A DNA stretch of 64,000 nt, taken from a plasmid. Position numbers and translations under genes: made by a program. Positions 1 to 64,000 of this stretch are shown here, piece after piece (positions within the stretch are counted from its first letter, which is position 1; the number at the start of each line of letters is the position of its first letter). The notes below the pieces were generated by a model, which saw nothing but the letters and a program-made list of their open reading frames with translations, did not search any database and had not been told where the DNA came from. The stretch is taken from the sequence record CP019900.1. The stretch is one strand, 5' to 3'.

Positions 1-9299: not shown

Positions 9300-10133
9300 A
9301 TGTCACAGCTGAGTTTTGCCGATGTGTTCAATATGGCCAGAGAAACCGCGGATAACAGCCCTGTCATTCAGGCAGGGCAGCAGATCGCGGAACAGGTGCC
9401 TGCGGTTCATCGTATGATGAGCGAGCAGTACAGCCGGGGCCGTTTTATCAGCCTTTTTAAGGATATGGGCCGCCATCTGGGGCGCTGGGAAGTGTTCAGT
9501 GATTTTCTGTCACTCGCCGCCAGTGAGCTGGATATGGCCCGGATAAGAACGCCGGAGAGCATGGAGCACTGCCGGAAAATCTGCGCCCGGTACGAGGCCA
9601 CCGACATCGCGAACATGCAGGAAATGTTCTGCCTGATGGTGTGTGCGCTGGAAGCGAAATTTCATGATTTCCTCGGCGCGATTTTTATGGAGCTGGAGCT
9701 GGGTGATAACTTTCACGGGCAGTATTTTACGCCGTATTCCGTGCAGTGTCTGATGGCGCGAATGCTGATGCCAGGCGTCAGAGACACTATCCGCCGGGAA
9801 GGGATTGCCACCGTCAGCGATCCGGCGTGTGGGGCCGCCGGGATGCTGATCGCCTGTGCAGAGTGCCTGCTTGAAGCGGATATTAACCCCTCCATGCACA
9901 TGTTCGGCAGCTGCATTGACATCGATCCGGTGGCGGCAGATATGGCATTCATCCAGCTGTCACTGCTGGGGATAGCGGCGGAAGTGGTGACGGGCAATAC
10001 GCTCACGATGCAGTTCCGGCGGGTGAGGTATACCCCGGTTTACTACCTCAATGATTTTGAAAAACGACTGGCAGATCTGCGCCGGTTCAGGGCTATGCGG
10101 GACTTCATGCGCGGAATACAGGAGGCCGCGTAA
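9300..10133 (+). CDS. orphan DNA methyltransferase-like protein typical of IncF leading regions (antirestriction candidate)
   Basis: 278 aa from ATG after GGAG; motifs ...GQYFTPYSV... and ...DPACGAAGMLIA... resemble MTase motifs X/I; no cognate restriction gene nearby. Confidence 0.55.
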   Translation: MSQLSFADVFNMARETADNSPVIQAGQQIAEQVPAVHRMMSEQYSRGRFISLFKDMGRHLGRWEVFSDFLSLAASELDMARIRTPESMEHCRKICARYEATDIANMQEMFCLMVCALEAKFHDFLGAIFMELELGDNFHGQYFTPYSVQCLMARMLMPGVRDTIRREGIATVSDPACGAAGMLIACAECLLEADINPSMHMFGSCIDIDPVAADMAFIQLSLLGIAAEVVTGNTLTMQFRRVRYTPVYYLNDFEKRLADLRRFRAMRDFMRGIQEAA

Positions 10134-10631
10134 ATAACCGGAAGGGCAGGGGATAACCTGCCCGACTGCGCTGAAAGGCCGCAGCGCCTGTGGCGCTGAA
10201 TAATACCGGCTGCGCTACGCGCCGCCCGTATTACTCCGGCGCGGTATTATCTCATCAATATTCTTTATTCATCCCTGTTACATCGCTTCCGATATTCTGC
10301 TGTGTATCTCTTCTGCTATTTATCTCTGATGAGAAATTAAATAAATACTGACCCGGGCGTCGTCCCTGTCGGGACACGGCTGTCGTGAACAGAGCCAGCA
10401 AGCTGTCTCTGCCCTGTCGGGCTTCCATCCTGACGCAAATTCAAAATCTCGCTTGCTGCATCCTTATCAGGATGCGCCGCTCTCACCGTGGCGATAAATA
10501 CCCGCCACTCCAGGGCCTGAACGTGAATCCGATAAACACCGGATTGACGTTCAGGGTTGTGCGCATTCTCACTCCTGCTCGATATCGCCCGACTTCATCT
10601 TTCGCGGAGGGCTGCTTTTAGCATCAGCCGT

Positions 10632-10680
10632 GGAGGAAATAAAGGGGTATATGAACGCCGCGCGCCCCTTTATTTCCTCC
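10632..10680. promoter_or_regulatory. Perfect 16-bp stem hairpin GGAGGAAATAAAGGGG-N17-CCCCTTTATTTCCTCC just upstream of klcA
   Basis: direct reading. Confidence 0.6.
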
Positions 10681-10757
10681 CCGTCGGCTGCAAATTGCCC
10701 TTCGCCGCTCAGTGATGAAGTCGAACGTTTTAATAAACCGCGAAGGAGAAAATCAGT

Positions 10758-11288
10758 ATGCGCACAATGAAAGTCAACACCGCCACTCGTGAATCAGACG
10801 AACAGTTTAAAACAGACAAATATCTGCGCTGTGCCGTAACCAATGGGAAAGCTCGCCTGGATTTTATCCCGGACCTCTTTTTTACGCCGTTAGCCGATAA
10901 TATGGCCGCGAGCTGGTTACGCCAGCATTCTGAATACGACGGCGGTTCCTGGTCTTACTGGGTTATTCCACAGGGTGTCGGCGGGAATATTGCACCCAAC
11001 AGCATCCAGTTCATTACCACGCAGACCGGATATATCGCACCTGAAGGTGAGCAGCGTTACAGGATGTGCATCCCGGGAAATTATTTCGAAGGTGAGGTCA
11101 GCGCCGATGCGGCAGGCATTATTGCCACGCTGATGATTATGAACAGGTTGTCCTGGCACGTGGCTGAAATGGGGCCGCAATATGACCAGATCTGCAGGCG
11201 TCTGGTTTCACGGCAGGATGCACTGAAGGATTATATCAGCATTATTCAGCATCCCGAACGGCATTTAATATGGCGGGCAATTGATTAA
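10758..11288 (+). CDS. klcA: KlcA/ArdB-family antirestriction protein
   Basis: 176 aa; motif NYFEGEVSADAAGIIATLMIMNRLSW matches recalled KlcA/ArdB core; AAGGAG SD. Confidence 0.7.
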   Translation: MRTMKVNTATRESDEQFKTDKYLRCAVTNGKARLDFIPDLFFTPLADNMAASWLRQHSEYDGGSWSYWVIPQGVGGNIAPNSIQFITTQTGYIAPEGEQRYRMCIPGNYFEGEVSADAAGIIATLMIMNRLSWHVAEMGPQYDQICRRLVSRQDALKDYISIIQHPERHLIWRAID

Positions 11289-11325
11289 TCACTTCACTGT
11301 TCTGAAGACCTCATGAATGGGGTCT

Positions 11326-11805
11326 TCATTTTTTTGTTAAAGATGACTGGCCGGCATTTTTATTTTTCTTGATAGCCAGGTAGATGGCCTCAATCTTCCT
11401 GGCGTACTCCAGTCGTCGTATGGCCTGCCTGTCCGTTCTCCGGAACCCGGCATTGTAGGCGCCGACTGCCTCCCAGCTGACTCCCCATTTTTTAAAAGCC
11501 AGTGCCAGATAATAAGCACCGGTGTAAATATTCAGACAGGCATCAGTCAGAAGGTGTCCCGGTTTAATACCGTACTGCGACAGTTCACCCTGGTGTTGCG
11601 AGTCGATCTGCATCAGTCCGGCACCGTAGCCAGATCCCGGGTTTTTCCCGATGGCATTCACCTTCCATTTAGACTCCTGCCATGAAATAGCCCGCAGCAG
11701 ATCGGGATCTATTCGATAGTCCCGTCCTGCCATATCAAAACAATCCGCAGACCAGGCAGGCGTGGAAATTAAAAGCAGGGTAGCTAATACCAGTTGTTTT
11801 CTCAA
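11326..11805 (-). CDS. Lytic transglycosylase, orf169/X polypeptide (gene 19 homolog) adjacent to oriT
   Basis: 159 aa with signal peptide and SLT motifs ([19 protein letters not shown]); conserved position next to oriT in F-like plasmids. Confidence 0.85.
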
Positions 11806-11849
11806 AAGACTCCCTCCGGGTCGGTTCCTGCAAATACGTTAACCCAGAC

Positions 11850-12230
11850 CAGAACCAGACTCAACAGATATGCACTCCTCACCACAAAATCACCACACCC
11901 CACGCAAAATTAAAATTTTGCAGATTTATTATTTAAACCATAGAGTTATGCTCAACTAAATTACACTATCTTTCATTATGTAATATAAATATGAATCGCA
12001 GATGAATCGCTAACGATTCACTTATAAATCGTGGGTGAATCAGTAACGAATCAACCCTTATGAAATCTAGCTTTATTGGCGAATTGACTCTAGATTCAAT
12101 TCGTGGTGTGATTCGCCTTATGAATCGAGTTTCAAGGCGGTGAATCTAGATTCGAATCGCGAATTGAATCGTTGGTGAATCGTCTGAATTGGTTGGCTGT
12201 AAATAGTATCAAGATTTCTTTTTATATTAA
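11850..12230. other. oriT: oriT region: nic-site sequence (rc TTTGCGTGGGGTGTGGTG at about 11885-11905) and TraM-binding sbm repeats (GAATCG-containing arrays 11997-12180)
   Basis: nic-site motif of F-like plasmids read on the reverse strand; multiple short direct/inverted repeats with the GAATCG/CGATTC core. Confidence 0.7.
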
Positions 12231-12239
12231 GGGATGGAT

Positions 12240-12632
12240 ATGGCAAAGATACAGGCATATGTTAGCGATGAAGTTGCTGAAAAAATTAATGCCATTGTGG
12301 AGAAACGGAAAGCTGAGGGCGCCAGGGAGAAAGATGTTAGTTTTTCCAGTGTGTCTACGATGCTTGTCGAGTTAGGCTTGAGAGTTTATGAAGCGCAAAT
12401 GGAAAGGAAAGAAAGCGGCTTTAATCAGATGGCTTTCAATAAGGTTTTGCTTGAAACAGTTTTGAAGACACAATTTGCAACCAACAAAATTTTGGGAATT
12501 TCTTGTTTGAGTCCACATATCTCAGGTAACCAAAAATTTGAGTGGCGATTTATGATTGATAACATTCTGGAAGACACTAAAGAAGTGGTCGATACATTCT
12601 TTCCAGAATCAGAAGATGGTGACGAAGAGTAA
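12240..12632 (+). CDS. traM: TraM relaxosome accessory protein
   Basis: MAKIQAYVSDEVAEKINAIVEKRKAEGAREKDVSFS... matches recalled TraM. Confidence 0.85.
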   Translation: MAKIQAYVSDEVAEKINAIVEKRKAEGAREKDVSFSSVSTMLVELGLRVYEAQMERKESGFNQMAFNKVLLETVLKTQFATNKILGISCLSPHISGNQKFEWRFMIDNILEDTKEVVDTFFPESEDGDEE

Positions 12633-12774
12633 ACTACACAACATTAAGTTATCTAGATTATTAAACTAAAATATAAAAAATAAAAGCGGAATGATCTGCG
12701 TATTTTTAATGACAGGGAAGTGGGTTACATTTATCATAGTTTGAGAGGCTAAGGTCTCACAAAATTTGAGAATC

Positions 12775-12808
12775 GCTGATGTGAAGGGTTGGCCCCCTTC
12801 ACATCAGC
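12775..12808. promoter_or_regulatory. 14-bp stem hairpin GCTGATGTGAAGGG-N6-CCCTTCACATCAGC immediately before the IS903 junction (traM terminator-like)
   Basis: direct reading. Confidence 0.4.
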
Positions 12809-12813
12809 TGCCC

Positions 12814-13870
12814 GGCTTTGTTGAATAAATCGAACTTTTGCTGAGTTGAAGGATCAGATCACGCATCTTCCCGACAACGCAGACCGTTCCGTGGCAAAGC
12901 AAAAGTTCAAAATCACCAACTGGCCCACCTACAATAAAGCCCTCATCAACCGTGGCTCCATAACTTTCTGGCTGGATGATGAAGCTATTCAGGCCTGGTA
13001 TGAGTCAGCAACACCTTCTTCACGAGGCAGACCTCAGCGCTATTCTGACCTTGCCATCACGACTGTGCTGGTCATTAAACGCGTATTCAGGCTGACCCTG
13101 CGCGCTGCGCAGGGCTTTATTGATTCCATTTTTTCTCTGATGAACGTTCCGCTACGCTGCCCGGATTACAGCTGTGTCAGCAGGCGGGCAAAGTCGGTTA
13201 ATGTCAGTTTCAAAACGCCCACCCGGGGTGAAATCGCACACCTGGTAATTGATTCCACCGGGCTGAAGGTCTTCGGTGAAGGCGAGTGGAAAGTCAAAAA
13301 GCATGGCCAGGAACGCCGCCGTATCTGGCGTAAGCTGCATCTCGCCGTTGACAGTAAAACACATGAAATCATCTGTGCAGACCTGTCGCTGAACAATGTG
13401 ACGGACTCAGAAGCCTTCCCGGGTCTTATCCGGCAGACTCACAGAAAAATCAGGGCAGCATCGGCAGACGGCGCTTACGACACCCGGCTCTGTCACGATG
13501 AACTGCGGCGTAAGAAAATCAGCGCGCTTATCCCGCCCCGAAAAGGTGCGGGTTACTGGCCCGGTGAATATGCAGACCGTAACCGTGCAGTGGCTAATCA
13601 GCGAATGACCGGGAGTAATGCGCGGTGGAAATGGACAACAGATTACAACCGTCGCTCGATAGCGGAAACGGCGATGTACCGGGTAAAACAGCTGTTCGGG
13701 GGTTCACTGACGCTGCGTGACTACGATGGTCAGGTTGCGGAGGCTATGGCCCTGGTACGAGCGCTGAACAAAATGACGAAAGCAGGTATGCCTGAAAGCG
13801 TGCGTATTGCCTGAAAACACAACCCGCTACGGGGGAGACTTACCCGAAATCTGATTTATTCAACAAAGCC
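12814..13870 (+). mobile_element. IS903 (IS5 family) copy 1, 1057 bp, no target duplication
   Basis: terminal IRs GGCTTTGTTGAATAAATC at 12814 and its rc ending 13870; flanks CAGCTGCCC / GGCCATCAT differ. Confidence 0.9.
12846..13814 (+). CDS. IS903 transposase
   Basis: 322-aa ORF, recognised IS903/IS5-family transposase. Confidence 0.9.
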   Translation: MKDQITHLPDNADRSVAKQKFKITNWPTYNKALINRGSITFWLDDEAIQAWYESATPSSRGRPQRYSDLAITTVLVIKRVFRLTLRAAQGFIDSIFSLMNVPLRCPDYSCVSRRAKSVNVSFKTPTRGEIAHLVIDSTGLKVFGEGEWKVKKHGQERRRIWRKLHLAVDSKTHEIICADLSLNNVTDSEAFPGLIRQTHRKIRAASADGAYDTRLCHDELRRKKISALIPPRKGAGYWPGEYADRNRAVANQRMTGSNARWKWTTDYNRRSIAETAMYRVKQLFGGSLTLRDYDGQVAEAMALVRALNKMTKAGMPESVRIA

Positions 13871-13871
13871 G

Positions 13872-15536
13872 GCCATCATTTACGATCGCTCCTGTGAGTT
13901 CGTCAAAAGCTATTACGACCCGTCACTGGATAAAATCCTCAACCCGCTGGATTCGCGCTGCGCGGCCTGGGATTTGTGGAAAGAGTGCCTGACGCTGCCG
14001 GACTTCGACAACATCTCCAACACCCTTATCCCGATGGGTACCAAAGAAGACCCGTTCTGGCAGGGCTCCGGTCGCACTATCTTTGCCGAAGGCGCGTATC
14101 TGATGCGCGAAGACGACGATCGCAGCTACGAGAAGCTGGTCGATACCATGCTGTCCATTAAAATCGACAAGCTGCGCGCCTATCTGCAGAACACGCCGGC
14201 AGCGAATCTGGTTGAAGAGAAAATTGAGAAAACCGCCATCTCCATTCGTGCCGTGCTGACCAACTACGTCAAGGCTATTCGCTACCTGCAGGGCATCGAG
14301 AAGAACGGGGAACCGTTCACTATTCGGGACTGGATGCGCGGTGTCCGTGAGGACAGACCCAATGGCTGGCTGTTTATCTCCTCCAACGCTGACACCCATG
14401 CTTCCCTGAAGCCGGTTATCTCGATGTGGCTGTCAATTGCCATCCGCGGCCTGCTGGCGATGGGGGAGAACCGTAACCGGCGCGTGTGGATATTCGCCGA
14501 CGAGCTCCCCACGCTGCACAAGCTGCCTGACCTGGTCGAAATCCTCCCTGAGGCGCGTAAATTTGGTGGTTGTTATGTGTTCGGTATTCAGTCCTATGCC
14601 CAGCTGGAAGATATCTATGGCGTTAAGCCTGCCGCCACGCTCTTTGACGTAATGAATACCCGGGCCTTCTTCCGCTCCCCGAGTAAGGAGATCGCGGAGT
14701 TTGCTGCCGGTGAAATTGGCGAGAAGGAAATCCTCAAAGCCAGCGAGCAGTACTCTTACGGTGCTGACCCGGTGCGTGATGGTGTATCGACCGGGAAAGA
14801 AAAAGAGCGGGAAACGCTGGTCAGTTACTCCGATATTCAGACGCTGCCGGACCTGTCCTGTTACGTCACGCTGCCCGGACCGTATCCGGCCGTGAAGCTG
14901 GCCCTCAAATACAAGCCGCGTCCGAAAATTGCCGAGGGATTTATTCAGCGCCGACTCGATACGCGTGTTGACGCCCGCCTCAGTGCGCTGCTTGAAGCGC
15001 GTGAAGCTGAAGGCAGTCTTGCCAGGACGCTTTTTATGCCGGATGCGCCGGCATCCGGGCCCGCGGATACAAACAGTCACGCCGGTGAACAACCTGAGCC
15101 GATCAGTCAGCCTGCGCCAGCAGACATGACAGTATCTCCGGCACCGGTAAAAGCGCCGCCGACAACAAAGAGTCCGGCAGCGGAACCTTCCGTCAGAGCA
15201 ACGGAGCCTCCCGTCCTGCGGGTCACGACCGTACCGTTGATCAAACCAAAAGCAGCCGCAGCGGCCACTGCTGCCTCAACAGCATCCTCTGCCGGTGCCC
15301 CTGCAGCAGCTGCAGGCGGGACAGAACAGGAACTGGCGCAGCAGTCCGCAGAGCAGGGGCAGGACATGCTTCCGGCCGGCATGAACGAGGACGGTGTGAT
15401 TGAAGATATGCAGGCGTATGACGCCTGGGCAGATGAGCAGACACAGCGGGATATGCAGCGGCGTGAAGAGGTCAATATCAACCACAGCCACCGCCACGAT
15501 GAACAGGATGATGTCGAGATTGGGGGGAACTTCTGA
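13872..15536 (+). pseudogene. traD: traD 3' fragment (coupling protein lacking N-terminal transmembrane region and Walker A), fused to the IS903 end
   Basis: in-frame from IS boundary; ...[34 protein letters not shown]... through the C-terminal Q/P-rich tail match recalled TraD; start absent. Confidence 0.8.
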
Positions 15537-18500
15537 TGATGTCGATTGGCTCCGTTAAATCGGCGGGCAGTGCCGGTAATTACTATACGGATAAGGATAA
15601 TTACTACGTCATAGGGAGCATGGACGAACGCTGGCAGGGTAAGGGGGCTGAGGCGCTGGGGATCGACGGGAAAGCCGTGGATAAGGCGCTGTTTACGGAA
15701 CTGCTGAAAGGGAAGCTGCCGGATGGCAGCGACCTGACCCGGATACAGGACGGCGCCAACAAGCACCGGCCCGGTTATGACCTGACCTTCTCGGCCCCCA
15801 AAAGCGTGTCGGTCATGGCGATGCTGGGCGGCGATAAACGCCTTATCGATGCCCACAACCAGGCGGTAACCGAAGCGGTGCGGCAACTGGAGACGCTGGC
15901 CGCGACCCGGGCCATGACGGACGGTAAAAGCGAAACGGTGCTGACCGGAAATCTGATTGTGGCGAAATTCAACCACGACACGAACCGTAACCAGGAACCT
16001 CAGATACACACCCATGCCGTCGTCATTAACGCCACGCAGAACGGGGACAAATGGCAGTCTCTCGGCACAGATAAGATCGGTAAAACAGGTTTTATCGAAA
16101 ACGTGTACGCGAACCAGATAGCGTTCGGGAAGCTGTACCGGGAGGCGTTCAAACCCCTGGTTGAGAAGCTTGGCTATGAGACGGAAGTTGTGGGCAAACA
16201 CGGGATGTGGGAGATGAAAGGGGTCCCTGTGGAACCGTTCTCCACCCGGTCTCAGGAGGTCAGGGAGGCCGCAGGGCCCGATGCATCCCTGAAGTCCCGG
16301 GATGTGGCCGCGCTCGATACCCGCAAGTCGAAAGAAGCCATCGATCCGGCAGAGAAGATGGTGGAGTGGATGAACACGCTGAAGGAGACCGGATTTGACA
16401 TCCGGGGGTACCGTGAGGCCGCCGATGCGCGAGCCGCAGAGCTGGCCTGTGCACCTGCCGCGCCGGTGAACACTGACGGTCCGGATATCACGGATGTGGT
16501 GACGAAAGCGATTGCCGGTCTCAGCGACCGCAAGGTGCAGTTCACGTATGCCGACCTGCTGGCACGCACGGTCGGCCAGCTGGAGGCGAAGGACGGTGTG
16601 TTTGAGCTGGCGAGAAAGGGCATCGATGCCGCCATTGAACGGGAGCAGCTTATCCCTCTCGATCGCGAGAAAGGCCTGTTCACCTCAAACATCCACGTTC
16701 TCGATGAACTCGCCGTCAAAGCCCTGAGTCAGGAGGTGCAGCGCCATAATCATGTCTCAGTCACGCCTGATGCGTCTGTGGTGCGCCAGGTCCCTTTCAG
16801 CGATGCCGTCAGCGTGCTGGCGCAGGATCGCCCGGTAATGGGTATCGTTTCCGGTCAGGGCGGTGCAACCGGCCAGCGGGAGCGGGTGGCCGAGTTAACC
16901 CTGATGGCCCGGGAGCAGGGGCGTGACGTCCATATCCTGGCGGCCGATAACCGCTCACGTGATTTTCTCGCCGGTGATGTGCGTCTGGCCGGGGAAACGG
17001 TGACCGGTAAATCCGCCCTGCAGGACGGGACGGCGTTTATTCCAGGCGGAACACTCATCGTGGATCAGGCGGAGAAGCTGAGCCTGAAGGAAACGATTTC
17101 CCTGCTCGATGGCGCGATGCGCCATAACGTGCAGGTCCTGCTCTCCGACAGCGGGAAGCGCAGCGGGACCGGCAGCGCGCTGACGGTGCTGAAGGACAGC
17201 GGCGTGAATACGTATCGCTGGCAGGGTGGCCATCAGACCACAGCCGACATCATCAGTGAACCGGATAAAGGAGCACGCTACAGCCGGCTGGCACAGGAGT
17301 TTGCCGTCAGCGTGCGTGAAGGGCAGGAAAGCGTGGCCCAAATCAGCGGGACGCGTGAACAGAGCGTACTCAACGGCCTTATCCGTGACTCCCTCAGACA
17401 TGAGGGGGTGCTGGGTGAGAAAGACACGACCATTACAGCCCTGACGCCGGTGTGGCTGGACAGCAAAAGCCGGGGCGTGCGGGATTATTACCGGGAGGGG
17501 ATGGTGATGGAACGCTGGGATCCGGAGAACCGGACGCATGATCGCTTTGTCATTGACCGGGTGACCGCGAGCAGCAATATGCTGACCCTGAAAGACCGGG
17601 AAGGGGTCCGTCTGGATCTGAAGGTTTCCGCGGTCGACAGCCAGTGGACGCTGTTCCGGGCAGATACACTGCCGGTGGCAGAGGGGGAACGTCTGGCGGT
17701 GCTCGGGAAGATACCGGACACACGCCTGAAGGGCGGGGAAAGCATCACGGTGATGAAAGTGGAGGACGGGCAGCTGACGGTACAGCGGCCGGGGCAGAAA
17801 ACCACGCAGACCCTGGCCGTGGGCGCGGGCGTGTTTGACGGTATTAAAATCGGCCACGGCTGGGTGGAAAGTCCCGGCAGGTCGGTTAGCGAGACGGCAA
17901 CGGTCTTTGCGTCGGTGACGCAGCGTGAGCTGGATAACGCCACCCTCAACCAGCTGGCGCAGAGCGGAAGTCATCTCCGGCTGTACTCGGCGCAGGATGC
18001 TGCGCGCACGACTGAGAAGCTGTCGCGGCATACCGCCTTCAGCGTGGTCTCAGAGCAGCTGAAGACCCGATCCGGAGAGACGGACCTGGATGCGGCCATT
18101 GCGCAGCAGAAGGCCGGACTGCATACCCCGGCAGAACAGGCCATTCACCTGTCCATCCCGCTGCTAGAGAGCCAGGACCTGACCTTCACCCGCCCCCAGC
18201 TGCTGGCGACGGCACTGGAAACCGGGGGTGATAAGGTCCCGATGTGGTCTATTGAGATGACCATTAAGAAACAAATCAAGTCCGGACAGTTGCTGAATGT
18301 CGGTGTCTCCCCGGGCCACGGTAACGACCTGCTGATATCCCGTCAGACCTGGGATGCCGAGAAAAGCATCCTGACCCGGGTGCTGGAAGGCAAAGACGCG
18401 GTGGCCCCCCTGATGGACCGCGTGCCGGCCAGTCTGATGACGGACCTGACCGCCGGACAGCGGGCGGCGACCCGGATGATTCTGGAAACCCCGGACCGGT

Positions 18501-20797
18501 TCACGGTGGTTCAGGGGTATGCCGGGGTGGGGAAAACCACCCAGTTCCGGGCAGTCATGAGTGCCATCAGTCTGCTGCCGGAAGAGACCCGCCCGCATGT
18601 CATCGGTCTGGGGCCGACGCATCGTGCGGTCGGGGAAATGCAGAGTGCCGGCGTGGACGCGCGCACGACGGCGTCGTTCCTCCACGACACGCAGCTGCTG
18701 CAGCGCAATGGCCAGACACCCGATTTCAGCAACACGCTGTTTCTGCTCGATGAGAGTTCGATGGTGGGGTTGTCAGACACGGCGAAAGCCCTGAGCCTGA
18801 TTGCGGCCGGGGGAGGTCGCGCAGTGCTCAGCGGAGATACCGACCAGCTGCAGTCCATTTCGCCGGGCCAGCCGTTCAGGCTGATGCAGCAGCGCAGCGC
18901 CGCCGACGTTGCCATCATGAAAGAGATTGTGCGCCAGGTGCCTGAGCTGAGACCAGCGGTCTACAGCCTGATTGACCGGGATATAGATCGTGCTCTGGCC
19001 ACCATCGAGCAGGTCACGCCGGAGCGAGTACCGAGGAAAGAAGGCGCCTGGGTGCCGGGCAGTTCAGTGGTGGAATTCACGCCGACGCAGGAAGAGGAGA
19101 TACGTAAGGCGCTGAGCAAGGGGGAAAGCCTGCCGGCAGGCCAGCCCGCGACGCTCTACGAGGCACTGGTGAAGGACTATACCGGACGGACCCCGGAGGC
19201 ACAGTCGCAGACGCTGATTATAACCCATCTGAATAATGACCGGCGGGCACTGAACGGTCTGATTCATGAAGCGAGGCGGGAGAACGGGGAAACTGGCAGG
19301 GAGGAAGTCACCCTGCCGGTGCTGGTCACGAGCAACATCCGTGACGGTGAACTGCGCAAACTGTCGACCTGGACAGCTCACAAGGGGGCGGTGGCGCTGG
19401 TTGATAACGTATACCACCGTATCGACAATGTGGATAAGGATAATCAGCTGATCACCCTGACTGACAGTGAAGGAAAGGAGCGATATATCTCTCCCCGTGA
19501 AGCCTCTGCTGAAGGTGTGACGCTTTATCGCCAGGAAGAGATCACCGTGTCTCAGGGGGACAGAATGCGTTTCAGCAAGAGTGACCCGGAACGCGGCTAT
19601 GTGGCCAACAGCGTCTGGGAGGTGCAGTCTGTTTCGGGTGACAGTGTCACGCTTTCTGATGGCAAAACTACCCGCACGCTGACCCCGAAGGCGGATGAAG
19701 CACAGCAGCACATCGACCTCGCCTACGCCATCACGGCTCACGGCGCCCAGGGGGCCAGCGAACCGTATGCCATCGCGCTGGAGGGTATGGTGGGGGCGCG
19801 AAAACTAATGGCCAGCTTCGAGTCTGCTTACGTGGGATTGTCCCGCATGAAACAGCATGTGCAGGTCTATACCGACAGACGCGAGGGCTGGATAAAGGCC
19901 ATCCAGCATTCACCTGAGAAAGCGACGGCGCACGATATTCTTGAACCCCGTAACGACCGGGCGGTGAAAACAGCCGATCTTCTGTTCGGGCGGGCAAGGC
20001 CACTGGATGAAACCGCCGCTGGCCGGGCAGCCCTGCAGCAGTCCGGTCTGGCACAGGGAAATTCACCAGGAAAATTCATTTCTCCGGGGAAAAAGTACCC
20101 TCAACCGCATGTGGCGCTGCCGGCATTTGATAAAAACGGGAAAGCCGCCGGTATCTGGCTCAGCCAGCTGACCGATCGGGACGGACGGCTGGAGGCCATC
20201 GGCGGAGAGGGACGGATTATGGGCAATGACGCCGCCCGGTTCGTGGCGCTGCAGAACAGCCGCAATGGTGAAAGCCTGCTGGCCGGGAATATGGGGGAGG
20301 GCGTCAGAATGGCACGCGACAATCCCGATACCGGAGTGGTGGTGCGGCTGGCCGGTGATGACCGCCCCTGGAACCCCGGGGCCATCACCGGCGGGCGGGT
20401 ATGGGCTGATCCGGCGCCGGTGGCTCCGGTACCGCAGGCCGGGGCTGACATTATCCTCCCGCCAGAGGTACTGGCACAGCGGGCGGCAGAAGAGCAGCAG
20501 CGCCGCGAAATGGAAAAACAGGCGGAACAGACTGCCCGGGAAGTGGCCGGGGAGGCGCGTAAAGCCGGCGAGCCGGCGGACCGGGTGAAAGAGGTTATCG
20601 GGGACGTCATCCGCGGACTGGAGCGTGACCGGCCGGGCCCGGAGAAAACGACGCTACCGGATGATCCTAAGTTCCGGCGCCAGGAGGCGGCGATTCAGCA
20701 GGTGGCTTCAGAAAGTCTGCAACGTGAGCGTCTGCAGGCTGTGGAGCGGGACATGGTGCGCGACCTGAACCGCGAGAAAACCCTCGGGGGCGACTGA
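15536..20797 (+). CDS. traI: TraI relaxase/helicase (1753 aa)
   Basis: near-colinear with recalled F TraI (MMSIG.V.SAGSAGNYYTDKDNYY...; terminal ...ERDMVRDL..EKTLGGD). Confidence 0.9.
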   Translation: MMSIGSVKSAGSAGNYYTDKDNYYVIGSMDERWQGKGAEALGIDGKAVDKALFTELLKGKLPDGSDLTRIQDGANKHRPGYDLTFSAPKSVSVMAMLGGDKRLIDAHNQAVTEAVRQLETLAATRAMTDGKSETVLTGNLIVAKFNHDTNRNQEPQIHTHAVVINATQNGDKWQSLGTDKIGKTGFIENVYANQIAFGKLYREAFKPLVEKLGYETEVVGKHGMWEMKGVPVEPFSTRSQEVREAAGPDASLKSRDVAALDTRKSKEAIDPAEKMVEWMNTLKETGFDIRGYREAADARAAELACAPAAPVNTDGPDITDVVTKAIAGLSDRKVQFTYADLLARTVGQLEAKDGVFELARKGIDAAIEREQLIPLDREKGLFTSNIHVLDELAVKALSQEVQRHNHVSVTPDASVVRQVPFSDAVSVLAQDRPVMGIVSGQGGATGQRERVAELTLMAREQGRDVHILAADNRSRDFLAGDVRLAGETVTGKSALQDGTAFIPGGTLIVDQAEKLSLKETISLLDGAMRHNVQVLLSDSGKRSGTGSALTVLKDSGVNTYRWQGGHQTTADIISEPDKGARYSRLAQEFAVSVREGQESVAQISGTREQSVLNGLIRDSLRHEGVLGEKDTTITALTPVWLDSKSRGVRDYYREGMVMERWDPENRTHDRFVIDRVTASSNMLTLKDREGVRLDLKVSAVDSQWTLFRADTLPVAEGERLAVLGKIPDTRLKGGESITVMKVEDGQLTVQRPGQKTTQTLAVGAGVFDGIKIGHGWVESPGRSVSETATVFASVTQRELDNATLNQLAQSGSHLRLYSAQDAARTTEKLSRHTAFSVVSEQLKTRSGETDLDAAIAQQKAGLHTPAEQAIHLSIPLLESQDLTFTRPQLLATALETGGDKVPMWSIEMTIKKQIKSGQLLNVGVSPGHGNDLLISRQTWDAEKSILTRVLEGKDAVAPLMDRVPASLMTDLTAGQRAATRMILETPDRFTVVQGYAGVGKTTQFRAVMSAISLLPEETRPHVIGLGPTHRAVGEMQSAGVDARTTASFLHDTQLLQRNGQTPDFSNTLFLLDESSMVGLSDTAKALSLIAAGGGRAVLSGDTDQLQSISPGQPFRLMQQRSAADVAIMKEIVRQVPELRPAVYSLIDRDIDRALATIEQVTPERVPRKEGAWVPGSSVVEFTPTQEEEIRKALSKGESLPAGQPATLYEALVKDYTGRTPEAQSQTLIITHLNNDRRALNGLIHEARRENGETGREEVTLPVLVTSNIRDGELRKLSTWTAHKGAVALVDNVYHRIDNVDKDNQLITLTDSEGKERYISPREASAEGVTLYRQEEITVSQGDRMRFSKSDPERGYVANSVWEVQSVSGDSVTLSDGKTTRTLTPKADEAQQHIDLAYAITAHGAQGASEPYAIALEGMVGARKLMASFESAYVGLSRMKQHVQVYTDRREGWIKAIQHSPEKATAHDILEPRNDRAVKTADLLFGRARPLDETAAGRAALQQSGLAQGNSPGKFISPGKKYPQPHVALPAFDKNGKAAGIWLSQLTDRDGRLEAIGGEGRIMGNDAARFVALQNSRNGESLLAGNMGEGVRMARDNPDTGVVVRLAGDDRPWNPGAITGGRVWADPAPVAPVPQAGADIILPPEVLAQRAAEEQQRREMEKQAEQTAREVAGEARKAGEPADRVKEVIGDVIRGLERDRPGPEKTTLPDDPKFRRQEAAIQQVASESLQRERLQAVERDMVRDLNREKTLGGD

Positions 20798-20886
20798 CGC
20801 GCCTGCGGCTTGTCTGCCCCGGTAGGGCCTCCGGTTAACACCGGGCACCCTGCCGGGGCGCGGTAAAAAGAGAGAAGGATACAGAG

Positions 20887-21612
20887 ATGACAGCACACAC
20901 AGTGGGTTTCAGAGCCGCTGACCGCTGGCTGCAGGCATTACTGACCTGGACACCGGGTCAGACGGATATGATTAAAACGGTGGCCCTGGTCCTGATGGTC
21001 ACCGACCATGCCGGGTTACTGCTGGCACACAATAACGAGATAATGCGCATGCTGGGACGCGGTTGTTTTCCGCTGTTCGGTCTGGCATGGGGAATGAATC
21101 TGGCCCGGCACGCGGAAATACGCCAGTCGCAGCTGAACAGCCTGTGGGGCTGGGCGCTGGTTGCCCAGGTGTCGTTTATGCTCATCGGGTACCCGTGGTA
21201 TACCGGGAATATTCTGTTCGCCTTTGCCGTCACGGGCCAGGTCCTGCGGTGGGTCAGCCAGCCGTCCTGGTATTACACCCTCCCGGCTGTTGGACTGCTG
21301 GTCGTCTGGATACCCCTGTCAACCGGCAGCTACGGCATGGCCGGAGTGGGCATGCTCACCGCCAGCTGGCTGCTTTGTCGCGCACAGCATGCACCGGAAC
21401 GGCTGGGATACGGGGTGCTGTGGGCCCTCATGGTGTTGCTGATGAATATGCATGACGTGAGTGAATCGGTGGCCGGGCTGGCGATTGCGCTGCTGACGCT
21501 GATGGTGTGTTCATCTGCCGGAGAACGTGTGAAACGCTTCTGGCCACGGCAGTTCTTCGTGATGTTCTATGCCGTGCACCTAGCGGTACTGGGTATTGTC
21601 GTCTCAATGTGA
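20887..21612 (+). CDS. traX: TraX F-pilin acetylase
   Basis: 241-aa polytopic membrane protein directly after traI. Confidence 0.75.
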   Translation: MTAHTVGFRAADRWLQALLTWTPGQTDMIKTVALVLMVTDHAGLLLAHNNEIMRMLGRGCFPLFGLAWGMNLARHAEIRQSQLNSLWGWALVAQVSFMLIGYPWYTGNILFAFAVTGQVLRWVSQPSWYYTLPAVGLLVVWIPLSTGSYGMAGVGMLTASWLLCRAQHAPERLGYGVLWALMVLLMNMHDVSESVAGLAIALLTLMVCSSAGERVKRFWPRQFFVMFYAVHLAVLGIVVSM

Positions 21613-21683
21613 ATGCAGGAACAGGAAAGGGCGATGTCGTTCAGGTATAGTAGCTCTTATTAACTGAACGATAGGCAATTGTT

Positions 21684-22280
21684 ATGGCAGAAGAAAAACG
21701 CCCTGTACTGAGCCTGAAAAGAAAACCGGCGGAGAACAGTACGACCTCCGCAGAGGCGACCCCTGCTCCTGGTGTGGTGCGCCGAAAGAAGGTCGTGGTG
21801 GTCTCGTCCCCGCCAGCCTGGAAGGCAAAGAAAGCGAAACTTGAGAAGGTTAAACCAGCGGCCGAAGCCGCCGCGCGCAACGCTGCGACGGTGCCGGTTA
21901 AAGCGGTAAAGACGCCACCTCCGGTGCGTTATCTTCGCCTGCTGCCGCCGGAACAGGCCATCATGACCCTCAAGGCGTTCTGGCCACAGCTGTTCGACGG
22001 AAACTCCCCCCGTCTGCTGGCAACAGGAATGCGCGAACAGCTGTTTTCCGACATAGTGAACCGCGACCTGCCGCTGTCGCATAAACAGGTGATTAAGTGC
22101 CTGAAGAGTCTGACCCGGTCTGCGGGCTATCTGTCCCGGATGAAGGTGGGAGCTTCCCGCTATGATCTGCAGGGGAACGCCGTCGCGACCGTCACTGCAG
22201 AGGAAGCGCAGTACGCCAGTGAGCGCATGATGAAAGAACTCATGCGAACTGAGCGTATGCGGAGCCAGTCTGCTGACTGA
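21684..22280 (+). CDS. finO: FinO RNA chaperone / fertility inhibition protein
   Basis: MAEEKRPVLSLKRK... and ...LKAFWPQLFDGNSPRLLA.G.R...LSHK... match recalled FinO. Confidence 0.85.
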   Translation: MAEEKRPVLSLKRKPAENSTTSAEATPAPGVVRRKKVVVVSSPPAWKAKKAKLEKVKPAAEAAARNAATVPVKAVKTPPPVRYLRLLPPEQAIMTLKAFWPQLFDGNSPRLLATGMREQLFSDIVNRDLPLSHKQVIKCLKSLTRSAGYLSRMKVGASRYDLQGNAVATVTAEEAQYASERMMKELMRTERMRSQSAD

Positions 22281-22299
22281 ATACAACAGAGGTGAGGAA

Positions 22300-22647
22300 A
22301 TGGATTTTGAAGCGCGGAAACAAAAGGCGCTGGCGATAATGGCCAGCCGTAAGATGTGGAAAAGCAATTATGCACCGCTTCTGATACGACTGTTGTGGCG
22401 GCTGGGGATAAACATTCCCCCGCTGCCGTTTGCTCCGCTCTGGCAGGTTTTTGGCGTGATGACAGGCTCTTTCTCCGTCGGATACGGACTGTGGATGTAC
22501 TGGATGGTGTGGCGGGCCCAGGGGATGCCACCCCTGTTCGCTTGCAAAATCAGTCTTATCGCGGGCGTATTATTTGGCCTGACGATGGCACTGTTTCATC
22601 TTTGGCGGCGAAAGGTGAATAAATTACCTGACTGGAAAGATTTATAA
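22300..22647 (+). CDS. hypothetical small membrane protein
   Basis: 115 aa, hydrophobic helices. Confidence 0.4.
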   Translation: MDFEARKQKALAIMASRKMWKSNYAPLLIRLLWRLGINIPPLPFAPLWQVFGVMTGSFSVGYGLWMYWMVWRAQGMPPLFACKISLIAGVLFGLTMALFHLWRRKVNKLPDWKDL

Positions 22648-23117
22648 CGGAATAAATATAGGCTGTCAGGTGGGGGATATTCCCGATCTGACAGATTCCA
22701 CATCCTCTTAAAAAACATTAACCCTGTATGGTGCGGTTATTATATGTGACTGCGTCCGTACTGGTGTTACTCTTGTCCGGAAAGGTCTGTTGTTTTTCTT
22801 ATTGTCTCATAGTCAGAAAAATATATTCAAACGAAAGAGAGGTAAAAGGGTGAAAGGCGTTGTGGCTGAGGCGTGTGTGTTGCCCAGGTATGGGCAGGCG
22901 CGAAGAATTACAAGCCGTTCGGTATACTGAATGGCCGATTCGGGACTGCCTCGTCCCCGGGGTATGTGACGTTTATAAGTGCTCAATTTTCAATTTAAAT
23001 CATCCACTTTCAGAATTTAACTGATTTCAATATTTTCATTGCATCACGACGGGTGATTTATGAAATGCACAGGCATTCTTATCGAGCGCTAATTATCAAA
23101 TGGAAAGGAATGTTACT

Positions 23118-23762
23118 ATGTTTAAATATTTTATTCTGCGCACACAGCAGCAGCTGTTCTGTTATTTCTGCGGTATCGTGCTTGCGATGGTTCTTATGCT
23201 CCTGTTCCCTTCTGTTTTACGGGGGAGTGGGTTTTATCTGCTTTTATCGTCTGTTGCGCTGTTCTGGGCAGGCCTTGCCCTTTATACCCGTCACATCGAC
23301 CGGATGAGAAAGCCAGAGGTCACACCGCTGGTCAGTATTCGCGACGGTATTCAGGTGGTGGCCGAGGTGCCGCGCCATGAAAAGGCCCGACTGGAATGGG
23401 AAATACTCCGGGATGATGAGGTGTTTCGCCAGCAAAGGTGGGAGCTTACTGGCCTGACCGGACGGGTTATCAGCCGGGGGCTGTTGTATACGCCGGCGGT
23501 GATGCTGGGCGGTATCGGTATTCTCGCCTGGGGTTCCCCACAGGATGCCATCCGGCTGATTAATGCTCTTCGTAATATGCCTGCTGCGGAACTGGTGCAT
23601 CAGATTGGTTTTGTCCTGTGCCTCTTCCTGCAGATTAGCGTCATATCAGTTCTGATTGCTGATGTTGTAGCCGGGAGAGGATTACCGAATGTATTTCGCC
23701 GCGCGTTGCTCGACAGGCTGCCGGCAGAGTTCTGCCTTATCAGAAGAGGGACAGAAAGATGA
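23118..23762 (+). CDS. hypothetical membrane protein
   Basis: ORF 23100-23762, probable start MFKYF at 23118; N-terminal TM helices. Confidence 0.4.
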   Translation: MFKYFILRTQQQLFCYFCGIVLAMVLMLLFPSVLRGSGFYLLLSSVALFWAGLALYTRHIDRMRKPEVTPLVSIRDGIQVVAEVPRHEKARLEWEILRDDEVFRQQRWELTGLTGRVISRGLLYTPAVMLGGIGILAWGSPQDAIRLINALRNMPAAELVHQIGFVLCLFLQISVISVLIADVVAGRGLPNVFRRALLDRLPAEFCLIRRGTER

Positions 23763-23869
23763 GGAAGACGACAGGTCTAACCATCAGCGCGATTGCCCGT
23801 GAATTCAATACTACACGACAGACCATTCTCAGAGTAAGAGCGGCAATGGAAGACTCTAACCCTTTGTAG
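23759..23869 (+). CDS. 36-aa helix-turn-helix peptide (possible remnant of a recombinase/transposase DNA-binding domain)
   Basis: MRKTTGLTISAIAREFNTTRQTILRVRAAMEDSNPL; ATGA overlap with upstream ORF. Confidence 0.2.
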   Translation: MRKTTGLTISAIAREFNTTRQTILRVRAAMEDSNPL

Positions 23870-24061
23870 ATAATTGCTTTTTCAATGAATCGCGCCGTTT
23901 ATGCTCTTGTGCTTGATGCCCGCGGGTAGGAGTTAGTACTTAAAGGTATAGGTCAATTTCGCCGGAACACTTGCGCTGGAATGGGATAAAGATGAGATGT
24001 GCCGCGCTCGCTGATATCTGAAAACTGACGAAGGGCAACATCACTTTATATCCTTAAAATA

Positions 24062-24090
24062 AAAGAAAAGCCGACCATAGGTCGGCTACG
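24062..24090 (-). terminator. Rho-independent terminator downstream of the ooxA-like gene
   Basis: on minus strand GTAGCCGACCtatGGTCGGCTTTTCTTTTATTTT. Confidence 0.45.
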
Positions 24091-24140
24091 CAAATTAGCG
24101 ATGCAGCGAACATACATTTAAAACATCATATATGGAGCAT

Positions 24141-25532
24141 TTAGTCGTCTACTTGTAGAGAGATAATTTCACCCAACGTGACAGGTTTCAGCGGTGGTCG
24201 AATACGGTAAAAATCCTGCTGCGTAACCTGACGTTTCTGTTCTGAGGCGATGATATTGGCAATGGTGTATCCACATTGCCTGCCCTGACAGGGGCCCATG
24301 CCCGCGCGTGTAAACGCCTTCAGCTGGTTTATGCCCGGTGAGGCCAGAGCGGCCGCCCGCCGGATGTCGCCGGCGGTGAGTTCTTCGCACCGGCACACAA
24401 TGGTTTCGTCCGCCGGTGAGACCAGACGCTGAGGAGGCGGGTAAAGGGCATCAAGCATGGGGCGAATCCCCAGCAGTTTCTTCAACCTTAACCGTAACGG
24501 CAGTGCCAGCGCATCTGCCTTTTTCTGCGCCAGAAGGCCGGCCCGGAGAGCAATGCCCAGCGCCACAATTTCGCCGCGTGTACAGGCCGCCAGTCCGCCG
24601 CCAATACCGGCGCCGTCTCCGGCAACAGAGATGCCAGCAATACTGCCTCTTCCCCAGATATCAAGCGTGGGCACCAGGCAGTTCTGCTGATGACTCCAGT
24701 GATGTTGCAACCCCAGCGATCGCGTCACGTGAACAGACGGGACAACACCTTCGTGCACAAGCACGGCATTCACGCTGACCCGTCGGGTCACACCACTGGA
24801 AAGGGTATATTCCAGTTCCTGAAGACGGCCTTCACCCAGCGCGCGGAAAGACTGAATGCCACGAATGCGACGCGTACCGGAGCGCTTTATCTGGTTCAGC
24901 CAGACGAGACCTTTGAGAATGTCTTTACGACCCCAGAATGCCTCCCTGAGCCAGGGAAGCGCACGGCGCCATTCTCCGGGCGCGCTGGTATCGAGCCAGC
25001 CCTCTATAGTGCCGCCTGCCCGGATAACCTGAGCCATGTAAAGAATGGGAAGGGGACCACTCCCGACGACCCAGGTCGGGCCTTCAGGTATCTGTCTGGC
25101 ATTTTTCAGCAGGATCTGTGCGCCGCCCACCGGCATTACGCCGGGCAGCGTCCATCCCGGGAACGGCGCAGGTCTTTCCTGTGCGCCGGTGGCCAGAACA
25201 ATCTCTTTGGCCTCAACGGATTCAGTTTTCCCGTCCCTGCGAAGAAATACCCGCCATGAAGGCTCTAACTGCCAGACCTGGGTGTTGGGCTCATAAACGG
25301 CTCCACAGGCCCTGAAATCAGCTGCCACTGAAGCACCTGATTCATACTCTTTACCCAGGATCTGTCCCAGAGGCGAACCGGCAACACCTTCAATATTGCG
25401 CCAGAGCTGGCCGCCCGGTCCCGGCTGTTCATCCACGACCAGCACTGACAGTCCGAACGTCCGCATCCGGATCGCCGCACTCATTCCTGCCGGTCCCGCG
25501 CCAACGACAATCACATCAAATTTGCGGCTCAT
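24141..25532 (-). CDS. Opine oxidase subunit A-like / HcnB-like FAD-NAD(P) oxidoreductase with C-terminal BFD-like [2Fe-2S] domain
   Basis: 463 aa; N-terminal dinucleotide fold VIVVGAGPAGMSAA; C-terminal CRCE...C..RQC cysteine cluster. Confidence 0.7.
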   Translation of the reverse strand: MSRKFDVIVVGAGPAGMSAAIRMRTFGLSVLVVDEQPGPGGQLWRNIEGVAGSPLGQILGKEYESGASVAADFRACGAVYEPNTQVWQLEPSWRVFLRRDGKTESVEAKEIVLATGAQERPAPFPGWTLPGVMPVGGAQILLKNARQIPEGPTWVVGSGPLPILYMAQVIRAGGTIEGWLDTSAPGEWRRALPWLREAFWGRKDILKGLVWLNQIKRSGTRRIRGIQSFRALGEGRLQELEYTLSSGVTRRVSVNAVLVHEGVVPSVHVTRSLGLQHHWSHQQNCLVPTLDIWGRGSIAGISVAGDGAGIGGGLAACTRGEIVALGIALRAGLLAQKKADALALPLRLRLKKLLGIRPMLDALYPPPQRLVSPADETIVCRCEELTAGDIRRAAALASPGINQLKAFTRAGMGPCQGRQCGYTIANIIASEQKRQVTQQDFYRIRPPLKPVTLGEIISLQVDD

Positions 25533-25828
25533 TTGTTCAGACTCCGGCGGCCCATCTGGCGCTCAACATGCATATTGTCCTCAACGGTGACCAGACAGGT
25601 CTGAACCGATCCCTGTCCGTTAACCACGGCCAGACAGTCAAAACAGACGCCCATCATGCAGTAAGGGGCCCGTTCGCTCATCTGTACCGGCGTGGTCCGG
25701 CTCATCAGTTTGCTCTGGCGTAGCAGGACGGCAGCGACGGTTTCGCCTGCTTCCGCTTCCGTTGCCACTCCGTCGATATAGATAACAAGCTTTTGAGAGC
25801 CGGCTGGCTGATTAAGCTTCCTGAACAT
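25529..25828 (-). CDS. Small (2Fe-2S)-binding subunit (HcnA / sarcosine-oxidase-alpha N-terminal type)
   Basis: about 99 aa from MFRKLNQ...; cysteines in ...CMMGVCFDC...; start overlaps upstream gene end. Confidence 0.55.
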   Translation of the reverse strand: MFRKLNQPAGSQKLVIYIDGVATEAEAGETVAAVLLRQSKLMSRTTPVQMSERAPYCMMGVCFDCLAVVNGQGSVQTCLVTVEDNMHVERQMGRRSLNK

Positions 25829-26939
25829 GGAACCGTCCGTAATGAAAAGGTGAAAGGCTGTCCGGGTAGGTGTCGCCTGATGCCAGGATCCGCGCGTACT
25901 GGCTGGCGTGGAAAGACGCCAGGGTGACGCCGGAGTGGCACACGGCAAGATGCGCGCCCGGGCAGGTTACAGAAGAGGCATATACCGGGCTGCCGTCTGG
26001 CGTCATGATCCGCAGAGCGGACCACTGCCGGACTATTTTTGCGCCTGAGAGCGCAGGCAGTGTCTTTATCGCTCTCGCCGCCATACGGGTTGCACCGGCA
26101 GTGGTTGTCGAGAGGTCAAACCCCACATCTTCATGCGTGGCACCGATCATCACGGTTCCTTCAGCAGTCTGACGAATTTCGCCTGATGGCAGTGGAAGGA
26201 ACGATGCCAGCCTTTCTGTGACAAGCAACTGGCCGCGAAGGGGGGCGACGGGAGCTTCAAGCCCCACCATTGGTGCCAGCGTTACGTTACCCAGCCCTGC
26301 AGCCAGCAGGACTTGACCCGAACGGAAACTCGCATGCTCTGTGATGACCTCAAAGCCACCGTCTGCAAGGGATGAAATCTGTCTGACGCGGCTGTTATTC
26401 TGAATAAAGCCACCGCGCAGTAGAAAGGCTTTATGAAGCGCCGAAAGCAGGCGCAGTGGATTGACGTGTCCGTCAGTCGGGCCGAAACACGCACCCACAA
26501 CGTCTTTGCCCAGCCTGATATCGGGAAAGCGGGCGTTCAGTTCGCTGCGGCGTAACATCTGGACTGGATGCGAGAGTTCCGGCATCTGAGCAATCCACTC
26601 ACTCATCTCACGGGAAAAGTTGGAAAATTCTTCTTCGCTCAGGCAAAACTCCAGCCCACCATTATTTTCATAATTGAGGGTGAGCCCGCTTTCGTCTTCG
26701 AGCTCCCGGGCAAAGGCGGGCCATTGTGAGACCGCCTCCACGGAGAGGCGCTGATAGGCCGGATCCCCAAGCCCTTTACCTGCTGACCAGACGAGACCAA
26801 AGTTCGCTTTAGCGGCCCGGAGATCCGTGTCTTCGGCATCCAGCATCAGAACGCGAAGCGGCAGCTTTGATAGTCCCCAGGCGATAGCTGCGCCAGTCAT
26901 ACCAGCACCCACAACTATCAGGTCATACTCACGTTGCAT
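25812..26939 (-). CDS. Opine oxidase subunit B-like / HcnC-like FAD-dependent oxidoreductase (DAO family)
   Basis: 375 aa; N-terminal DLIVVGAGMTGAAIA FAD fold. Confidence 0.7.
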   Translation of the reverse strand: MQREYDLIVVGAGMTGAAIAWGLSKLPLRVLMLDAEDTDLRAAKANFGLVWSAGKGLGDPAYQRLSVEAVSQWPAFARELEDESGLTLNYENNGGLEFCLSEEEFSNFSREMSEWIAQMPELSHPVQMLRRSELNARFPDIRLGKDVVGACFGPTDGHVNPLRLLSALHKAFLLRGGFIQNNSRVRQISSLADGGFEVITEHASFRSGQVLLAAGLGNVTLAPMVGLEAPVAPLRGQLLVTERLASFLPLPSGEIRQTAEGTVMIGATHEDVGFDLSTTTAGATRMAARAIKTLPALSGAKIVRQWSALRIMTPDGSPVYASSVTCPGAHLAVCHSGVTLASFHASQYARILASGDTYPDSLSPFHYGRFHVQEA

Positions 26940-27689
26940 TATGCGGAGTTCCTACAGGCTGAATAATAAACAGTGCTGCTGTCTGGTACTGAACGAGTAA
27001 ACGGCCAAGGGTAGTCCACTGGCCTTGAGTAAAAGACAACAAATTGTCCGGGTCTTTTACAGTGTTTTCTCGGGAGCCCAGAAATACAGGTGCTGCGTGA
27101 CAGGATGCTTGCGAGGTTATACAGCTTCGGCACCGCAGTCATGGATATGAAACAGCGTGAAGAATGCCAATTCAAATGAGTTTCAGAAGGACTTTCATGC
27201 GTAAATGTTATGCATGCATTAAACCGGGCTAGGCCTTGCTGAATACAGTTATTTAATCGTTGTTTTTTCAAAGAAAAATTCATAATTTCTTCAGGGCAAT
27301 AAAAAATCATACTTGTTGCTGAGGGCCATAGTGTTTTCTTATCTGACGAATGAGTTAAAGAAAAGCTCGTTACTGAATGTTTTTGAGGGATGAGTCTATC
27401 ATTCTGATATTAATTGATATTTGTCCCATGAAACCTGACTGGACACATTGTATTAGTTTCGGGCATAACATTCACTCATGACAGCCATCTTATTTTTTAT
27501 TATTCAGTAAACAGGCTTCGTGGCAACACTGCTGACAGGTTTTAAACGTTAATGAAACCATGAAAAAGACTAATTTCACGAAATTATTCTTCCCAATAAA
27601 ACCGCATCTGTAAAAAAACAACTTTAAACAAGGCACGGTCAATAAGCCGCACTGACTTTCTATTTTATTCAACATGAAAGGCCATAATT

Positions 27690-28520
27690 ATGAAATTTGC
27701 TATTGCAACCCTGTTTGCTGCTGCTGCGTTTTCAACTTTTTCAACTTATGCGCAGGATACTATTCAGATTGCTACTGAAGGGGCTTATAAACCTTGGTCG
27801 TTCGTCAATGACAGCGGCAAGCTGGATGGTTTTGAAATTGACCTCACAAATGCGCTTTGCGCACGAATTAAGGCTGAATGCAAAGTATCAGCTCAGAACT
27901 GGGATGGGATGATCCCGGCACTCAAATCAGGCAAGTTTGATGCGATCGTAGCGGCAATGACGATTACGCCAAAGCGACAGGAAGTTATCGGATTTTCCGA
28001 AGCTTACGCAGCGTCACCTAATACGTTTATGGTGCTAAAAGATGGTCCTCTTGCGAACATGAAATCGACCGGAAAAACGTTCGATCTGTCAGACGCTGGA
28101 AACATGGCTGATGCAGAACTGGCTAATATGGCACGGGAACTCAGGGGAAAAACGGTTGGCGTTCAGGTGTCCACAACAGCGGCCTCTTTCCTGCACGACA
28201 AATTAAAAGGGGTAGAGGTTCGTGAATATAAAACGTTTGATGAGTCTGAACTTGATTTGCTTGCCGGACGCGTTGACGCAGTCATGGCAAACATCACCGT
28301 ATTGAGTGATGCGCTCAAACGGAAAGATGCAAGTATTGCCCAGCTTGCCGGTCCTACGCTGGTGGGGTCGCCGTTTAACTCTGTTGCAATAGGACTGCGT
28401 AAAGAAGATGCTGCACTGAAATCTCAGCTGGATGCCGGAATTAAATCTCTGCGTGACGACGGCACAATTAAAAAACTCAGTGAGAAATGGTTCGGGGTGG
28501 ATCTTTCTCCTCGCTCCTGA
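27690..28520 (+). CDS. Periplasmic octopine/nopaline-type (LAO family) substrate-binding protein 1
   Basis: 276 aa with signal peptide; ...IATEG.Y.PW.F....GKLDGFEIDL.NALC...K..C.....NWDG..P.L..GK.DAI.AAM..TPKRQEVIGFS..YA... matches recalled OccJ/NocT. Confidence 0.8.
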   Translation: MKFAIATLFAAAAFSTFSTYAQDTIQIATEGAYKPWSFVNDSGKLDGFEIDLTNALCARIKAECKVSAQNWDGMIPALKSGKFDAIVAAMTITPKRQEVIGFSEAYAASPNTFMVLKDGPLANMKSTGKTFDLSDAGNMADAELANMARELRGKTVGVQVSTTAASFLHDKLKGVEVREYKTFDESELDLLAGRVDAVMANITVLSDALKRKDASIAQLAGPTLVGSPFNSVAIGLRKEDAALKSQLDAGIKSLRDDGTIKKLSEKWFGVDLSPRS

Positions 28521-28719
28521 GATGAAGAGTGTTGCTGCAATTTTAAATCAGCAGGCTGGCGCACGTCGTCAGCCTGTTAACCTTCATATCCTGATTCTCC
28601 CGCGCTGGGCTGTTCGAAAATACTCCCTGCATGTTCATTTAAGAGGAGGATGAATGCACCCGATAAGCACACTGGACTCTTTCATAGTATTTAGTTATGA
28701 CCCTCTCGCTGGATGCGCG

Positions 28720-29631
28720 CTACTCTTTGGGGAGCATCAGCTCTTCCTGTAAAAATCTCCAGAATCCATCTGAAAACTCCGTTGTCAAATCACCCCGGCG
28801 GGATTCCACCGCGCTAAGCTCCGTGAAACCCGCTTCAAGAGAGGGTTCAAAACGTCTGATGATCAGTCCTCTGTCCAGAAACTCGGATGCAGCAAAGTGG
28901 TCGATAACGGCAATAGCCCCACCTTCGAGCACGATTGAACAGGCCGTCAGTGACTGGTTGGTTTCAATCGTTGATGTGCGTTCGATACCCTCAAGAATCA
29001 GACTCAGTCTTTTTGAATAGGTTGAGCCGGGATCCACTTCGATGATGTTTTCACCAATAAGATCGCTGCGGGTCAGCACCATTTTTTCAGCCAGCGGGTG
29101 GCCTTGCGGCAGGGCCACCACGGCATCAATTGAACGCTGGCGACAAAGCATACCTGCACGGTTGAACTGAAAATCCACATAGCCCAGTTCAGCATCACCC
29201 GAGGCGACTTTTTCGATAACAGCGGGTGACGTCGCTGCTTCGAGAGAGACGTGCAGACCTTTTCGGCCCCGGACAAAGCGCCCTACATAGCGCGCAAGCA
29301 TACCCGCTGCCAGAGCTGGCATGGCAAATATTCGCAGCGTACCGGCGAAGTTACGACCAATATCCTGCGCCGCACGTCCTATCCGGTCCAGTCCCACAAA
29401 GGCACTCTGTACTTCCCGCATTAACGTGAACGCAGCCGGCGTCGGAAGCAGCCGGTTGCCGCGCCGATCAAACAGATGAAGATTAGTTGCCCTTTCAAAA
29501 TCGGCAATCAGCCGGCTGACGGCGGGCTGAGTCACAAACATGAGCTCGGCCGCGGCGGTTATCTGTCCTGTCAGCATTACTGCCCGGAATGCTTCGACCT
29601 GTCTTAGATTTAGGCGGTGCGTCTGGTGCAT
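28720..29631 (-). CDS. LysR-family regulator, OccR/NocR-like
   Basis: N-terminus LNLRQVEAFRAVMLTGQITAAAELMFVTQPAVSRLIADFE and downstream blocks match recalled OccR; divergent from the permease operon. Confidence 0.8.
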   Translation of the reverse strand: MHQTHRLNLRQVEAFRAVMLTGQITAAAELMFVTQPAVSRLIADFERATNLHLFDRRGNRLLPTPAAFTLMREVQSAFVGLDRIGRAAQDIGRNFAGTLRIFAMPALAAGMLARYVGRFVRGRKGLHVSLEAATSPAVIEKVASGDAELGYVDFQFNRAGMLCRQRSIDAVVALPQGHPLAEKMVLTRSDLIGENIIEVDPGSTYSKRLSLILEGIERTSTIETNQSLTACSIVLEGGAIAVIDHFAASEFLDRGLIIRRFEPSLEAGFTELSAVESRRGDLTTEFSDGFWRFLQEELMLPKE

Positions 29632-29913
29632 AACATCTCCTTATGACGCAATTCTCCTGTACCGGTAAAATCCTTGAATCCTGTGAGCAGAGATCTGTAA
29701 AGCTACAGGTGAATACAGTAAGGAGGAGTTGAGGTCATAAATAATCAGTATTCAGCTCAAACTAACACCAAAATCCCACGTGATTCAATGTGTAATAGGA
29801 AGCATAATATTTAGTAATGCAAGGTCGGCAAATTTTGATTTTTCACATTCGCCATTCCGTTGCAACACTGCTGTAACAGTGAATAAGCATTTGTGCAATA
29901 CGAAGGTTGAGCT

Positions 29914-30633
29914 ATGTCGATATTTGAACTTTTCTCGTTCGGAGAGGGAGGGTGGGGTTATCTGCTGCTGAGTGCGTTGATAACCACGCTTGGCCTCGCT
30001 ATCGCAGGGATGTGCCTGGGTGCAGTGTTTGGCATTTGTGGCGCGCTTTCTGCCTTATCTGGCATACACGTGTTGCAAGCCTTGACCCGTGTTTACACCA
30101 CTATTATGAGGGGCATTCCCGATCTGCTCGTTGTTTATTTGTTTTACTTCGGGTCATCAAGCGCTCTGACAGCGATAGCACATTTGTTCGGGGCAAAGGG
30201 ATTTGTCGGAGCGCCGGAATTTGCCATTGGCGTCTTTGCGCTGGGGATTGTTTCGGGTGCTTACCTTACGGAAGTTTTCCGTGGAGCGATTCAGGCTATC
30301 GATAAAGGTGAAATAGAGGCTGCGCTGGCTTTTGGCATGCGCCTTCGCCAGCGAATGGTTCGGATTGTTCTGCCACTTGCCTTCCGACATGCACTGTCCG
30401 GGATTGGTAATGTCTGGCAGATGGTTCTGAAAGAAACGGCGTTGCTGTCTGTCATTGGCGTGGTCGAACTTATGCGACAGTCGCAAATTGCCGGCGGTTC
30501 AACGCACAAATATTTTACGTTCTACCTGGCGGCCGCGCTGATTTACTTCGCTATTTCATGGATATCAGGGCGTGGTTTTGCCCGCGCAGAAAAATATACC
30601 ATGCGATCCCTTAACCGCAATTCAGGGCAATAA
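29914..30633 (+). CDS. ABC permease (OccQ/HisQ-like)
   Basis: 239-aa polytopic protein with EAA-like loop ...EAALAFGM... Confidence 0.8.
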   Translation: MSIFELFSFGEGGWGYLLLSALITTLGLAIAGMCLGAVFGICGALSALSGIHVLQALTRVYTTIMRGIPDLLVVYLFYFGSSSALTAIAHLFGAKGFVGAPEFAIGVFALGIVSGAYLTEVFRGAIQAIDKGEIEAALAFGMRLRQRMVRIVLPLAFRHALSGIGNVWQMVLKETALLSVIGVVELMRQSQIAGGSTHKYFTFYLAAALIYFAISWISGRGFARAEKYTMRSLNRNSGQ

Positions 30634-30635
30634 AC

Positions 30636-31355
30636 ATGCTAAACGAAGCCACGTTCATCTATGAAATGTTTATTCGCATGCTGCCCGGTATTCCTCTGAC
30701 ACTGCAGCTTGCAGCAACGTCTATTGCATGCGGTGGTTGCCTTGGGCTGGTGCTGGCCCTGATGCGAACCTCAGGCTGGGCATTGCTGGATGCATTTGCG
30801 CGTGCCTACATCGCCCTTTTCCGTGGAACCCCACTTCTTGTCCAGATTTACCTGATTTATTACGGTCTGAGCCAGTACCCTGAGCTGCGGTCCAGTGTGC
30901 TTTGGCCGCTCCTGCGCCAGCCATGGTGGTGTGCTGTTCTGGCGATGTCACTGAATACGGCAGCGTACGTCGCGGAGATTATTCGCGGCTCAATTATCAC
31001 CGTGCCAAGAGGGCAGGTTGAAGCCGCCATGGCTTGTGGCATGAGCACCGTACTGATGTACCGCCGCATCATTATCCCACAGGCTCTGGTTCGCATGCTC
31101 CCAGCATATGGCAATGAAATCATCCTGATGGTGAAAGCCACCGCCCTGGCCTCAACAATCACGCTGATGGAGGTCACGGGGCTTGCAGCACAGGCGATTT
31201 CAGAAACCTATCGCCCGGTCGAAGTTTTTGCCGCTGCCGGTGTTATTTATCTGGGACTGAATTTCCTGATGGTCAGCATTATTCGGTTGCTTGAGAAAAA
31301 GACCTCAACGGAGGCATCGTCCGGGAAACAAACGCTCAAACGAAGCTATTTCTGA
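30636..31355 (+). CDS. ABC permease (OccM/HisM-like)
   Basis: 239 aa; ...EAAMACGMS... EAA loop; 2-nt spacing from the previous permease. Confidence 0.8.
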   Translation: MLNEATFIYEMFIRMLPGIPLTLQLAATSIACGGCLGLVLALMRTSGWALLDAFARAYIALFRGTPLLVQIYLIYYGLSQYPELRSSVLWPLLRQPWWCAVLAMSLNTAAYVAEIIRGSIITVPRGQVEAAMACGMSTVLMYRRIIIPQALVRMLPAYGNEIILMVKATALASTITLMEVTGLAAQAISETYRPVEVFAAAGVIYLGLNFLMVSIIRLLEKKTSTEASSGKQTLKRSYF

Positions 31356-31455
31356 TTTCGCCAACCCGGTGATGTTTACAGCCGGGAGTTTACCGGCACG
31401 CTGCGTTCCAGCGTGCCGATTGAAACCAACATCACAAAAAAATCAGGACAGTAAA

Positions 31456-32292
31456 ATGAAACTAGCCCTTGCCACACTCATTGCCATTCTCTCCGCAGCA
31501 GCAGTTCCTGCACAGGCTCAGGACACCATTAAAATTGCAACCGAAGCCTCTTTTGCCCCCTGGTCCTTTACCAACGCATCAGGAAAGCTTGATGGATTTG
31601 AAATTGAATTTGCAGATGCGCTGTGCACCCGTATTCAAGCGAAGTGCCTGGTCAGCAACCAGAGCTGGGATGGTCTGATCCCCTCGCTGAATGCCGGAAA
31701 ATACGATGCGATTGTTGCCTCTATGAGCATTACGCCGAAACGCCTGGAGGTTATTGACTTCTCTTCACCTTACGCTGCCTCCACTAACTCGTTCCTGGTT
31801 TTAAATGGAAGCCCTGCAGGCGATTTAGACTCCACCGGCATCAACCTGGGTCTGGAAGCGGATAAAGAAAAAGCTGATAAAGCCATCGGAATTATCGATA
31901 AACAACTGAGTGGAAAAATCGTTGGGGTACAGGCTTCAACCACGGGAGCCACATTCATGGCATCACGCTTACCGTCAGCTGAAGTGCGCGAATACAAGAC
32001 CATGGATGAAGCCACGATGGATCTTGCTGCTGGCCGTATTGATGCGCTGCTGGGCAACGTCACTGTACTGCAGACGTCGCTTAAGCGGGACGATATGAAA
32101 GATGCGAAGCTGACCGGTCCGCTCTTCCAGGGTAAAGCTTTCGGGGAAGTGGGCATCGGACTGCGTAAGGGCGACAGCGCGCTTAAAGAACAGCTTAATA
32201 GCGGAATTAAATCACTGAGTCAGGACGGTACCCTCAAAAAGCTGAGCATCAAATGGTTTGGTGTGGATATAACACCGTCTGCCGTTAAATAA
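31456..32292 (+). CDS. Periplasmic octopine/nopaline-type substrate-binding protein 2
   Basis: start MKLALATLIAILSAAAVPAQAQDT (signal peptide) inside ORF 31291-32292; paralog of SBP1. Confidence 0.75.
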   Translation: MKLALATLIAILSAAAVPAQAQDTIKIATEASFAPWSFTNASGKLDGFEIEFADALCTRIQAKCLVSNQSWDGLIPSLNAGKYDAIVASMSITPKRLEVIDFSSPYAASTNSFLVLNGSPAGDLDSTGINLGLEADKEKADKAIGIIDKQLSGKIVGVQASTTGATFMASRLPSAEVREYKTMDEATMDLAAGRIDALLGNVTVLQTSLKRDDMKDAKLTGPLFQGKAFGEVGIGLRKGDSALKEQLNSGIKSLSQDGTLKKLSIKWFGVDITPSAVK

Positions 32293-32348
32293 AAAAGCAA
32301 TCGCAAAATATTAATTAAATTTATTTTTGATATCGCTTCCTTGTATGT

Positions 32349-32372
32349 GTCATTTAATGGCCTGCATGCAGG
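32349..32372 (+). terminator. Rho-independent terminator after SBP2
   Basis: GGCCTGCATGCAGGCC then TATTTTTTAT. Confidence 0.55.
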
Positions 32373-32516
32373 CCTATTTTTTATAGTTACAGGGTTGCCG
32401 AAACAAATAAGAGTCATATTCACACGCAAAAAGTATATGCGTAATGAGGGGCGCAGATTGCTGATACCCTACAGGGTTTCCTGCGCCTGAAATAAGACAG
32501 AATACTGAGGTTCATC

Positions 32517-33746
32517 GTGAACGAGACGAATATTCAACGCAGTAATTTCGACAGCCTGATGGTTCCCGCTTATTCGCCAGCAGAATTTATTCCCGTAAGA
32601 GGAAAAGGTTCCCATCTCTGGGATCAGGCCGGTAATCAGTATATAGACCTTGCTGGTGGCATCGCGGTTAATGCCTTGGGACACGCCCATCCCGTAGCCG
32701 TTCAGGCGCTGCAGGAGCAGGGCAATCTTCTCTGGCACCTCGGTAACGGTTATACCAATGAACCGGTATTGCGTCTGGCAAAACAACTGACAGAGTCAAC
32801 CTTTGCCGATAAAGCCTTCTTCTGCAATTCCGGTGCAGAGGCCAATGAGGCGGCACTGAAGCTGGCCCGTAAGGTGGCGCGCGATAACGGCCAGCCAGGT
32901 AAAACCGGCATTATTGCCTTTAACAATGCCTTTCATGGGCGCACCCTGTTTACCGTGAGCGCCGGTGGTCAGCCAAAATACTCCGAAGAGTTCGCACCGT
33001 TACCACAGGGCATTGAACACGTGCCTTATAACGACCTGGCGGCAGTCGCTGACCTGATCAGCAACGAAACCTGCGCGGTAATTGTTGAGCCGGTTCAGGG
33101 GGAAGGTGGTGTTCTCCCGGCTGACGCGGATTTTCTGCAGGGACTGAGAGCACTGTGTGACAAGCATAAGGCACTGCTCATTTTCGATGAAGTGCAGACA
33201 GGCGTGGGACGTACCGGTGACCTCTATGCGTATATGGCCTATGGCGTTGTGCCTGATGTGCTGACCACGGCAAAAGCGCTGGGTGGTGGATTTCCGATCG
33301 GCGCAATGCTGACCACTGATGCACTGGCGGCATCTATGTCCCCTGGAACGCACGGCACGACATACGGTGGCAATCCGCTGGCGTCAGCGGTGGCTGGCGC
33401 CGTATTTAACTTCATCAATACGCCTGAAGTGCTTGAGGGCGTTCGTGAACGACACCGCTATTTTGTTGAGGGCATTTCGCGCCTCAACGAGAAATTCGGT
33501 GTGTTTACCGAAATCCGCGGCGCAGGCCTGCTGCTCGGTTGCCAGATGGAAAGCCGGTTTAGTGGCAAAGCGAAGCAGCTCACAACGCTTGCCAGCGAAG
33601 AAGGATTGCTTTTGCTGATTGCCGGGCCGAACGTCGTGCGTCTCACGCCTTCCCTGATCATTCCGTTTGCTGACATCGATGAGGGACTTCACCGTCTTGA
33701 GCGCGCGATGACCCGATTCGTTGCAACACAGGCACCGCAGTCATGA
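32517..33746 (+). CDS. astC: Succinylornithine transaminase
   Basis: GTG start after GAGG; near-colinear with recalled E. coli AstC (…[30 protein letters not shown]…). Confidence 0.85.
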
Positions 33747-34767
33747 TGCTTATCCGCCACGCGGAACCCCGCGATCTGGATGATTTGCTGATTCTGGCTG
33801 AAAAAGCCGGATTCGGACTGACGTCACTGCCGGTCAATGACGTCACGCTGGCCGCACGCATCGAACGTGCACGAAAAACGCTGCGCGGAGAGCTCGATAA
33901 AATGGATCAGGGCTATGTGCTGGTGCTGGAAGATACGGCGGTTGGCCGCGTGGTGGGTATCAGTGCCATTGAGGTGGCCGTTGGTCTCTCTGAGCCCTGG
34001 TATAACTTCCGCGTCGGCAATCAGGTTCATGCCTCAAGAGAACTCAGTGTATATAAGGCGATGCCTACGCTCTATCTGAGTAATGACTTAACCGGTCACA
34101 GCGAGCTCTGCACGCTTTTCCTGGACCCGGATTACCGGCACAGCCACAACGGCAAGCTCCTGTCCAAAATCCGTTTGCTGTTTATTTCGGCGTTCCGTGA
34201 GCACTTTTCTCCCAAAGTCATTGCGGAGATGCGCGGCTACTCTGATGAGAACGGGCGCTCTCCGTTCTGGGCCGCGCTCGGACAGCACTTTTTCAACATG
34301 GACTTTGTCCGGGCAGACTACCTCAGCGGTACCGGGCAGAAGGCGTTTATCGCAGAACTGATGCCGCGAAACCCGCTATATATCGACTTCCTGCCCGCTG
34401 ATGCCCGTGAAGTCATCAGCGTGGTGCATCCACACACGGAACCCGCCAGAAAGCTGCTCGAAGCTGAGGGCCTGAGCTATCAGGGATTCGTAGATATCTT
34501 TGATGGTGGCCCCACGCTTGAGGCTGAACTCAGCAAGCTCCGGGTGATGCGTGAAAGCAAATGTCTCCGGGCTGTCTGCGGCCAGCCGCCGGCCGAGGGG
34601 GTGCTTTGTCTGGTTTCAAACACAAACTACCTGAACTATCGCGCTGTTCTCAGCACTTTCACCCCAGAAGCAGACACCGTTGCTCTGACCGAGGCTGACT
34701 GCGACGCTCTTGGCATCGGTGAAGGGGATCAGGTTCACATCGTTGCGCTCAACTCACGGGAAACATT

Positions 34768-34771
<4 letters not shown>
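33743..34771 (+). CDS. astA: Arginine N-succinyltransferase
   Basis: [13 protein letters not shown]... aligns with recalled AstA (MMVIRPVERSDV...). Confidence 0.85.
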
Positions 34772-36245
<1,474 letters not shown>

Positions 36246-36256
36246 TGGAGCCAATC

Positions 36257-37594
36257 ATGTCAGGAACTGAAGTCAATTTTGATGGGCTGGTAGGCCCGAC
36301 GCACCACTATGCGGGGCTGTCCTTCGGGAATGAAGCGTCCACCAGGTACCGTAATACCGTTGCCAATCCCAGGCTGGCGGCAAAGCAGGGGCTGATGAAA
36401 ATGAAGGCCCTTGCCGATATGGGCATGATCCAAGGGGTGATGGCTCCGCATGAACGCCCCCATATTCCTCAGCTGCGCAGGCTGGGATTCAGCGGCAGCG
36501 ATGAGGCCATTTTGCAGCAGGCGATGCGGTATTCGCCTCAGTTGTTATCAGCCCTGTGCTCGGCCTCTTCCATGTGGACGGCGAATGCGGCAACGGTCTC
36601 GCCATCAGCGGACAGCCGGGATGGTCGTGTCCACTTCACGGCGGCGAATCTGAATAACAAGTTCCATCGCTCGATAGAGCCGGAGACGACCTCCGCGCTT
36701 CTGCGCGCCATGTTCCGAAGCGAGGCCCATTTCGCACATCACGATTCCCTCCCGCAGGTGGCAATGATGGGGGATGAAGGGGCGGCCAACCATAACCGAC
36801 TTGGTGGAGACTATGGTTCGAAAAGCGTTCAGGTCTTCGTATACGGCCAGCATATGCTCGGCTCTGTGCCGGGGCCTTCCCGTTATCCTGCCCGTCAGAC
36901 ACGCGAGGCCAGCGAAGCAATAGCCCGGCTGCATCAGCTGGATCCGGATTACACCGTGTTTGTGCAGCAAAACCCTGACGTCATCGATCAGGGGGTGTTC
37001 CATAACGACGTGATAGCCGTCAGCAATCAGCAGGTGCTCTTTGTGCACCAGCAGGCTTTTCTGCAGCAGGCGTCGGCGCTGGATGAAATACGTCGCAAAG
37101 TCGCGCTGACCGGGCGTGAGCTGGTCACGATTGAGGTTCCATCAGACAGCGTTTCGGTCCCGGAGGCGGTGAGCACCTATCTTTTCAACAGCCAGCTGCT
37201 GACGCGCCGTGACGGGGGTATGACGCTGGTTGTGCCTGAAGAATGCCGTCAGAATCCGCGCGTCTGGGCATATCTGTCAGAAATGACGTCAACCACGCCG
37301 GTGGACCAGGTCTGTGTGTTTGATCTGAGGGAGAGTATGCGTAACGGCGGCGGACCCGCGTGCCTGCGTCTGCGCGTGGCGCTGACGGAGCAGGAACTGT
37401 CCGCTGTAAACCCAGATGTGCTCCTTGATGACGCTCTGTACAGCAGGCTGGACCGCTGGATTGAGCGCCACTATCGCGACCGGCTGACCCAGGAAGATTT
37501 GGCCGATCCTTCACTGCTACGGGAAAGCCGTACGGCTCTGGATGAACTGACCATCATTCTCGGGCTGGGGTCTGTTTATCCGTTCCAGCAATAA
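36257..37594 (+). CDS. astB: N-succinylarginine dihydrolase
   Basis: [28 protein letters not shown]... matches recalled AstB. Confidence 0.85.
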
Positions 37595-37639
37595 ACGTAA
37601 CCCCGGCAGGCCTATCTGTCCGGGTGCAGGAGTACAGCA

Positions 37640-38641
37640 ATGAATTTTTTCCTGGAAGATACTCTCCGGAGCACCATACCTCAGCTTCAGAGAGGAGAGA
37701 GGCAAAATCTGCACTGGCGCTGGCTGGGGGAGGGGATCATGGAGTTGACCCCGACTACGGGATACCGGGAGTCCGTGGTTATTTCGGCGGGGATACACGG
37801 AAATGAAACGGCACCAATTGAGCTGCTGGATCTTATTCTGAGCGATTTGCTCTCCGGAAAGCTGGCACTGCGCGTACGTCTTCTGGTTATCCTGGGTAAT
37901 CCTCCCGCTATGCGTGCTGGTAAGCGATATCTGTCGACGGATATGAACCGTATGTTCAGCGGGCGCCATAAAGATTTTACGCCCAGTTACGAAACAGAGC
38001 GCACGCGCAAACTGGAAGCCGTGATGACAGCTTTCTGGTCAACAAGCTCATCGGTAAAGGGCGCCTCTCGTTTCCACTACGATTTACACACGGCGATTAA
38101 AGGCTCCCATCTGCCGCGCTTCGGTTTGCTTCCCTTCCAGAACCGCCCATATCACCGTGAACTGTTAAAACGACTTGAAGCAGCCGATCTGGATGCTCTG
38201 GTAATGCACCAGGAGACCGGAAATACCTTCAGTCACTTTAGCAGTGAGCAGTTTCTGGCAGAGAGTTGCACGCTGGAGTTGGGCAAAGCGAATCCTTTTG
38301 GTGAAAACAAGCTATCGGATTTCAGGGCAATAGACCGTGTGCTTCGGGCCCACCTTGGTGGCCTGCCGTTTCCGCACAGAAGTTTGCCACCGGTACGCCT
38401 CTTCCGGGTGGATCGTACGCTTGTCAAACATGCCGATGACTTTGAGCTGGGGGTGCCTTCAGAGACGCTTAATTTCACTCAATTTGAAAAAGGTGCAGTC
38501 CTGTGCCGGGAAAATGGTTCTGAACAGCGCGTTGAAAACGATCAGGAGTGGATGCTCTTTCCAAACCCCGGTGTTCAGACCGGTATGCGGGCGGGGCTGA
38601 TGCTGACGGAACTTAACCGATGGGTTCATTCTTCGCCCTAA
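37640..38641 (+). CDS. astE: Succinylglutamate desuccinylase
   Basis: ...WRWLGEG..ELTP......VISAGIHGNETAP.E.LD... matches recalled AstE. Confidence 0.8.
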   Translation: MNFFLEDTLRSTIPQLQRGERQNLHWRWLGEGIMELTPTTGYRESVVISAGIHGNETAPIELLDLILSDLLSGKLALRVRLLVILGNPPAMRAGKRYLSTDMNRMFSGRHKDFTPSYETERTRKLEAVMTAFWSTSSSVKGASRFHYDLHTAIKGSHLPRFGLLPFQNRPYHRELLKRLEAADLDALVMHQETGNTFSHFSSEQFLAESCTLELGKANPFGENKLSDFRAIDRVLRAHLGGLPFPHRSLPPVRLFRVDRTLVKHADDFELGVPSETLNFTQFEKGAVLCRENGSEQRVENDQEWMLFPNPGVQTGMRAGLMLTELNRWVHSSP

Positions 38642-38682
38642 AGACCGCATTTCATGAATATTCGATTTACCGGGGAAAACCT

Positions 38683-39456
38683 ATGTCAGAAACAAAATTA
38701 GTTGTAACCGAACTGCACAAGAAATATGGCGAACATGAAGTTCTCAAAGGGGTATCCCTCACGGCCAGTTCAGGTGATGTGATATCAATCATCGGGTCAT
38801 CCGGTTCGGGTAAAAGCACGTTTTTACGCTGTATCAATTTCCTTGAAAAACCCAGTGAGGGAACGATTCGAATTGGCAATACAGATGTTGGTCTGGTTCG
38901 AGACAAAGATGGCGAACTTCGGGTCTTTGATAAAAATCAGCTGCAATTGTTAAGAACGCGCCTTGCCATGGTATTCCAGGGCTTCAATTTATGGAGCCAC
39001 ATGACGGTACTGGAAAACGTCATGGAATGCCCTGTGCACGTTTTAGGCGTCAGTAAGGAAGAGGCCCGTAATAAGGCCGTAGCCTATCTGAATAAGGTCA
39101 ATATCAGCGAGCAGGCTTTCAACCGACATCCATCTCAGTTATCTGGTGGACAGCAGCAACGCGTGTCCATTGCCCGTGCGCTGGCGATGGAGCCTGAAGT
39201 TATTCTGTTTGATGAACCTACGTCAGCACTGGATCCGGAGCTGGTAGGCGAGGTGCTTAAAATCATGCAGCAGCTTGCTGAAGAAGGGAAGACGATGATA
39301 GTGGTAACTCACGAAATGGAGTTTGCACGCCATGTGTCGAACAAGGTGGTGTTTCTGCATCAGGGCAAAATTGAAGAGCAGGGCTCTCCACAAGAGTTAT
39401 TTGATAATCCTAAGAGTCTGCGTCTTCAGCAGTTTTTATCAGGTTCACTGAAATAA
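38683..39456 (+). CDS. Polar amino acid/opine ABC transporter ATP-binding protein (HisP/OccP-like)
   Basis: Walker A GSSGSGKST, signature LSGGQQQRV, Walker B ILFDEPTSALD; ATG at 38683 inside ORF 38620-39456. Confidence 0.8.
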   Translation: MSETKLVVTELHKKYGEHEVLKGVSLTASSGDVISIIGSSGSGKSTFLRCINFLEKPSEGTIRIGNTDVGLVRDKDGELRVFDKNQLQLLRTRLAMVFQGFNLWSHMTVLENVMECPVHVLGVSKEEARNKAVAYLNKVNISEQAFNRHPSQLSGGQQQRVSIARALAMEPEVILFDEPTSALDPELVGEVLKIMQQLAEEGKTMIVVTHEMEFARHVSNKVVFLHQGKIEEQGSPQELFDNPKSLRLQQFLSGSLK

Positions 39457-39484
39457 ACCATTAATCAGTTTATCAGGAATAAAA

Positions 39485-39841
39485 ATGAGTAACGATATTC
39501 AAAGAATACAGAGTAATGAGCGTCTCAGTCGGGTTGTAGTCCACAACGGTATCGCCTATTTGTCAGGTGTGACAGCAAACGATACGACAACCGGCGTAAT
39601 GGCGCAGACTTCGGATGTGTTGGGCAAGATTGATGCCTATCTCGAATTGGCTGGAACCGACAAATCCCGTCTTTTGTCCGTACAAATTTGGCTGAGGGAT
39701 ATCGACAGAGATTTTGATGATATGAACAAAGCCTGGGCTCAATGGATACCAGAAGGGTCTGCACCTGCCAGAGCAACGGGTGAGGGCCGGCTGGCAGGTG
39801 CGGATATTTTGGTTGAAATGATTGTTACTGCTGCAATCTAA
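39485..39841 (+). CDS. RidA/YjgF family enamine/imine deaminase
   Basis: 118 aa, YjgF-like. Confidence 0.7.
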   Translation: MSNDIQRIQSNERLSRVVVHNGIAYLSGVTANDTTTGVMAQTSDVLGKIDAYLELAGTDKSRLLSVQIWLRDIDRDFDDMNKAWAQWIPEGSAPARATGEGRLAGADILVEMIVTAAI

Positions 39842-40112
39842 TTCGTAAAAATAAATATTTTTTTAACCCTCGGCTGGAGATCCCGGCCGATAATGATTCT
39901 GAACCGAAAATCCTTCTTCATTCAGTATCAGAGCCCCGGGCTTTATACATACTCCCCTATACGTTGACTAAGTTCTGATAACCACTATTAAAAAAATTTT
40001 CTGGGTTACTTTAGCTACTTTCCTCTCACTGTCTTTCATATCTAATTAAGTGATGACATAAAAGTATACCCTAATGTCACAACATGAATTTAACCTGTTT
40101 AGGGGGCTGAGG

Positions 40113-41169
40113 GGCTTTGTTGAATAAATCGAACTTTTGCTGAGTTGAAGGATCAGATCACGCATCTTCCCGACAACGCAGACCGTTCCGTGGCAAAGCA
40201 AAAGTTCAAAATCACCAACTGGCCCACCTACAATAAAGCCCTCATCAACCGTGGCTCCATAACTTTCTGGCTGGATGATGAAGCTATTCAGGCCTGGTAT
40301 GAGTCAGCAACACCTTCTTCACGAGGCAGACCTCAGCGCTATTCTGACCTTGCCATCACGACTGTGCTGGTCATTAAACGCGTATTCAGGCTGACCCTGC
40401 GCGCTGCGCAGGGCTTTATTGATTCCATTTTTTCTCTGATGAACGTTCCGCTACGTTGCCCGGATTACAGCTGTGTCAGCAGGCGGGCAAAGTCGGTTAA
40501 CGTCAGTTTCAAAACGTTCACCCGGGGTGAAATCGCGCATCTGGTGATTGATTCCACCGGGCTGAAGGTCTTTGGTGAAGGCGAGTGGAAAGTCAAAAAG
40601 CATGGCCAGGAACGCCGTCGTATATGGCGAAAGTTGCATCTGGCAGTTGACAGCAACACACATGAAATCATCTGTGCAGACCTGTCGCTGAACAATGTGA
40701 CGGACTCAGAAGCCTTCCCGGGTCTTATCCGGCAGACTCACAGAAAAATCAGGGCAGCATCGGCAGACGGCGCTTACGACACCCGGCTCTGTCACGATGA
40801 ACTGCGGCGTAAGAAAATCAGCGCGCTTATCCCTCCCCGAAAAGGTGCGGGTTACTGGCCCGGTGAATATGCAGACCGTAACCGTGCAGTGGCTAATCAG
40901 CGAATGACCGGGAGTAATGCGCGGTGGAAATGGACAACAGATTACAACCGTCGCTCGATAGCGGAAACGGCGATGTACCGGGTAAAACAGCTGTTCGGGG
41001 GTTCACTGACGCTGCGTGACTACGATGGTCAGGTTGCGGAGGCTATGGCCCTGGTACGAGCGCTGAACAAAATGACGAAAGCAGGTATGCCTGAAAGCGT
41101 GCGTATTGCCTGAAAACACAACCCGCTACGGGGGAGACTTACCCGAAATCTGATTTATTCAACAAAGCC
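40113..41169 (+). mobile_element. IS903 copy 2 (1057 bp) with perfect 9-bp target site duplication GGGCTGAGG (40104-40112 and 41170-41178)
   Basis: IRs GGCTTTGTTGAATAAATC / rc; identical 9-mers abut both ends. Confidence 0.9.
40145..41113 (+). CDS. IS903 transposase (differs from copy 1 at 2 aa and about 20 nt, mostly clustered)
   Basis: 322-aa ORF. Confidence 0.9.
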   Translation: MKDQITHLPDNADRSVAKQKFKITNWPTYNKALINRGSITFWLDDEAIQAWYESATPSSRGRPQRYSDLAITTVLVIKRVFRLTLRAAQGFIDSIFSLMNVPLRCPDYSCVSRRAKSVNVSFKTFTRGEIAHLVIDSTGLKVFGEGEWKVKKHGQERRRIWRKLHLAVDSNTHEIICADLSLNNVTDSEAFPGLIRQTHRKIRAASADGAYDTRLCHDELRRKKISALIPPRKGAGYWPGEYADRNRAVANQRMTGSNARWKWTTDYNRRSIAETAMYRVKQLFGGSLTLRDYDGQVAEAMALVRALNKMTKAGMPESVRIA

Positions 41170-41405
41170 GGGCTGAGGGCCAATGGAGAGAAAACGTACG
41201 CCAACAATGTAATTCATTATTAATATTTATATTTATTTCCCCGCTCTCACCTTACAAGTGCTGCTTCCTTTTTTATTTTCCTCTTCCCAGCGTTTACGCA
41301 CCCAAGTTGTCTTTCATTTGCAATATTTACGAAATTTTTCAGTAACAATCGAGAGTTAAAAATTAATTTCGGATTAAAATTATTAAAAGGATTTGGTTTA
41401 ATTGT

Positions 41406-42296
41406 ATGCGGACAGGTGAAATTTCTATTCAGAGAATACCGGTGTCTTACTCACTTGAACACACCATGTCACACAGCCTTGAACGATATGTAGAACAAAA
41501 ACTTACTACCGATTTACTGGAACATGTTGCAGCTAATCGCATTCCTATCGTAGTTGAAAACCATGAAGGCAGTGGCTTTTTTCCAAATCAGATTGATTTT
41601 TGTTACCGGCAAACATCCAGGGTGGTTAACAGTTTCAGACCCACCTGGCATACTCATGTTGACGCTGATCAACAGGAATCCGTCATACTTCGTATTCCTT
41701 CAGGTTATGACTATATTCGTCATTTTTCATCACTTGTATTGCATTACCTTAAAGCCCGAATATCGAGTCCGCAGGAGCTTATTACTATTAAGTATGAACA
41801 GCTTAACGATCGCCGTTATCCAGCCATGACCGGCCTTAATACTCTCGACATTGTACCGGGTAGCCAGATTATTATTGGCTGTTGTGACTTGCTGATTTCT
41901 GAAATGGCTGACCAAATCCTTTCATTTGAGGAAAACGATTTTTATACCTGCTGGAAAGCCAAGGATAACGTGGTATTTCTCGGCTGTAAGTTCAGCTTCT
42001 GGGGTAGGCTTTCCGGCAGCATCGTCCGTTTTATCTGTGAGCATTTTCAGCCAGCTGAAATCATCTACTTCGGCAAACTAGGGACACTGACTGCGCCTTC
42101 CGACATCTACGAGAAAATTTTCACACCTTCGCAGTTCCTGATGTACAACTGCCTGACAAAACTCGGGCCGACCATCACGTTGAATAACAGTATGGCACAG
42201 TTCAATGACAACGGTCTGGTTGGTGTTCATGCGTCAGTTCCTACGATCATGGAAGAAACATTTATGCAGCGTCTAAGCGCAGGAAGCGGTGACTGA
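41406..42296 (+). CDS. hypothetical 296-aa protein in AT-rich foreign DNA; C-terminal half loosely resembles a nucleoside phosphorylase/nucleosidase (PNP-UDP-like) fold; last codons fused to the IncFII tap/repA1 leader
   Basis: about 40% GC versus about 55% for the rest of the window; segments ...[12 protein letters not shown]... and ...[10 protein letters not shown]... reminiscent of PNP-family glycine-rich blocks (weak); ends ...SAGSGD* similar to the recalled Tap leader-peptide C-terminus. Confidence 0.45.
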
Positions 42297-43015
42297 TCTC
42301 CTTCAAAACCACTATTCACAGGTTAAGAACCCGAATCCGGTATTCACGCCACGTGAAGGGAAAAAGACCCTGCCGTTATGCCGTAAGCTGATGGCGAAAG
42401 CCGAAGGTTTCACATCCCGTTCGCGTGCAGCGCTCGATTACCAATATGGCCATCGAGTGTCACCAGGCCACCGAGTCCAGAAGCGGCAACCTGTCGATCA
42501 CCCGCGCCACTCGGGCGCTGAAGTTTCTGACCGAGCTGGGGCTGATCACCTATCAGACGGAATATGACCCGCAAATCGGCTGTAACATCCCGACCGATAT
42601 CACGTTCACCCCGGCCCTGTTTTCCGCGCTCGACGTTTCTGAGGTTGCTGTGGTGGCCGCGCGCCGCAGCCGTGTGGAGTGGGAAAATCAGCAGCGCAAA
42701 AAGCAGAAACTGAAACCGCTGGAGATGGACGAAATGATCGCAAAAGCGTGGCGGTTCGTGCGTGAGCGTTTTCGCAGCTACCAGTCTGAACGCAAAAGTC
42801 ATGGCCGGAAGCGGGCTACCGCCAGGCGGGATGCTTCACGGCAGCGTAAGGATATCGAGACGCGCGTGCGTCAGCAACTGACCCGGGAGTACGCCACCGG
42901 CCGCTTCAGTGGCGATCATGAAGCGCTCAAGCGTGAGGTTGAGCGTCGTGTGCAGGAGCGCATGCTGATGTCGCGCGGGAACAACTACACGCGACTGGCG
43001 ACTGTCCCCATATAA
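42289..43015 (+). pseudogene. repA1: IncFII RepA1 replication initiator with an approximately 130-nt internal deletion and frameshift
   Basis: N-terminal [24 protein letters not shown]...FTSRS and C-terminal ...[54 protein letters not shown]... match recalled R100 RepA1, but in two frames with about 45 residues missing. Confidence 0.75.
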
Positions 43016-43300
43016 CGTCCCTTCCTTTGAAAATCCGACCGGCGCCGGAGGCTTTCGCTCGCCTGTTACCTGCCATTGCTGATCTTATGAGCAATGAGGT
43101 CTCCCCACTTATCAGAATCGTCGTCTTCCTGGCGCCATACTGGCCAGAAATGTTATCGCCGGCGTCACTTCTAACGGCCGGTTTTTGTTATTCACAAATA
43201 ACTGCAAGGGAGTATTTCATATGGCGCTAACCGATGATTTTGCAAAGCGCCAGCCGTCGGACTTTCAGGGCGCGTGGTTCCTTTTAAACATCAGCTCTGT
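43016..43300. other. presumptive oriR-like region downstream of repA1
   Basis: position only. Confidence 0.25.
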
Positions 43301-44403
43301 ATCTCTTTTAAAGATCCTTTAATAAATCCTGTAAACACATAACCTGTTCATCGCCTGCCCAGTGGACAGGCTCCGGGGAATGCCCGCCCTTGCAGCGACC
43401 TGACGGTCGCGCCGGTTCGGTAACATCAGAGAAAGCTCCCATCGCTTCGCGACGGGCCCCGACCGGAGAACTGCATTAGTTACAGCATTCAAAAGGAAAT
43501 CCATCATAAAACCGGCGCCGGTTTGCCGGCCAGGAGCCCCTCCCCACCACTGAAAAGCGCCGCCGCCCCCGGCCGAAGGCCGGGGAACAACATCGCTTTT
43601 AATGATGAGTGTTGTAACTACTCTTCTTCATCGCTGTGGGTGGAGCTGCGGTCAGTTGTCTGGTACACGCTCGTAAGCGGCCCTGCGGCCCTGCGGCCCT
43701 GCGGCCCGCTAACGCGGAGATACGCCCCGACTGCGGCCTCGCCTTGCCGGGTCAACTCCGACCGCGTACAGCGGCGTCTGAGATGTTTTCGCGGGTATGG
43801 CTTTGCAGCTACCATGTTAAGTTCCCTGGTGTCGCTGAGATTTTTTATGAACATCCCCCTAAGCGTCAGCAGCAAGCTGCCGCCGCTAAGGCCCCGGAAA
43901 TCACGCCCTTTACGTCGTAAACGCCGTAAAGCCCGCTCACCGGGGTTAAAAGGGATTACATTAACTTCTTCATTGCTGTTAGCGGGTTAAAGCTAATCAG
44001 GGCAGGGGGAGGATGGCAGAATTTATAGCCCGGTAACCGGCTACGCCGGGCTTTCGGCGCCATTTGACTCCACAGACACATGTAACCTCATCTGGCGCCT
44101 CCATGCCGCTGACGCGGCATCCAGAAGCTTCCCGATGCTGTAAATCTTAACGTCTGCTTTGTTCAAAAAGTAATTCGTGCCTAATATACGTTCATTAACG
44201 TATGTCCCAGCTTTGATACAAATAAATGCACCAGGAAGCGGCAGGCTGAGTAACCAAGAACCCCTTAGAATATAGGATGATTTGTATCGGCACTCATTAC
44301 ACCATGCTTTCCGATTAACGCCGCATAGCAAGTTGAACTTTGCTACTCTGTGAAAGGTAGTGTCTTCTATCCAGTGCGGATTTAATTAATGGAATAAATG
44401 ATT

Positions 44404-46401
44404 ATGAGTGAAAATGATACAATCCCGAAGAAGTCTACAAGCCAGATTAACAAAGCGGTATTTTTTACATCTGCTTTGCTGATTTTCCTTCTTGTTGCCT
44501 TTGCCGCCGTATTCCCGGATGTCGCCGACAAAAATTTTAAACTACTTCAGCAACAAATCTTCACGAATGCCAGCTGGTTCTACATCCTTGCTGTGGCCCT
44601 GATTTTACTGAGTGTCACGTTCCTGGGACTCTCACGCTACGGTGATATCAAGCTGGGCCCGGACCATGCGCAGCCTGATTTCAGCTACCACTCCTGGTTT
44701 GCGATGCTTTTTTCGGCAGGGATGGGGATCGGACTGATGTTCTTTGGCGTTGCCGAACCTGTAATGCATTATCTTTCGCCTCCCGTCGGCACCCCGGAGA
44801 CCGTTGCGGCAGCGAAGGAAGCAATGCGTCTGACCTTCTTCCACTGGGGACTGCACGCATGGGCAATTTATGCCATTGTGGCGCTGATTCTGGCGTTCTT
44901 CAGTTACCGTCACGGTCTGCCGTTAACCCTGCGCTCCGCACTCTATCCCATTATCGGCGATCGCATATACGGGCCTGTAGGTCATGCGGTTGATATTTTC
45001 GCTGTTATCGGCACGGTCTTTGGCGTTGCGACCTCGCTGGGTTATGGTGTTTTGCAGGTGAATGCCGGTTTGAACCATCTTTTCGGGGTGCCCATCAATG
45101 AAACGGTGCAGGTTATTCTGATCGTGGTCATCACGGGGTTAGCGACGATTTCAGTGGTGTCCGGCCTGGATAAGGGAATACGTATCCTGTCTGAGCTCAA
45201 TCTGGGTCTGGCGTTGTTGCTCCTGGCGCTGGTCCTGTGTCTGGGACCAACCGTGCTTCTGCTGAAGTCATTTGTGGAAAATACGGGCGGTTATCTTTCG
45301 GAACTGGTGAGTAAAACGTTCAACCTTTACGCGTATGAGCCTAAGTCGAGCAACTGGCTGGGGGGCTGGACATTACTGTACTGGGGATGGTGGCTTTCAT
45401 GGTCGCCGTTTGTGGGGATGTTCATCGCACGGGTCTCCCGCGGGCGAACCATTCGCGAGTTTGTCACCGGCGTGCTGTTTGTTCCCGCGGGTTTTACGCT
45501 CATGTGGATGACGGTGTTTGGTAACAGCGCGATCTATCTCATTATGAACCAGGGGGCCACAGACCTCGCCAGTACCGTTCAGCAGGATGTGGCGCTGGCC
45601 CTGTTTAATTTCCTGGAGCATTTCCCGTTCTCTTCCGTGCTGTCATTCATCGCAATGGCGATGGTCATCGTCTTCTTTGTCACGTCTGCTGATTCAGGGG
45701 CAATGGTTGTTGATTCTCTGGCATCAGGTGGAGTGGCAAACACACCCGTCTGGCAGCGAATATTTTGGGCCTCGCTCATGGGCATTGTCGCAATTGCGCT
45801 TCTCCTTGCCGGAGGGCTAAGTGCGCTGCAAACAGTGACAATAGCGAGTGCATTGCCATTCTCAGTGATCTTACTGATATCTATATACGGACTTTTAAAA
45901 GCTTTGCGCCGGGATTTGACCAAGCGTGAAAGCCTGAGCATGGCGACAATTGCTCCTACGGCTGCACGTAACCCAATTCCCTGGCAGAGAAGGTTACGCA
46001 ATATCGCGTATCTGCCGAAGCGATCTCTTGTGAAACGTTTTATGGACGACGTCATCCACCCCGCCATGACGCTGGTTCAGGAAGAGCTGAACAAGCAGGG
46101 GACGATAAGCCACATCAGTGACGCAGTCGACGATCGTATTCGTCTTGAAGTCGATTTGGGTAACGAGCTGAATTTTATATATGAAGTGAGGCTTCGCGGG
46201 TATAGCTCACCGACCTTCGCGCTCGCCGCGATGGATAATAATGAGCAGCAGACTGAACAACATAGATATTATCGCGCTGAGGTATATCTCAAAGAAGGCG
46301 GTCAAAATTATGATGTGATGGGCTGGAACCAGGAGCAGCTGATTAATGACATACTGGACCAGTACGAAAAACATCTGCACTTCCTGCACCTGGTTCGTTA
46401 A
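44404..46401 (+). CDS. BCCT-family (betaine/carnitine/choline) transporter with long cytoplasmic C-terminal extension
   Basis: 12-helix core with BCCT-like tryptophan-rich segment ...WTLLYWGWWLSWSPFVGMFIARVSRGRTIREF... Confidence 0.75.
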   Translation: MSENDTIPKKSTSQINKAVFFTSALLIFLLVAFAAVFPDVADKNFKLLQQQIFTNASWFYILAVALILLSVTFLGLSRYGDIKLGPDHAQPDFSYHSWFAMLFSAGMGIGLMFFGVAEPVMHYLSPPVGTPETVAAAKEAMRLTFFHWGLHAWAIYAIVALILAFFSYRHGLPLTLRSALYPIIGDRIYGPVGHAVDIFAVIGTVFGVATSLGYGVLQVNAGLNHLFGVPINETVQVILIVVITGLATISVVSGLDKGIRILSELNLGLALLLLALVLCLGPTVLLLKSFVENTGGYLSELVSKTFNLYAYEPKSSNWLGGWTLLYWGWWLSWSPFVGMFIARVSRGRTIREFVTGVLFVPAGFTLMWMTVFGNSAIYLIMNQGATDLASTVQQDVALALFNFLEHFPFSSVLSFIAMAMVIVFFVTSADSGAMVVDSLASGGVANTPVWQRIFWASLMGIVAIALLLAGGLSALQTVTIASALPFSVILLISIYGLLKALRRDLTKRESLSMATIAPTAARNPIPWQRRLRNIAYLPKRSLVKRFMDDVIHPAMTLVQEELNKQGTISHISDAVDDRIRLEVDLGNELNFIYEVRLRGYSSPTFALAAMDNNEQQTEQHRYYRAEVYLKEGGQNYDVMGWNQEQLINDILDQYEKHLHFLHLVR

Positions 46402-46463
46402 CAGCAACATGCCGTCCTGGGGGCGGCAATTATTTATCCCGGCCGCAATATGAGGAATGCAGA

Positions 46464-47741
46464 ATGATTTCACGCTGGAAATGGATTCTGAAGCAGACAT
46501 TTAAAAAGCTATGGTTCAGGGCAACGTTATTCGCCATTGTCGCGATAATAACGGCCCTTTTATCAATTCTTTTTAAATCAATGATACCTGAGTCGGTTTC
46601 CGTGAAGGTTGGTGCGGAAGCAGTCGATAACATTCTGAACATACTGGCATCGAGTATGCTGGCAGTGACCACTTTTTCGTTGAGTATCATGGTCACAGCC
46701 TACGGTTCAGCCACTACTAATGTGACTCCCAGAGCTACGCGTTTAGTTGTTGAAGACGTGACCACACAAAATGTACTGGCCACCTTCATCGGTTCTTTTC
46801 TCTTCAGTCTGGTAGGGATTATTGCCCTCAATATGGGAGCTTATGGAGAAAGGGGGAGAGTCATTTTATTCATTGTCACACTGGTTGTCATTGCCTTAAT
46901 CCTCATCACATTGCTTCGCTGGATACAGCATTTGACCTCTCTGGGGAGGGTTGGTGAGACAACGGCAAAAGTAGAACAGGCGGCCATCGAATCATTTATT
47001 GCGAGAGCAAGAAATCCCTTTCTCGGCGGATATCCATGGCTTGAGAACAATGAACAGCCGAAAGGAACGGTTGCAGTTTATCCGAAGAAGATTGGCTATG
47101 TTGAATATATTGATATGGTGAAACTTAGCAAACTGCTGACCAATGATCCCCGTCATGTATACCTCGTGGCGCAGCCAGGCAGTTTCATACATCCATCCAT
47201 GCCAGTTTTGTACCTGAGTCAAGGCCAGGAGTCATCAATCAGCGCCGATTTACTTGAGACGATTATTGTCTCGGATGTACGTTCATTTGCTCAGGATCCC
47301 CGATTTTGTCTTAGCGTCATGGCCGAAATAGCCTGCCGGGCCCTTTCCCCCGCAGTGAACGATCCTGGAACCGCCATTGATGTCATTGGCAGAGGTGTTC
47401 GTATACTTTCCACTTACGCGCAGAATAAATCTGATGAAATAGAAGTGAAATATCCTTCAGTTCATGTTGCACCACTTCAGAATAACGATCTACTGGAAGA
47501 CTTTTTCTCACCTGTCGCGCGCGATGGCGCCAGTATGAGGGAGATTCAGATAAGAGTCCTTAAAGGACTGTCTATGCTGAGTAAGGGTTGGCCTGGGGTA
47601 TTTTCTGAGGCCGCGCATAATTTAGCATTTGAAACATTAGAGCATGCAACACGTGCTGACCATATAAATTCTGAAAAATATCTAATAAAATCAATTTATT
47701 ATAATTTATTTGGTGGCGAAGATTCTAATAAAAAACCATAG
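46464..47741 (+). CDS. Membrane protein of the DUF2254-like type (N-terminal TM helices, large soluble C-terminal domain)
   Basis: 425-aa ORF, AT-rich codon usage; family assignment from memory only. Confidence 0.5.
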   Translation: MISRWKWILKQTFKKLWFRATLFAIVAIITALLSILFKSMIPESVSVKVGAEAVDNILNILASSMLAVTTFSLSIMVTAYGSATTNVTPRATRLVVEDVTTQNVLATFIGSFLFSLVGIIALNMGAYGERGRVILFIVTLVVIALILITLLRWIQHLTSLGRVGETTAKVEQAAIESFIARARNPFLGGYPWLENNEQPKGTVAVYPKKIGYVEYIDMVKLSKLLTNDPRHVYLVAQPGSFIHPSMPVLYLSQGQESSISADLLETIIVSDVRSFAQDPRFCLSVMAEIACRALSPAVNDPGTAIDVIGRGVRILSTYAQNKSDEIEVKYPSVHVAPLQNNDLLEDFFSPVARDGASMREIQIRVLKGLSMLSKGWPGVFSEAAHNLAFETLEHATRADHINSEKYLIKSIYYNLFGGEDSNKKP

Positions 47742-48232
47742 TTGCGGAGCAAGCGATTCGGTTGTTGGCAAGTAAAGGGGGTCCGCTTGGAAAACGGAAT
47801 CTATGGTCACTCCCGTTTTTGCAACACCGATTTTGACGACAAGTTGGCTTGCTTGAATCTATCCGGCGTCTGAATGGGATTTTATTCCCGCGCCTCGATG
47901 AGTTCCGCGCCTGATGAACCTCCAGAAAATATACGGCTTCAATGAGCCTTTCCGTTTTACAGGTTCCTCAACAGGCCGGTGGGCCGTTAGTATCATCAAT
48001 ATCAGTATTCGCAAAACCAGATGAATGATTGTTTAAACTGGTGTATTTCTGCCTTTATGCTTCGTAAGTTTGCTGTCGCGCCGTCAGTGCCCAGGCTATT
48101 CTGGCCAGCTTGTTTGCCAGAGCACAGGTGACGACAAAGTTGCTTTTCCGACACAACAACTCCCTGACCCAGTCGGCCAACTTGCCAGACTGGTGTTCCA
48201 GTTTTTGTATACTTCAAAAGGGACGAATTTGT

Positions 48233-48904
48233 ATGTCACGACGCCATATTTTCACCGAACGGCAGCGAGCAGCGCTGTTCGATCTGCCCACGGACGAACT
48301 GTCGCTACTGAAGTTCTACACGCTGGGCGATGATGACCTGGAAAACATTAGGCAGCGCCGCAGACCGGAAAACAGGATTGGCTTTGCCCTGCAACTTTGT
48401 GCCTTACGATATCCGGGCCGTGCACTGGCTCCTGGTGAGATGATCCCGCGTGAAGTCCTTTCCTTCGTCGGTGCTCAGCTTGGAGTTCCGGCTGATGCGC
48501 TTCTCACTTATGCCACACGGCGCCAAACCCGTCAGCAGCACATGGACACGCTGCGCGAAATTTACGGCTACAAGACCTTCACGGGCCGTGGTGCCCGTGA
48601 TCTGCGGGAGTGGACTTTCGGCCAGGCCGAAGATGCCAGATCAAACGAGGATCTTGCTCATCGTTTTATTGTGCGGTGTCGGGAAACTTCCACCATTCTG
48701 CCCGCAGTATCGACAATCGAGCGCTTGTGCGCGGATGCTCTGGTCGCCGCTGAGCGGCGGATTGAAACGCGGATTGTGGAAAATTTAACAGCGGATGTTC
48801 GCGATCACCTGGACAAACTTCTGAGTGAAATGCTCGCCGGCAATATCAGTCGTTTCATCTGGCTTCGCAACTTCGAGGTTGGTAACAACTCGGCTGCTGC
48901 TAAC
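48233..48904 (+). pseudogene. tnpA: N-terminal about 225 codons of a Tn3-family transposase (Tn21-subgroup-like), cut at the left IR of the ars transposon
   Basis: MSRRHIFTERQRAALFDLPTDELSLLKFYTLGDDDLENIRQRRRPENRIGFALQLCALRYPG resembles the Tn21 TnpA N-terminus; reading frame runs into IR. Confidence 0.7.
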
Positions 48905-49179
48905 GGGGTCTGAGGGCCAATGGAACGAAAACGTACGCTAAGGAAATAACCAATTGTTATAATTGATATTATTCATTCTTCTCTATGAACTGAAAGCCCG
49001 CACTAAGCAATGTTTTAGCCTCAAATGACTTTTTTACCTACCCAACTAACGTAACGATCGCACATCAGGTCGTTTTTCAACCGCATAGTGACACCTGCAC
49101 TCACATGCGAGAAAACACATATGATTTTGACTTCTTGTTTTGGTGGAGAGACAATACCCATTCATAGCAGGAGTACATA

Positions 49180-49533
49180 ATGCCAGAAATTGCATCCCTA
49201 CAACTTTTCAAAATACTATCTGATGAAACCCGCCTGGGTATCGTGCTACTGCTCAGGGAGATGGGGGAGCTGTGCGTATGCGATCTCTGCACAGCGCTGG
49301 AACAATCACAACCCAAGACCTCCCGCCATCTGGCGATGCTTCGGGAAAGTGGCCTGTTGCTGGATCGCAAGCAGGGGAAATGGGTTCATTATCGCTTATC
49401 CCCGCATATTCCTTCCTGGGCTGCCCTGGTGATTGAGCAGGCCTGGTTAAGTCAACAGGACGACGTACAGGCCATCGCCCGTAAGCTGGCATCGGCCAAC
49501 TGCTCTGGCAGCGGTAAGGCTGTTTGTATCTAA
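49180..49533 (+). CDS. arsR: Arsenical resistance operon repressor ArsR
   Basis: ...LFKILSDETRLGIVLLLREMGELCVCDLC.AL.QSQPK.SRHLAMLRESG.LLDRKQGKWVHYRLSPHIPSWAA... matches R773 ArsR. Confidence 0.9.
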   Translation: MPEIASLQLFKILSDETRLGIVLLLREMGELCVCDLCTALEQSQPKTSRHLAMLRESGLLLDRKQGKWVHYRLSPHIPSWAALVIEQAWLSQQDDVQAIARKLASANCSGSGKAVCI

Positions 49534-49580
49534 AAATTTTGCCTGTACATATATGTTTTTACGAATATGAGGTGTTAAAG

Positions 49581-49943
49581 ATGAAAATGTTAACGGTGTT
49601 TGATCCGGCGATGTGCTGCAGTACCGGCGTTTGTGGTTCAGATGTCGATCAGGTTTTGGTCAATTTTTCTGCTGATGTGCAATGGCTGAAAGGGCGTGGG
49701 GTTCAGATCGAACGTTATAACCTGGCGCAGTAGCCTATGAGCTTCGTTGAGAACGAAAAAGCGAAAGCATTCCTTGAGGCTTCTGGAGCTGAAGGGCTTC
49801 CGCTGCTGTTGCTTGATGGTGAAACGGTGATGGCCGGGCGATACCCAAAACGCGCTGAACTGGCTCGCTGGTTTGGTATACCGCTGGAAAAGGTGGGTTT
49901 AGCTTCCACCAGTTGCTGTGGTGGTAAAACTTCCTGTTGTTGA
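49581..49943 (+). pseudogene. arsD: arsD metallochaperone interrupted by an in-frame amber codon (TAG at 49731-49733, CAG expected)
   Basis: MKMLTVFDPAMCCSTGVCGSDVDQ...IERYNLAQ*PMSFVENEKAKAF...CCGGKTSCC colinear with R773 ArsD (..NLAQQPMSF..). Confidence 0.8.
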
Positions 49944-49960
49944 GTATGTCAGGAGGACAT

Positions 49961-51712
49961 ATGAAATTCTTAGAGAATATCCCGTCTTACCTGTTTTTCA
50001 CCGGTAAGGGAGGTGTAGGCAAAACTTCGATTTCCTGCGCAACGGCTATACGTCTGGCTGAACTGGGAAAGCGTGTTCTGCTTGTCAGTACCGACCCGGC
50101 TTCCAATGTCGGTCAGGTATTCGATCAGACTATCGGTAACACTATCCAGCCCGTGACTGCTGTGTCTGGTCTTTCGGCTCTGGAGATTGACCCGCAGGAC
50201 GCCGCCCAGCAATACCGCGCCAGAATCGTTGACCCTATTAAAGGTCTTTTGCCTGATGACGTTGTTAACAGCATCAGTGAACAGCTTTCAGGAGCTTGTA
50301 CGACAGAGATCGCTGCATTCGACGAGTTTACTGGCTTACTGACTGACGCTTCTCTGCTGACCCGCTTTGATCACATCATTTTTGATACTGCCCCAACTGG
50401 CCACACTATTCGCCTTCTTCAGCTTCCCGGAGCCTGGAGCAGCTTCATCGAAAGTAACCCGGATGGTGCTTCCTGTCTTGGTCCAATGGCTGGGCTGGAA
50501 AAACAACGCGAGCAATATGCTCATGCGGTTGAGGCATTATCCGATCCTGAACGAACTCGCCTTGTGCTGGTCGCGCGATTGCAAAAATCAACACTGCAGG
50601 AAGTCGCTCGTACTCATGACGAATTATCAGCTATTGGCCTTAAAAATCAGTATTTAGTCATTAACGGTGTCCTGCCTGCGAGCGAAGCAGAACGTGATGC
50701 ACTGGCCGCTGCAATATGGCAACGGGAGCAAGAGGCGCTGGCAAATCTTCCTGCCGGGTTATCTGATTTGCCGACAGACAACTTATACCTGCAGCCGCTG
50801 AACATGGTTGGTGTATCCGCATTGAAAGGCCTGCTCAACGAACACGCTGAGATAACATCGCTTCCTGAACAAAGCCCACAGAACAAGCCAGAGAATATGT
50901 CGTTGTCTGTCCTGGTTGATGATATCGCCCGCAGTGAACACGGTTTGATTATGCTGATGGGCAAAGGTGGTGTGGGCAAAACCACAATGGCTGCGGCTAT
51001 CGCCGTCAGTCTGGCGGATAAGGGTTTTGATGTGCATCTCACCACCTCAGATCCTGCTGCACATCTCAGTACAACGCTCAATGGCAGCCTCAAAAATCTG
51101 CAGGTCAGCCGAATCAACCCTCACGATGAAACTGAACGCTATCGTCAGCATGTTCTTGAGACGAAAGGCAGGGATCTGGATGAGGCTGGGAAACGGCTGC
51201 TCGAAGAGGATTTACGTTCTCCTTGCACAGAAGAGATTGCGGTGTTCCAGGCGTTTTCACGCGTAATTCGTGAAGCTGGCAAACGGTTTGTGGTCATGGA
51301 TACGGCACCTACCGGGCATACGCTATTACTGCTTGATGCTACCGGGGCTTATCACCGTGAGATTGCCAGGAAGATGGGGGATAAAGGTCATTTTACCACT
51401 CCGATGATGCAGCTTCAGGACCAGGAACGTACCAAAGTTTTGCTGGTCACTCTGCCTGAAACCACACCTGTACTGGAAGCGGCAAACCTGCAGTCCGATC
51501 TTGAACGTGCGGGGATTCATCCCTGGGGCTGGATTATCAATAACAGCCTTTCGATTGCACAGACGCAATCGCCGCTGCTTTGCCAGCGCGCCCTACAAGA
51601 GCGTCCTCAAATCGAGGTTGTGAAAAACCAGCATGCAAGCCGCATAGCGTTAGTACCGGTAATGGCTGCAGAGCCCACTGGCATCGAGAAACTCAGAGAG
51701 CTGGTTGTTTAA
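49961..51712 (+). CDS. arsA: Arsenite-translocating ATPase ArsA
   Basis: MKFLENIPSYLFFTGKGGVGKTSISCATAIRLAE.GKRVLLVSTDPASNVGQVF matches ArsA; two P-loops. Confidence 0.9.
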   Translation: MKFLENIPSYLFFTGKGGVGKTSISCATAIRLAELGKRVLLVSTDPASNVGQVFDQTIGNTIQPVTAVSGLSALEIDPQDAAQQYRARIVDPIKGLLPDDVVNSISEQLSGACTTEIAAFDEFTGLLTDASLLTRFDHIIFDTAPTGHTIRLLQLPGAWSSFIESNPDGASCLGPMAGLEKQREQYAHAVEALSDPERTRLVLVARLQKSTLQEVARTHDELSAIGLKNQYLVINGVLPASEAERDALAAAIWQREQEALANLPAGLSDLPTDNLYLQPLNMVGVSALKGLLNEHAEITSLPEQSPQNKPENMSLSVLVDDIARSEHGLIMLMGKGGVGKTTMAAAIAVSLADKGFDVHLTTSDPAAHLSTTLNGSLKNLQVSRINPHDETERYRQHVLETKGRDLDEAGKRLLEEDLRSPCTEEIAVFQAFSRVIREAGKRFVVMDTAPTGHTLLLLDATGAYHREIARKMGDKGHFTTPMMQLQDQERTKVLLVTLPETTPVLEAANLQSDLERAGIHPWGWIINNSLSIAQTQSPLLCQRALQERPQIEVVKNQHASRIALVPVMAAEPTGIEKLRELVV

Positions 51713-51760
51713 TTTTTTTTGTATATACAGGGCGGCAAAGCCGTCCTGTCTGGAGGATTT

Positions 51761-53050
51761 ATGTTACTGGCAGGCGCTATTTTTGTCCTGACCATCGTTT
51801 TGGTTATCTGGCAACCGAAGGGATTAGGGATCGGCTGGAGTGCGACGCTGGGCGCGGTACTGGCGCTGATCTCTGGCGTAGTCCATTTTGGTGATATCCC
51901 TGTAGTGTGGAATATTGTCTGGAATGCGACGGCGACCTTTATTGCCGTGATTATTATCAGCCTTCTGCTCGATGAATCGGGCTTTTTCGAATGGGCGGCG
52001 CTGCACGTTTCACGTTGGGGTAACGGTCGCGGGCGTTTGCTGTTTACCTATATCGTTTTGCTCGGCGCAGCGGTGGCGGCACTGTTTGCCAACGATGGTG
52101 CGGCATTGATTCTGACGCCAATTGTTATCGCCATGCTGCTTGCATTAGGTTTCAGCAAAGGCACTACGCTGGCATTTGTCATGGCCGCCGGGTTTATTGC
52201 CGATACGGCCAGTCTGCCGCTTATCGTGTCCAACCTGGTTAACATCGTTTCTGCAGACTTCTTTGGGCTGGGTTTCACTGAGTATGCGTCGGTAATGGTG
52301 CCGGTGGATATCGCAGCCATTATCGCCACGCTGGTGATGCTGCATCTGTTCTTCCGCAAAGATATTCCGCCAACTTACGACCTGGCTCTCCTGAAAGCAC
52401 CGGCAAAAGCGATTAAAGATCTGGCAACCTTCAGAACCGGCTGGATAGTGTTGATCCTTCTTCTGGTTGGCTTTTTCGTCCTTGAGCCGTTGGGTATCCC
52501 GGTCAGTGCGATTGCTGCTGTAGGGGCTGTCATTCTGTTTGCGGTGGCGAAGCGAGGTCATGCCATTAACACTGGCAAAGTGCTTCGCGGTGCGCCATGG
52601 CAGATCGTCATATTCTCTCTGGGAATGTATCTGGTGATCTATGGTCTGCGTAATGCCGGACTAACAGAATACCTCTCCGGTGTGTTGAACGTGCTGGCAG
52701 ATAAAGGACTTTGGGCCGCGACGTTTGGTACTGGCTTCCTGACGGCTTTCCTCTCTTCCATCATGAACAATATGCCTACCGTGCTGGTTGGTGCTCTCTC
52801 TATTGATGGCAGCACTGCAACAGGCGTTATCAAAGAGGCGATGATTTTTGCCAACGTGATTGGCTGCGATCTTGGACCGAAAATTACACCTATTGGTAGC
52901 CTGGCAACGTTGCTCTGGCTGCATGTCCTTTCACAGAAGAACATGACCATCACATGGGGATACTATTTCCGCACCGGGATCGTCATGACTCTGCCTGTGC
53001 TGTTTGTAACGCTGGCCGCGCTGGCGCTACGTCTCTCTTTCACTTTGTAA
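51761..53050 (+). CDS. arsB: Arsenite efflux permease ArsB
   Basis: [36 protein letters not shown]... matches R773 ArsB. Confidence 0.9.
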
Positions 53051-53062
53051 TGAGATACTGAT

Positions 53063-53488
53063 ATGAGCAACATCACCATTTATCACAACCCAGCCTGCGG
53101 CACGTCGCGTAATACGCTGGAGATGATCCGCAACAGCGGTATCGAGCCGACCGTTATTCTTTACCTTGAGACTCCACCTTCACGCGATGAGCTGGTCAAA
53201 CTCATTGCAGATATGGGCATTTCCGTCCGTACTTTGCTGCGTAAGAACGTCGAGCCGTATGAGGAACTGGGTCTTGCAGAAGATAAATTTACTGACGACC
53301 AGCTCATCGACTTTATGCTACAGCATCCGATTCTGATCAACCGTCCGATCGTAGTGACGCCACTGGGAACTAAACTTTGCCGTCCTTCAGAGGTTGTTCT
53401 CGATATCCTTCCAGATGCCCAGAAAGCGGCTTTCACCAAGGAAGACGGTGAAAAAGTCGTTGATGATTCAGGTAAAAGACTGAAATAA
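53063..53488 (+). CDS. arsC: Arsenate reductase (glutaredoxin-coupled) ArsC
   Basis: MSNITIYHNPACGTSRNTLEMIRNSGIEP... Confidence 0.9.
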   Translation: MSNITIYHNPACGTSRNTLEMIRNSGIEPTVILYLETPPSRDELVKLIADMGISVRTLLRKNVEPYEELGLAEDKFTDDQLIDFMLQHPILINRPIVVTPLGTKLCRPSEVVLDILPDAQKAAFTKEDGEKVVDDSGKRLK

Positions 53489-53518
53489 AGACGAAGGGGG
53501 CATTTGCCCCCTTCATTA

Positions 53519-54667
<1,149 letters not shown>

Positions 54668-57600
54668 ATGCCCGTCGATTTTCTGACCACTGAGCAGGAA
54701 CTGAATTATGGTCGCTATGTTGCAGAACCCAATGACGTGCAGCTGGCGCGCTATTTTCATCTTGATGAGCGGGATCTTGCCTTCATTAACCAGCGGCGGG
54801 GAAGGCATAACCGGCTGGGAATTGCGCTTCAGCTCACCACCGCCCGTTTTCTGGGCACCTTTCTGACAGACTTAACCCGGGTTCTGCCAGGTGTTCAGCA
54901 ATTTGTCGCGGTGCAGCTTAATATTCGCCGTCCGGAAGTCCTTACCCGCTACGCAGAACGGGTTACCACCCTCAGAGAGCATACTGCGCTGATTAAGGAA
55001 TATTACGGTTACCATGAATTTGGCGATTTCCCCTGGTCTTTCCGCCTGAAGCGCCTGCTGTACACCCGCGCATGGCTCAGTAATGAGCGACCCGGCCTTA
55101 TGTTTGATTTTGCCACCGCGTGGCTGCTTCAGAATAAGGTCCTGCTGCCCGGAGCAACCACACTTGTACGTCTCGTCAGTGAAATACGCGAACGGGCAAA
55201 TCAGCGGCTGTGGAAGAAACTGGCCGCGTTGCCGGACAGCTGGCAGACCGCCCGCGTGACGGAGCTTCTGGACATTCCTGAGGGGCAGCGTACTTCACCG
55301 CTGGAGCAACTGAAAAAGGGACCGGTCACCGTCAGCGGCCCGGCATTTACCGAAGCGCTGGAGCGATATATCCGGCTGCGAAACCTGGAATTTTCCCGAC
55401 TGAATTTTACCGGTCTGCCTGCTATACAACTGCGTAATTTGGCCCGTTACGCAGGCATGGCGTCGGTAAAATATATCGCGCGAATGCCACAGCAGAGAAA
55501 ACTGGCCGTACTCACAGCATTCGTTAAAGCGCAGGAGACTGCGGCGCTGGATGAGGCCGTTGATGTGCTCGATATGCTGATACTGGATATCACTCGTGCG
55601 GCGAAGAAAACGGGGCAGAAAAAACGGCTCAGGACGCTTAAAGATCTTGATCGTGCTGCGCTAATATTGGCGCGGGCATGTTCATTGTTGCTGGATGAAC
55701 AGGCTGACGATGCTGAACTGAGGGAGACCATATTCAACAGCATACCGAAAAGCAGGCTGGCAGAATCCGTCAGCAAGGTAAATGAGCTGGCCCGGCCTCA
55801 GAACAACAATTTCCATGACGAAATGGTGGAGCAGTACGGGCGGGTAAAGCGCTTTCTTCCGGCGGTATTGCGCGACCTGCATTTCCAGGCAGCGCCAGCC
55901 GGAGAACATACGTTGTCCGCCATTCATTATCTGACCGAACTGAACGGCTCGAAAAAGCGCATCCTGGACAATGCGCCTGAACATATTATTACCGGCCCCT
56001 GGAAACGCCTGGTATACGATGCGGAGGGCCGGATACAGCGTGCCGGTTACTCGCTTTGTCTGCTGGAGCGCCTTCAGGATGCACTACGTCGAAGGGACAT
56101 CTGGCTCGAAAACAGCGATCGCTGGGGAAATCCCCGCGAGAAGCTGTTGCAGGGGGAAGAATGGCAGGCTCAGCGGGTCCCCGTTTGCCGGGCGCTGGGA
56201 CATCCCACTGATGGACATAAAGGCGTGCAACAGTTGGCGGTCCAGCTAGATGAAACCTGGAAAACCGTCGCATCCCGCTTTGAAGGAAATGCGGAGGTTC
56301 ATATTTGCCATGACGGTAAACATCCTTCCCTGACTATCAGCAGCCTGGAGAAACTGGAGGAGCCACCATCGTTGCATCGTCTCAACAGTCGGGTAAGGCT
56401 GCTACTCCCGCCAGTAGATTTGACGGAACTGTTGCTTGAAATAGATGCCAGAACGGGATTTACACGTGAGTTTACGCATGTCAGTGAATCCGGGGCCCGG
56501 GCACAGGATCTGCACATCAGCCTGTGCGCGGTCCTGATGGCAGAGGCCTGCAATATCGGGCTGGAACCGCTGATAAAGCACAATATACCGGCGCTGACGC
56601 GCCACCGGCTTAGCTGGGTAAAACAGAATTACCTCCGGGCAGAAACGCTGGTCAGCGCCAATGCCCGCCTGGTTGATTTTCAGTCCACACTGGAGCTTGC
56701 TGGCCGCTGGGGTGGTGGCGAAGTGGCTTCAGCTGATGGCATGCGCTTTGTCACGCCGGTGAAAACCGTCAATTCAGGACCTAACAGAAAATATTTTGGT
56801 TCCGGACGTGGCATCACCTGGTACAACTTCGTCTCTGATCAGTACTCTGGATTCCACGGCATCGTTGTCCCCGGCACATTACGAGATTCCATTTTTGTGC
56901 TGGAAGGCCTTCTGGAGCAGCAGACAGGGCTGAATCCGGTTGAGATCATGACAGACACAGCCGGTACCAGCGACATTATTTTTGGCCTCTTCTGGCTGCT
57001 GGGATACCAGTTTTCCCCCCGGCTTGCCGATGCCGGTGAAGCGGTATTCTGGCGAGTGGATAAATCGGCAAATTACGGTGCACTGGACGAACTGGCACGT
57101 GGTTGTGCCGATCTGTCGAAAGCCGAGGATCAGTGGGATGAGATGATGCGAACCGCCGGTTCGCTGAAACTGGGCACCATTCATGCTTCAGAACTCATTC
57201 GCTCTTTGCTGAAAAGCTCGCGCCCATCAGGGCTGGCACAGGCGATCATGGAAGTGGGGCGCGTCAACAAGACGCTGTACCTTCTTAATTATATTGATGA
57301 TGAGGATTATCGTCGGCGGATCCTGACGCAGCTAAACCGGGGGGAAGGCCGCCATGCTGTGGCGAGGGCGATCTGCTACGGGCAGCGCGGTGAGATCAGA
57401 AAGCGCTATCGTGAAGGTCAGGAAGATCAGCTGGGGGCACTGGGCCTGGTCACTAACGCAGTGGTACTGTGGAACACACTTTATATGCAGGAAGCCCTGA
57501 GCTGGATACGCAGTAATGGAGAAGAAATCGGGGTTGAAGATATCGCCCGGTTGTCCCCACTGATGCACGGGCATATCAATATGCTGGGGCATTATACGTT

Positions 57601-57676
57601 TACGCTACCGGAGGATATTTTGAAGGGGGAACTGAGAGAACTAAATTTCAATTTAAACAATGAATTAACTTCTTAG
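54668..57676 (+). CDS. tnpA: Tn3-family transposase TnpA (1002 aa), 3' end inside the right IR
   Basis: full-length Tn3-family TnpA ending in the TAAG of the IR. Confidence 0.9.
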   Translation: MPVDFLTTEQELNYGRYVAEPNDVQLARYFHLDERDLAFINQRRGRHNRLGIALQLTTARFLGTFLTDLTRVLPGVQQFVAVQLNIRRPEVLTRYAERVTTLREHTALIKEYYGYHEFGDFPWSFRLKRLLYTRAWLSNERPGLMFDFATAWLLQNKVLLPGATTLVRLVSEIRERANQRLWKKLAALPDSWQTARVTELLDIPEGQRTSPLEQLKKGPVTVSGPAFTEALERYIRLRNLEFSRLNFTGLPAIQLRNLARYAGMASVKYIARMPQQRKLAVLTAFVKAQETAALDEAVDVLDMLILDITRAAKKTGQKKRLRTLKDLDRAALILARACSLLLDEQADDAELRETIFNSIPKSRLAESVSKVNELARPQNNNFHDEMVEQYGRVKRFLPAVLRDLHFQAAPAGEHTLSAIHYLTELNGSKKRILDNAPEHIITGPWKRLVYDAEGRIQRAGYSLCLLERLQDALRRRDIWLENSDRWGNPREKLLQGEEWQAQRVPVCRALGHPTDGHKGVQQLAVQLDETWKTVASRFEGNAEVHICHDGKHPSLTISSLEKLEEPPSLHRLNSRVRLLLPPVDLTELLLEIDARTGFTREFTHVSESGARAQDLHISLCAVLMAEACNIGLEPLIKHNIPALTRHRLSWVKQNYLRAETLVSANARLVDFQSTLELAGRWGGGEVASADGMRFVTPVKTVNSGPNRKYFGSGRGITWYNFVSDQYSGFHGIVVPGTLRDSIFVLEGLLEQQTGLNPVEIMTDTAGTSDIIFGLFWLLGYQFSPRLADAGEAVFWRVDKSANYGALDELARGCADLSKAEDQWDEMMRTAGSLKLGTIHASELIRSLLKSSRPSGLAQAIMEVGRVNKTLYLLNYIDDEDYRRRILTQLNRGEGRHAVARAICYGQRGEIRKRYREGQEDQLGALGLVTNAVVLWNTLYMQEALSWIRSNGEEIGVEDIARLSPLMHGHINMLGHYTFTLPEDILKGELRELNFNLNNELTS

Positions 57677-57709
57677 CGTACGTTTTCGTTCCATTGGCCC
57701 TCAAACCCC

Positions 57710-60248
57710 ATTACCAGGAACCACAACACTCTCCAGAGTGATCACCGAAATCCGCGAACGAGCAGCAAACCGTCTTTGGCAAAGATTACTGGCATTGCCC
57801 AATGATGAACAGAAACGACAACTGGATGAATTACTGAGCTTTAGTGAAGGTCAGAGAGTATCCATGTTCGAGCAACTGAAAAAAGGTCCTGTGACAGTCA
57901 GTAGTCCTGCATTTAACGATGCACTTGATCGTTATAACAAATTGCACCAACTGGGTTTTCAGCAACTTGATTTTACAGGCCTTCCACCGGCTCAGCTAAA
58001 AAGTCTTGCTCGCTATGCCAATGTAACCTCGGTAAAAAAGATAGTTCGTATCCCCATGAAGAAACGTACAGCGATACTTATTGCCTTTGTTAAATCATTG
58101 GAGGTCATTGCGCTGGATGAAGCCATCGATGTTTTGGATATGCTAATCACTAATATTGCGGGAGAGGCTAAAAAAGCAGGGCAAAAGAAGCGGTTGAGGA
58201 CGTTGAAGGATTTGGACCGCTCTTCGTTGATACTGGCAAAAGCCTGTGCACTCCTGCTGGATGAGGTAACTGATGATTCCCACCTCCGAAAATCAATTTT
58301 TTCCTGCATTTCCAAAGAAAGACTGGCTGAGTCGGTAAAAATGGTCAATGAGTTGGCCCGACCGGCAGACAATAATTTCCAAGATGAAATGATTGAACAA
58401 TATGGGCGCGTTCGCCGTTTTCTACCCAGAGTTCTTCGGGAATTAACTTTTCTGGCCGCCCCGGCGGGAGAACATACTCTGGCAGCTTTTAACTATTTAT
58501 CGTCGCTAGGCGCTTCAAGAAAGCACATCCTTGACGATGCTCCAAAAAATATTATTACCGGCCCCTGGAAGCGTTTGGTTTTTGACGAAGAAGGCCGAGT
58601 AAGACGGCCTGGCTATTCACTATGTCTACTTGAGCGGTTTCAGGATGCATTAAGGCGGCGGGATATTTATCTTGAGAATAGCGATCGTTGGGGAGATCCA
58701 CGGTCAAAGCTATTACAAGGGACAGAATGGCAAGCTCAACGCGTCTCTGTCTGTCGAGCATTAGGCCACCCTGTCAATGCTCAGCAGGCAACAGAAAAGC
58801 TTGCTCAGCAGTTAGATTTTGCCTGGAAAGCGGTAGCTGATAGCTTTGATGATAATGCGTCAGTCCATATCGAATACGGGGGGAAACATCCTACGTTGAC
58901 TATCAGCAGCCTAGAGAAACTGGATGAATCACCAAGTCTGATAGCTCTCAACAGACAAGTCAGAGGTCTTTTACCTTTGGTGGATCTGACTGAGCTCTTA
59001 CTGGAAATCAATGCCCATACAGGATTTGCCGAAGAATTTACTCATGTCAGCGAGTCTAATGCGCGAGCGAAAGATCTGCATATCAGCATTTGTGCTGTAT
59101 TACTGGCAGAAGCCTGCAACATTGGCTTTGAACCATTAATTAAGCACAATATTCCATCATTAACCCGGCATCGTCTTAGTTGGGTGAAACAAAATTATTT
59201 TCGGTCAGAAACCCTTATCAAAGCGAATGCTCGCCTGGTTGATTACCAGGCTACGCTCAGTCTCGCTCAGCGATGGGGTGGTGGAGAGGTCGCATCTGCT
59301 GATGGTATGCGTTTTGTTACGCCAGTAAAAACGATTAACGCCGGACCCAATAGAAAATACTTTGGCTCTGATCGTGGAATTACCTGGTACAACTTTATCT
59401 CCGATCAGTTTTCTGGTTTTCACGGCATTGTTGTCCCAGGTACGTTGAGAGACTCAATCTTTGTTCTGGAGGGTTTACTTGAACAGCAAACGGGGTTAAA
59501 TCCACAGGAAATTATGACTGATACAGCAGGTGCCAGTGATTTGATATTCGGTCTGTTCTGGTTGTTGGGATACCAGTTTTCCCCACGTCTGGCGGATGCC
59601 GGAGATGCCGTTTTCTGGCGAGTGGATAAAAATGCGAATTACGGCCCTCTCGATGAATTGGCCCGTGGTTGCATCAATCTAGCACTGATTGAGGCTAACT
59701 GGGACGATATGATGCGGATTGCGGGTTCTCTTAAATTGGGAACTGTACAAGCATCAGAGCTAATCCGTAGTTTATTGAAGAGCACGCGCCCGTCTAGTTT
59801 GGCGCAGGCCATCATTGAAGCTGGGCGAATAAATAAAACGCTATACCTGCTGAATTATATTGATGATGAAGATTATCGTCGCCGAATACTAACGCAACTA
59901 AACCGGGGTGAAGGGAGACACAGTGTGGCTCGCGCCATTTGCCATGGTCAACGTGGTGAAATCAGAAAACGCTATCGCGAAGGGCAAGAGGATCAACTTG
60001 GATCATTGGGACTGGTAACAAATACTGTTGTTTTATGGAATACGCTGTATATGCAGGAAGCCCTTGGACATATTAATACAGATAGCCAGCCTACTGAAAT
60101 TAACGAAGAAGATATATCCAGATTATCACCGCTGATGCACGGTCATATCAATATGTTAGGGCATTACTCATTCACCTTGTCTGAAAACGTGATGAATGGT
60201 GAATTAAGGCCTTTAAATCAACATGTTAATGAATATGTAGACTCTTAG
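57710..60248 (+). pseudogene. tnpA: 5'-truncated Tn3-family tnpA (lacking about 160 N-terminal codons) beginning exactly at the outer end of the ars-transposon IR; own IR at 60244-60281
   Basis: in-frame ...LPGTTTLSRVITEIRERAAN... aligns with residues about 160 onward of the intact TnpA; 3' IR rc GGGGTTTGAGGTCCAATGGGGCGAAAACCTACGCTAAG. Confidence 0.75.
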
Positions 60249-60536
60249 CGTAGGTTTTCGCCCCATTGGACCTCAAACCCCTAACGTAGTGGTCTCCAAG
60301 AACATTCAGGACTGATCCCAGGCGTCGATGGTCAAGACCTGATCGGCAGGACAGGCGGCTACGCGGTCGGGAACTGGATGGTGTTCAGTCTCATGCCGAC
60401 CCCATTCGATTGATCGCGTCGCTTGCGGCACGCTGCGACGCAAGGAGGTTTGCGACCTGGTTTAGCAGCCGTGTCCGCTGCATGTCTGTTACCTATCTCC
60501 CCGACCGCTCATTGGACCAACTCCAGAGATTGGGCT

Positions 60537-60911
60537 CTATCGCTCAGCCAATACGAAACCGGCATTGGCTGATGCCACAACCGAGACTAACACAAATGGC
60601 TCGGTACCTGTATTTCGCGCCCCGTGCACTTGGCCCGGTCTTGCCACGGCTATCTCACCTTCCCTGAGGGCACGAACAATCCCATTGCCCTGAAAGTAAT
60701 CAGCCATTCCCGACAAAACAGTCCACGTGTCTTGGCCGTGAGGATGAATGTGAGCCGCAATTTCCTGCCCGGGATGGACATGCCAAACCACGATAATTGA
60801 GTCTCGGGTTTCAAGCACAACGGAACGAATAGGCTCGCCTTCGGACGGCTGAACATACTCGGCTACAGAAAATATTCTCGATTCAACAGTCATCGGAGAT
60901 CCCTCTTTCAC
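60537..60911 (-). CDS. Cupin-domain protein
   Basis: 124 aa, His-rich cupin motifs (HVHPGQE...HIHPHGQD). Confidence 0.55.
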   Translation of the reverse strand: MKEGSPMTVESRIFSVAEYVQPSEGEPIRSVVLETRDSIIVVWHVHPGQEIAAHIHPHGQDTWTVLSGMADYFQGNGIVRALREGEIAVARPGQVHGARNTGTEPFVLVSVVASANAGFVLAER

Positions 60912-61200
60912 AGTGCCCCCAGACAGGCTGGATATGAGTTCTAACTCGAATTTGAACGGGAGGCTGGTCGTGCGGTCGTGCAGTTGCCGATGAGCGTGTC
61001 GGCTGCTGCCTCCTTGCCCACCAGCGAACCAGACGGTCGCATGCGCATCCTTTCTTATCGAAACTCGTTGAGATGATATGCAATCAAGAATAGAATTTCA
61101 AGAACTATTTTCGAGAATCGCAATGCCTTGATTCCCGTGCCGCGCCGGTTGCCTTGGCGGGCTTGTCACAAACCTACGTTTTCAAGAAGAAGGAAACCGC

Positions 61201-61822
61201 ATGCCCCGCCGTTCGATCCTCTCCGCCGCCGAGCGCGAAAGCCTGCTGGCGTTGCCGGACACCAAGGATGAGTTGATCCGTCACTACACGTTCAGCGAAA
61301 GCGACCTCTCCATCATCCGGCAGCGGCGCGGCCCGGCCAATCGGCTGGGCTTCGCGGTGCAGCTCTGCTACCTGCGCTTTCCCGGCGTCATCCTTGGCGC
61401 TGATGAGCCACCGTTCCCGCCATTGCTGAGACTGGTCGCCAACCAGCTCAAGGTCGGCATCGAAAGCTGGGACGAGTACGGGCAGCGTGAGCAGACCCGA
61501 CGCGAGCACCTGGTCGAGCTGCAAACGGTGTTCGGCTTCCAGCCGTTCACGATTGGCCACTACCGGCAGGCTGTCCAGTTGCTGACCGAGCTGGCCATGC
61601 AAACCGACAAGGGCATCGTGCTGGCCAGAGCCTTGATCGAGCACCTGCGGCGGCAGTCGGTCATTGTGCCCGCCCTCAACGCCGTCGAGCGGGCGAGCGC
61701 CGAAGCGATTACCCGCGCCAACCGGCGTCTCTACGACGCCTTGGCTGAGCCGCTGACGGACGTGCATCGCCGTCGCCTCGACGATCTGCTCAAGCGCCGC
61801 GACAACGGCAAGACGACGTGGC
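61201..61822 (+). pseudogene. tnpA: N-terminal about 207 codons of a Tn21-subgroup transposase truncated by IS26
   Basis: MPRRSILSAAERESLLALPDTKDELIRHYTFSESDLSIIRQRRGPANRLGFAVQLCYLRFPGVILG matches recalled Tn21 TnpA; ORF continues into the IS26 IR. Confidence 0.8.
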
Positions 61823-62642
61823 GGCACTGTTGCAAAGTTAGCGATGAGGCAGCCTTTTGTCTTATTCAAAGGCCTTACATTTCAAAAACTCTGCTTACCA
61901 GGCGCATTTCGCCCAGGGGATCACCATAATAAAATGCTGAGGCCTGGCCTTTGCGTAGTGCACGCATCACCTCAATACCTTTGATGGTGGCGTAAGCCGT
62001 CTTCATGGATTTAAATCCCAGCGTGGCGTCGATTATCCGTTTCAGTTTGCCATGATCGCATTCAATCACGTTGTTCCGGTACTTAATCTGTCGGTGTTCA
62101 ACGTCAGACGGGCACCGGCCTTCGCGTTTGAGCAGAGCAAGCGCGCGACCATAGGCGGGCGCTTTATCCGTGTTGATGAATCGCGGGATCTGCCACTTCT
62201 TCACGTTGTTGAGGATTTTACCCAGAAACCGGTATGCAGCTTTGCTGTTACGACGGGAGGAGAGATAAAAATCGACAGTGCGGCCCCGGCTGTCGACGGC
62301 CCGGTACAGATACGCCCAGCGGCCATTGACCTTCACGTAGGTTTCATCCATGTGCCACGGGCAAAGATCGGAAGGGTTACGCCAGTACCAGCGCAGCCGT
62401 TTTTCCATTTCAGGCGCATAACGCTGAACCCAGCGGTAAATCGTGGAGTGATCGACATTCACTCCGCGTTCAGCCAGCATCTCCTGCAGCTCACGGTAAC
62501 TGATGCCGTATTTGCAGTACCAGCGTACGGCCCACAGAATGATGTCACGCTGAAAATGCCGGCCTTTGAATGGGTTCATGTGCAGCTCCATCAGCAAAAG
62601 GGGATGATAAGTTTATCACCACCGACTATTTGCAACAGTGCC
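61823..62642 (-). mobile_element. IS26 (820 bp), no TSD
   Basis: ends GGCACTGTTGCAAA (61823) and TTTGCAACAGTGCC (ending 62642); flanks GACGTGGC / CTATTTAT. Confidence 0.9.
61875..62579 (-). CDS. tnpA: IS26 transposase Tnp26
   Basis: MNPFKGRHFQRDIILWAVRWYCKYGISYRELQEMLAERGVNVDHSTIYRWVQRYAPE... recognised. Confidence 0.9.
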   Translation of the reverse strand: MNPFKGRHFQRDIILWAVRWYCKYGISYRELQEMLAERGVNVDHSTIYRWVQRYAPEMEKRLRWYWRNPSDLCPWHMDETYVKVNGRWAYLYRAVDSRGRTVDFYLSSRRNSKAAYRFLGKILNNVKKWQIPRFINTDKAPAYGRALALLKREGRCPSDVEHRQIKYRNNVIECDHGKLKRIIDATLGFKSMKTAYATIKGIEVMRALRKGQASAFYYGDPLGEMRLVSRVFEM

Positions 62643-63039
62643 CTATTTATCGCTACACCACAAAATCATGAATGACCGCAGCATGGCGGTTTTATTTTCT
62701 TATGCCGTCAGGGCATGGAAGGCGACCACGCCGGAGTTAAACGGGCACCGGCCGCAAATCGCCGGAAACCGCAATGCTGAACGTATCGCCCGACCCAGCC
62801 CCCTCCCTGCAAAGCCCTAATCCCGCTCACCGCCACACAGCTGCCGTACGTCCCCCACGGGGGTGCGCAGTGGGCGCCGCGCGCCTGCGCGCGGGAACGG
62901 CGGCCCGCCTTCGGGTCGCGGCGCCGTACTGCGCGTTAGCGGCCGCACGCGGCCGGTTACGGGGGACACTACGCCATACGACAAGCGACCCGCTGAGCTG
63001 CACAATCCACGGATAACACAAGCTACATACATGTCGATA

Positions 63040-64000: not shown

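Follow-up and report, generated by a model that had tools for sequence, protein, structure and literature searches.

Which compound is taken up and degraded by the products of a 16-kb gene block on the plasmid CP019900.1, and where did this block originate? The window, that is, the whole 64,000-nucleotide stretch of the plasmid analysed here, contains genes resembling those for opine catabolism on Ti plasmids together with genes of the arginine succinyltransferase (AST) pathway. By octopine-family opines we mean N2-(1-carboxyethyl)-L-arginine and its close relatives. The reading that we prefer, with a probability of about 0.65, is that the block constitutes an occ-type regulon serving to import and break down such opines, and that it would have evolved in plant-associated Erwiniaceae (Erwinia and Pantoea) and been captured later by F-type plasmids of Klebsiella and Raoultella.

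Extent, gene content, and origin of the block

24056-40079, no strand: whole acquired block (opine/AST island); limits set at the end of DNA homology to Erwiniaceae
40113-41169, plus strand: IS903B, 1057 bp, with the 9-bp direct repeat GGGCTGAGG on both sides and a DDE transposase; context, outside the system

The block holds 15 genes, identified by their ORFs, Pfam domains, and the PGAP names on an identical plasmid, and every gene listed in the first-pass annotation is present. A blastn comparison recovered all 15 genes, in unchanged order, in Erwinia billingiae (JBDFQQ010000013, L063), at 91.2% nucleotide identity across 16,045 bp; a Logan contig (L064) is also collinear with the block. On the chromosome of Pantoea sp. 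YR343, identity is 90.9% to 24056-29290 and 76.9%, in inverted orientation, to 30421-39550. The dN/dS ratio against the Erwinia allele is 0.03-0.13 for each of the 15 genes; together with the conserved gene order in Erwinia, this indicates that the grouping is not due to chance. The first-pass annotation had described a plasmid-borne module, which holds for this plasmid but not as a plasmid-only trait, as the combination is chromosomal in Pantoea sp. YR343 and also occurs on a 48-kb contig of E. billingiae.

The block had also been described as carried between IS903 copies. Two copies in direct orientation do exist, at 12814-13870 and 40113-41169, but they are not its vehicle: the left one lies 10 kb from the block, at the truncated 5' end of traD, and the right one, which alone adjoins the block, represents a simple insertion flanked by a 9-bp target duplication of its own, GGGCTGAGG, so the pair does not form a composite transposon.

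A 123-aa ORF at 26939-27310 was rejected as a gene; it has no PGAP call, and in both the Erwinia and the Pantoea copy its reading frame is interrupted by single-base indels.

Regulator and control elements

28720-29631, minus strand: OccR-like LysR-type regulator, divergent from the permease operon
29630-29644, no strand: putative operator dyad ATAACATCTCCTTAT (T-N11-A), abutting the regulator start codon
29674-29703, plus strand: promoter-like TTGAAT-18-TAAAGC, containing the TGTAAAGCT block common to the Ti occQ upstream region
27464-27534, no strand: candidate control elements in the beta/SBP1 intergenic region, with a degenerate second dyad CATAACATTCACTCATGAC (27464) and the 12-mer GCAACACTGCTG (27523)
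32359-32384, plus strand: terminator-like hairpin and T-run between SBP2 and astC, GGCCTGCATGCAGGCC then TATTTTTTAT, conserved in Erwinia

The resemblance of the LysR-type regulator to OccR, noted from the start, is borne out. Its best non-self plasmid match is OccR of octopine-type Ti plasmids (52.6%-52.9% identity over 97% of its length), and the OccR ligand-binding domain 5VVH leads the PDB matches at 2.6e-42, with the next at 4.8e-15; identity to the second LysR-type regulator flanking the pTiC58 noc region is 33.9%. The 15-nt dyad ATAACATCTCCTTAT matches at 14 of 15 positions ATAACATCTGCTTAT, the sole ATAA-N7-TTAT dyad of the Ti occR-occQ intergenic region, where it lies 9 nt from the occR start codon. 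It is unique in the window at up to three mismatches and invariant in Erwinia. The TGTAAAGCT block lies 51 nt downstream of the dyad here and 41 nt downstream in Ti. In the beta/SBP1 region, the degenerate dyad CATAACATTCACTCATGAC is conserved in both Erwinia and Pantoea, a minus-strand promoter-like site occupies 27526-27499, and GCAACACTGCTG has a second copy in the 64 kb, at 29862.

Binding proteins and transporter

27690-28520, plus strand: SBP1, OccJ-like periplasmic binding protein; PDB match OccJ 5ORE at 1.1e-83; Thr at OccJ position 91
31456-32292, plus strand: SBP2, OccJ-like periplasmic binding protein; PDB match OccJ at 7.2e-81; critical Ser91 kept
29914-30633, plus strand: OccQ-like ABC permease; 55.3% OccQ, 42.2% NocQ; Pfam BPD_transp_1
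30636-31355, plus strand: OccM-like ABC permease; 57.4% OccM, 50.9% NocM
38683-39456, plus strand: importer ABC ATPase, OccP/NocP-like; 61.2% NocP, 57.1% OccP, 63.2% Serratia ATPase; Pfam ABC_tran

The two permeases pair with OccQ and OccM. For both binding proteins, OccJ is the best match of solved structure, with NocT (about 1e-59) and LAO (about 1e-35) behind it by about 24 and 45 orders of magnitude. Of the ten octopine-signature positions defined for OccJ (PMC5740067), nine are retained in SBP1 (exception S91T) and eight in SBP2 (exceptions Y33F and A164G); these comprise E30, Y/F33, W71, R96, and Q159 for the arginine moiety and S/T91, N111, T163, A/G164, and N202 for the pyruvate moiety. 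Both proteins can therefore be placed in the octopine/nopaline type, as first proposed, and neither they nor the regulator belong to generic histidine or lysine/arginine/ornithine systems.

A more modest reading is that the block is an island for scavenging free arginine or basic amino acids, which would pass directly to AST, with the dehydrogenase and Rid genes as an unrelated neighboring unit, e.g., for a D-amino-acid or imino-acid dehydrogenase. Arginine is also a ligand of OccJ, bound at micromolar affinity (PMC5740067), and both binding proteins score at the threshold of the Lys/Arg/Orn model TIGR01096 of NCBIfam (250.9 and 256.1 bits, cut-off 256.35), the subfamily after which PGAP names SBP2. 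However, they possess the OccJ pocket and lack the LAO-specific one (Asp11, Ser69/70, Leu117, Gln122, Asp161), and the regulator and operator are of the OccR type. Moreover, odhBCA accompanies the transporter and ast genes in every allele seen, with similar dS. We consider scavenging unlikely, even given two further observations in its favor: iminoarginine is a substrate of Rid2 proteins, and on other Klebsiella plasmids an ast-like operon is joined to a hisQMP-type transporter while Odh genes are absent.

The identity of the binding proteins to OccJ is about 50%-54%, under the >69% of the OccJ subgroup to which octopine binding was assigned (PMC5740067). This counts against octopine as the substrate, as does Thr in place of Ser at the critical position 91 of SBP1. 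These deviations, together with Y33F and A164G of SBP2, would also fit the same architecture acting on another N-alpha-substituted arginine or basic amino acid and not on a crown-gall opine. Candidates would be a stereoisomer, a microbial or animal (mollusc) carboxyalkyl-arginine, or nopaline-like compounds, with the crown-gall link being ancestral only. We rate this as improbable, though the foremost of the alternatives. Against it, both binding proteins keep the guanidinium-stacking and carboxylate contacts and four of the five positions for the pyruvate moiety, and nopaline, which is bulkier, is reported to be shut out by a hydroxyl residue at position 91 (PMC5740067). In addition, the catabolic steps downstream are specific to arginine, and the OccR-type operator is conserved.

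Dehydrogenase and Rid2 protein

25812-26939, minus strand: beta (catalytic) subunit of the DAO family, OdhB/OoxB/NoxB-like; Pfam DAO, 1.8e-54
25529-25828, minus strand: gamma subunit, small [2Fe-2S] protein, OdhC-like; Pfam Fer2_4, 1e-20
24141-25532, minus strand: alpha subunit, OdhA/NoxA/OoxA-like, with FAD and BFD-type [2Fe-2S]; Pfam Pyr_redox_2, Fer2_BFD, SO_alpha_A3
39485-39841, plus strand: Rid2-subfamily imine deaminase; PDB matches PSPTO_0102 at 3e-36 and PA5083 at 7e-25; P-A-R motif kept

The assignment of these three genes to an FAD/[2Fe-2S] dehydrogenase of the opine-oxidase type is supported: they show the beta-gamma-alpha architecture of Odh, Oox, and Nox, with overlapping ORFs (17 nt shared by gamma and beta, 4 nt by gamma and alpha) and the cofactor motifs. 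These are GxGxxG at residue 11 and RxW at residue 304 in beta, Cx4Cx2Cx12C at residue 57 in gamma, and GxGxxG at residue 11 with CxC-x32-C-x4-C in alpha. The gamma protein, found exactly in 1207 index blocks, is 44%-45% identical to the unnamed 2Fe-2S ORFs between ooxB and ooxA and between noxB and noxA. No hydroxyproline-pathway gene is present in the block.

Identities to Agrobacterium tumefaciens Oox/Nox (beta 40.6%/40.8%, alpha 39.5%/46.8%) almost equal those reported for the biochemically validated OdhBA of P. putida (39.6%/40.4% and 40.5%/48.1%; PMC4575208). Two points nevertheless count against octopine: the dehydrogenase is no nearer to OoxAB than to NoxAB, and sequence does not allow the substrate range to be predicted for this family (PMC4575208). 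In addition, the nearest homolog (60.9% for beta, 68.7% for alpha) is a Serratia enzyme encoded beside a NocT-like binding protein (67% to NocT, variant signature), which would suit a substrate other than octopine. On the other hand, the octopine signature of SBP1 and SBP2, which favors our preferred reading, sets them apart from the binding proteins encoded next to the dehydrogenase relatives in Serratia and on the contigs L002 and L067, where the signature is that of NocT (G-M-S-H-S) or a variant.

PSPTO_0102 and PA5083, the closest structures to the Rid protein, are Rid2 proteins shown to deaminate iminoarginine (PMC5619798). A Rid-family gene does follow the ATPase gene, as annotated at first, but its association with an opine oxidase is not new: it is already known from the Ti occ operon, where a RidA-family gene stands after ooxA and its product is 39% identical to the Rid2 protein. 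In Azospirillum and on the integrase- and ParA-bearing contig L067, Odh clusters come with Rid genes as well.

The AST operon

32517-33746, plus strand: astC, succinylornithine transaminase; Pfam Aminotran_3, 1e-124; PGAP name on identical plasmid
33743-34771, plus strand: astA, arginine N-succinyltransferase; Pfam AstA, 3e-128; PGAP astA
34768-36245, plus strand: astD, succinylglutamate-semialdehyde dehydrogenase, frameshifted here; two Aldedh halves
36257-37594, plus strand: astB, succinylarginine dihydrolase; Pfam AstB, 6e-213; PGAP start and name
37640-38641, plus strand: astE, succinylglutamate desuccinylase; Pfam AstE_AspA_cat and hybrid domains

In E. coli, the ast operon stands alone, under nitrogen and stationary-phase control. 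Here, astCADBE lies within the transporter operon, downstream of the permease genes and between those for SBP2 and the ABC ATPase. The earlier description of a full operon is right as to the five genes, their canonical order, and their placement, but astD is split in the window (253 + 237 aa), with six G at about 35511-35517 versus seven in the references; insertion of one G restores a 492-aa ORF.

The frameshift, like the split astD, beta, or astC of other assemblies, might suggest that on Klebsiella plasmids the block is hitch-hiking cargo, non-functional or decaying. The truncation of the regulator gene by the inversion in Pantoea sp. YR343 and the lack of known opine exposure of Klebsiella point the same way. 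Nonetheless, we find decay the least probable of the readings considered. The block is intact, astD included, and 100% identical on four complete plasmids from four hosts, and more than 500 public contigs encode its exact proteins. Moreover, loss of one base in a G7 homopolymer is a typical long-read error, and the assembly sharing the frameshift carries further broken genes.

Under our preferred octopine-type reading, AST would take the place of arginase and ornithine cyclodeaminase for the released arginine. This suggestion is strengthened by the fact that two diverged alleles from Erwiniaceae (91% and 77% nucleotide identity) both preserve the embedding, and by the independent adjacency of a noc-type Odh cluster to astCADBE in Serratia sp. 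1D1416.

Proposed pathway

By homology, the predicted substrate is an octopine-type opine. The two OccJ-like proteins would hand it to the OccQ/OccM-like permease pair, with energy from the ATPase encoded at the operon end. The dehydrogenase would oxidize the secondary amine and pass electrons to the respiratory chain, and hydrolysis of the imine, either spontaneous or accelerated by the Rid2 protein, would yield L-arginine and pyruvate. AstA, AstB, AstC, AstD, and AstE, replacing the Ti-plasmid arginase/ornithine cyclodeaminase route, could then convert arginine to glutamate, succinate, two NH3, and CO2. The OccR-like regulator is expected to bind the conserved ATAA-N7-TTAT dyad and, when the opine is present, to activate the permease/SBP2/ast/ATPase/rid unit, and probably acts on the divergent odhBCA and SBP1 promoters as well.

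A Rahnella isolate from crown gall, which has an oox-like cluster together with a transporter, failed to grow on either octopine or nopaline (PMC10745273). Both this result and the astD frameshift in the window count against our preferred reading, and the former would suit another substituted arginine. The same is true of the provenance of the block-bearing plasmids, whose hosts come from humans, a dog, and sewage; a source of octopine is not obvious in such clinical and sewage settings.

Comparison with known systems

The Ti occ operon (NC_002377) has the order occR / occQMPT(J)-ooxB-(2Fe-2S)-ooxA-ridA-...-ocd. The block shares with it the divergent OccR-type regulator with a near-identical ATAA-N7-TTAT dyad, the OccQ/OccM-type permeases, OccJ-type binding proteins with the octopine signature, and a beta-gamma-alpha opine dehydrogenase with an associated RidA-family gene. 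In contrast to Ti occ, it has astCADBE for arginine instead of ornithine cyclodeaminase (or the arginase of the noc region) and two binding proteins instead of one. Its ATPase gene is displaced beyond ast and is nearer to NocP, and its dehydrogenase genes form a separate divergent unit with alpha nearer to NoxA. Its host lineage is Enterobacterales, and it has no traR or quorum-sensing linkage.

The OdhABC enzymes of Pseudomonas putida KT2440 and Bradyrhizobium japonicum (Watanabe et al. 2015, PMC4575208) likewise have three subunits, B-C-A order, overlapping ORFs, FAD/FMN/[2Fe-2S] motifs, and the same level of identity to Oox/Nox. However, no AST operon, OccR-type operator, or OccJ-signature binding protein is reported for their loci, and P. 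putida OdhABC is a nopaline dehydrogenase.

The pTiC58 noc region and the cluster of Serratia sp. 1D1416 (CP032738) also combine a NoxB-gamma-NoxA-type dehydrogenase with an ABC importer; the Serratia dehydrogenase is 61%-69% identical to that of the window. The Serratia order ATPase-SBP-permease-permease-LysR-hydantoinase B/A is that of pTiC58, and the Serratia cluster lies back-to-back with astCADBE. Their transporter and binding protein, unlike those of the block, are NocT-type (signature G97/M117/H170/S207 or a variant), and the cluster regulator is only about 32% identical to that of the window. The ast genes of Serratia lie beside the cluster instead of inside it and may just represent the operon native to the chromosome. 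Finally, the block agrees with enterobacterial astCADBE in the five genes, their canonical order, and strong family matches, and differs in placing them inside an ABC-importer operon, between binding protein and ATPase genes, presumably under an OccR-type regulator. Overall, the block looks like a variant of the known occ-type system, with its importer and oxidase joined to an enterobacterial AST pathway, and not like a new kind of system.

Gene content of the island

The first-pass annotation had described an OccR-like LysR regulator, two octopine/nopaline-type periplasmic binding proteins (here SBP1 and SBP2), two permeases, an ATPase, a three-gene dehydrogenase, a full astCADBE operon and a RidA gene, and this inventory is correct. 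The ORF listing, Pfam and NCBIfam scans and the PGAP annotation of an identical plasmid together give 15 genes within 24141-39841.

Genes of the island, in window coordinates
24141-25532, minus strand: dehydrogenase alpha subunit, Pyr_redox_2/BFD (ORF and Pfam)
25529-25828, minus strand: dehydrogenase gamma subunit, Fer2_4 [2Fe-2S], 99 aa (ORF and Pfam)
25812-26939, minus strand: dehydrogenase beta subunit, DAO family (ORF and Pfam)
27690-28520, plus strand: binding protein SBP1
28720-29631, minus strand: LysR-family regulator, convergent with SBP1 and divergent from the permease array
29914-30633 and 30636-31355, plus strand: two permeases
31456-32292, plus strand: binding protein SBP2
32517-38641, plus strand: astC, astA, astD, astB, astE
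38683-39456, plus strand: ABC ATPase
39485-39841, plus strand: Rid-family protein

The ATPase gene most likely starts at 38683 (257 aa, as called by PGAP) and not at the start of the longest ORF. The astD gene is split in the window by a run of six G residues (approximately 35511-35517) that has seven in all reference copies; putting one G back gives a 492-aa AstD, and the gene is intact in the four identical plasmids and in Erwinia. A 123-aa ORF upstream of the beta gene (26939-27310) was rejected as spurious, since it has no Pfam or NCBIfam match, is not called by PGAP, and has its frame broken by indels in the orthologous regions. The approximately 300 non-coding nucleotides directly upstream of the beta gene (26940-27230) are as conserved between the plasmid, Erwinia and Pantoea as coding DNA, and minus-strand promoters are predicted some 550 nt away from the beta start codon, which implies a long leader. 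An Rfam scan for a riboswitch or leader RNA in the long, conserved beta/SBP1 intergenic region gave no match (E <= 0.1) in all of 23800-40300.

Binding proteins and importer

The nearest solved relative of both binding proteins is OccJ, and not NocT or the LAO protein. Against PDB, SBP1 matches OccJ (5ORE) with 1.1e-83, NocT with 1.1e-59 and LAO with ~1e-35, and the respective values for SBP2 are 7.2e-81, 2.4e-58 and ~1e-33. The octopine signature E30-Y33-W71-S91-R96-Q159-N111-T163-A164-N202 was defined by Vigouroux et al. (PMC5740067), who found Ser91 to be decisive for nanomolar octopine affinity and to exclude nopaline. SBP1 has nine of these ten residues (S91T) and SBP2 has eight (Y33F, A164G), with Ser91 kept; at 50-54% identity to OccJ, both fall below the >69% subgroup of the same paper. 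In the same alignment, the binding proteins encoded beside related dehydrogenases on contigs L002 and L067 have the NocT signature G-M-S-H-S, and that of Serratia sp. 1D1416 has a variant signature, G-I-S-N-S; these three proteins are 61-70% identical to NocT. Thus the signature alignment separates loci of the occ type from those of the noc type. The SBP2 allele of Pantoea sp. YR343 has Gly91, in line with the remark on Pantoea paralogues in PMC5740067, where two Pantoea OccJ paralogues are mentioned in passing.

The permeases are 55% identical to OccQ and 57% to OccM, and for the ATPase the identity to NocP (61%) slightly exceeds that to OccP (57%). In contrast to the Ti occ region, where permeases, ATPase and binding protein form a contiguous operon (occQMPT), the order in the window is Q-M-T2-[astCADBE]-P-rid, with an additional binding-protein gene upstream of the regulator.

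Dehydrogenase

The beta and gamma genes overlap by 17 nt (25812-25828), and gamma and alpha by 4 nt (25529-25532). Watanabe et al. (PMC4575208) described such an overlapping tandem beta-gamma-alpha layout for the heterotrimeric flavin opine dehydrogenase. A GxGxxG motif is present at residue 11 of both beta and alpha, and RQW at residue 304 of beta; gamma has Cx4Cx2Cx12C, and alpha has the BFD-type CxC...Cx4C with a spacing of x32, versus x15-20 as written in PMC4575208. Judged by gene order, overlaps and motifs, the predicted enzyme fits a heterotrimeric flavin opine dehydrogenase. The beta subunit is 40.6% identical to OoxB and 40.8% to NoxB, and the alpha subunit is 39.5% identical to OoxA and 46.8% to NoxA. 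These identities are practically equal to those of the biochemically validated OdhB/OdhA of P. putida versus Oox/Nox, 39.6/40.4% and 40.5/48.1% (PMC4575208). Substrate specificity cannot be read from sequence in the Oox/Nox/Odh family.

Two other assignments of the enzyme were set aside as less likely: D-hydroxyproline dehydrogenase, because the epimerase, deaminase and KGSADH genes are all absent from the block, and HCN synthase, because the gene order is not hcnABC.

Outside the Erwiniaceae/plasmid clade, the closest beta relatives are 78-81% identical, and one of them lies next to a transporter with the NocT signature. A further, large group, with identities of about 55-63%, comes from Serratia, Pandoraea, Pseudomonas, Burkholderiaceae and Variovorax, some of its members being deposited as "nopaline dehydrogenase". 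The neighbourhoods of related enzymes vary, some having integrase, ParA and AlpA together with an OprD porin and a Rid gene, and others, in P. syringae, an Opp-type transporter and an ornithine-cyclodeaminase-family gene. The dehydrogenase thus travels with interchangeable uptake and downstream modules. The nearest homolog outside the clade is on L002, a 12-kb Logan contig from SRR14517502 (beta 78%, alpha 83%). Its neighbours there are a transporter with the NocT signature, a luciferase-like monooxygenase and a flavin reductase, as well as one more divergent binding protein, and the locus suggests yet another substrate or downstream chemistry.

A rival explanation of the island bears on both the receptors and the enzyme, namely that the substrate is a related but different N-substituted arginine. 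It would agree with the roughly 50% identity to OccJ and with Thr91 in SBP1; a further caveat on an opine role is that the clinical hosts have no obvious opine supply. In addition, neither octopine nor nopaline was used by a Rahnella isolate from crown gall that has an oox-like cluster (PMC10745273). Beside the largely retained OccJ signature and the OccR-type control region described below, we consider this explanation rather unlikely and favour an opine of the octopine family as the predicted substrate.

Regulator and putative operator

The regulator is orthologous to OccR and is transcribed divergently from an occQ-like gene, with a gap of 282 bp. Its best non-self plasmid matches are the OccR proteins of octopine-type Ti plasmids (52.6-52.9% over 97% of the length), its sole strong PDB match is the OccR ligand-binding domain (2.6e-42), and its identity to the second LysR-type regulator flanking the noc region of pTiC58 is 34%.

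A putative T-N11-A operator dyad, ATAACATCTCCTTAT, was found at 29630-29644, abutting the regulator start codon. It agrees in 14 of 15 positions with the Ti sequence ATAACATCTGCTTAT, located 9 nt from the occR start codon in the occR-occQ intergenic region; no second site with up to 3 mismatches exists in the 64 kb, and the dyad is invariant in Erwinia. The two control regions also have TGTAAAGCT in common, 41 nt (Ti) or 51 nt (window) downstream of the dyad, a difference of about one helical turn. The Ti dyad, ATAA-N7-TTAT, is probably the experimentally mapped high-affinity OccR site. High-affinity binding of OccR to a highly symmetric inverted repeat at -64 of occQ has been described (PMC5002191, PMC11495319).

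A degenerate second copy of the dyad, CATAACATTCACTCATGAC, is located at 27464 in the beta/SBP1 intergenic region, and downstream of SBP2 there is a conserved terminator-like hairpin. The 64 kb contain two copies of the 12-mer GCAACACTGCTG and no more, one in either control region of the island (27523-27534 and 29862-29873). The second copy is part of a palindrome, CACTG-N6-CAGTG (29866-29881), some 40 nt before the first permease gene, and the 12-mer could be a second regulator site or a mark of paired paralogous promoters. A sigma-54 promoter at the shared GCAACACTGCTG/TGGCAA motif was rejected, as the GG-to-GC spacing is 3 nt short of the consensus spacing of such promoters.

Arginine degradation and the Rid protein

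All five ast genes match their families strongly (for example AstA with 3e-128 and AstB with 6e-213), and no arginase or OCD-family gene was found in the block. The G+C content of the ast and odh genes is 53-59%, and that of SBP1, SBP2, the ATPase and rid genes is 47-50%; this base composition fits an old insertion of ast into the transporter operon.

An independent case of Odh/AST linkage is the chromosomal locus of Serratia sp. 1D1416 (CP032738.1, 5137314-5158495), where a noc-type cluster lies back-to-back with astCADBE. The cluster consists of beta-gamma-alpha, an ATPase, a binding protein, two permeases, a LysR regulator and hydantoinase B/A, as in pTiC58; this island could have landed beside the native ast operon. 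Some 40 further Klebsiella plasmids, as well as two plasmids of E. coli transconjugants, carry a different ast module (L065; NZ_CP036439.1, 45557-64720). Its genes, in order, encode an Lrp/AsnC regulator, ornithine cyclodeaminase, the citrulline hydrolase CtlX, astC, astA, astD and astE, then a hisQ/M/P-type transporter, a binding protein and alanine racemase; astB is absent, and the module seems to be an importer joined to an AST variant for ornithine/citrulline.

The Rid protein scores below the archetypal RidA model (33.8 bits versus a cut-off of 106), and its best structural relatives are PSPTO_0102 (3e-36) and PA5083 (7e-25). Its APARAT segment aligns with APARAT/APSRTT of these proteins, and the catalytic arginine (P-A-R), equivalent to Arg105 of RidA, is kept. 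PSPTO_0102 and PA5083 belong to Rid2 and, unlike RidA and Rid1, deaminate iminoarginine (PMC5619798). By its sequence, then, the island protein is a predicted member of the Rid2 subfamily. A RidA-family ORF that follows ooxA in the Ti occ operon is 39% identical to it, and two Rid genes accompany the OdhB1-C-A-B2 cluster of Azospirillum. Thus the association with Rid recurs at opine dehydrogenase loci and is no novelty of this plasmid.

By homology, the pathway would proceed as follows. An opine would be captured by SBP1 and SBP2 and imported, its secondary amine would be oxidised by the beta-gamma-alpha enzyme, and the resulting imine would be hydrolysed to arginine and pyruvate, with help from Rid2. 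The arginine would then be degraded to glutamate and succinate via AST, and the OccR homolog would switch transcription on. A plain arginine-scavenging island is another rival explanation; given an OccR ortholog and an Oox-like dehydrogenase in the same block, we regard it as quite unlikely.

Distribution, origin and selection

Four PLSDB plasmids, from K. oxytoca (two), K. pneumoniae (dog) and Raoultella ornithinolytica (sewage sludge), carry the 15.7-kb region at 100% identity, and a fifth plasmid carries part of it. Among 5426 complete E. coli genomes, none has the block. Identical copies of SBP1, SBP2 and AstA are present on 501-537 contigs each, and the gamma protein in 1207 index blocks, with a traI-traX-finO-DUF6404 neighbourhood in all ten places listed. 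In a scan of genome contigs with SBP2, the only matches were binding proteins of Alphaproteobacteria and MAGs, 25-51% identical, and tblastn detected no Odh, OccR-like or AST genes at any of these 44 loci.

Pantoea sp. YR343 and Erwinia billingiae were reached via clusters of the exact proteins, whose members are at least 90% identical. The Erwinia billingiae contig has the same 15 genes in the same order, beside a GH32/sugar-ABC cluster, and is 91.2% identical to the window over 16,045 bp (blastn); the limits of this match define the acquired block as 24056-40079. The match to the Pantoea YR343 chromosome falls into two segments, the dehydrogenase and SBP1 genes at 90.9% identity and, in inverted orientation, the permease-SBP2-astCADBE-ATPase genes at only 76.9%; a truncated regulator gene is found there as well. 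The Pantoea locus (AKIT02000001.1, 1194725-1215555) is thus a hybrid, with breakpoints in the regulator (194 aa left) and near rid. Together, the Erwinia and YR343 matches show ast conserved in its place between the binding-protein gene and the ATPase gene in two alleles, which diverge at about 23% of nucleotide positions.

Relative to the Erwinia allele, every gene is of equal length, with dN/dS of 0.025-0.13 and dS of 0.13-0.43. Thus 15 of 15 genes, those for both binding proteins and rid included, have been under purifying selection. Decaying cargo, a further rival explanation, would agree with the astD split in the window; as four plasmids carry the region identical and with astD intact, we hold it to be improbable.

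Placement on the plasmid

The block was said to be carried between IS903 copies, and this is literally so, two direct copies being located at 12814-13870 and 40113-41169; as a mechanism of mobilisation it does not stand. The right copy, 34 bp past the block, is flanked by its own 9-bp duplication GGGCTGAGG and was therefore inserted independently. The left copy lies 10 kb from the block, without a duplication, at the truncated 5' end of traD. A composite transposon was rejected, because there is no shared outer target-site duplication and the left copy does not bound the block.

Several other features of the window were observed. In 12814-15536, which takes in the left IS903 copy, the traD remnant encodes 520 aa versus 768-770 aa in related plasmids, has no TraD_N match and enters the TrwB domain at position 80. 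Self-transmissibility has probably been lost in this copy of the plasmid. At the position that corresponds to 23759-23869, some 190 bp beyond the left limit of the island, the gene calls of related contigs (L051, 11960-12070) include a 36-aa HTH_7 fragment, resolvase/invertase-like, which may have been left behind by the element that brought the block in. The segment 44398-53050 contains betT (a BCCT choline transporter), a DUF2254 gene, arsA/arsB and several Tn3-family transposase genes. A G+C-rich tandem array at 63040-63544 has 13.6 copies of the 37-bp unit TGGGAATCGGCCCACCTTGCCGGGCGCCGCTGCCGTG (89% matching) and is overlain by overlapping ORFs on both strands. No single PLSDB record matches the whole window, the best covering 70-73% of either flank.

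Discussion

In the literature searched, no paper was found on an occ-type locus coupled to AST, on opine catabolism on Klebsiella plasmids, or on opines in connection with strain YR343. KEGG-based "octopine/nopaline transporter" marker genes in K. variicola and K. quasipneumoniae were considered and set aside as a different locus with the TQMP order.

If the prediction holds, the full occ logic (OccR regulator and operator, OccJ-type receptor, Oox-type dehydrogenase and Rid protein) reaches Enterobacterales from the Ti plasmids of Rhizobiaceae, with a modular pathway replacement in which AST takes the place of arginase and ornithine cyclodeaminase as the arginine sink. It would also mean that a plant-niche catabolic island has moved from Erwinia/Pantoea chromosomes to conjugative-type plasmids, which circulate in clinical, animal and sewage Klebsiella and Raoultella and are represented by more than 500 public contigs. 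The natural OccJ variants, Thr91 and Ser91/Phe33/Gly164, and the OccR homolog would then be testable reagents, which could serve biosensor work.

A bolder proposal, to which we attach a low likelihood, is that the island is a nutritional trait by which a successful plasmid lineage of Klebsiella/Raoultella defines its niche, letting carriers feed on an arginine conjugate outside crown galls. Candidate sources are molluscan or seafood octopine in gut or sewage, or plant or microbial compounds of the carboxyethyl-arginine type, with the two binding proteins widening the substrate range. Were this true, Enterobacteriaceae would have in "opine" catabolism a colonisation factor that can be transferred, and AST would be its dedicated downstream route.

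Compared with known systems, the parts of the island and its overall logic are all known already, and it opens no new class of system. Four elements are new: AST as a substitute pathway inside the importer operon, the duplication of the receptor, a host range in Enterobacterales with the OccR-type operator conserved, and dissemination on F-type plasmids.

Follow-up and report, generated by a model that had tools for sequence, protein, structure and literature searches.

A predicted opine dehydrogenase operon of the OdhB-C-A family in an arginine-opine catabolic island of a Klebsiella conjugative plasmid

The odhBCA operon and its genetic surroundings

The window analysed here, a 64,000-nt stretch of plasmid DNA (CP019900.1), carries an 18.6-kb arginine-opine catabolic island on an IncF-type conjugative plasmid of Klebsiella. 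Three minus-strand genes of this island, here named odhB, odhC and odhA, are the subject of this study. The relevant features are, in order of position:

24059-24087, minus: intrinsic-terminator-like hairpin and T-tract 3′ of odhA (8-bp stem, 6 GC pairs)
24141-25532, minus: odhA/ooxA-like gene, alpha subunit, 463 aa, FAD-binding, C-terminal BFD-type Cys motif
25529-25828, minus: odhC-like gene, gamma subunit, 99 aa, [2Fe-2S] ferredoxin-like
25812-26939, minus: odhB/ooxB-like gene, beta (catalytic) subunit, 375 aa, DAO-family flavoprotein
27192-27214, no strand: candidate operator in the odhB-SBP1 spacer, a conserved block containing a TGC-N11-GCA dyad of the LysR T-N11-A type
27517-27534, minus: 18-nt motif CAGCAGTGTTGC[C/A]ACG[A/G]A, copy 1, upstream of SBP1, kept in Celerinatantimonas
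27690-28520, plus: SBP1, predicted OccJ-like periplasmic opine-binding protein, 276 aa (PDB and OccT/OccJ matches)
28720-29631, minus: OccR-like LysR-family regulator, 303 aa (identity to OccR)
29856-29873, minus: 18-nt motif, copy 2, second of two matches, in the divergent spacer between lysR and the permease-Q gene
29914-31355, plus: ABC permeases, OccQ-like (29914-30633) and OccM-like (30636-31355) (identity to Occ proteins)
31456-32292, plus: SBP2, predicted second OccJ-like binding protein, 278 aa (PDB match)
32517-38641, plus: astC-astA-astD-astB-astE, arginine succinyltransferase (AST) pathway (RefSeq annotation, identical island in pKPYL2)
38683-39456, plus: ABC transporter ATPase, annotated hisP, OccP/NocP-like role (Pfam ABC_tran, 2.3e-35)
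39485-39841, plus: RidA-family imine/enamine deaminase (Pfam Ribonuc_L-PSP, 1.4e-18)

A previous reading of this DNA, made from the sequence only, had described three minus-strand open reading frames with overlapping ends, and the coordinates that it gave are exact. The TAA stop of odhB (25814-25812) falls 17 nt within odhC, whose ATG start at 25828 is also the one annotated by RefSeq, while the stop of odhC and the start of odhA share an ATGA and thus overlap by 4 nt. This beta-gamma-alpha order is shared by 12 homologous loci, both Ti plasmids included. The unit faces away from the transporter genes, as had been noted, and is transcribed divergently to SBP1, whose gene begins at 27690. Downstream of odhA, a strong hairpin with the stem AGCCGACC-TAT-GGTCGGCT at 24087-24069, followed by TTTTCTTTTATTTT, has a folding energy of -16.8 kcal/mol (z = -4.0), and none of 200 shuffled sequences folded equally well. 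The position previously given for the terminator, 24062-24090, is essentially correct.

No convincing promoter near odhB was found among the promoter-like matches in the odhB-SBP1 spacer. Two of these matches lie on the minus strand, the better one (10/12) about 560 nt upstream of odhB, and the number of matches in the spacer is not above chance. The same spacer contains the block at 27192-27214, in which about 20 of 21 bases match the corresponding region of Celerinatantimonas amid otherwise diverged sequence, and partial inverted copies of which lie at 27463-27484 and 29627-29646. We infer that this block may be an operator for the odhBCA promoter. The 18-nt motif occurs twice in the 64 kb, against 0.02 matches expected, and its copy 1 overlaps a minus-strand promoter-like sequence, TTGCCA-16-AATAAT (27526-27499).

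On the other side of the spacer, the LysR regulator is 52.6% identical to OccR across 293 aa, and of the two permeases one shares 55.3% identity with OccQ and the other 57.4% with OccM, with lower values for NocQ and NocM. The ast genes are 60-78% identical to the AST genes of Serratia sp. 1D1416, which themselves adjoin an odhBCA cluster. In the window astD is split by the loss of 1 nt from a run of seven G, and because of this frameshift the downstream arginine pathway may be impaired in this copy. RidA genes also lie 3′ of ooxA on the octopine Ti plasmid and beside other odhBCA clusters. The operon is rare: it was found in 5 of 72,556 plasmids and was absent from all complete Escherichia coli genomes searched.

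Subunit composition and family membership

Judged by sequence, the closest characterised family is that of the flavin-containing opine dehydrogenases OdhB-C-A, which includes the Ti-plasmid enzymes OoxB/A and NoxB/A and had not been named in the sequence-only reading. Its reference member is PpOdhB-C-A of Pseudomonas putida KT2440 (PP_4457, an unnamed ORF and PP_4456), with a further representative in Bradyrhizobium japonicum (Watanabe 2015, PMC4575208). Enzymes of this type are defined by an alpha4-beta4-gamma4 assembly, by the presence of FAD, FMN and [2Fe-2S], and by a dye-linked rather than O2- or NAD-linked conversion of the opine into arginine and a 2-oxo acid (PMC4575208). PpOdh is specific for nopaline; its genes are chromosomal and have an NAD(P)H opine synthase-like gene in their vicinity. 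Its subunits are 39.6/40.4% identical to OoxB/NoxB and 40.5/48.1% to OoxA/NoxA (PMC4575208).

How well do the three plasmid-encoded proteins fit this family? The beta subunit matches the Pfam DAO family (1.8e-54) and over its full length is 40.6% identical to OoxB and 40.8% to NoxB. Alignment with both shows that it keeps the GAGMTG ADP-binding motif and the R-Q-W, an instance of the Arg-X-Trp motif regarded as a putative FMN site (Watanabe 2015, PMC4575208). Ahead of the conserved RQ it carries a rare variant, P-S-G-E-I-R-Q, in which S-G-E replaces A-S-G; this S-G-E motif is present in just 3 of the 120 closest beta homologues. At the eight positions separating occ-linked from noc-linked enzymes it has the OoxB residue in three (W21, H169 and S252). 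The gamma subunit matches Pfam Fer2_4 (4.1e-21) and is 44-45% identical to the unnamed 2Fe-2S ORFs located between ooxB and ooxA and between noxB and noxA. Its Cys-X4-Cys-X2-Cys-X12-Cys motif (C-MMGV-C-FD-C-X12-C) has four cysteines that are invariant in 13 homologues.

The alpha subunit matches Pyr_redox_2 (2.5e-17), Fer2_BFD (2e-10, residues 378-429) and SO_alpha_A3 (3.8e-10), and over its full length shares 46.8% of its residues with NoxA and 39.5% with OoxA. Its N-terminus, MSRKFDVIVVG, resembles the sequenced N-terminus of PpOdhA, SRTFDVVIVG. The cysteine cluster that had been pointed out in the large subunit, C-R-C-E...C-Q-G-R-Q-C, was confirmed and is, like GAGPAG, invariant in 13 homologues. 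In the form C-R-C-X32-C-QGRQ-C its spacing is 32-33 residues in 13 of 13 sequences, OoxA and NoxA among them, which disagrees with the 15-20 given by Watanabe 2015 (PMC4575208). This BFD motif may or may not hold an Fe-S cluster; in the characterised PpOdh, no more than about 2 Fe were present for each set of alpha, beta and gamma (PMC4575208). As types of motif, all those considered diagnostic by Watanabe 2015 are kept (two GxGxxG, R-x-W, the gamma motif Cys-X4-Cys-X2-Cys-X11-12-Cys and the alpha motif Cys-X-Cys...Cys-X4-Cys). Domains, motifs and the 40-47% identity to Oox and Nox proteins thus agree with the composition proposed earlier, an OoxB-like beta, a small ferredoxin-like gamma and an OoxA-like alpha with a BFD domain.

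The operon resembles that of PpOdh in its beta-gamma-alpha order, its overlapping gene ends, its DAO-type beta, its 2Fe-2S gamma of about 9-11 kDa and its alpha of about 46-50 kDa, as well as in the pattern of identity to Oox and Nox proteins, the N-termini of alpha and gamma, and the presence of an ABC transporter in the cluster. It differs in being plasmid-borne in Enterobacteriaceae, in its octopine-signature binding proteins and in being joined to the AST arginine pathway. Taken together, the assignment of odhBCA to the OdhB-C-A/OoxBA/NoxBA family of opine dehydrogenases is well supported.

Several other flavoenzymes share parts of this architecture. The best NCBIfam matches are a soxA-family model for alpha and ThiO for beta, and the best solved-structure matches of beta are glycine oxidases, as expected if the operon encoded a homologue of heterotetrameric sarcosine oxidase (SoxBDAG) or of glycine oxidase (ThiO) with small N-methyl amino acids as substrates. 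We regard this as extremely improbable. The scores lie far below the model cutoffs (soxA TIGR01372, 94.7 bits against 1164; soxB TIGR01373, 36.2 against 529; ThiO TIGR02352, 136.2 against an equivalog cutoff of 250.8), alpha has 463 aa against about 965 aa in SoxA and lacks the folate-binding half, and neither genes for delta or gamma subunits of sarcosine oxidase nor thiamine genes occur nearby.

Hydrogen cyanide synthase, HcnABC, comes in through annotation, since OW968447.1, an identical plasmid region, auto-annotates the genes as HcnB, HcnC and HcnA, whereas the RefSeq names are just generic. HCN synthase is indeed related, being likewise a flavoenzyme of three subunits whose motifs are of the same types. 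The hcnABC operon, however, runs hcnA (small 2Fe-2S), hcnB (alpha-like), hcnC (beta-like), that is gamma-alpha-beta, and here the order is beta-gamma-alpha. The adjoining genes encode an opine/basic-amino-acid transporter, a regulator resembling OccR and enzymes of arginine breakdown, and none of them relates to glycine or cyanide. HCN synthase also falls outside the Oox/Nox/Odh subfamily (Watanabe 2015, PMC4575208); Hcn has neither a specific model among the NCBIfam matches nor a solved structure. A cyanogenic enzyme is accordingly very hard to reconcile with this locus. Sarcosine oxidase and HcnABC were the assignments that the sequence-only reading had set against its own, and neither was borne out, by model scores in the first case and gene order in the second.

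Somewhat less remote, but still improbable, is a D-hydroxyproline dehydrogenase of the LhpBEF type or another heteromeric dehydrogenase of D-amino acids or secondary amines (free D-arginine, D-ornithine or N-methylated arginine). A DAO-family beta could in principle oxidise D-amino acids, and D-hydroxyproline dehydrogenase has the same alpha4-beta4-gamma4 build. It also has the same beta-gamma-alpha order, so that gene order does not discriminate between the two. The island, however, lacks genes for hydroxyproline 2-epimerase, pyrroline-4-hydroxy-2-carboxylate (Pyr4H2C) deaminase and KGSA dehydrogenase, its neighbouring genes are of opine rather than proline type, and the full-length identity to Oox and Nox proteins is 40-47%. 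In the published tree D-hydroxyproline dehydrogenase belongs to a subfamily apart from Oox, Nox and PpOdh (Watanabe 2015, PMC4575208).

Binding proteins, synteny and the likely substrate

Which opine does the enzyme oxidise? The sequence-only reading had held that the substrate could not be read from the sequence. For the enzyme alone this stands, as homologues 78-83% identical adjoin nopaline- or octopine-type transporters. In the island, however, binding proteins with the OccJ signature and a regulator resembling OccR have been inherited along with it, and these point to octopine-family opines. The best PDB match of SBP1 is OccJ (5ORE, 284 bits, versus 205 for NocT), and that of SBP2 is the same protein (275 versus 201 bits). 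Identity to OccT/OccJ is 53% for SBP1 by BLASTP and 50.5% in the multiple alignment; for SBP2 the values with OccJ are 49% and 48.4%. The octopine signature of OccJ is Glu30-Tyr33-Trp71-Ser91-Arg96-Asn111-Gln159-Thr163-Ala164-Asn202, defined in a subgroup with >69% identity to OccJ (Vigouroux et al. 2017). SBP1 has 9 of these 10 residues (Ser91 replaced by Thr) and SBP2 has 8 (Y33F, A164G) with Ser91 kept, both proteins being less similar to OccJ than are the members of that subgroup. Of the NocT ketoacid signature, G97-M117-S169-H170-S207, no residue is present in the alignment of either protein. Ser91 sterically excludes nopaline in OccJ, and the same effect of Ser was seen in the NocT mutant G97S (Vigouroux et al. 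2017). Since most of the octopine signature but nothing of the nopaline ketoacid signature is kept in the two binding proteins, the most likely substrates on this genomic context are opines of the octopine family, which would yield pyruvate: octopine itself and perhaps octopinic acid or lysopine.

The chromosome of Celerinatantimonas sp. MCCC 1A17872 contains a syntenic cluster, P<M<Q / LysR> / <SBP / odhB>C>A, with 73-86% amino-acid identity. Celerinatantimonas sp. MCCC 1A17872 is a marine gammaproteobacterium. Its LysR, at the same position, is 82% identical to the plasmid regulator, the last gene of its Q-M-P operon is 86% identical to the island ATPase, and its binding protein has the octopine signature in 10 of 10 positions. 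The beta S-G-E motif and both candidate regulatory DNA motifs are kept. The cluster differs from the island in being chromosomal and in having no SBP2, astCADBE or ridA.

If only the enzyme is considered, a different substrate comes to the fore. Alpha is nearer NoxA than OoxA, and the closest homologue outside the Celerinatantimonas/plasmid lineage (locus L004; beta 78%, alpha 83% identical) is linked to a binding protein that shares 70% identity with NocT and has the nopaline signature complete. Most homologues at about 60% identity adjoin NocT-type or Opp-type transporters and some bear the database name 'nopaline dehydrogenase', a Serratia homologue belongs to a cluster that resembles noc and, like that of pTiC58, includes hydantoinase A/B, and PpOdh itself is nopaline-specific. 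Given the transporters beside L004 and most of the ~60% homologues, enzyme similarity alone would suggest nopaline or another non-octopine opine, of the 2-oxoglutarate type or an unknown N-carboxyalkyl amino acid, with the octopine-like transporter recruited secondarily or carrying something else. Against this, the enzyme, binding protein, regulator and permeases have been co-inherited in Celerinatantimonas, and their similar identities (73-86%) argue for a co-adapted unit; position 91 is Thr or Ser in the binding proteins; and beta has its own rare S-G-E motif. We therefore consider nopaline or another non-octopine opine an unlikely substrate, though less so than the non-opine enzymes above.

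The island can also be compared with the two Ti-plasmid systems. The occ operon of octopine Ti plasmids comprises occR, occQMPT, ooxB, a 2Fe-2S ORF, ooxA, ridA and ocd. The island shares with it an OccR-like regulator divergent from the permeases, Q, M and ATPase components, an OccJ-like binding protein, a three-gene dehydrogenase and RidA; the regulator and transport proteins are 49-57% identical, the dehydrogenase subunits only about 40%. In the island, however, the dehydrogenase forms a divergent unit of its own, whereas in occ it lies distally within the operon; the binding proteins number two, against a single one in occ; and arginine is handled by astCADBE instead of ornithine cyclodeaminase. 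With noc of pTiC58 the island shares the three-gene dehydrogenase, whose alpha is nearest NoxA, but it lacks the P-T-Q-M order, the NocT signature and the hydantoinase genes, all of which are found beside the Serratia, L004 and L005 homologues.

Proposed pathway and significance

The explanation that we find probable is that an enzyme of the OdhBCA family acts on an octopine-family opine and feeds the arginine catabolism of the island through AST. On the gene content, the opine would be imported by the OccQ/OccM/ATPase transporter with the two OccJ-like binding proteins, under the control of the OccR-like LysR regulator. By analogy with the characterised enzyme, from which cofactor content, subunit stoichiometry and electron acceptor are extrapolated, the catalytic, FAD-containing beta, the [2Fe-2S] gamma and the FAD-binding alpha with its BFD-type Cys motif would form a membrane-associated, dye-linked opine dehydrogenase. 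In an arginine-type opine, beta would take a hydride off the carbon of D configuration in the N2-(1-carboxyalkyl) group, and electrons would pass through flavin and the Fe-S cluster into the respiratory chain, with neither O2 nor NAD(P)+ as acceptor. Hydrolysis of the imine, possibly aided by RidA, would release L-arginine and a 2-oxo acid (pyruvate for the octopine family), and the island's own astCADBE would break down the arginine. The earlier suggestion that the enzyme is the entry step of the pathway is supported by the Celerinatantimonas synteny with an opine-type transporter and regulator and by the downstream astCADBE.

The odhBCA operon described here encodes an uncharacterised member of an already known enzyme family. 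We also entertain, tentatively, the idea that the operon and its Celerinatantimonas counterpart represent a rare marine-derived sub-lineage, marked by beta P-S-G-E-[IL]-R-Q, whose natural substrate is other than a crown-gall opine. This substrate could be animal or marine octopine, such as that of mollusc muscle, or an undescribed N2-carboxyalkyl-arginine. If so, the capture of the cluster on conjugative Klebsiella/Raoultella plasmids, accompanied by a dedicated AST pathway and by a second binding protein, would open a new nutritional niche to clinical and wastewater Enterobacteriaceae.

The odhBCA unit and its enzyme family

The sequence-only reading described a three-subunit FAD/[2Fe-2S] dehydrogenase, similar to the Oox enzymes, and the ORF calls returned exactly the three positions that it had given, all on the minus strand. 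The genes, here named odhB, odhC and odhA, and the hairpin that follows them are:

25812-26939, minus strand: odhB, beta subunit, 375 aa; Pfam DAO (1.8e-54)
25529-25828, minus strand: odhC, gamma subunit, 99 aa, ATG at 25828; Pfam Fer2_4 (4.1e-21)
24141-25532, minus strand: odhA, alpha subunit, 463 aa; Pfam Pyr_redox_2, Fer2_BFD (2e-10) and SO_alpha_A3
24087-24069, minus strand: terminator-like hairpin AGCCGACC-TAT-GGTCGGCT, with a T-rich tail directly after it

Direct reading of the sequence confirmed that the gene ends overlap: the beta stop TAA (25814-25812) sits 17 nt inside the gamma gene, and the gamma stop and the alpha start have an ATGA in common. The gamma ATG is also the RefSeq start in the identical region of a Raoultella plasmid. 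The terminator proposed after the alpha gene is borne out by the hairpin, which has a folding energy of -16.8 kcal/mol (z = -4.0; 0 of 200 shuffles as stable). The dehydrogenase genes are divergent from the transport genes and have their own terminator at the end, confirming that the unit faces away from the transporter. A minus-strand ORF of 123 aa (26939-27310), its TAA stop running into the odhB start codon as TAATG, was considered as a fourth gene and rejected: it lacks a Pfam match, conservation in the homologous Celerinatantimonas locus and a RefSeq annotation, so that it is probably not a gene.

To which family does this unit belong? The Ti-plasmid 'oxidases' for octopine (ooxB-ooxA) and nopaline (noxB-noxA) are members of a three-subunit family, OdhB-C-A, with overlapping genes (Watanabe et al. 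2015, PMC4575208). Its Pseudomonas putida representative (PpOdh) is a membrane-bound alpha4-beta4-gamma4 enzyme with FAD, FMN and [2Fe-2S], which oxidises nopaline via artificial acceptors or cytochrome c, not O2 or NAD(P)+ (PMC4575208). With OoxB, OoxA and the 2Fe-2S ORF of the octopine Ti plasmid, and their Nox counterparts on pTiC58, as references, the beta subunit is 40.6% identical to OoxB and 40.8% to NoxB, the alpha subunit 39.5% to OoxA and 46.8% to NoxA, and the gamma subunit 44-45% to the small 2Fe-2S ORFs of both Ti plasmids. This pattern closely parallels that of PpOdh itself, for which identities of 39.6/40.4% (OoxB/NoxB) and 40.5/48.1% (OoxA/NoxA) have been published (PMC4575208), and the island alpha N-terminus, MSRKFDVIVVG, resembles the Edman N-terminus of PpOdhA, SRTFDVVIVG. 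All motifs in Watanabe's list are kept in an alignment of 13 loci: GxGxxG in both beta and alpha, R-Q-W in beta, C-X4-C-X2-C-X12-C in gamma and C-R-C...C-QGRQ-C in alpha. The last of these, with the Fer2_BFD match, corroborates the C-terminal Cys cluster noticed earlier in the large subunit; its Cys spacing is 32-33 residues in every aligned sequence, OoxA and NoxA included, where the paper prints 15-20 (PMC4575208). With only ~2 Fe found for each alpha-beta-gamma unit of the characterised enzyme (PMC4575208), this BFD motif is a putative cluster site only. The beta-gamma-alpha order was present in all 12 examined loci that have the three genes. Domains, motifs and the 39.5-46.8% identity to Oox and Nox support the Oox-like reading, and odhBCA very likely encodes a member of the opine-dehydrogenase family. 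To our knowledge, only three flavin-containing opine dehydrogenases have been biochemically characterised, P. putida OdhABC and two Bradyrhizobium enzymes, none of them from Enterobacteriaceae.

A sarcosine-oxidase type is not supported for the subunits: NCBIfam scores fall far under the curated cutoffs (soxA, 94.7 vs 1164; soxB, 36 vs 529) and the island alpha subunit is half as long as SoxA. ThiO was rejected on the same kind of score (136 vs 251). The genes of HCN synthase run hcnA-hcnB-hcnC, that is gamma-alpha-beta, unlike the beta-gamma-alpha order found here. In the identical K. oxytoca region OW968447.1, the subunits bear the names HcnB/HcnC/HcnA next to an SBP1 called 'octopine-binding periplasmic protein'; these Hcn names are automatic labels and very probably wrong, and if the opine prediction is true, so are the automatic 'hydrogen cyanide synthase' annotations of the region. 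D-hydroxyproline dehydrogenase shares the gene order, but hydroxyproline genes are absent from the island. Hcn-, Lhp- or Oox-specific models were not among the NCBIfam matches, and the PDB holds no close solved structure (best alpha match, Pyrococcus PDH1 alpha, 1.4e-9; gamma, no match).

An Azospirillum brasilense plasmid match (43.8%) was tried as a D-hydroxyproline dehydrogenase reference and rejected, since its locus is an opine-type B1-C-A-B2 cluster. That cluster (L026, 8980-14573) carries odhB1-C-A-B2, two RidA genes and a polyamine-type ABC transporter, and mirrors the 'subunit exchange' arrangement of Bradyrhizobium (Watanabe 2015, PMC4575208).

The island and its relatives

F-type transfer genes (TraI, TraX) lie just upstream in the window. 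A segment of about 22582-41161, with IS903B at its end, is common to an otherwise different Raoultella plasmid; the island is therefore ~18.6 kb long and carried as cargo. Its genes are arranged as follows:

24141-26939: odhA < odhC < odhB
27690-28520: SBP1 >, OccJ-like binding protein
28720-29631: < LysR, OccR-like regulator
After LysR: permease Q > permease M > SBP2 (second OccJ-like binding protein, 31456-32292) > astC astA astD astB astE (arginine succinyltransferase, AST, pathway) > ABC ATPase (P) > ridA > IS903B

Only 5 of 72,556 PLSDB plasmids, four from Klebsiella and one from Raoultella ornithinolytica, contain the region at 100% identity, with human, dog and sewage as sources, and none of 5,426 complete E. 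coli genomes matched. Between finO and the island lie a gene for a DUF6404 protein (22300-22647) and a 220-aa ORF (23100-23762) with no Pfam match, 'hypothetical' in the Raoultella copy and followed by a resolvase/HTH fragment; the stretch 22300-23762 looks like a left-hand transposon remnant. The astD gene (34768-36245) falls into two ORFs because one nucleotide is missing at ~35511-35516, from a homopolymer that reads G6 in the window vs G7 in pKPYL2, the Raoultella plasmid that is otherwise identical. Either a sequencing error accounts for the difference, or the frameshift is real and inactivates the island AST pathway.

Beta homologues number in the thousands. The best outside Klebsiella are 78-81% identical; a broad group at ~60% comes next, with members in Burkholderiales, Pseudomonas and Serratia, and the source records of some call them 'nopaline dehydrogenase'. 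A scan of a genome collection yielded 14 loci, with neither P. aeruginosa nor P. putida among their sources; the sequenced PpOdhB N-terminal peptide was absent from the best 120 of the thousands of homologues, and none of these 120 bears a P. putida name. The scan found a beta subunit of 78% identity in the marine gammaproteobacterium Celerinatantimonas sp. MCCC 1A17872, whose chromosome (L009, 4665-12808) has the syntenic order P < M < Q, LysR >, < SBP, odhB > C > A. The eight proteins of this core are all 73-86% identical to those of the island; siderophore-uptake genes and an amidase gene flank it. SBP2, astCADBE and ridA are absent from this core, and the Klebsiella island therefore resembles the core after insertion of an arginine-degradation module between M and P. 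These comparisons suggest a marine gammaproteobacterial origin for the island core.

A metagenomic locus (L004) is equally similar (beta 78%, alpha 83%); its enzyme genes are followed by a P-T-Q-M transporter with a binding protein 70% identical to the nopaline-binding protein NocT and a full nopaline signature. Serratia sp. 1D1416 (L007, chromosome 1820-21182; beta 61%, alpha 69%) has noc-like odhBCA, P-T-Q-M and hydantoinase A/B, as on pTiC58, and astCADBE directly adjoins them, so that the association of AST with an opine dehydrogenase is not unique to the Klebsiella island. Opp-type transporters adjoin the homologues of Pseudomonas syringae and Pandoraea, and the P. syringae cluster also has ornithine cyclodeaminase. 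In neighbour-joining trees of Oox, Nox and uncharacterised homologues only, the window, Celerinatantimonas and L004 sequences group with 100% bootstrap, nested in a 100% clade with Serratia and a JGI locus, and Oox and Nox fall outside. Transporter type thus switches between occ and noc within one tight enzyme clade, and the substrate does not follow from enzyme sequence alone, in agreement with the earlier view that it cannot be read from there.

Transport, regulatory DNA and substrate class

LysR is 52.6% identical to OccR, and permeases Q and M are 55.3% and 57.4% identical to OccQ and OccM; each value exceeds that for the noc counterpart. For both binding proteins the best match is the solved octopine-binding protein OccJ (5ORE), at 284 bits vs 205 for NocT with SBP1 and 275 vs 201 with SBP2. 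The octopine signature E30-Y33-W71-S91-R96-N111-Q159-T163-A164-N202, in which Ser91 sterically excludes nopaline in OccJ and likewise in NocT-G97S (Vigouroux et al. 2017, PMC5740067), is kept at 9 of 10 positions in SBP1 (S91T), at 8 of 10 in SBP2 (Y33F, A164G; Ser91 kept) and at 10 of 10 in the Celerinatantimonas protein. Neither SBP1 nor SBP2 has any residue of the NocT ketoacid signature (G97-M117-S169-H170-S207). Since SBP1 and SBP2 are only ~50% identical to OccJ and the signature was defined within a subgroup of >69% identity, the octopine assignment is good but not proof; with moderate confidence, we take the substrates to be octopine-type. SBP1 and SBP2 are paralogues (55% identical), and Celerinatantimonas has only the SBP1 orthologue, with Ser91. 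With Thr in SBP1 and Ser in SBP2 at this position, the two may differ in ligand range.

Only eight beta, one gamma and one alpha position separate the occ-linked (n=2) from the noc-linked (n=3) enzymes. At W21, H169 and S252 the occ-linked beta residue is that of OoxB; at Y21, A252, S253 and V267 the noc-linked one is that of NoxB. The window and Celerinatantimonas beta subunits read P-S-G-E-[IL]-R-Q before the conserved Arg-Gln; of the 120 best homologues, 105 have A-S-G in this segment, as does NoxB, and only 3 have S-G-E; OoxB has S-A-G. In this small sample, the S-G-E variant fits a change of specificity accompanying the change of transporter. With 78-83% identical enzymes paired with octopine- or nopaline-type transporters, the locus is useful for specificity work.

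Three stretches of intergenic DNA are conserved in Celerinatantimonas:

27517-27534: copy 1 of the 18-nt motif CAGCAGTGTTGC[C/A]ACG[A/G]A, upstream of SBP1
29856-29873: copy 2 of the same motif, in the lysR/Q spacer
27192-27214: block CTTTCATGCGTAAATGTTATGCA, with a TGC-N11-GCA dyad of the LysR T-N11-A type

The 18-nt motif occurs exactly twice in the 64 kb vs 0.02 times expected, and may be an operator or promoter element that both sites share. The block at 27192-27214 is nearly identical in Celerinatantimonas, and the surrounding 750-nt odhB-SBP1 spacer has diverged, with indels. Together, motifs and dyad suggest that the OccR-like protein may control the separate transcription units as one regulon. 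No promoter stood out near odhB in a search for promoter-like sites; minus-strand sites at 27526-27499 and 27614-27586 belong to a class not commoner than in shuffled sequence, so no promoter is claimed.

A predicted opine route on conjugative plasmids

Beside the gene structure, domains, motifs, homology and synteny observed here, the characterised family provides the steps of a possible mechanism. SBP1 or SBP2 would bind an octopine-family opine for uptake through the Q/M/ATPase transporter; the D-configured carboxyethyl carbon of the opine would be oxidised by OdhBCA, with electrons passing to the respiratory chain; hydrolysis of the imine would give L-arginine and pyruvate; and arginine would be converted to glutamate and succinate via AstCADBE. 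RidA may help imine hydrolysis; a gene for it also follows ooxA on the Ti plasmid and is present in other clusters.

The overall interpretation of the sequence-only reading is supported, with refinements. The enzyme family, the gene layout and the link to opine transport are already known, and this is otherwise a routine, well-explained catabolic operon. The new points are the host (conjugative plasmids from Enterobacteriaceae of clinical and wastewater origin), the joining of the operon to an AST pathway of its own and to a second binding protein, and the rare S-G-E enzyme variant common to the island and a marine bacterium. The literature searched contained no description of this island in Klebsiella; a 2025 paper on occ/noc-like transporters of K. 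variicola and K. quasipneumoniae chromosomes concerns a different locus. In human, dog and sewage isolates of Klebsiella and Raoultella, self-transmissible IncF-type plasmids carry a complete module for import, cleavage and arginine degradation. If the prediction is true, the 'opine niche' idea would extend past plant-associated bacteria, and the phenotype to be expected would be a simple one, growth on octopine.
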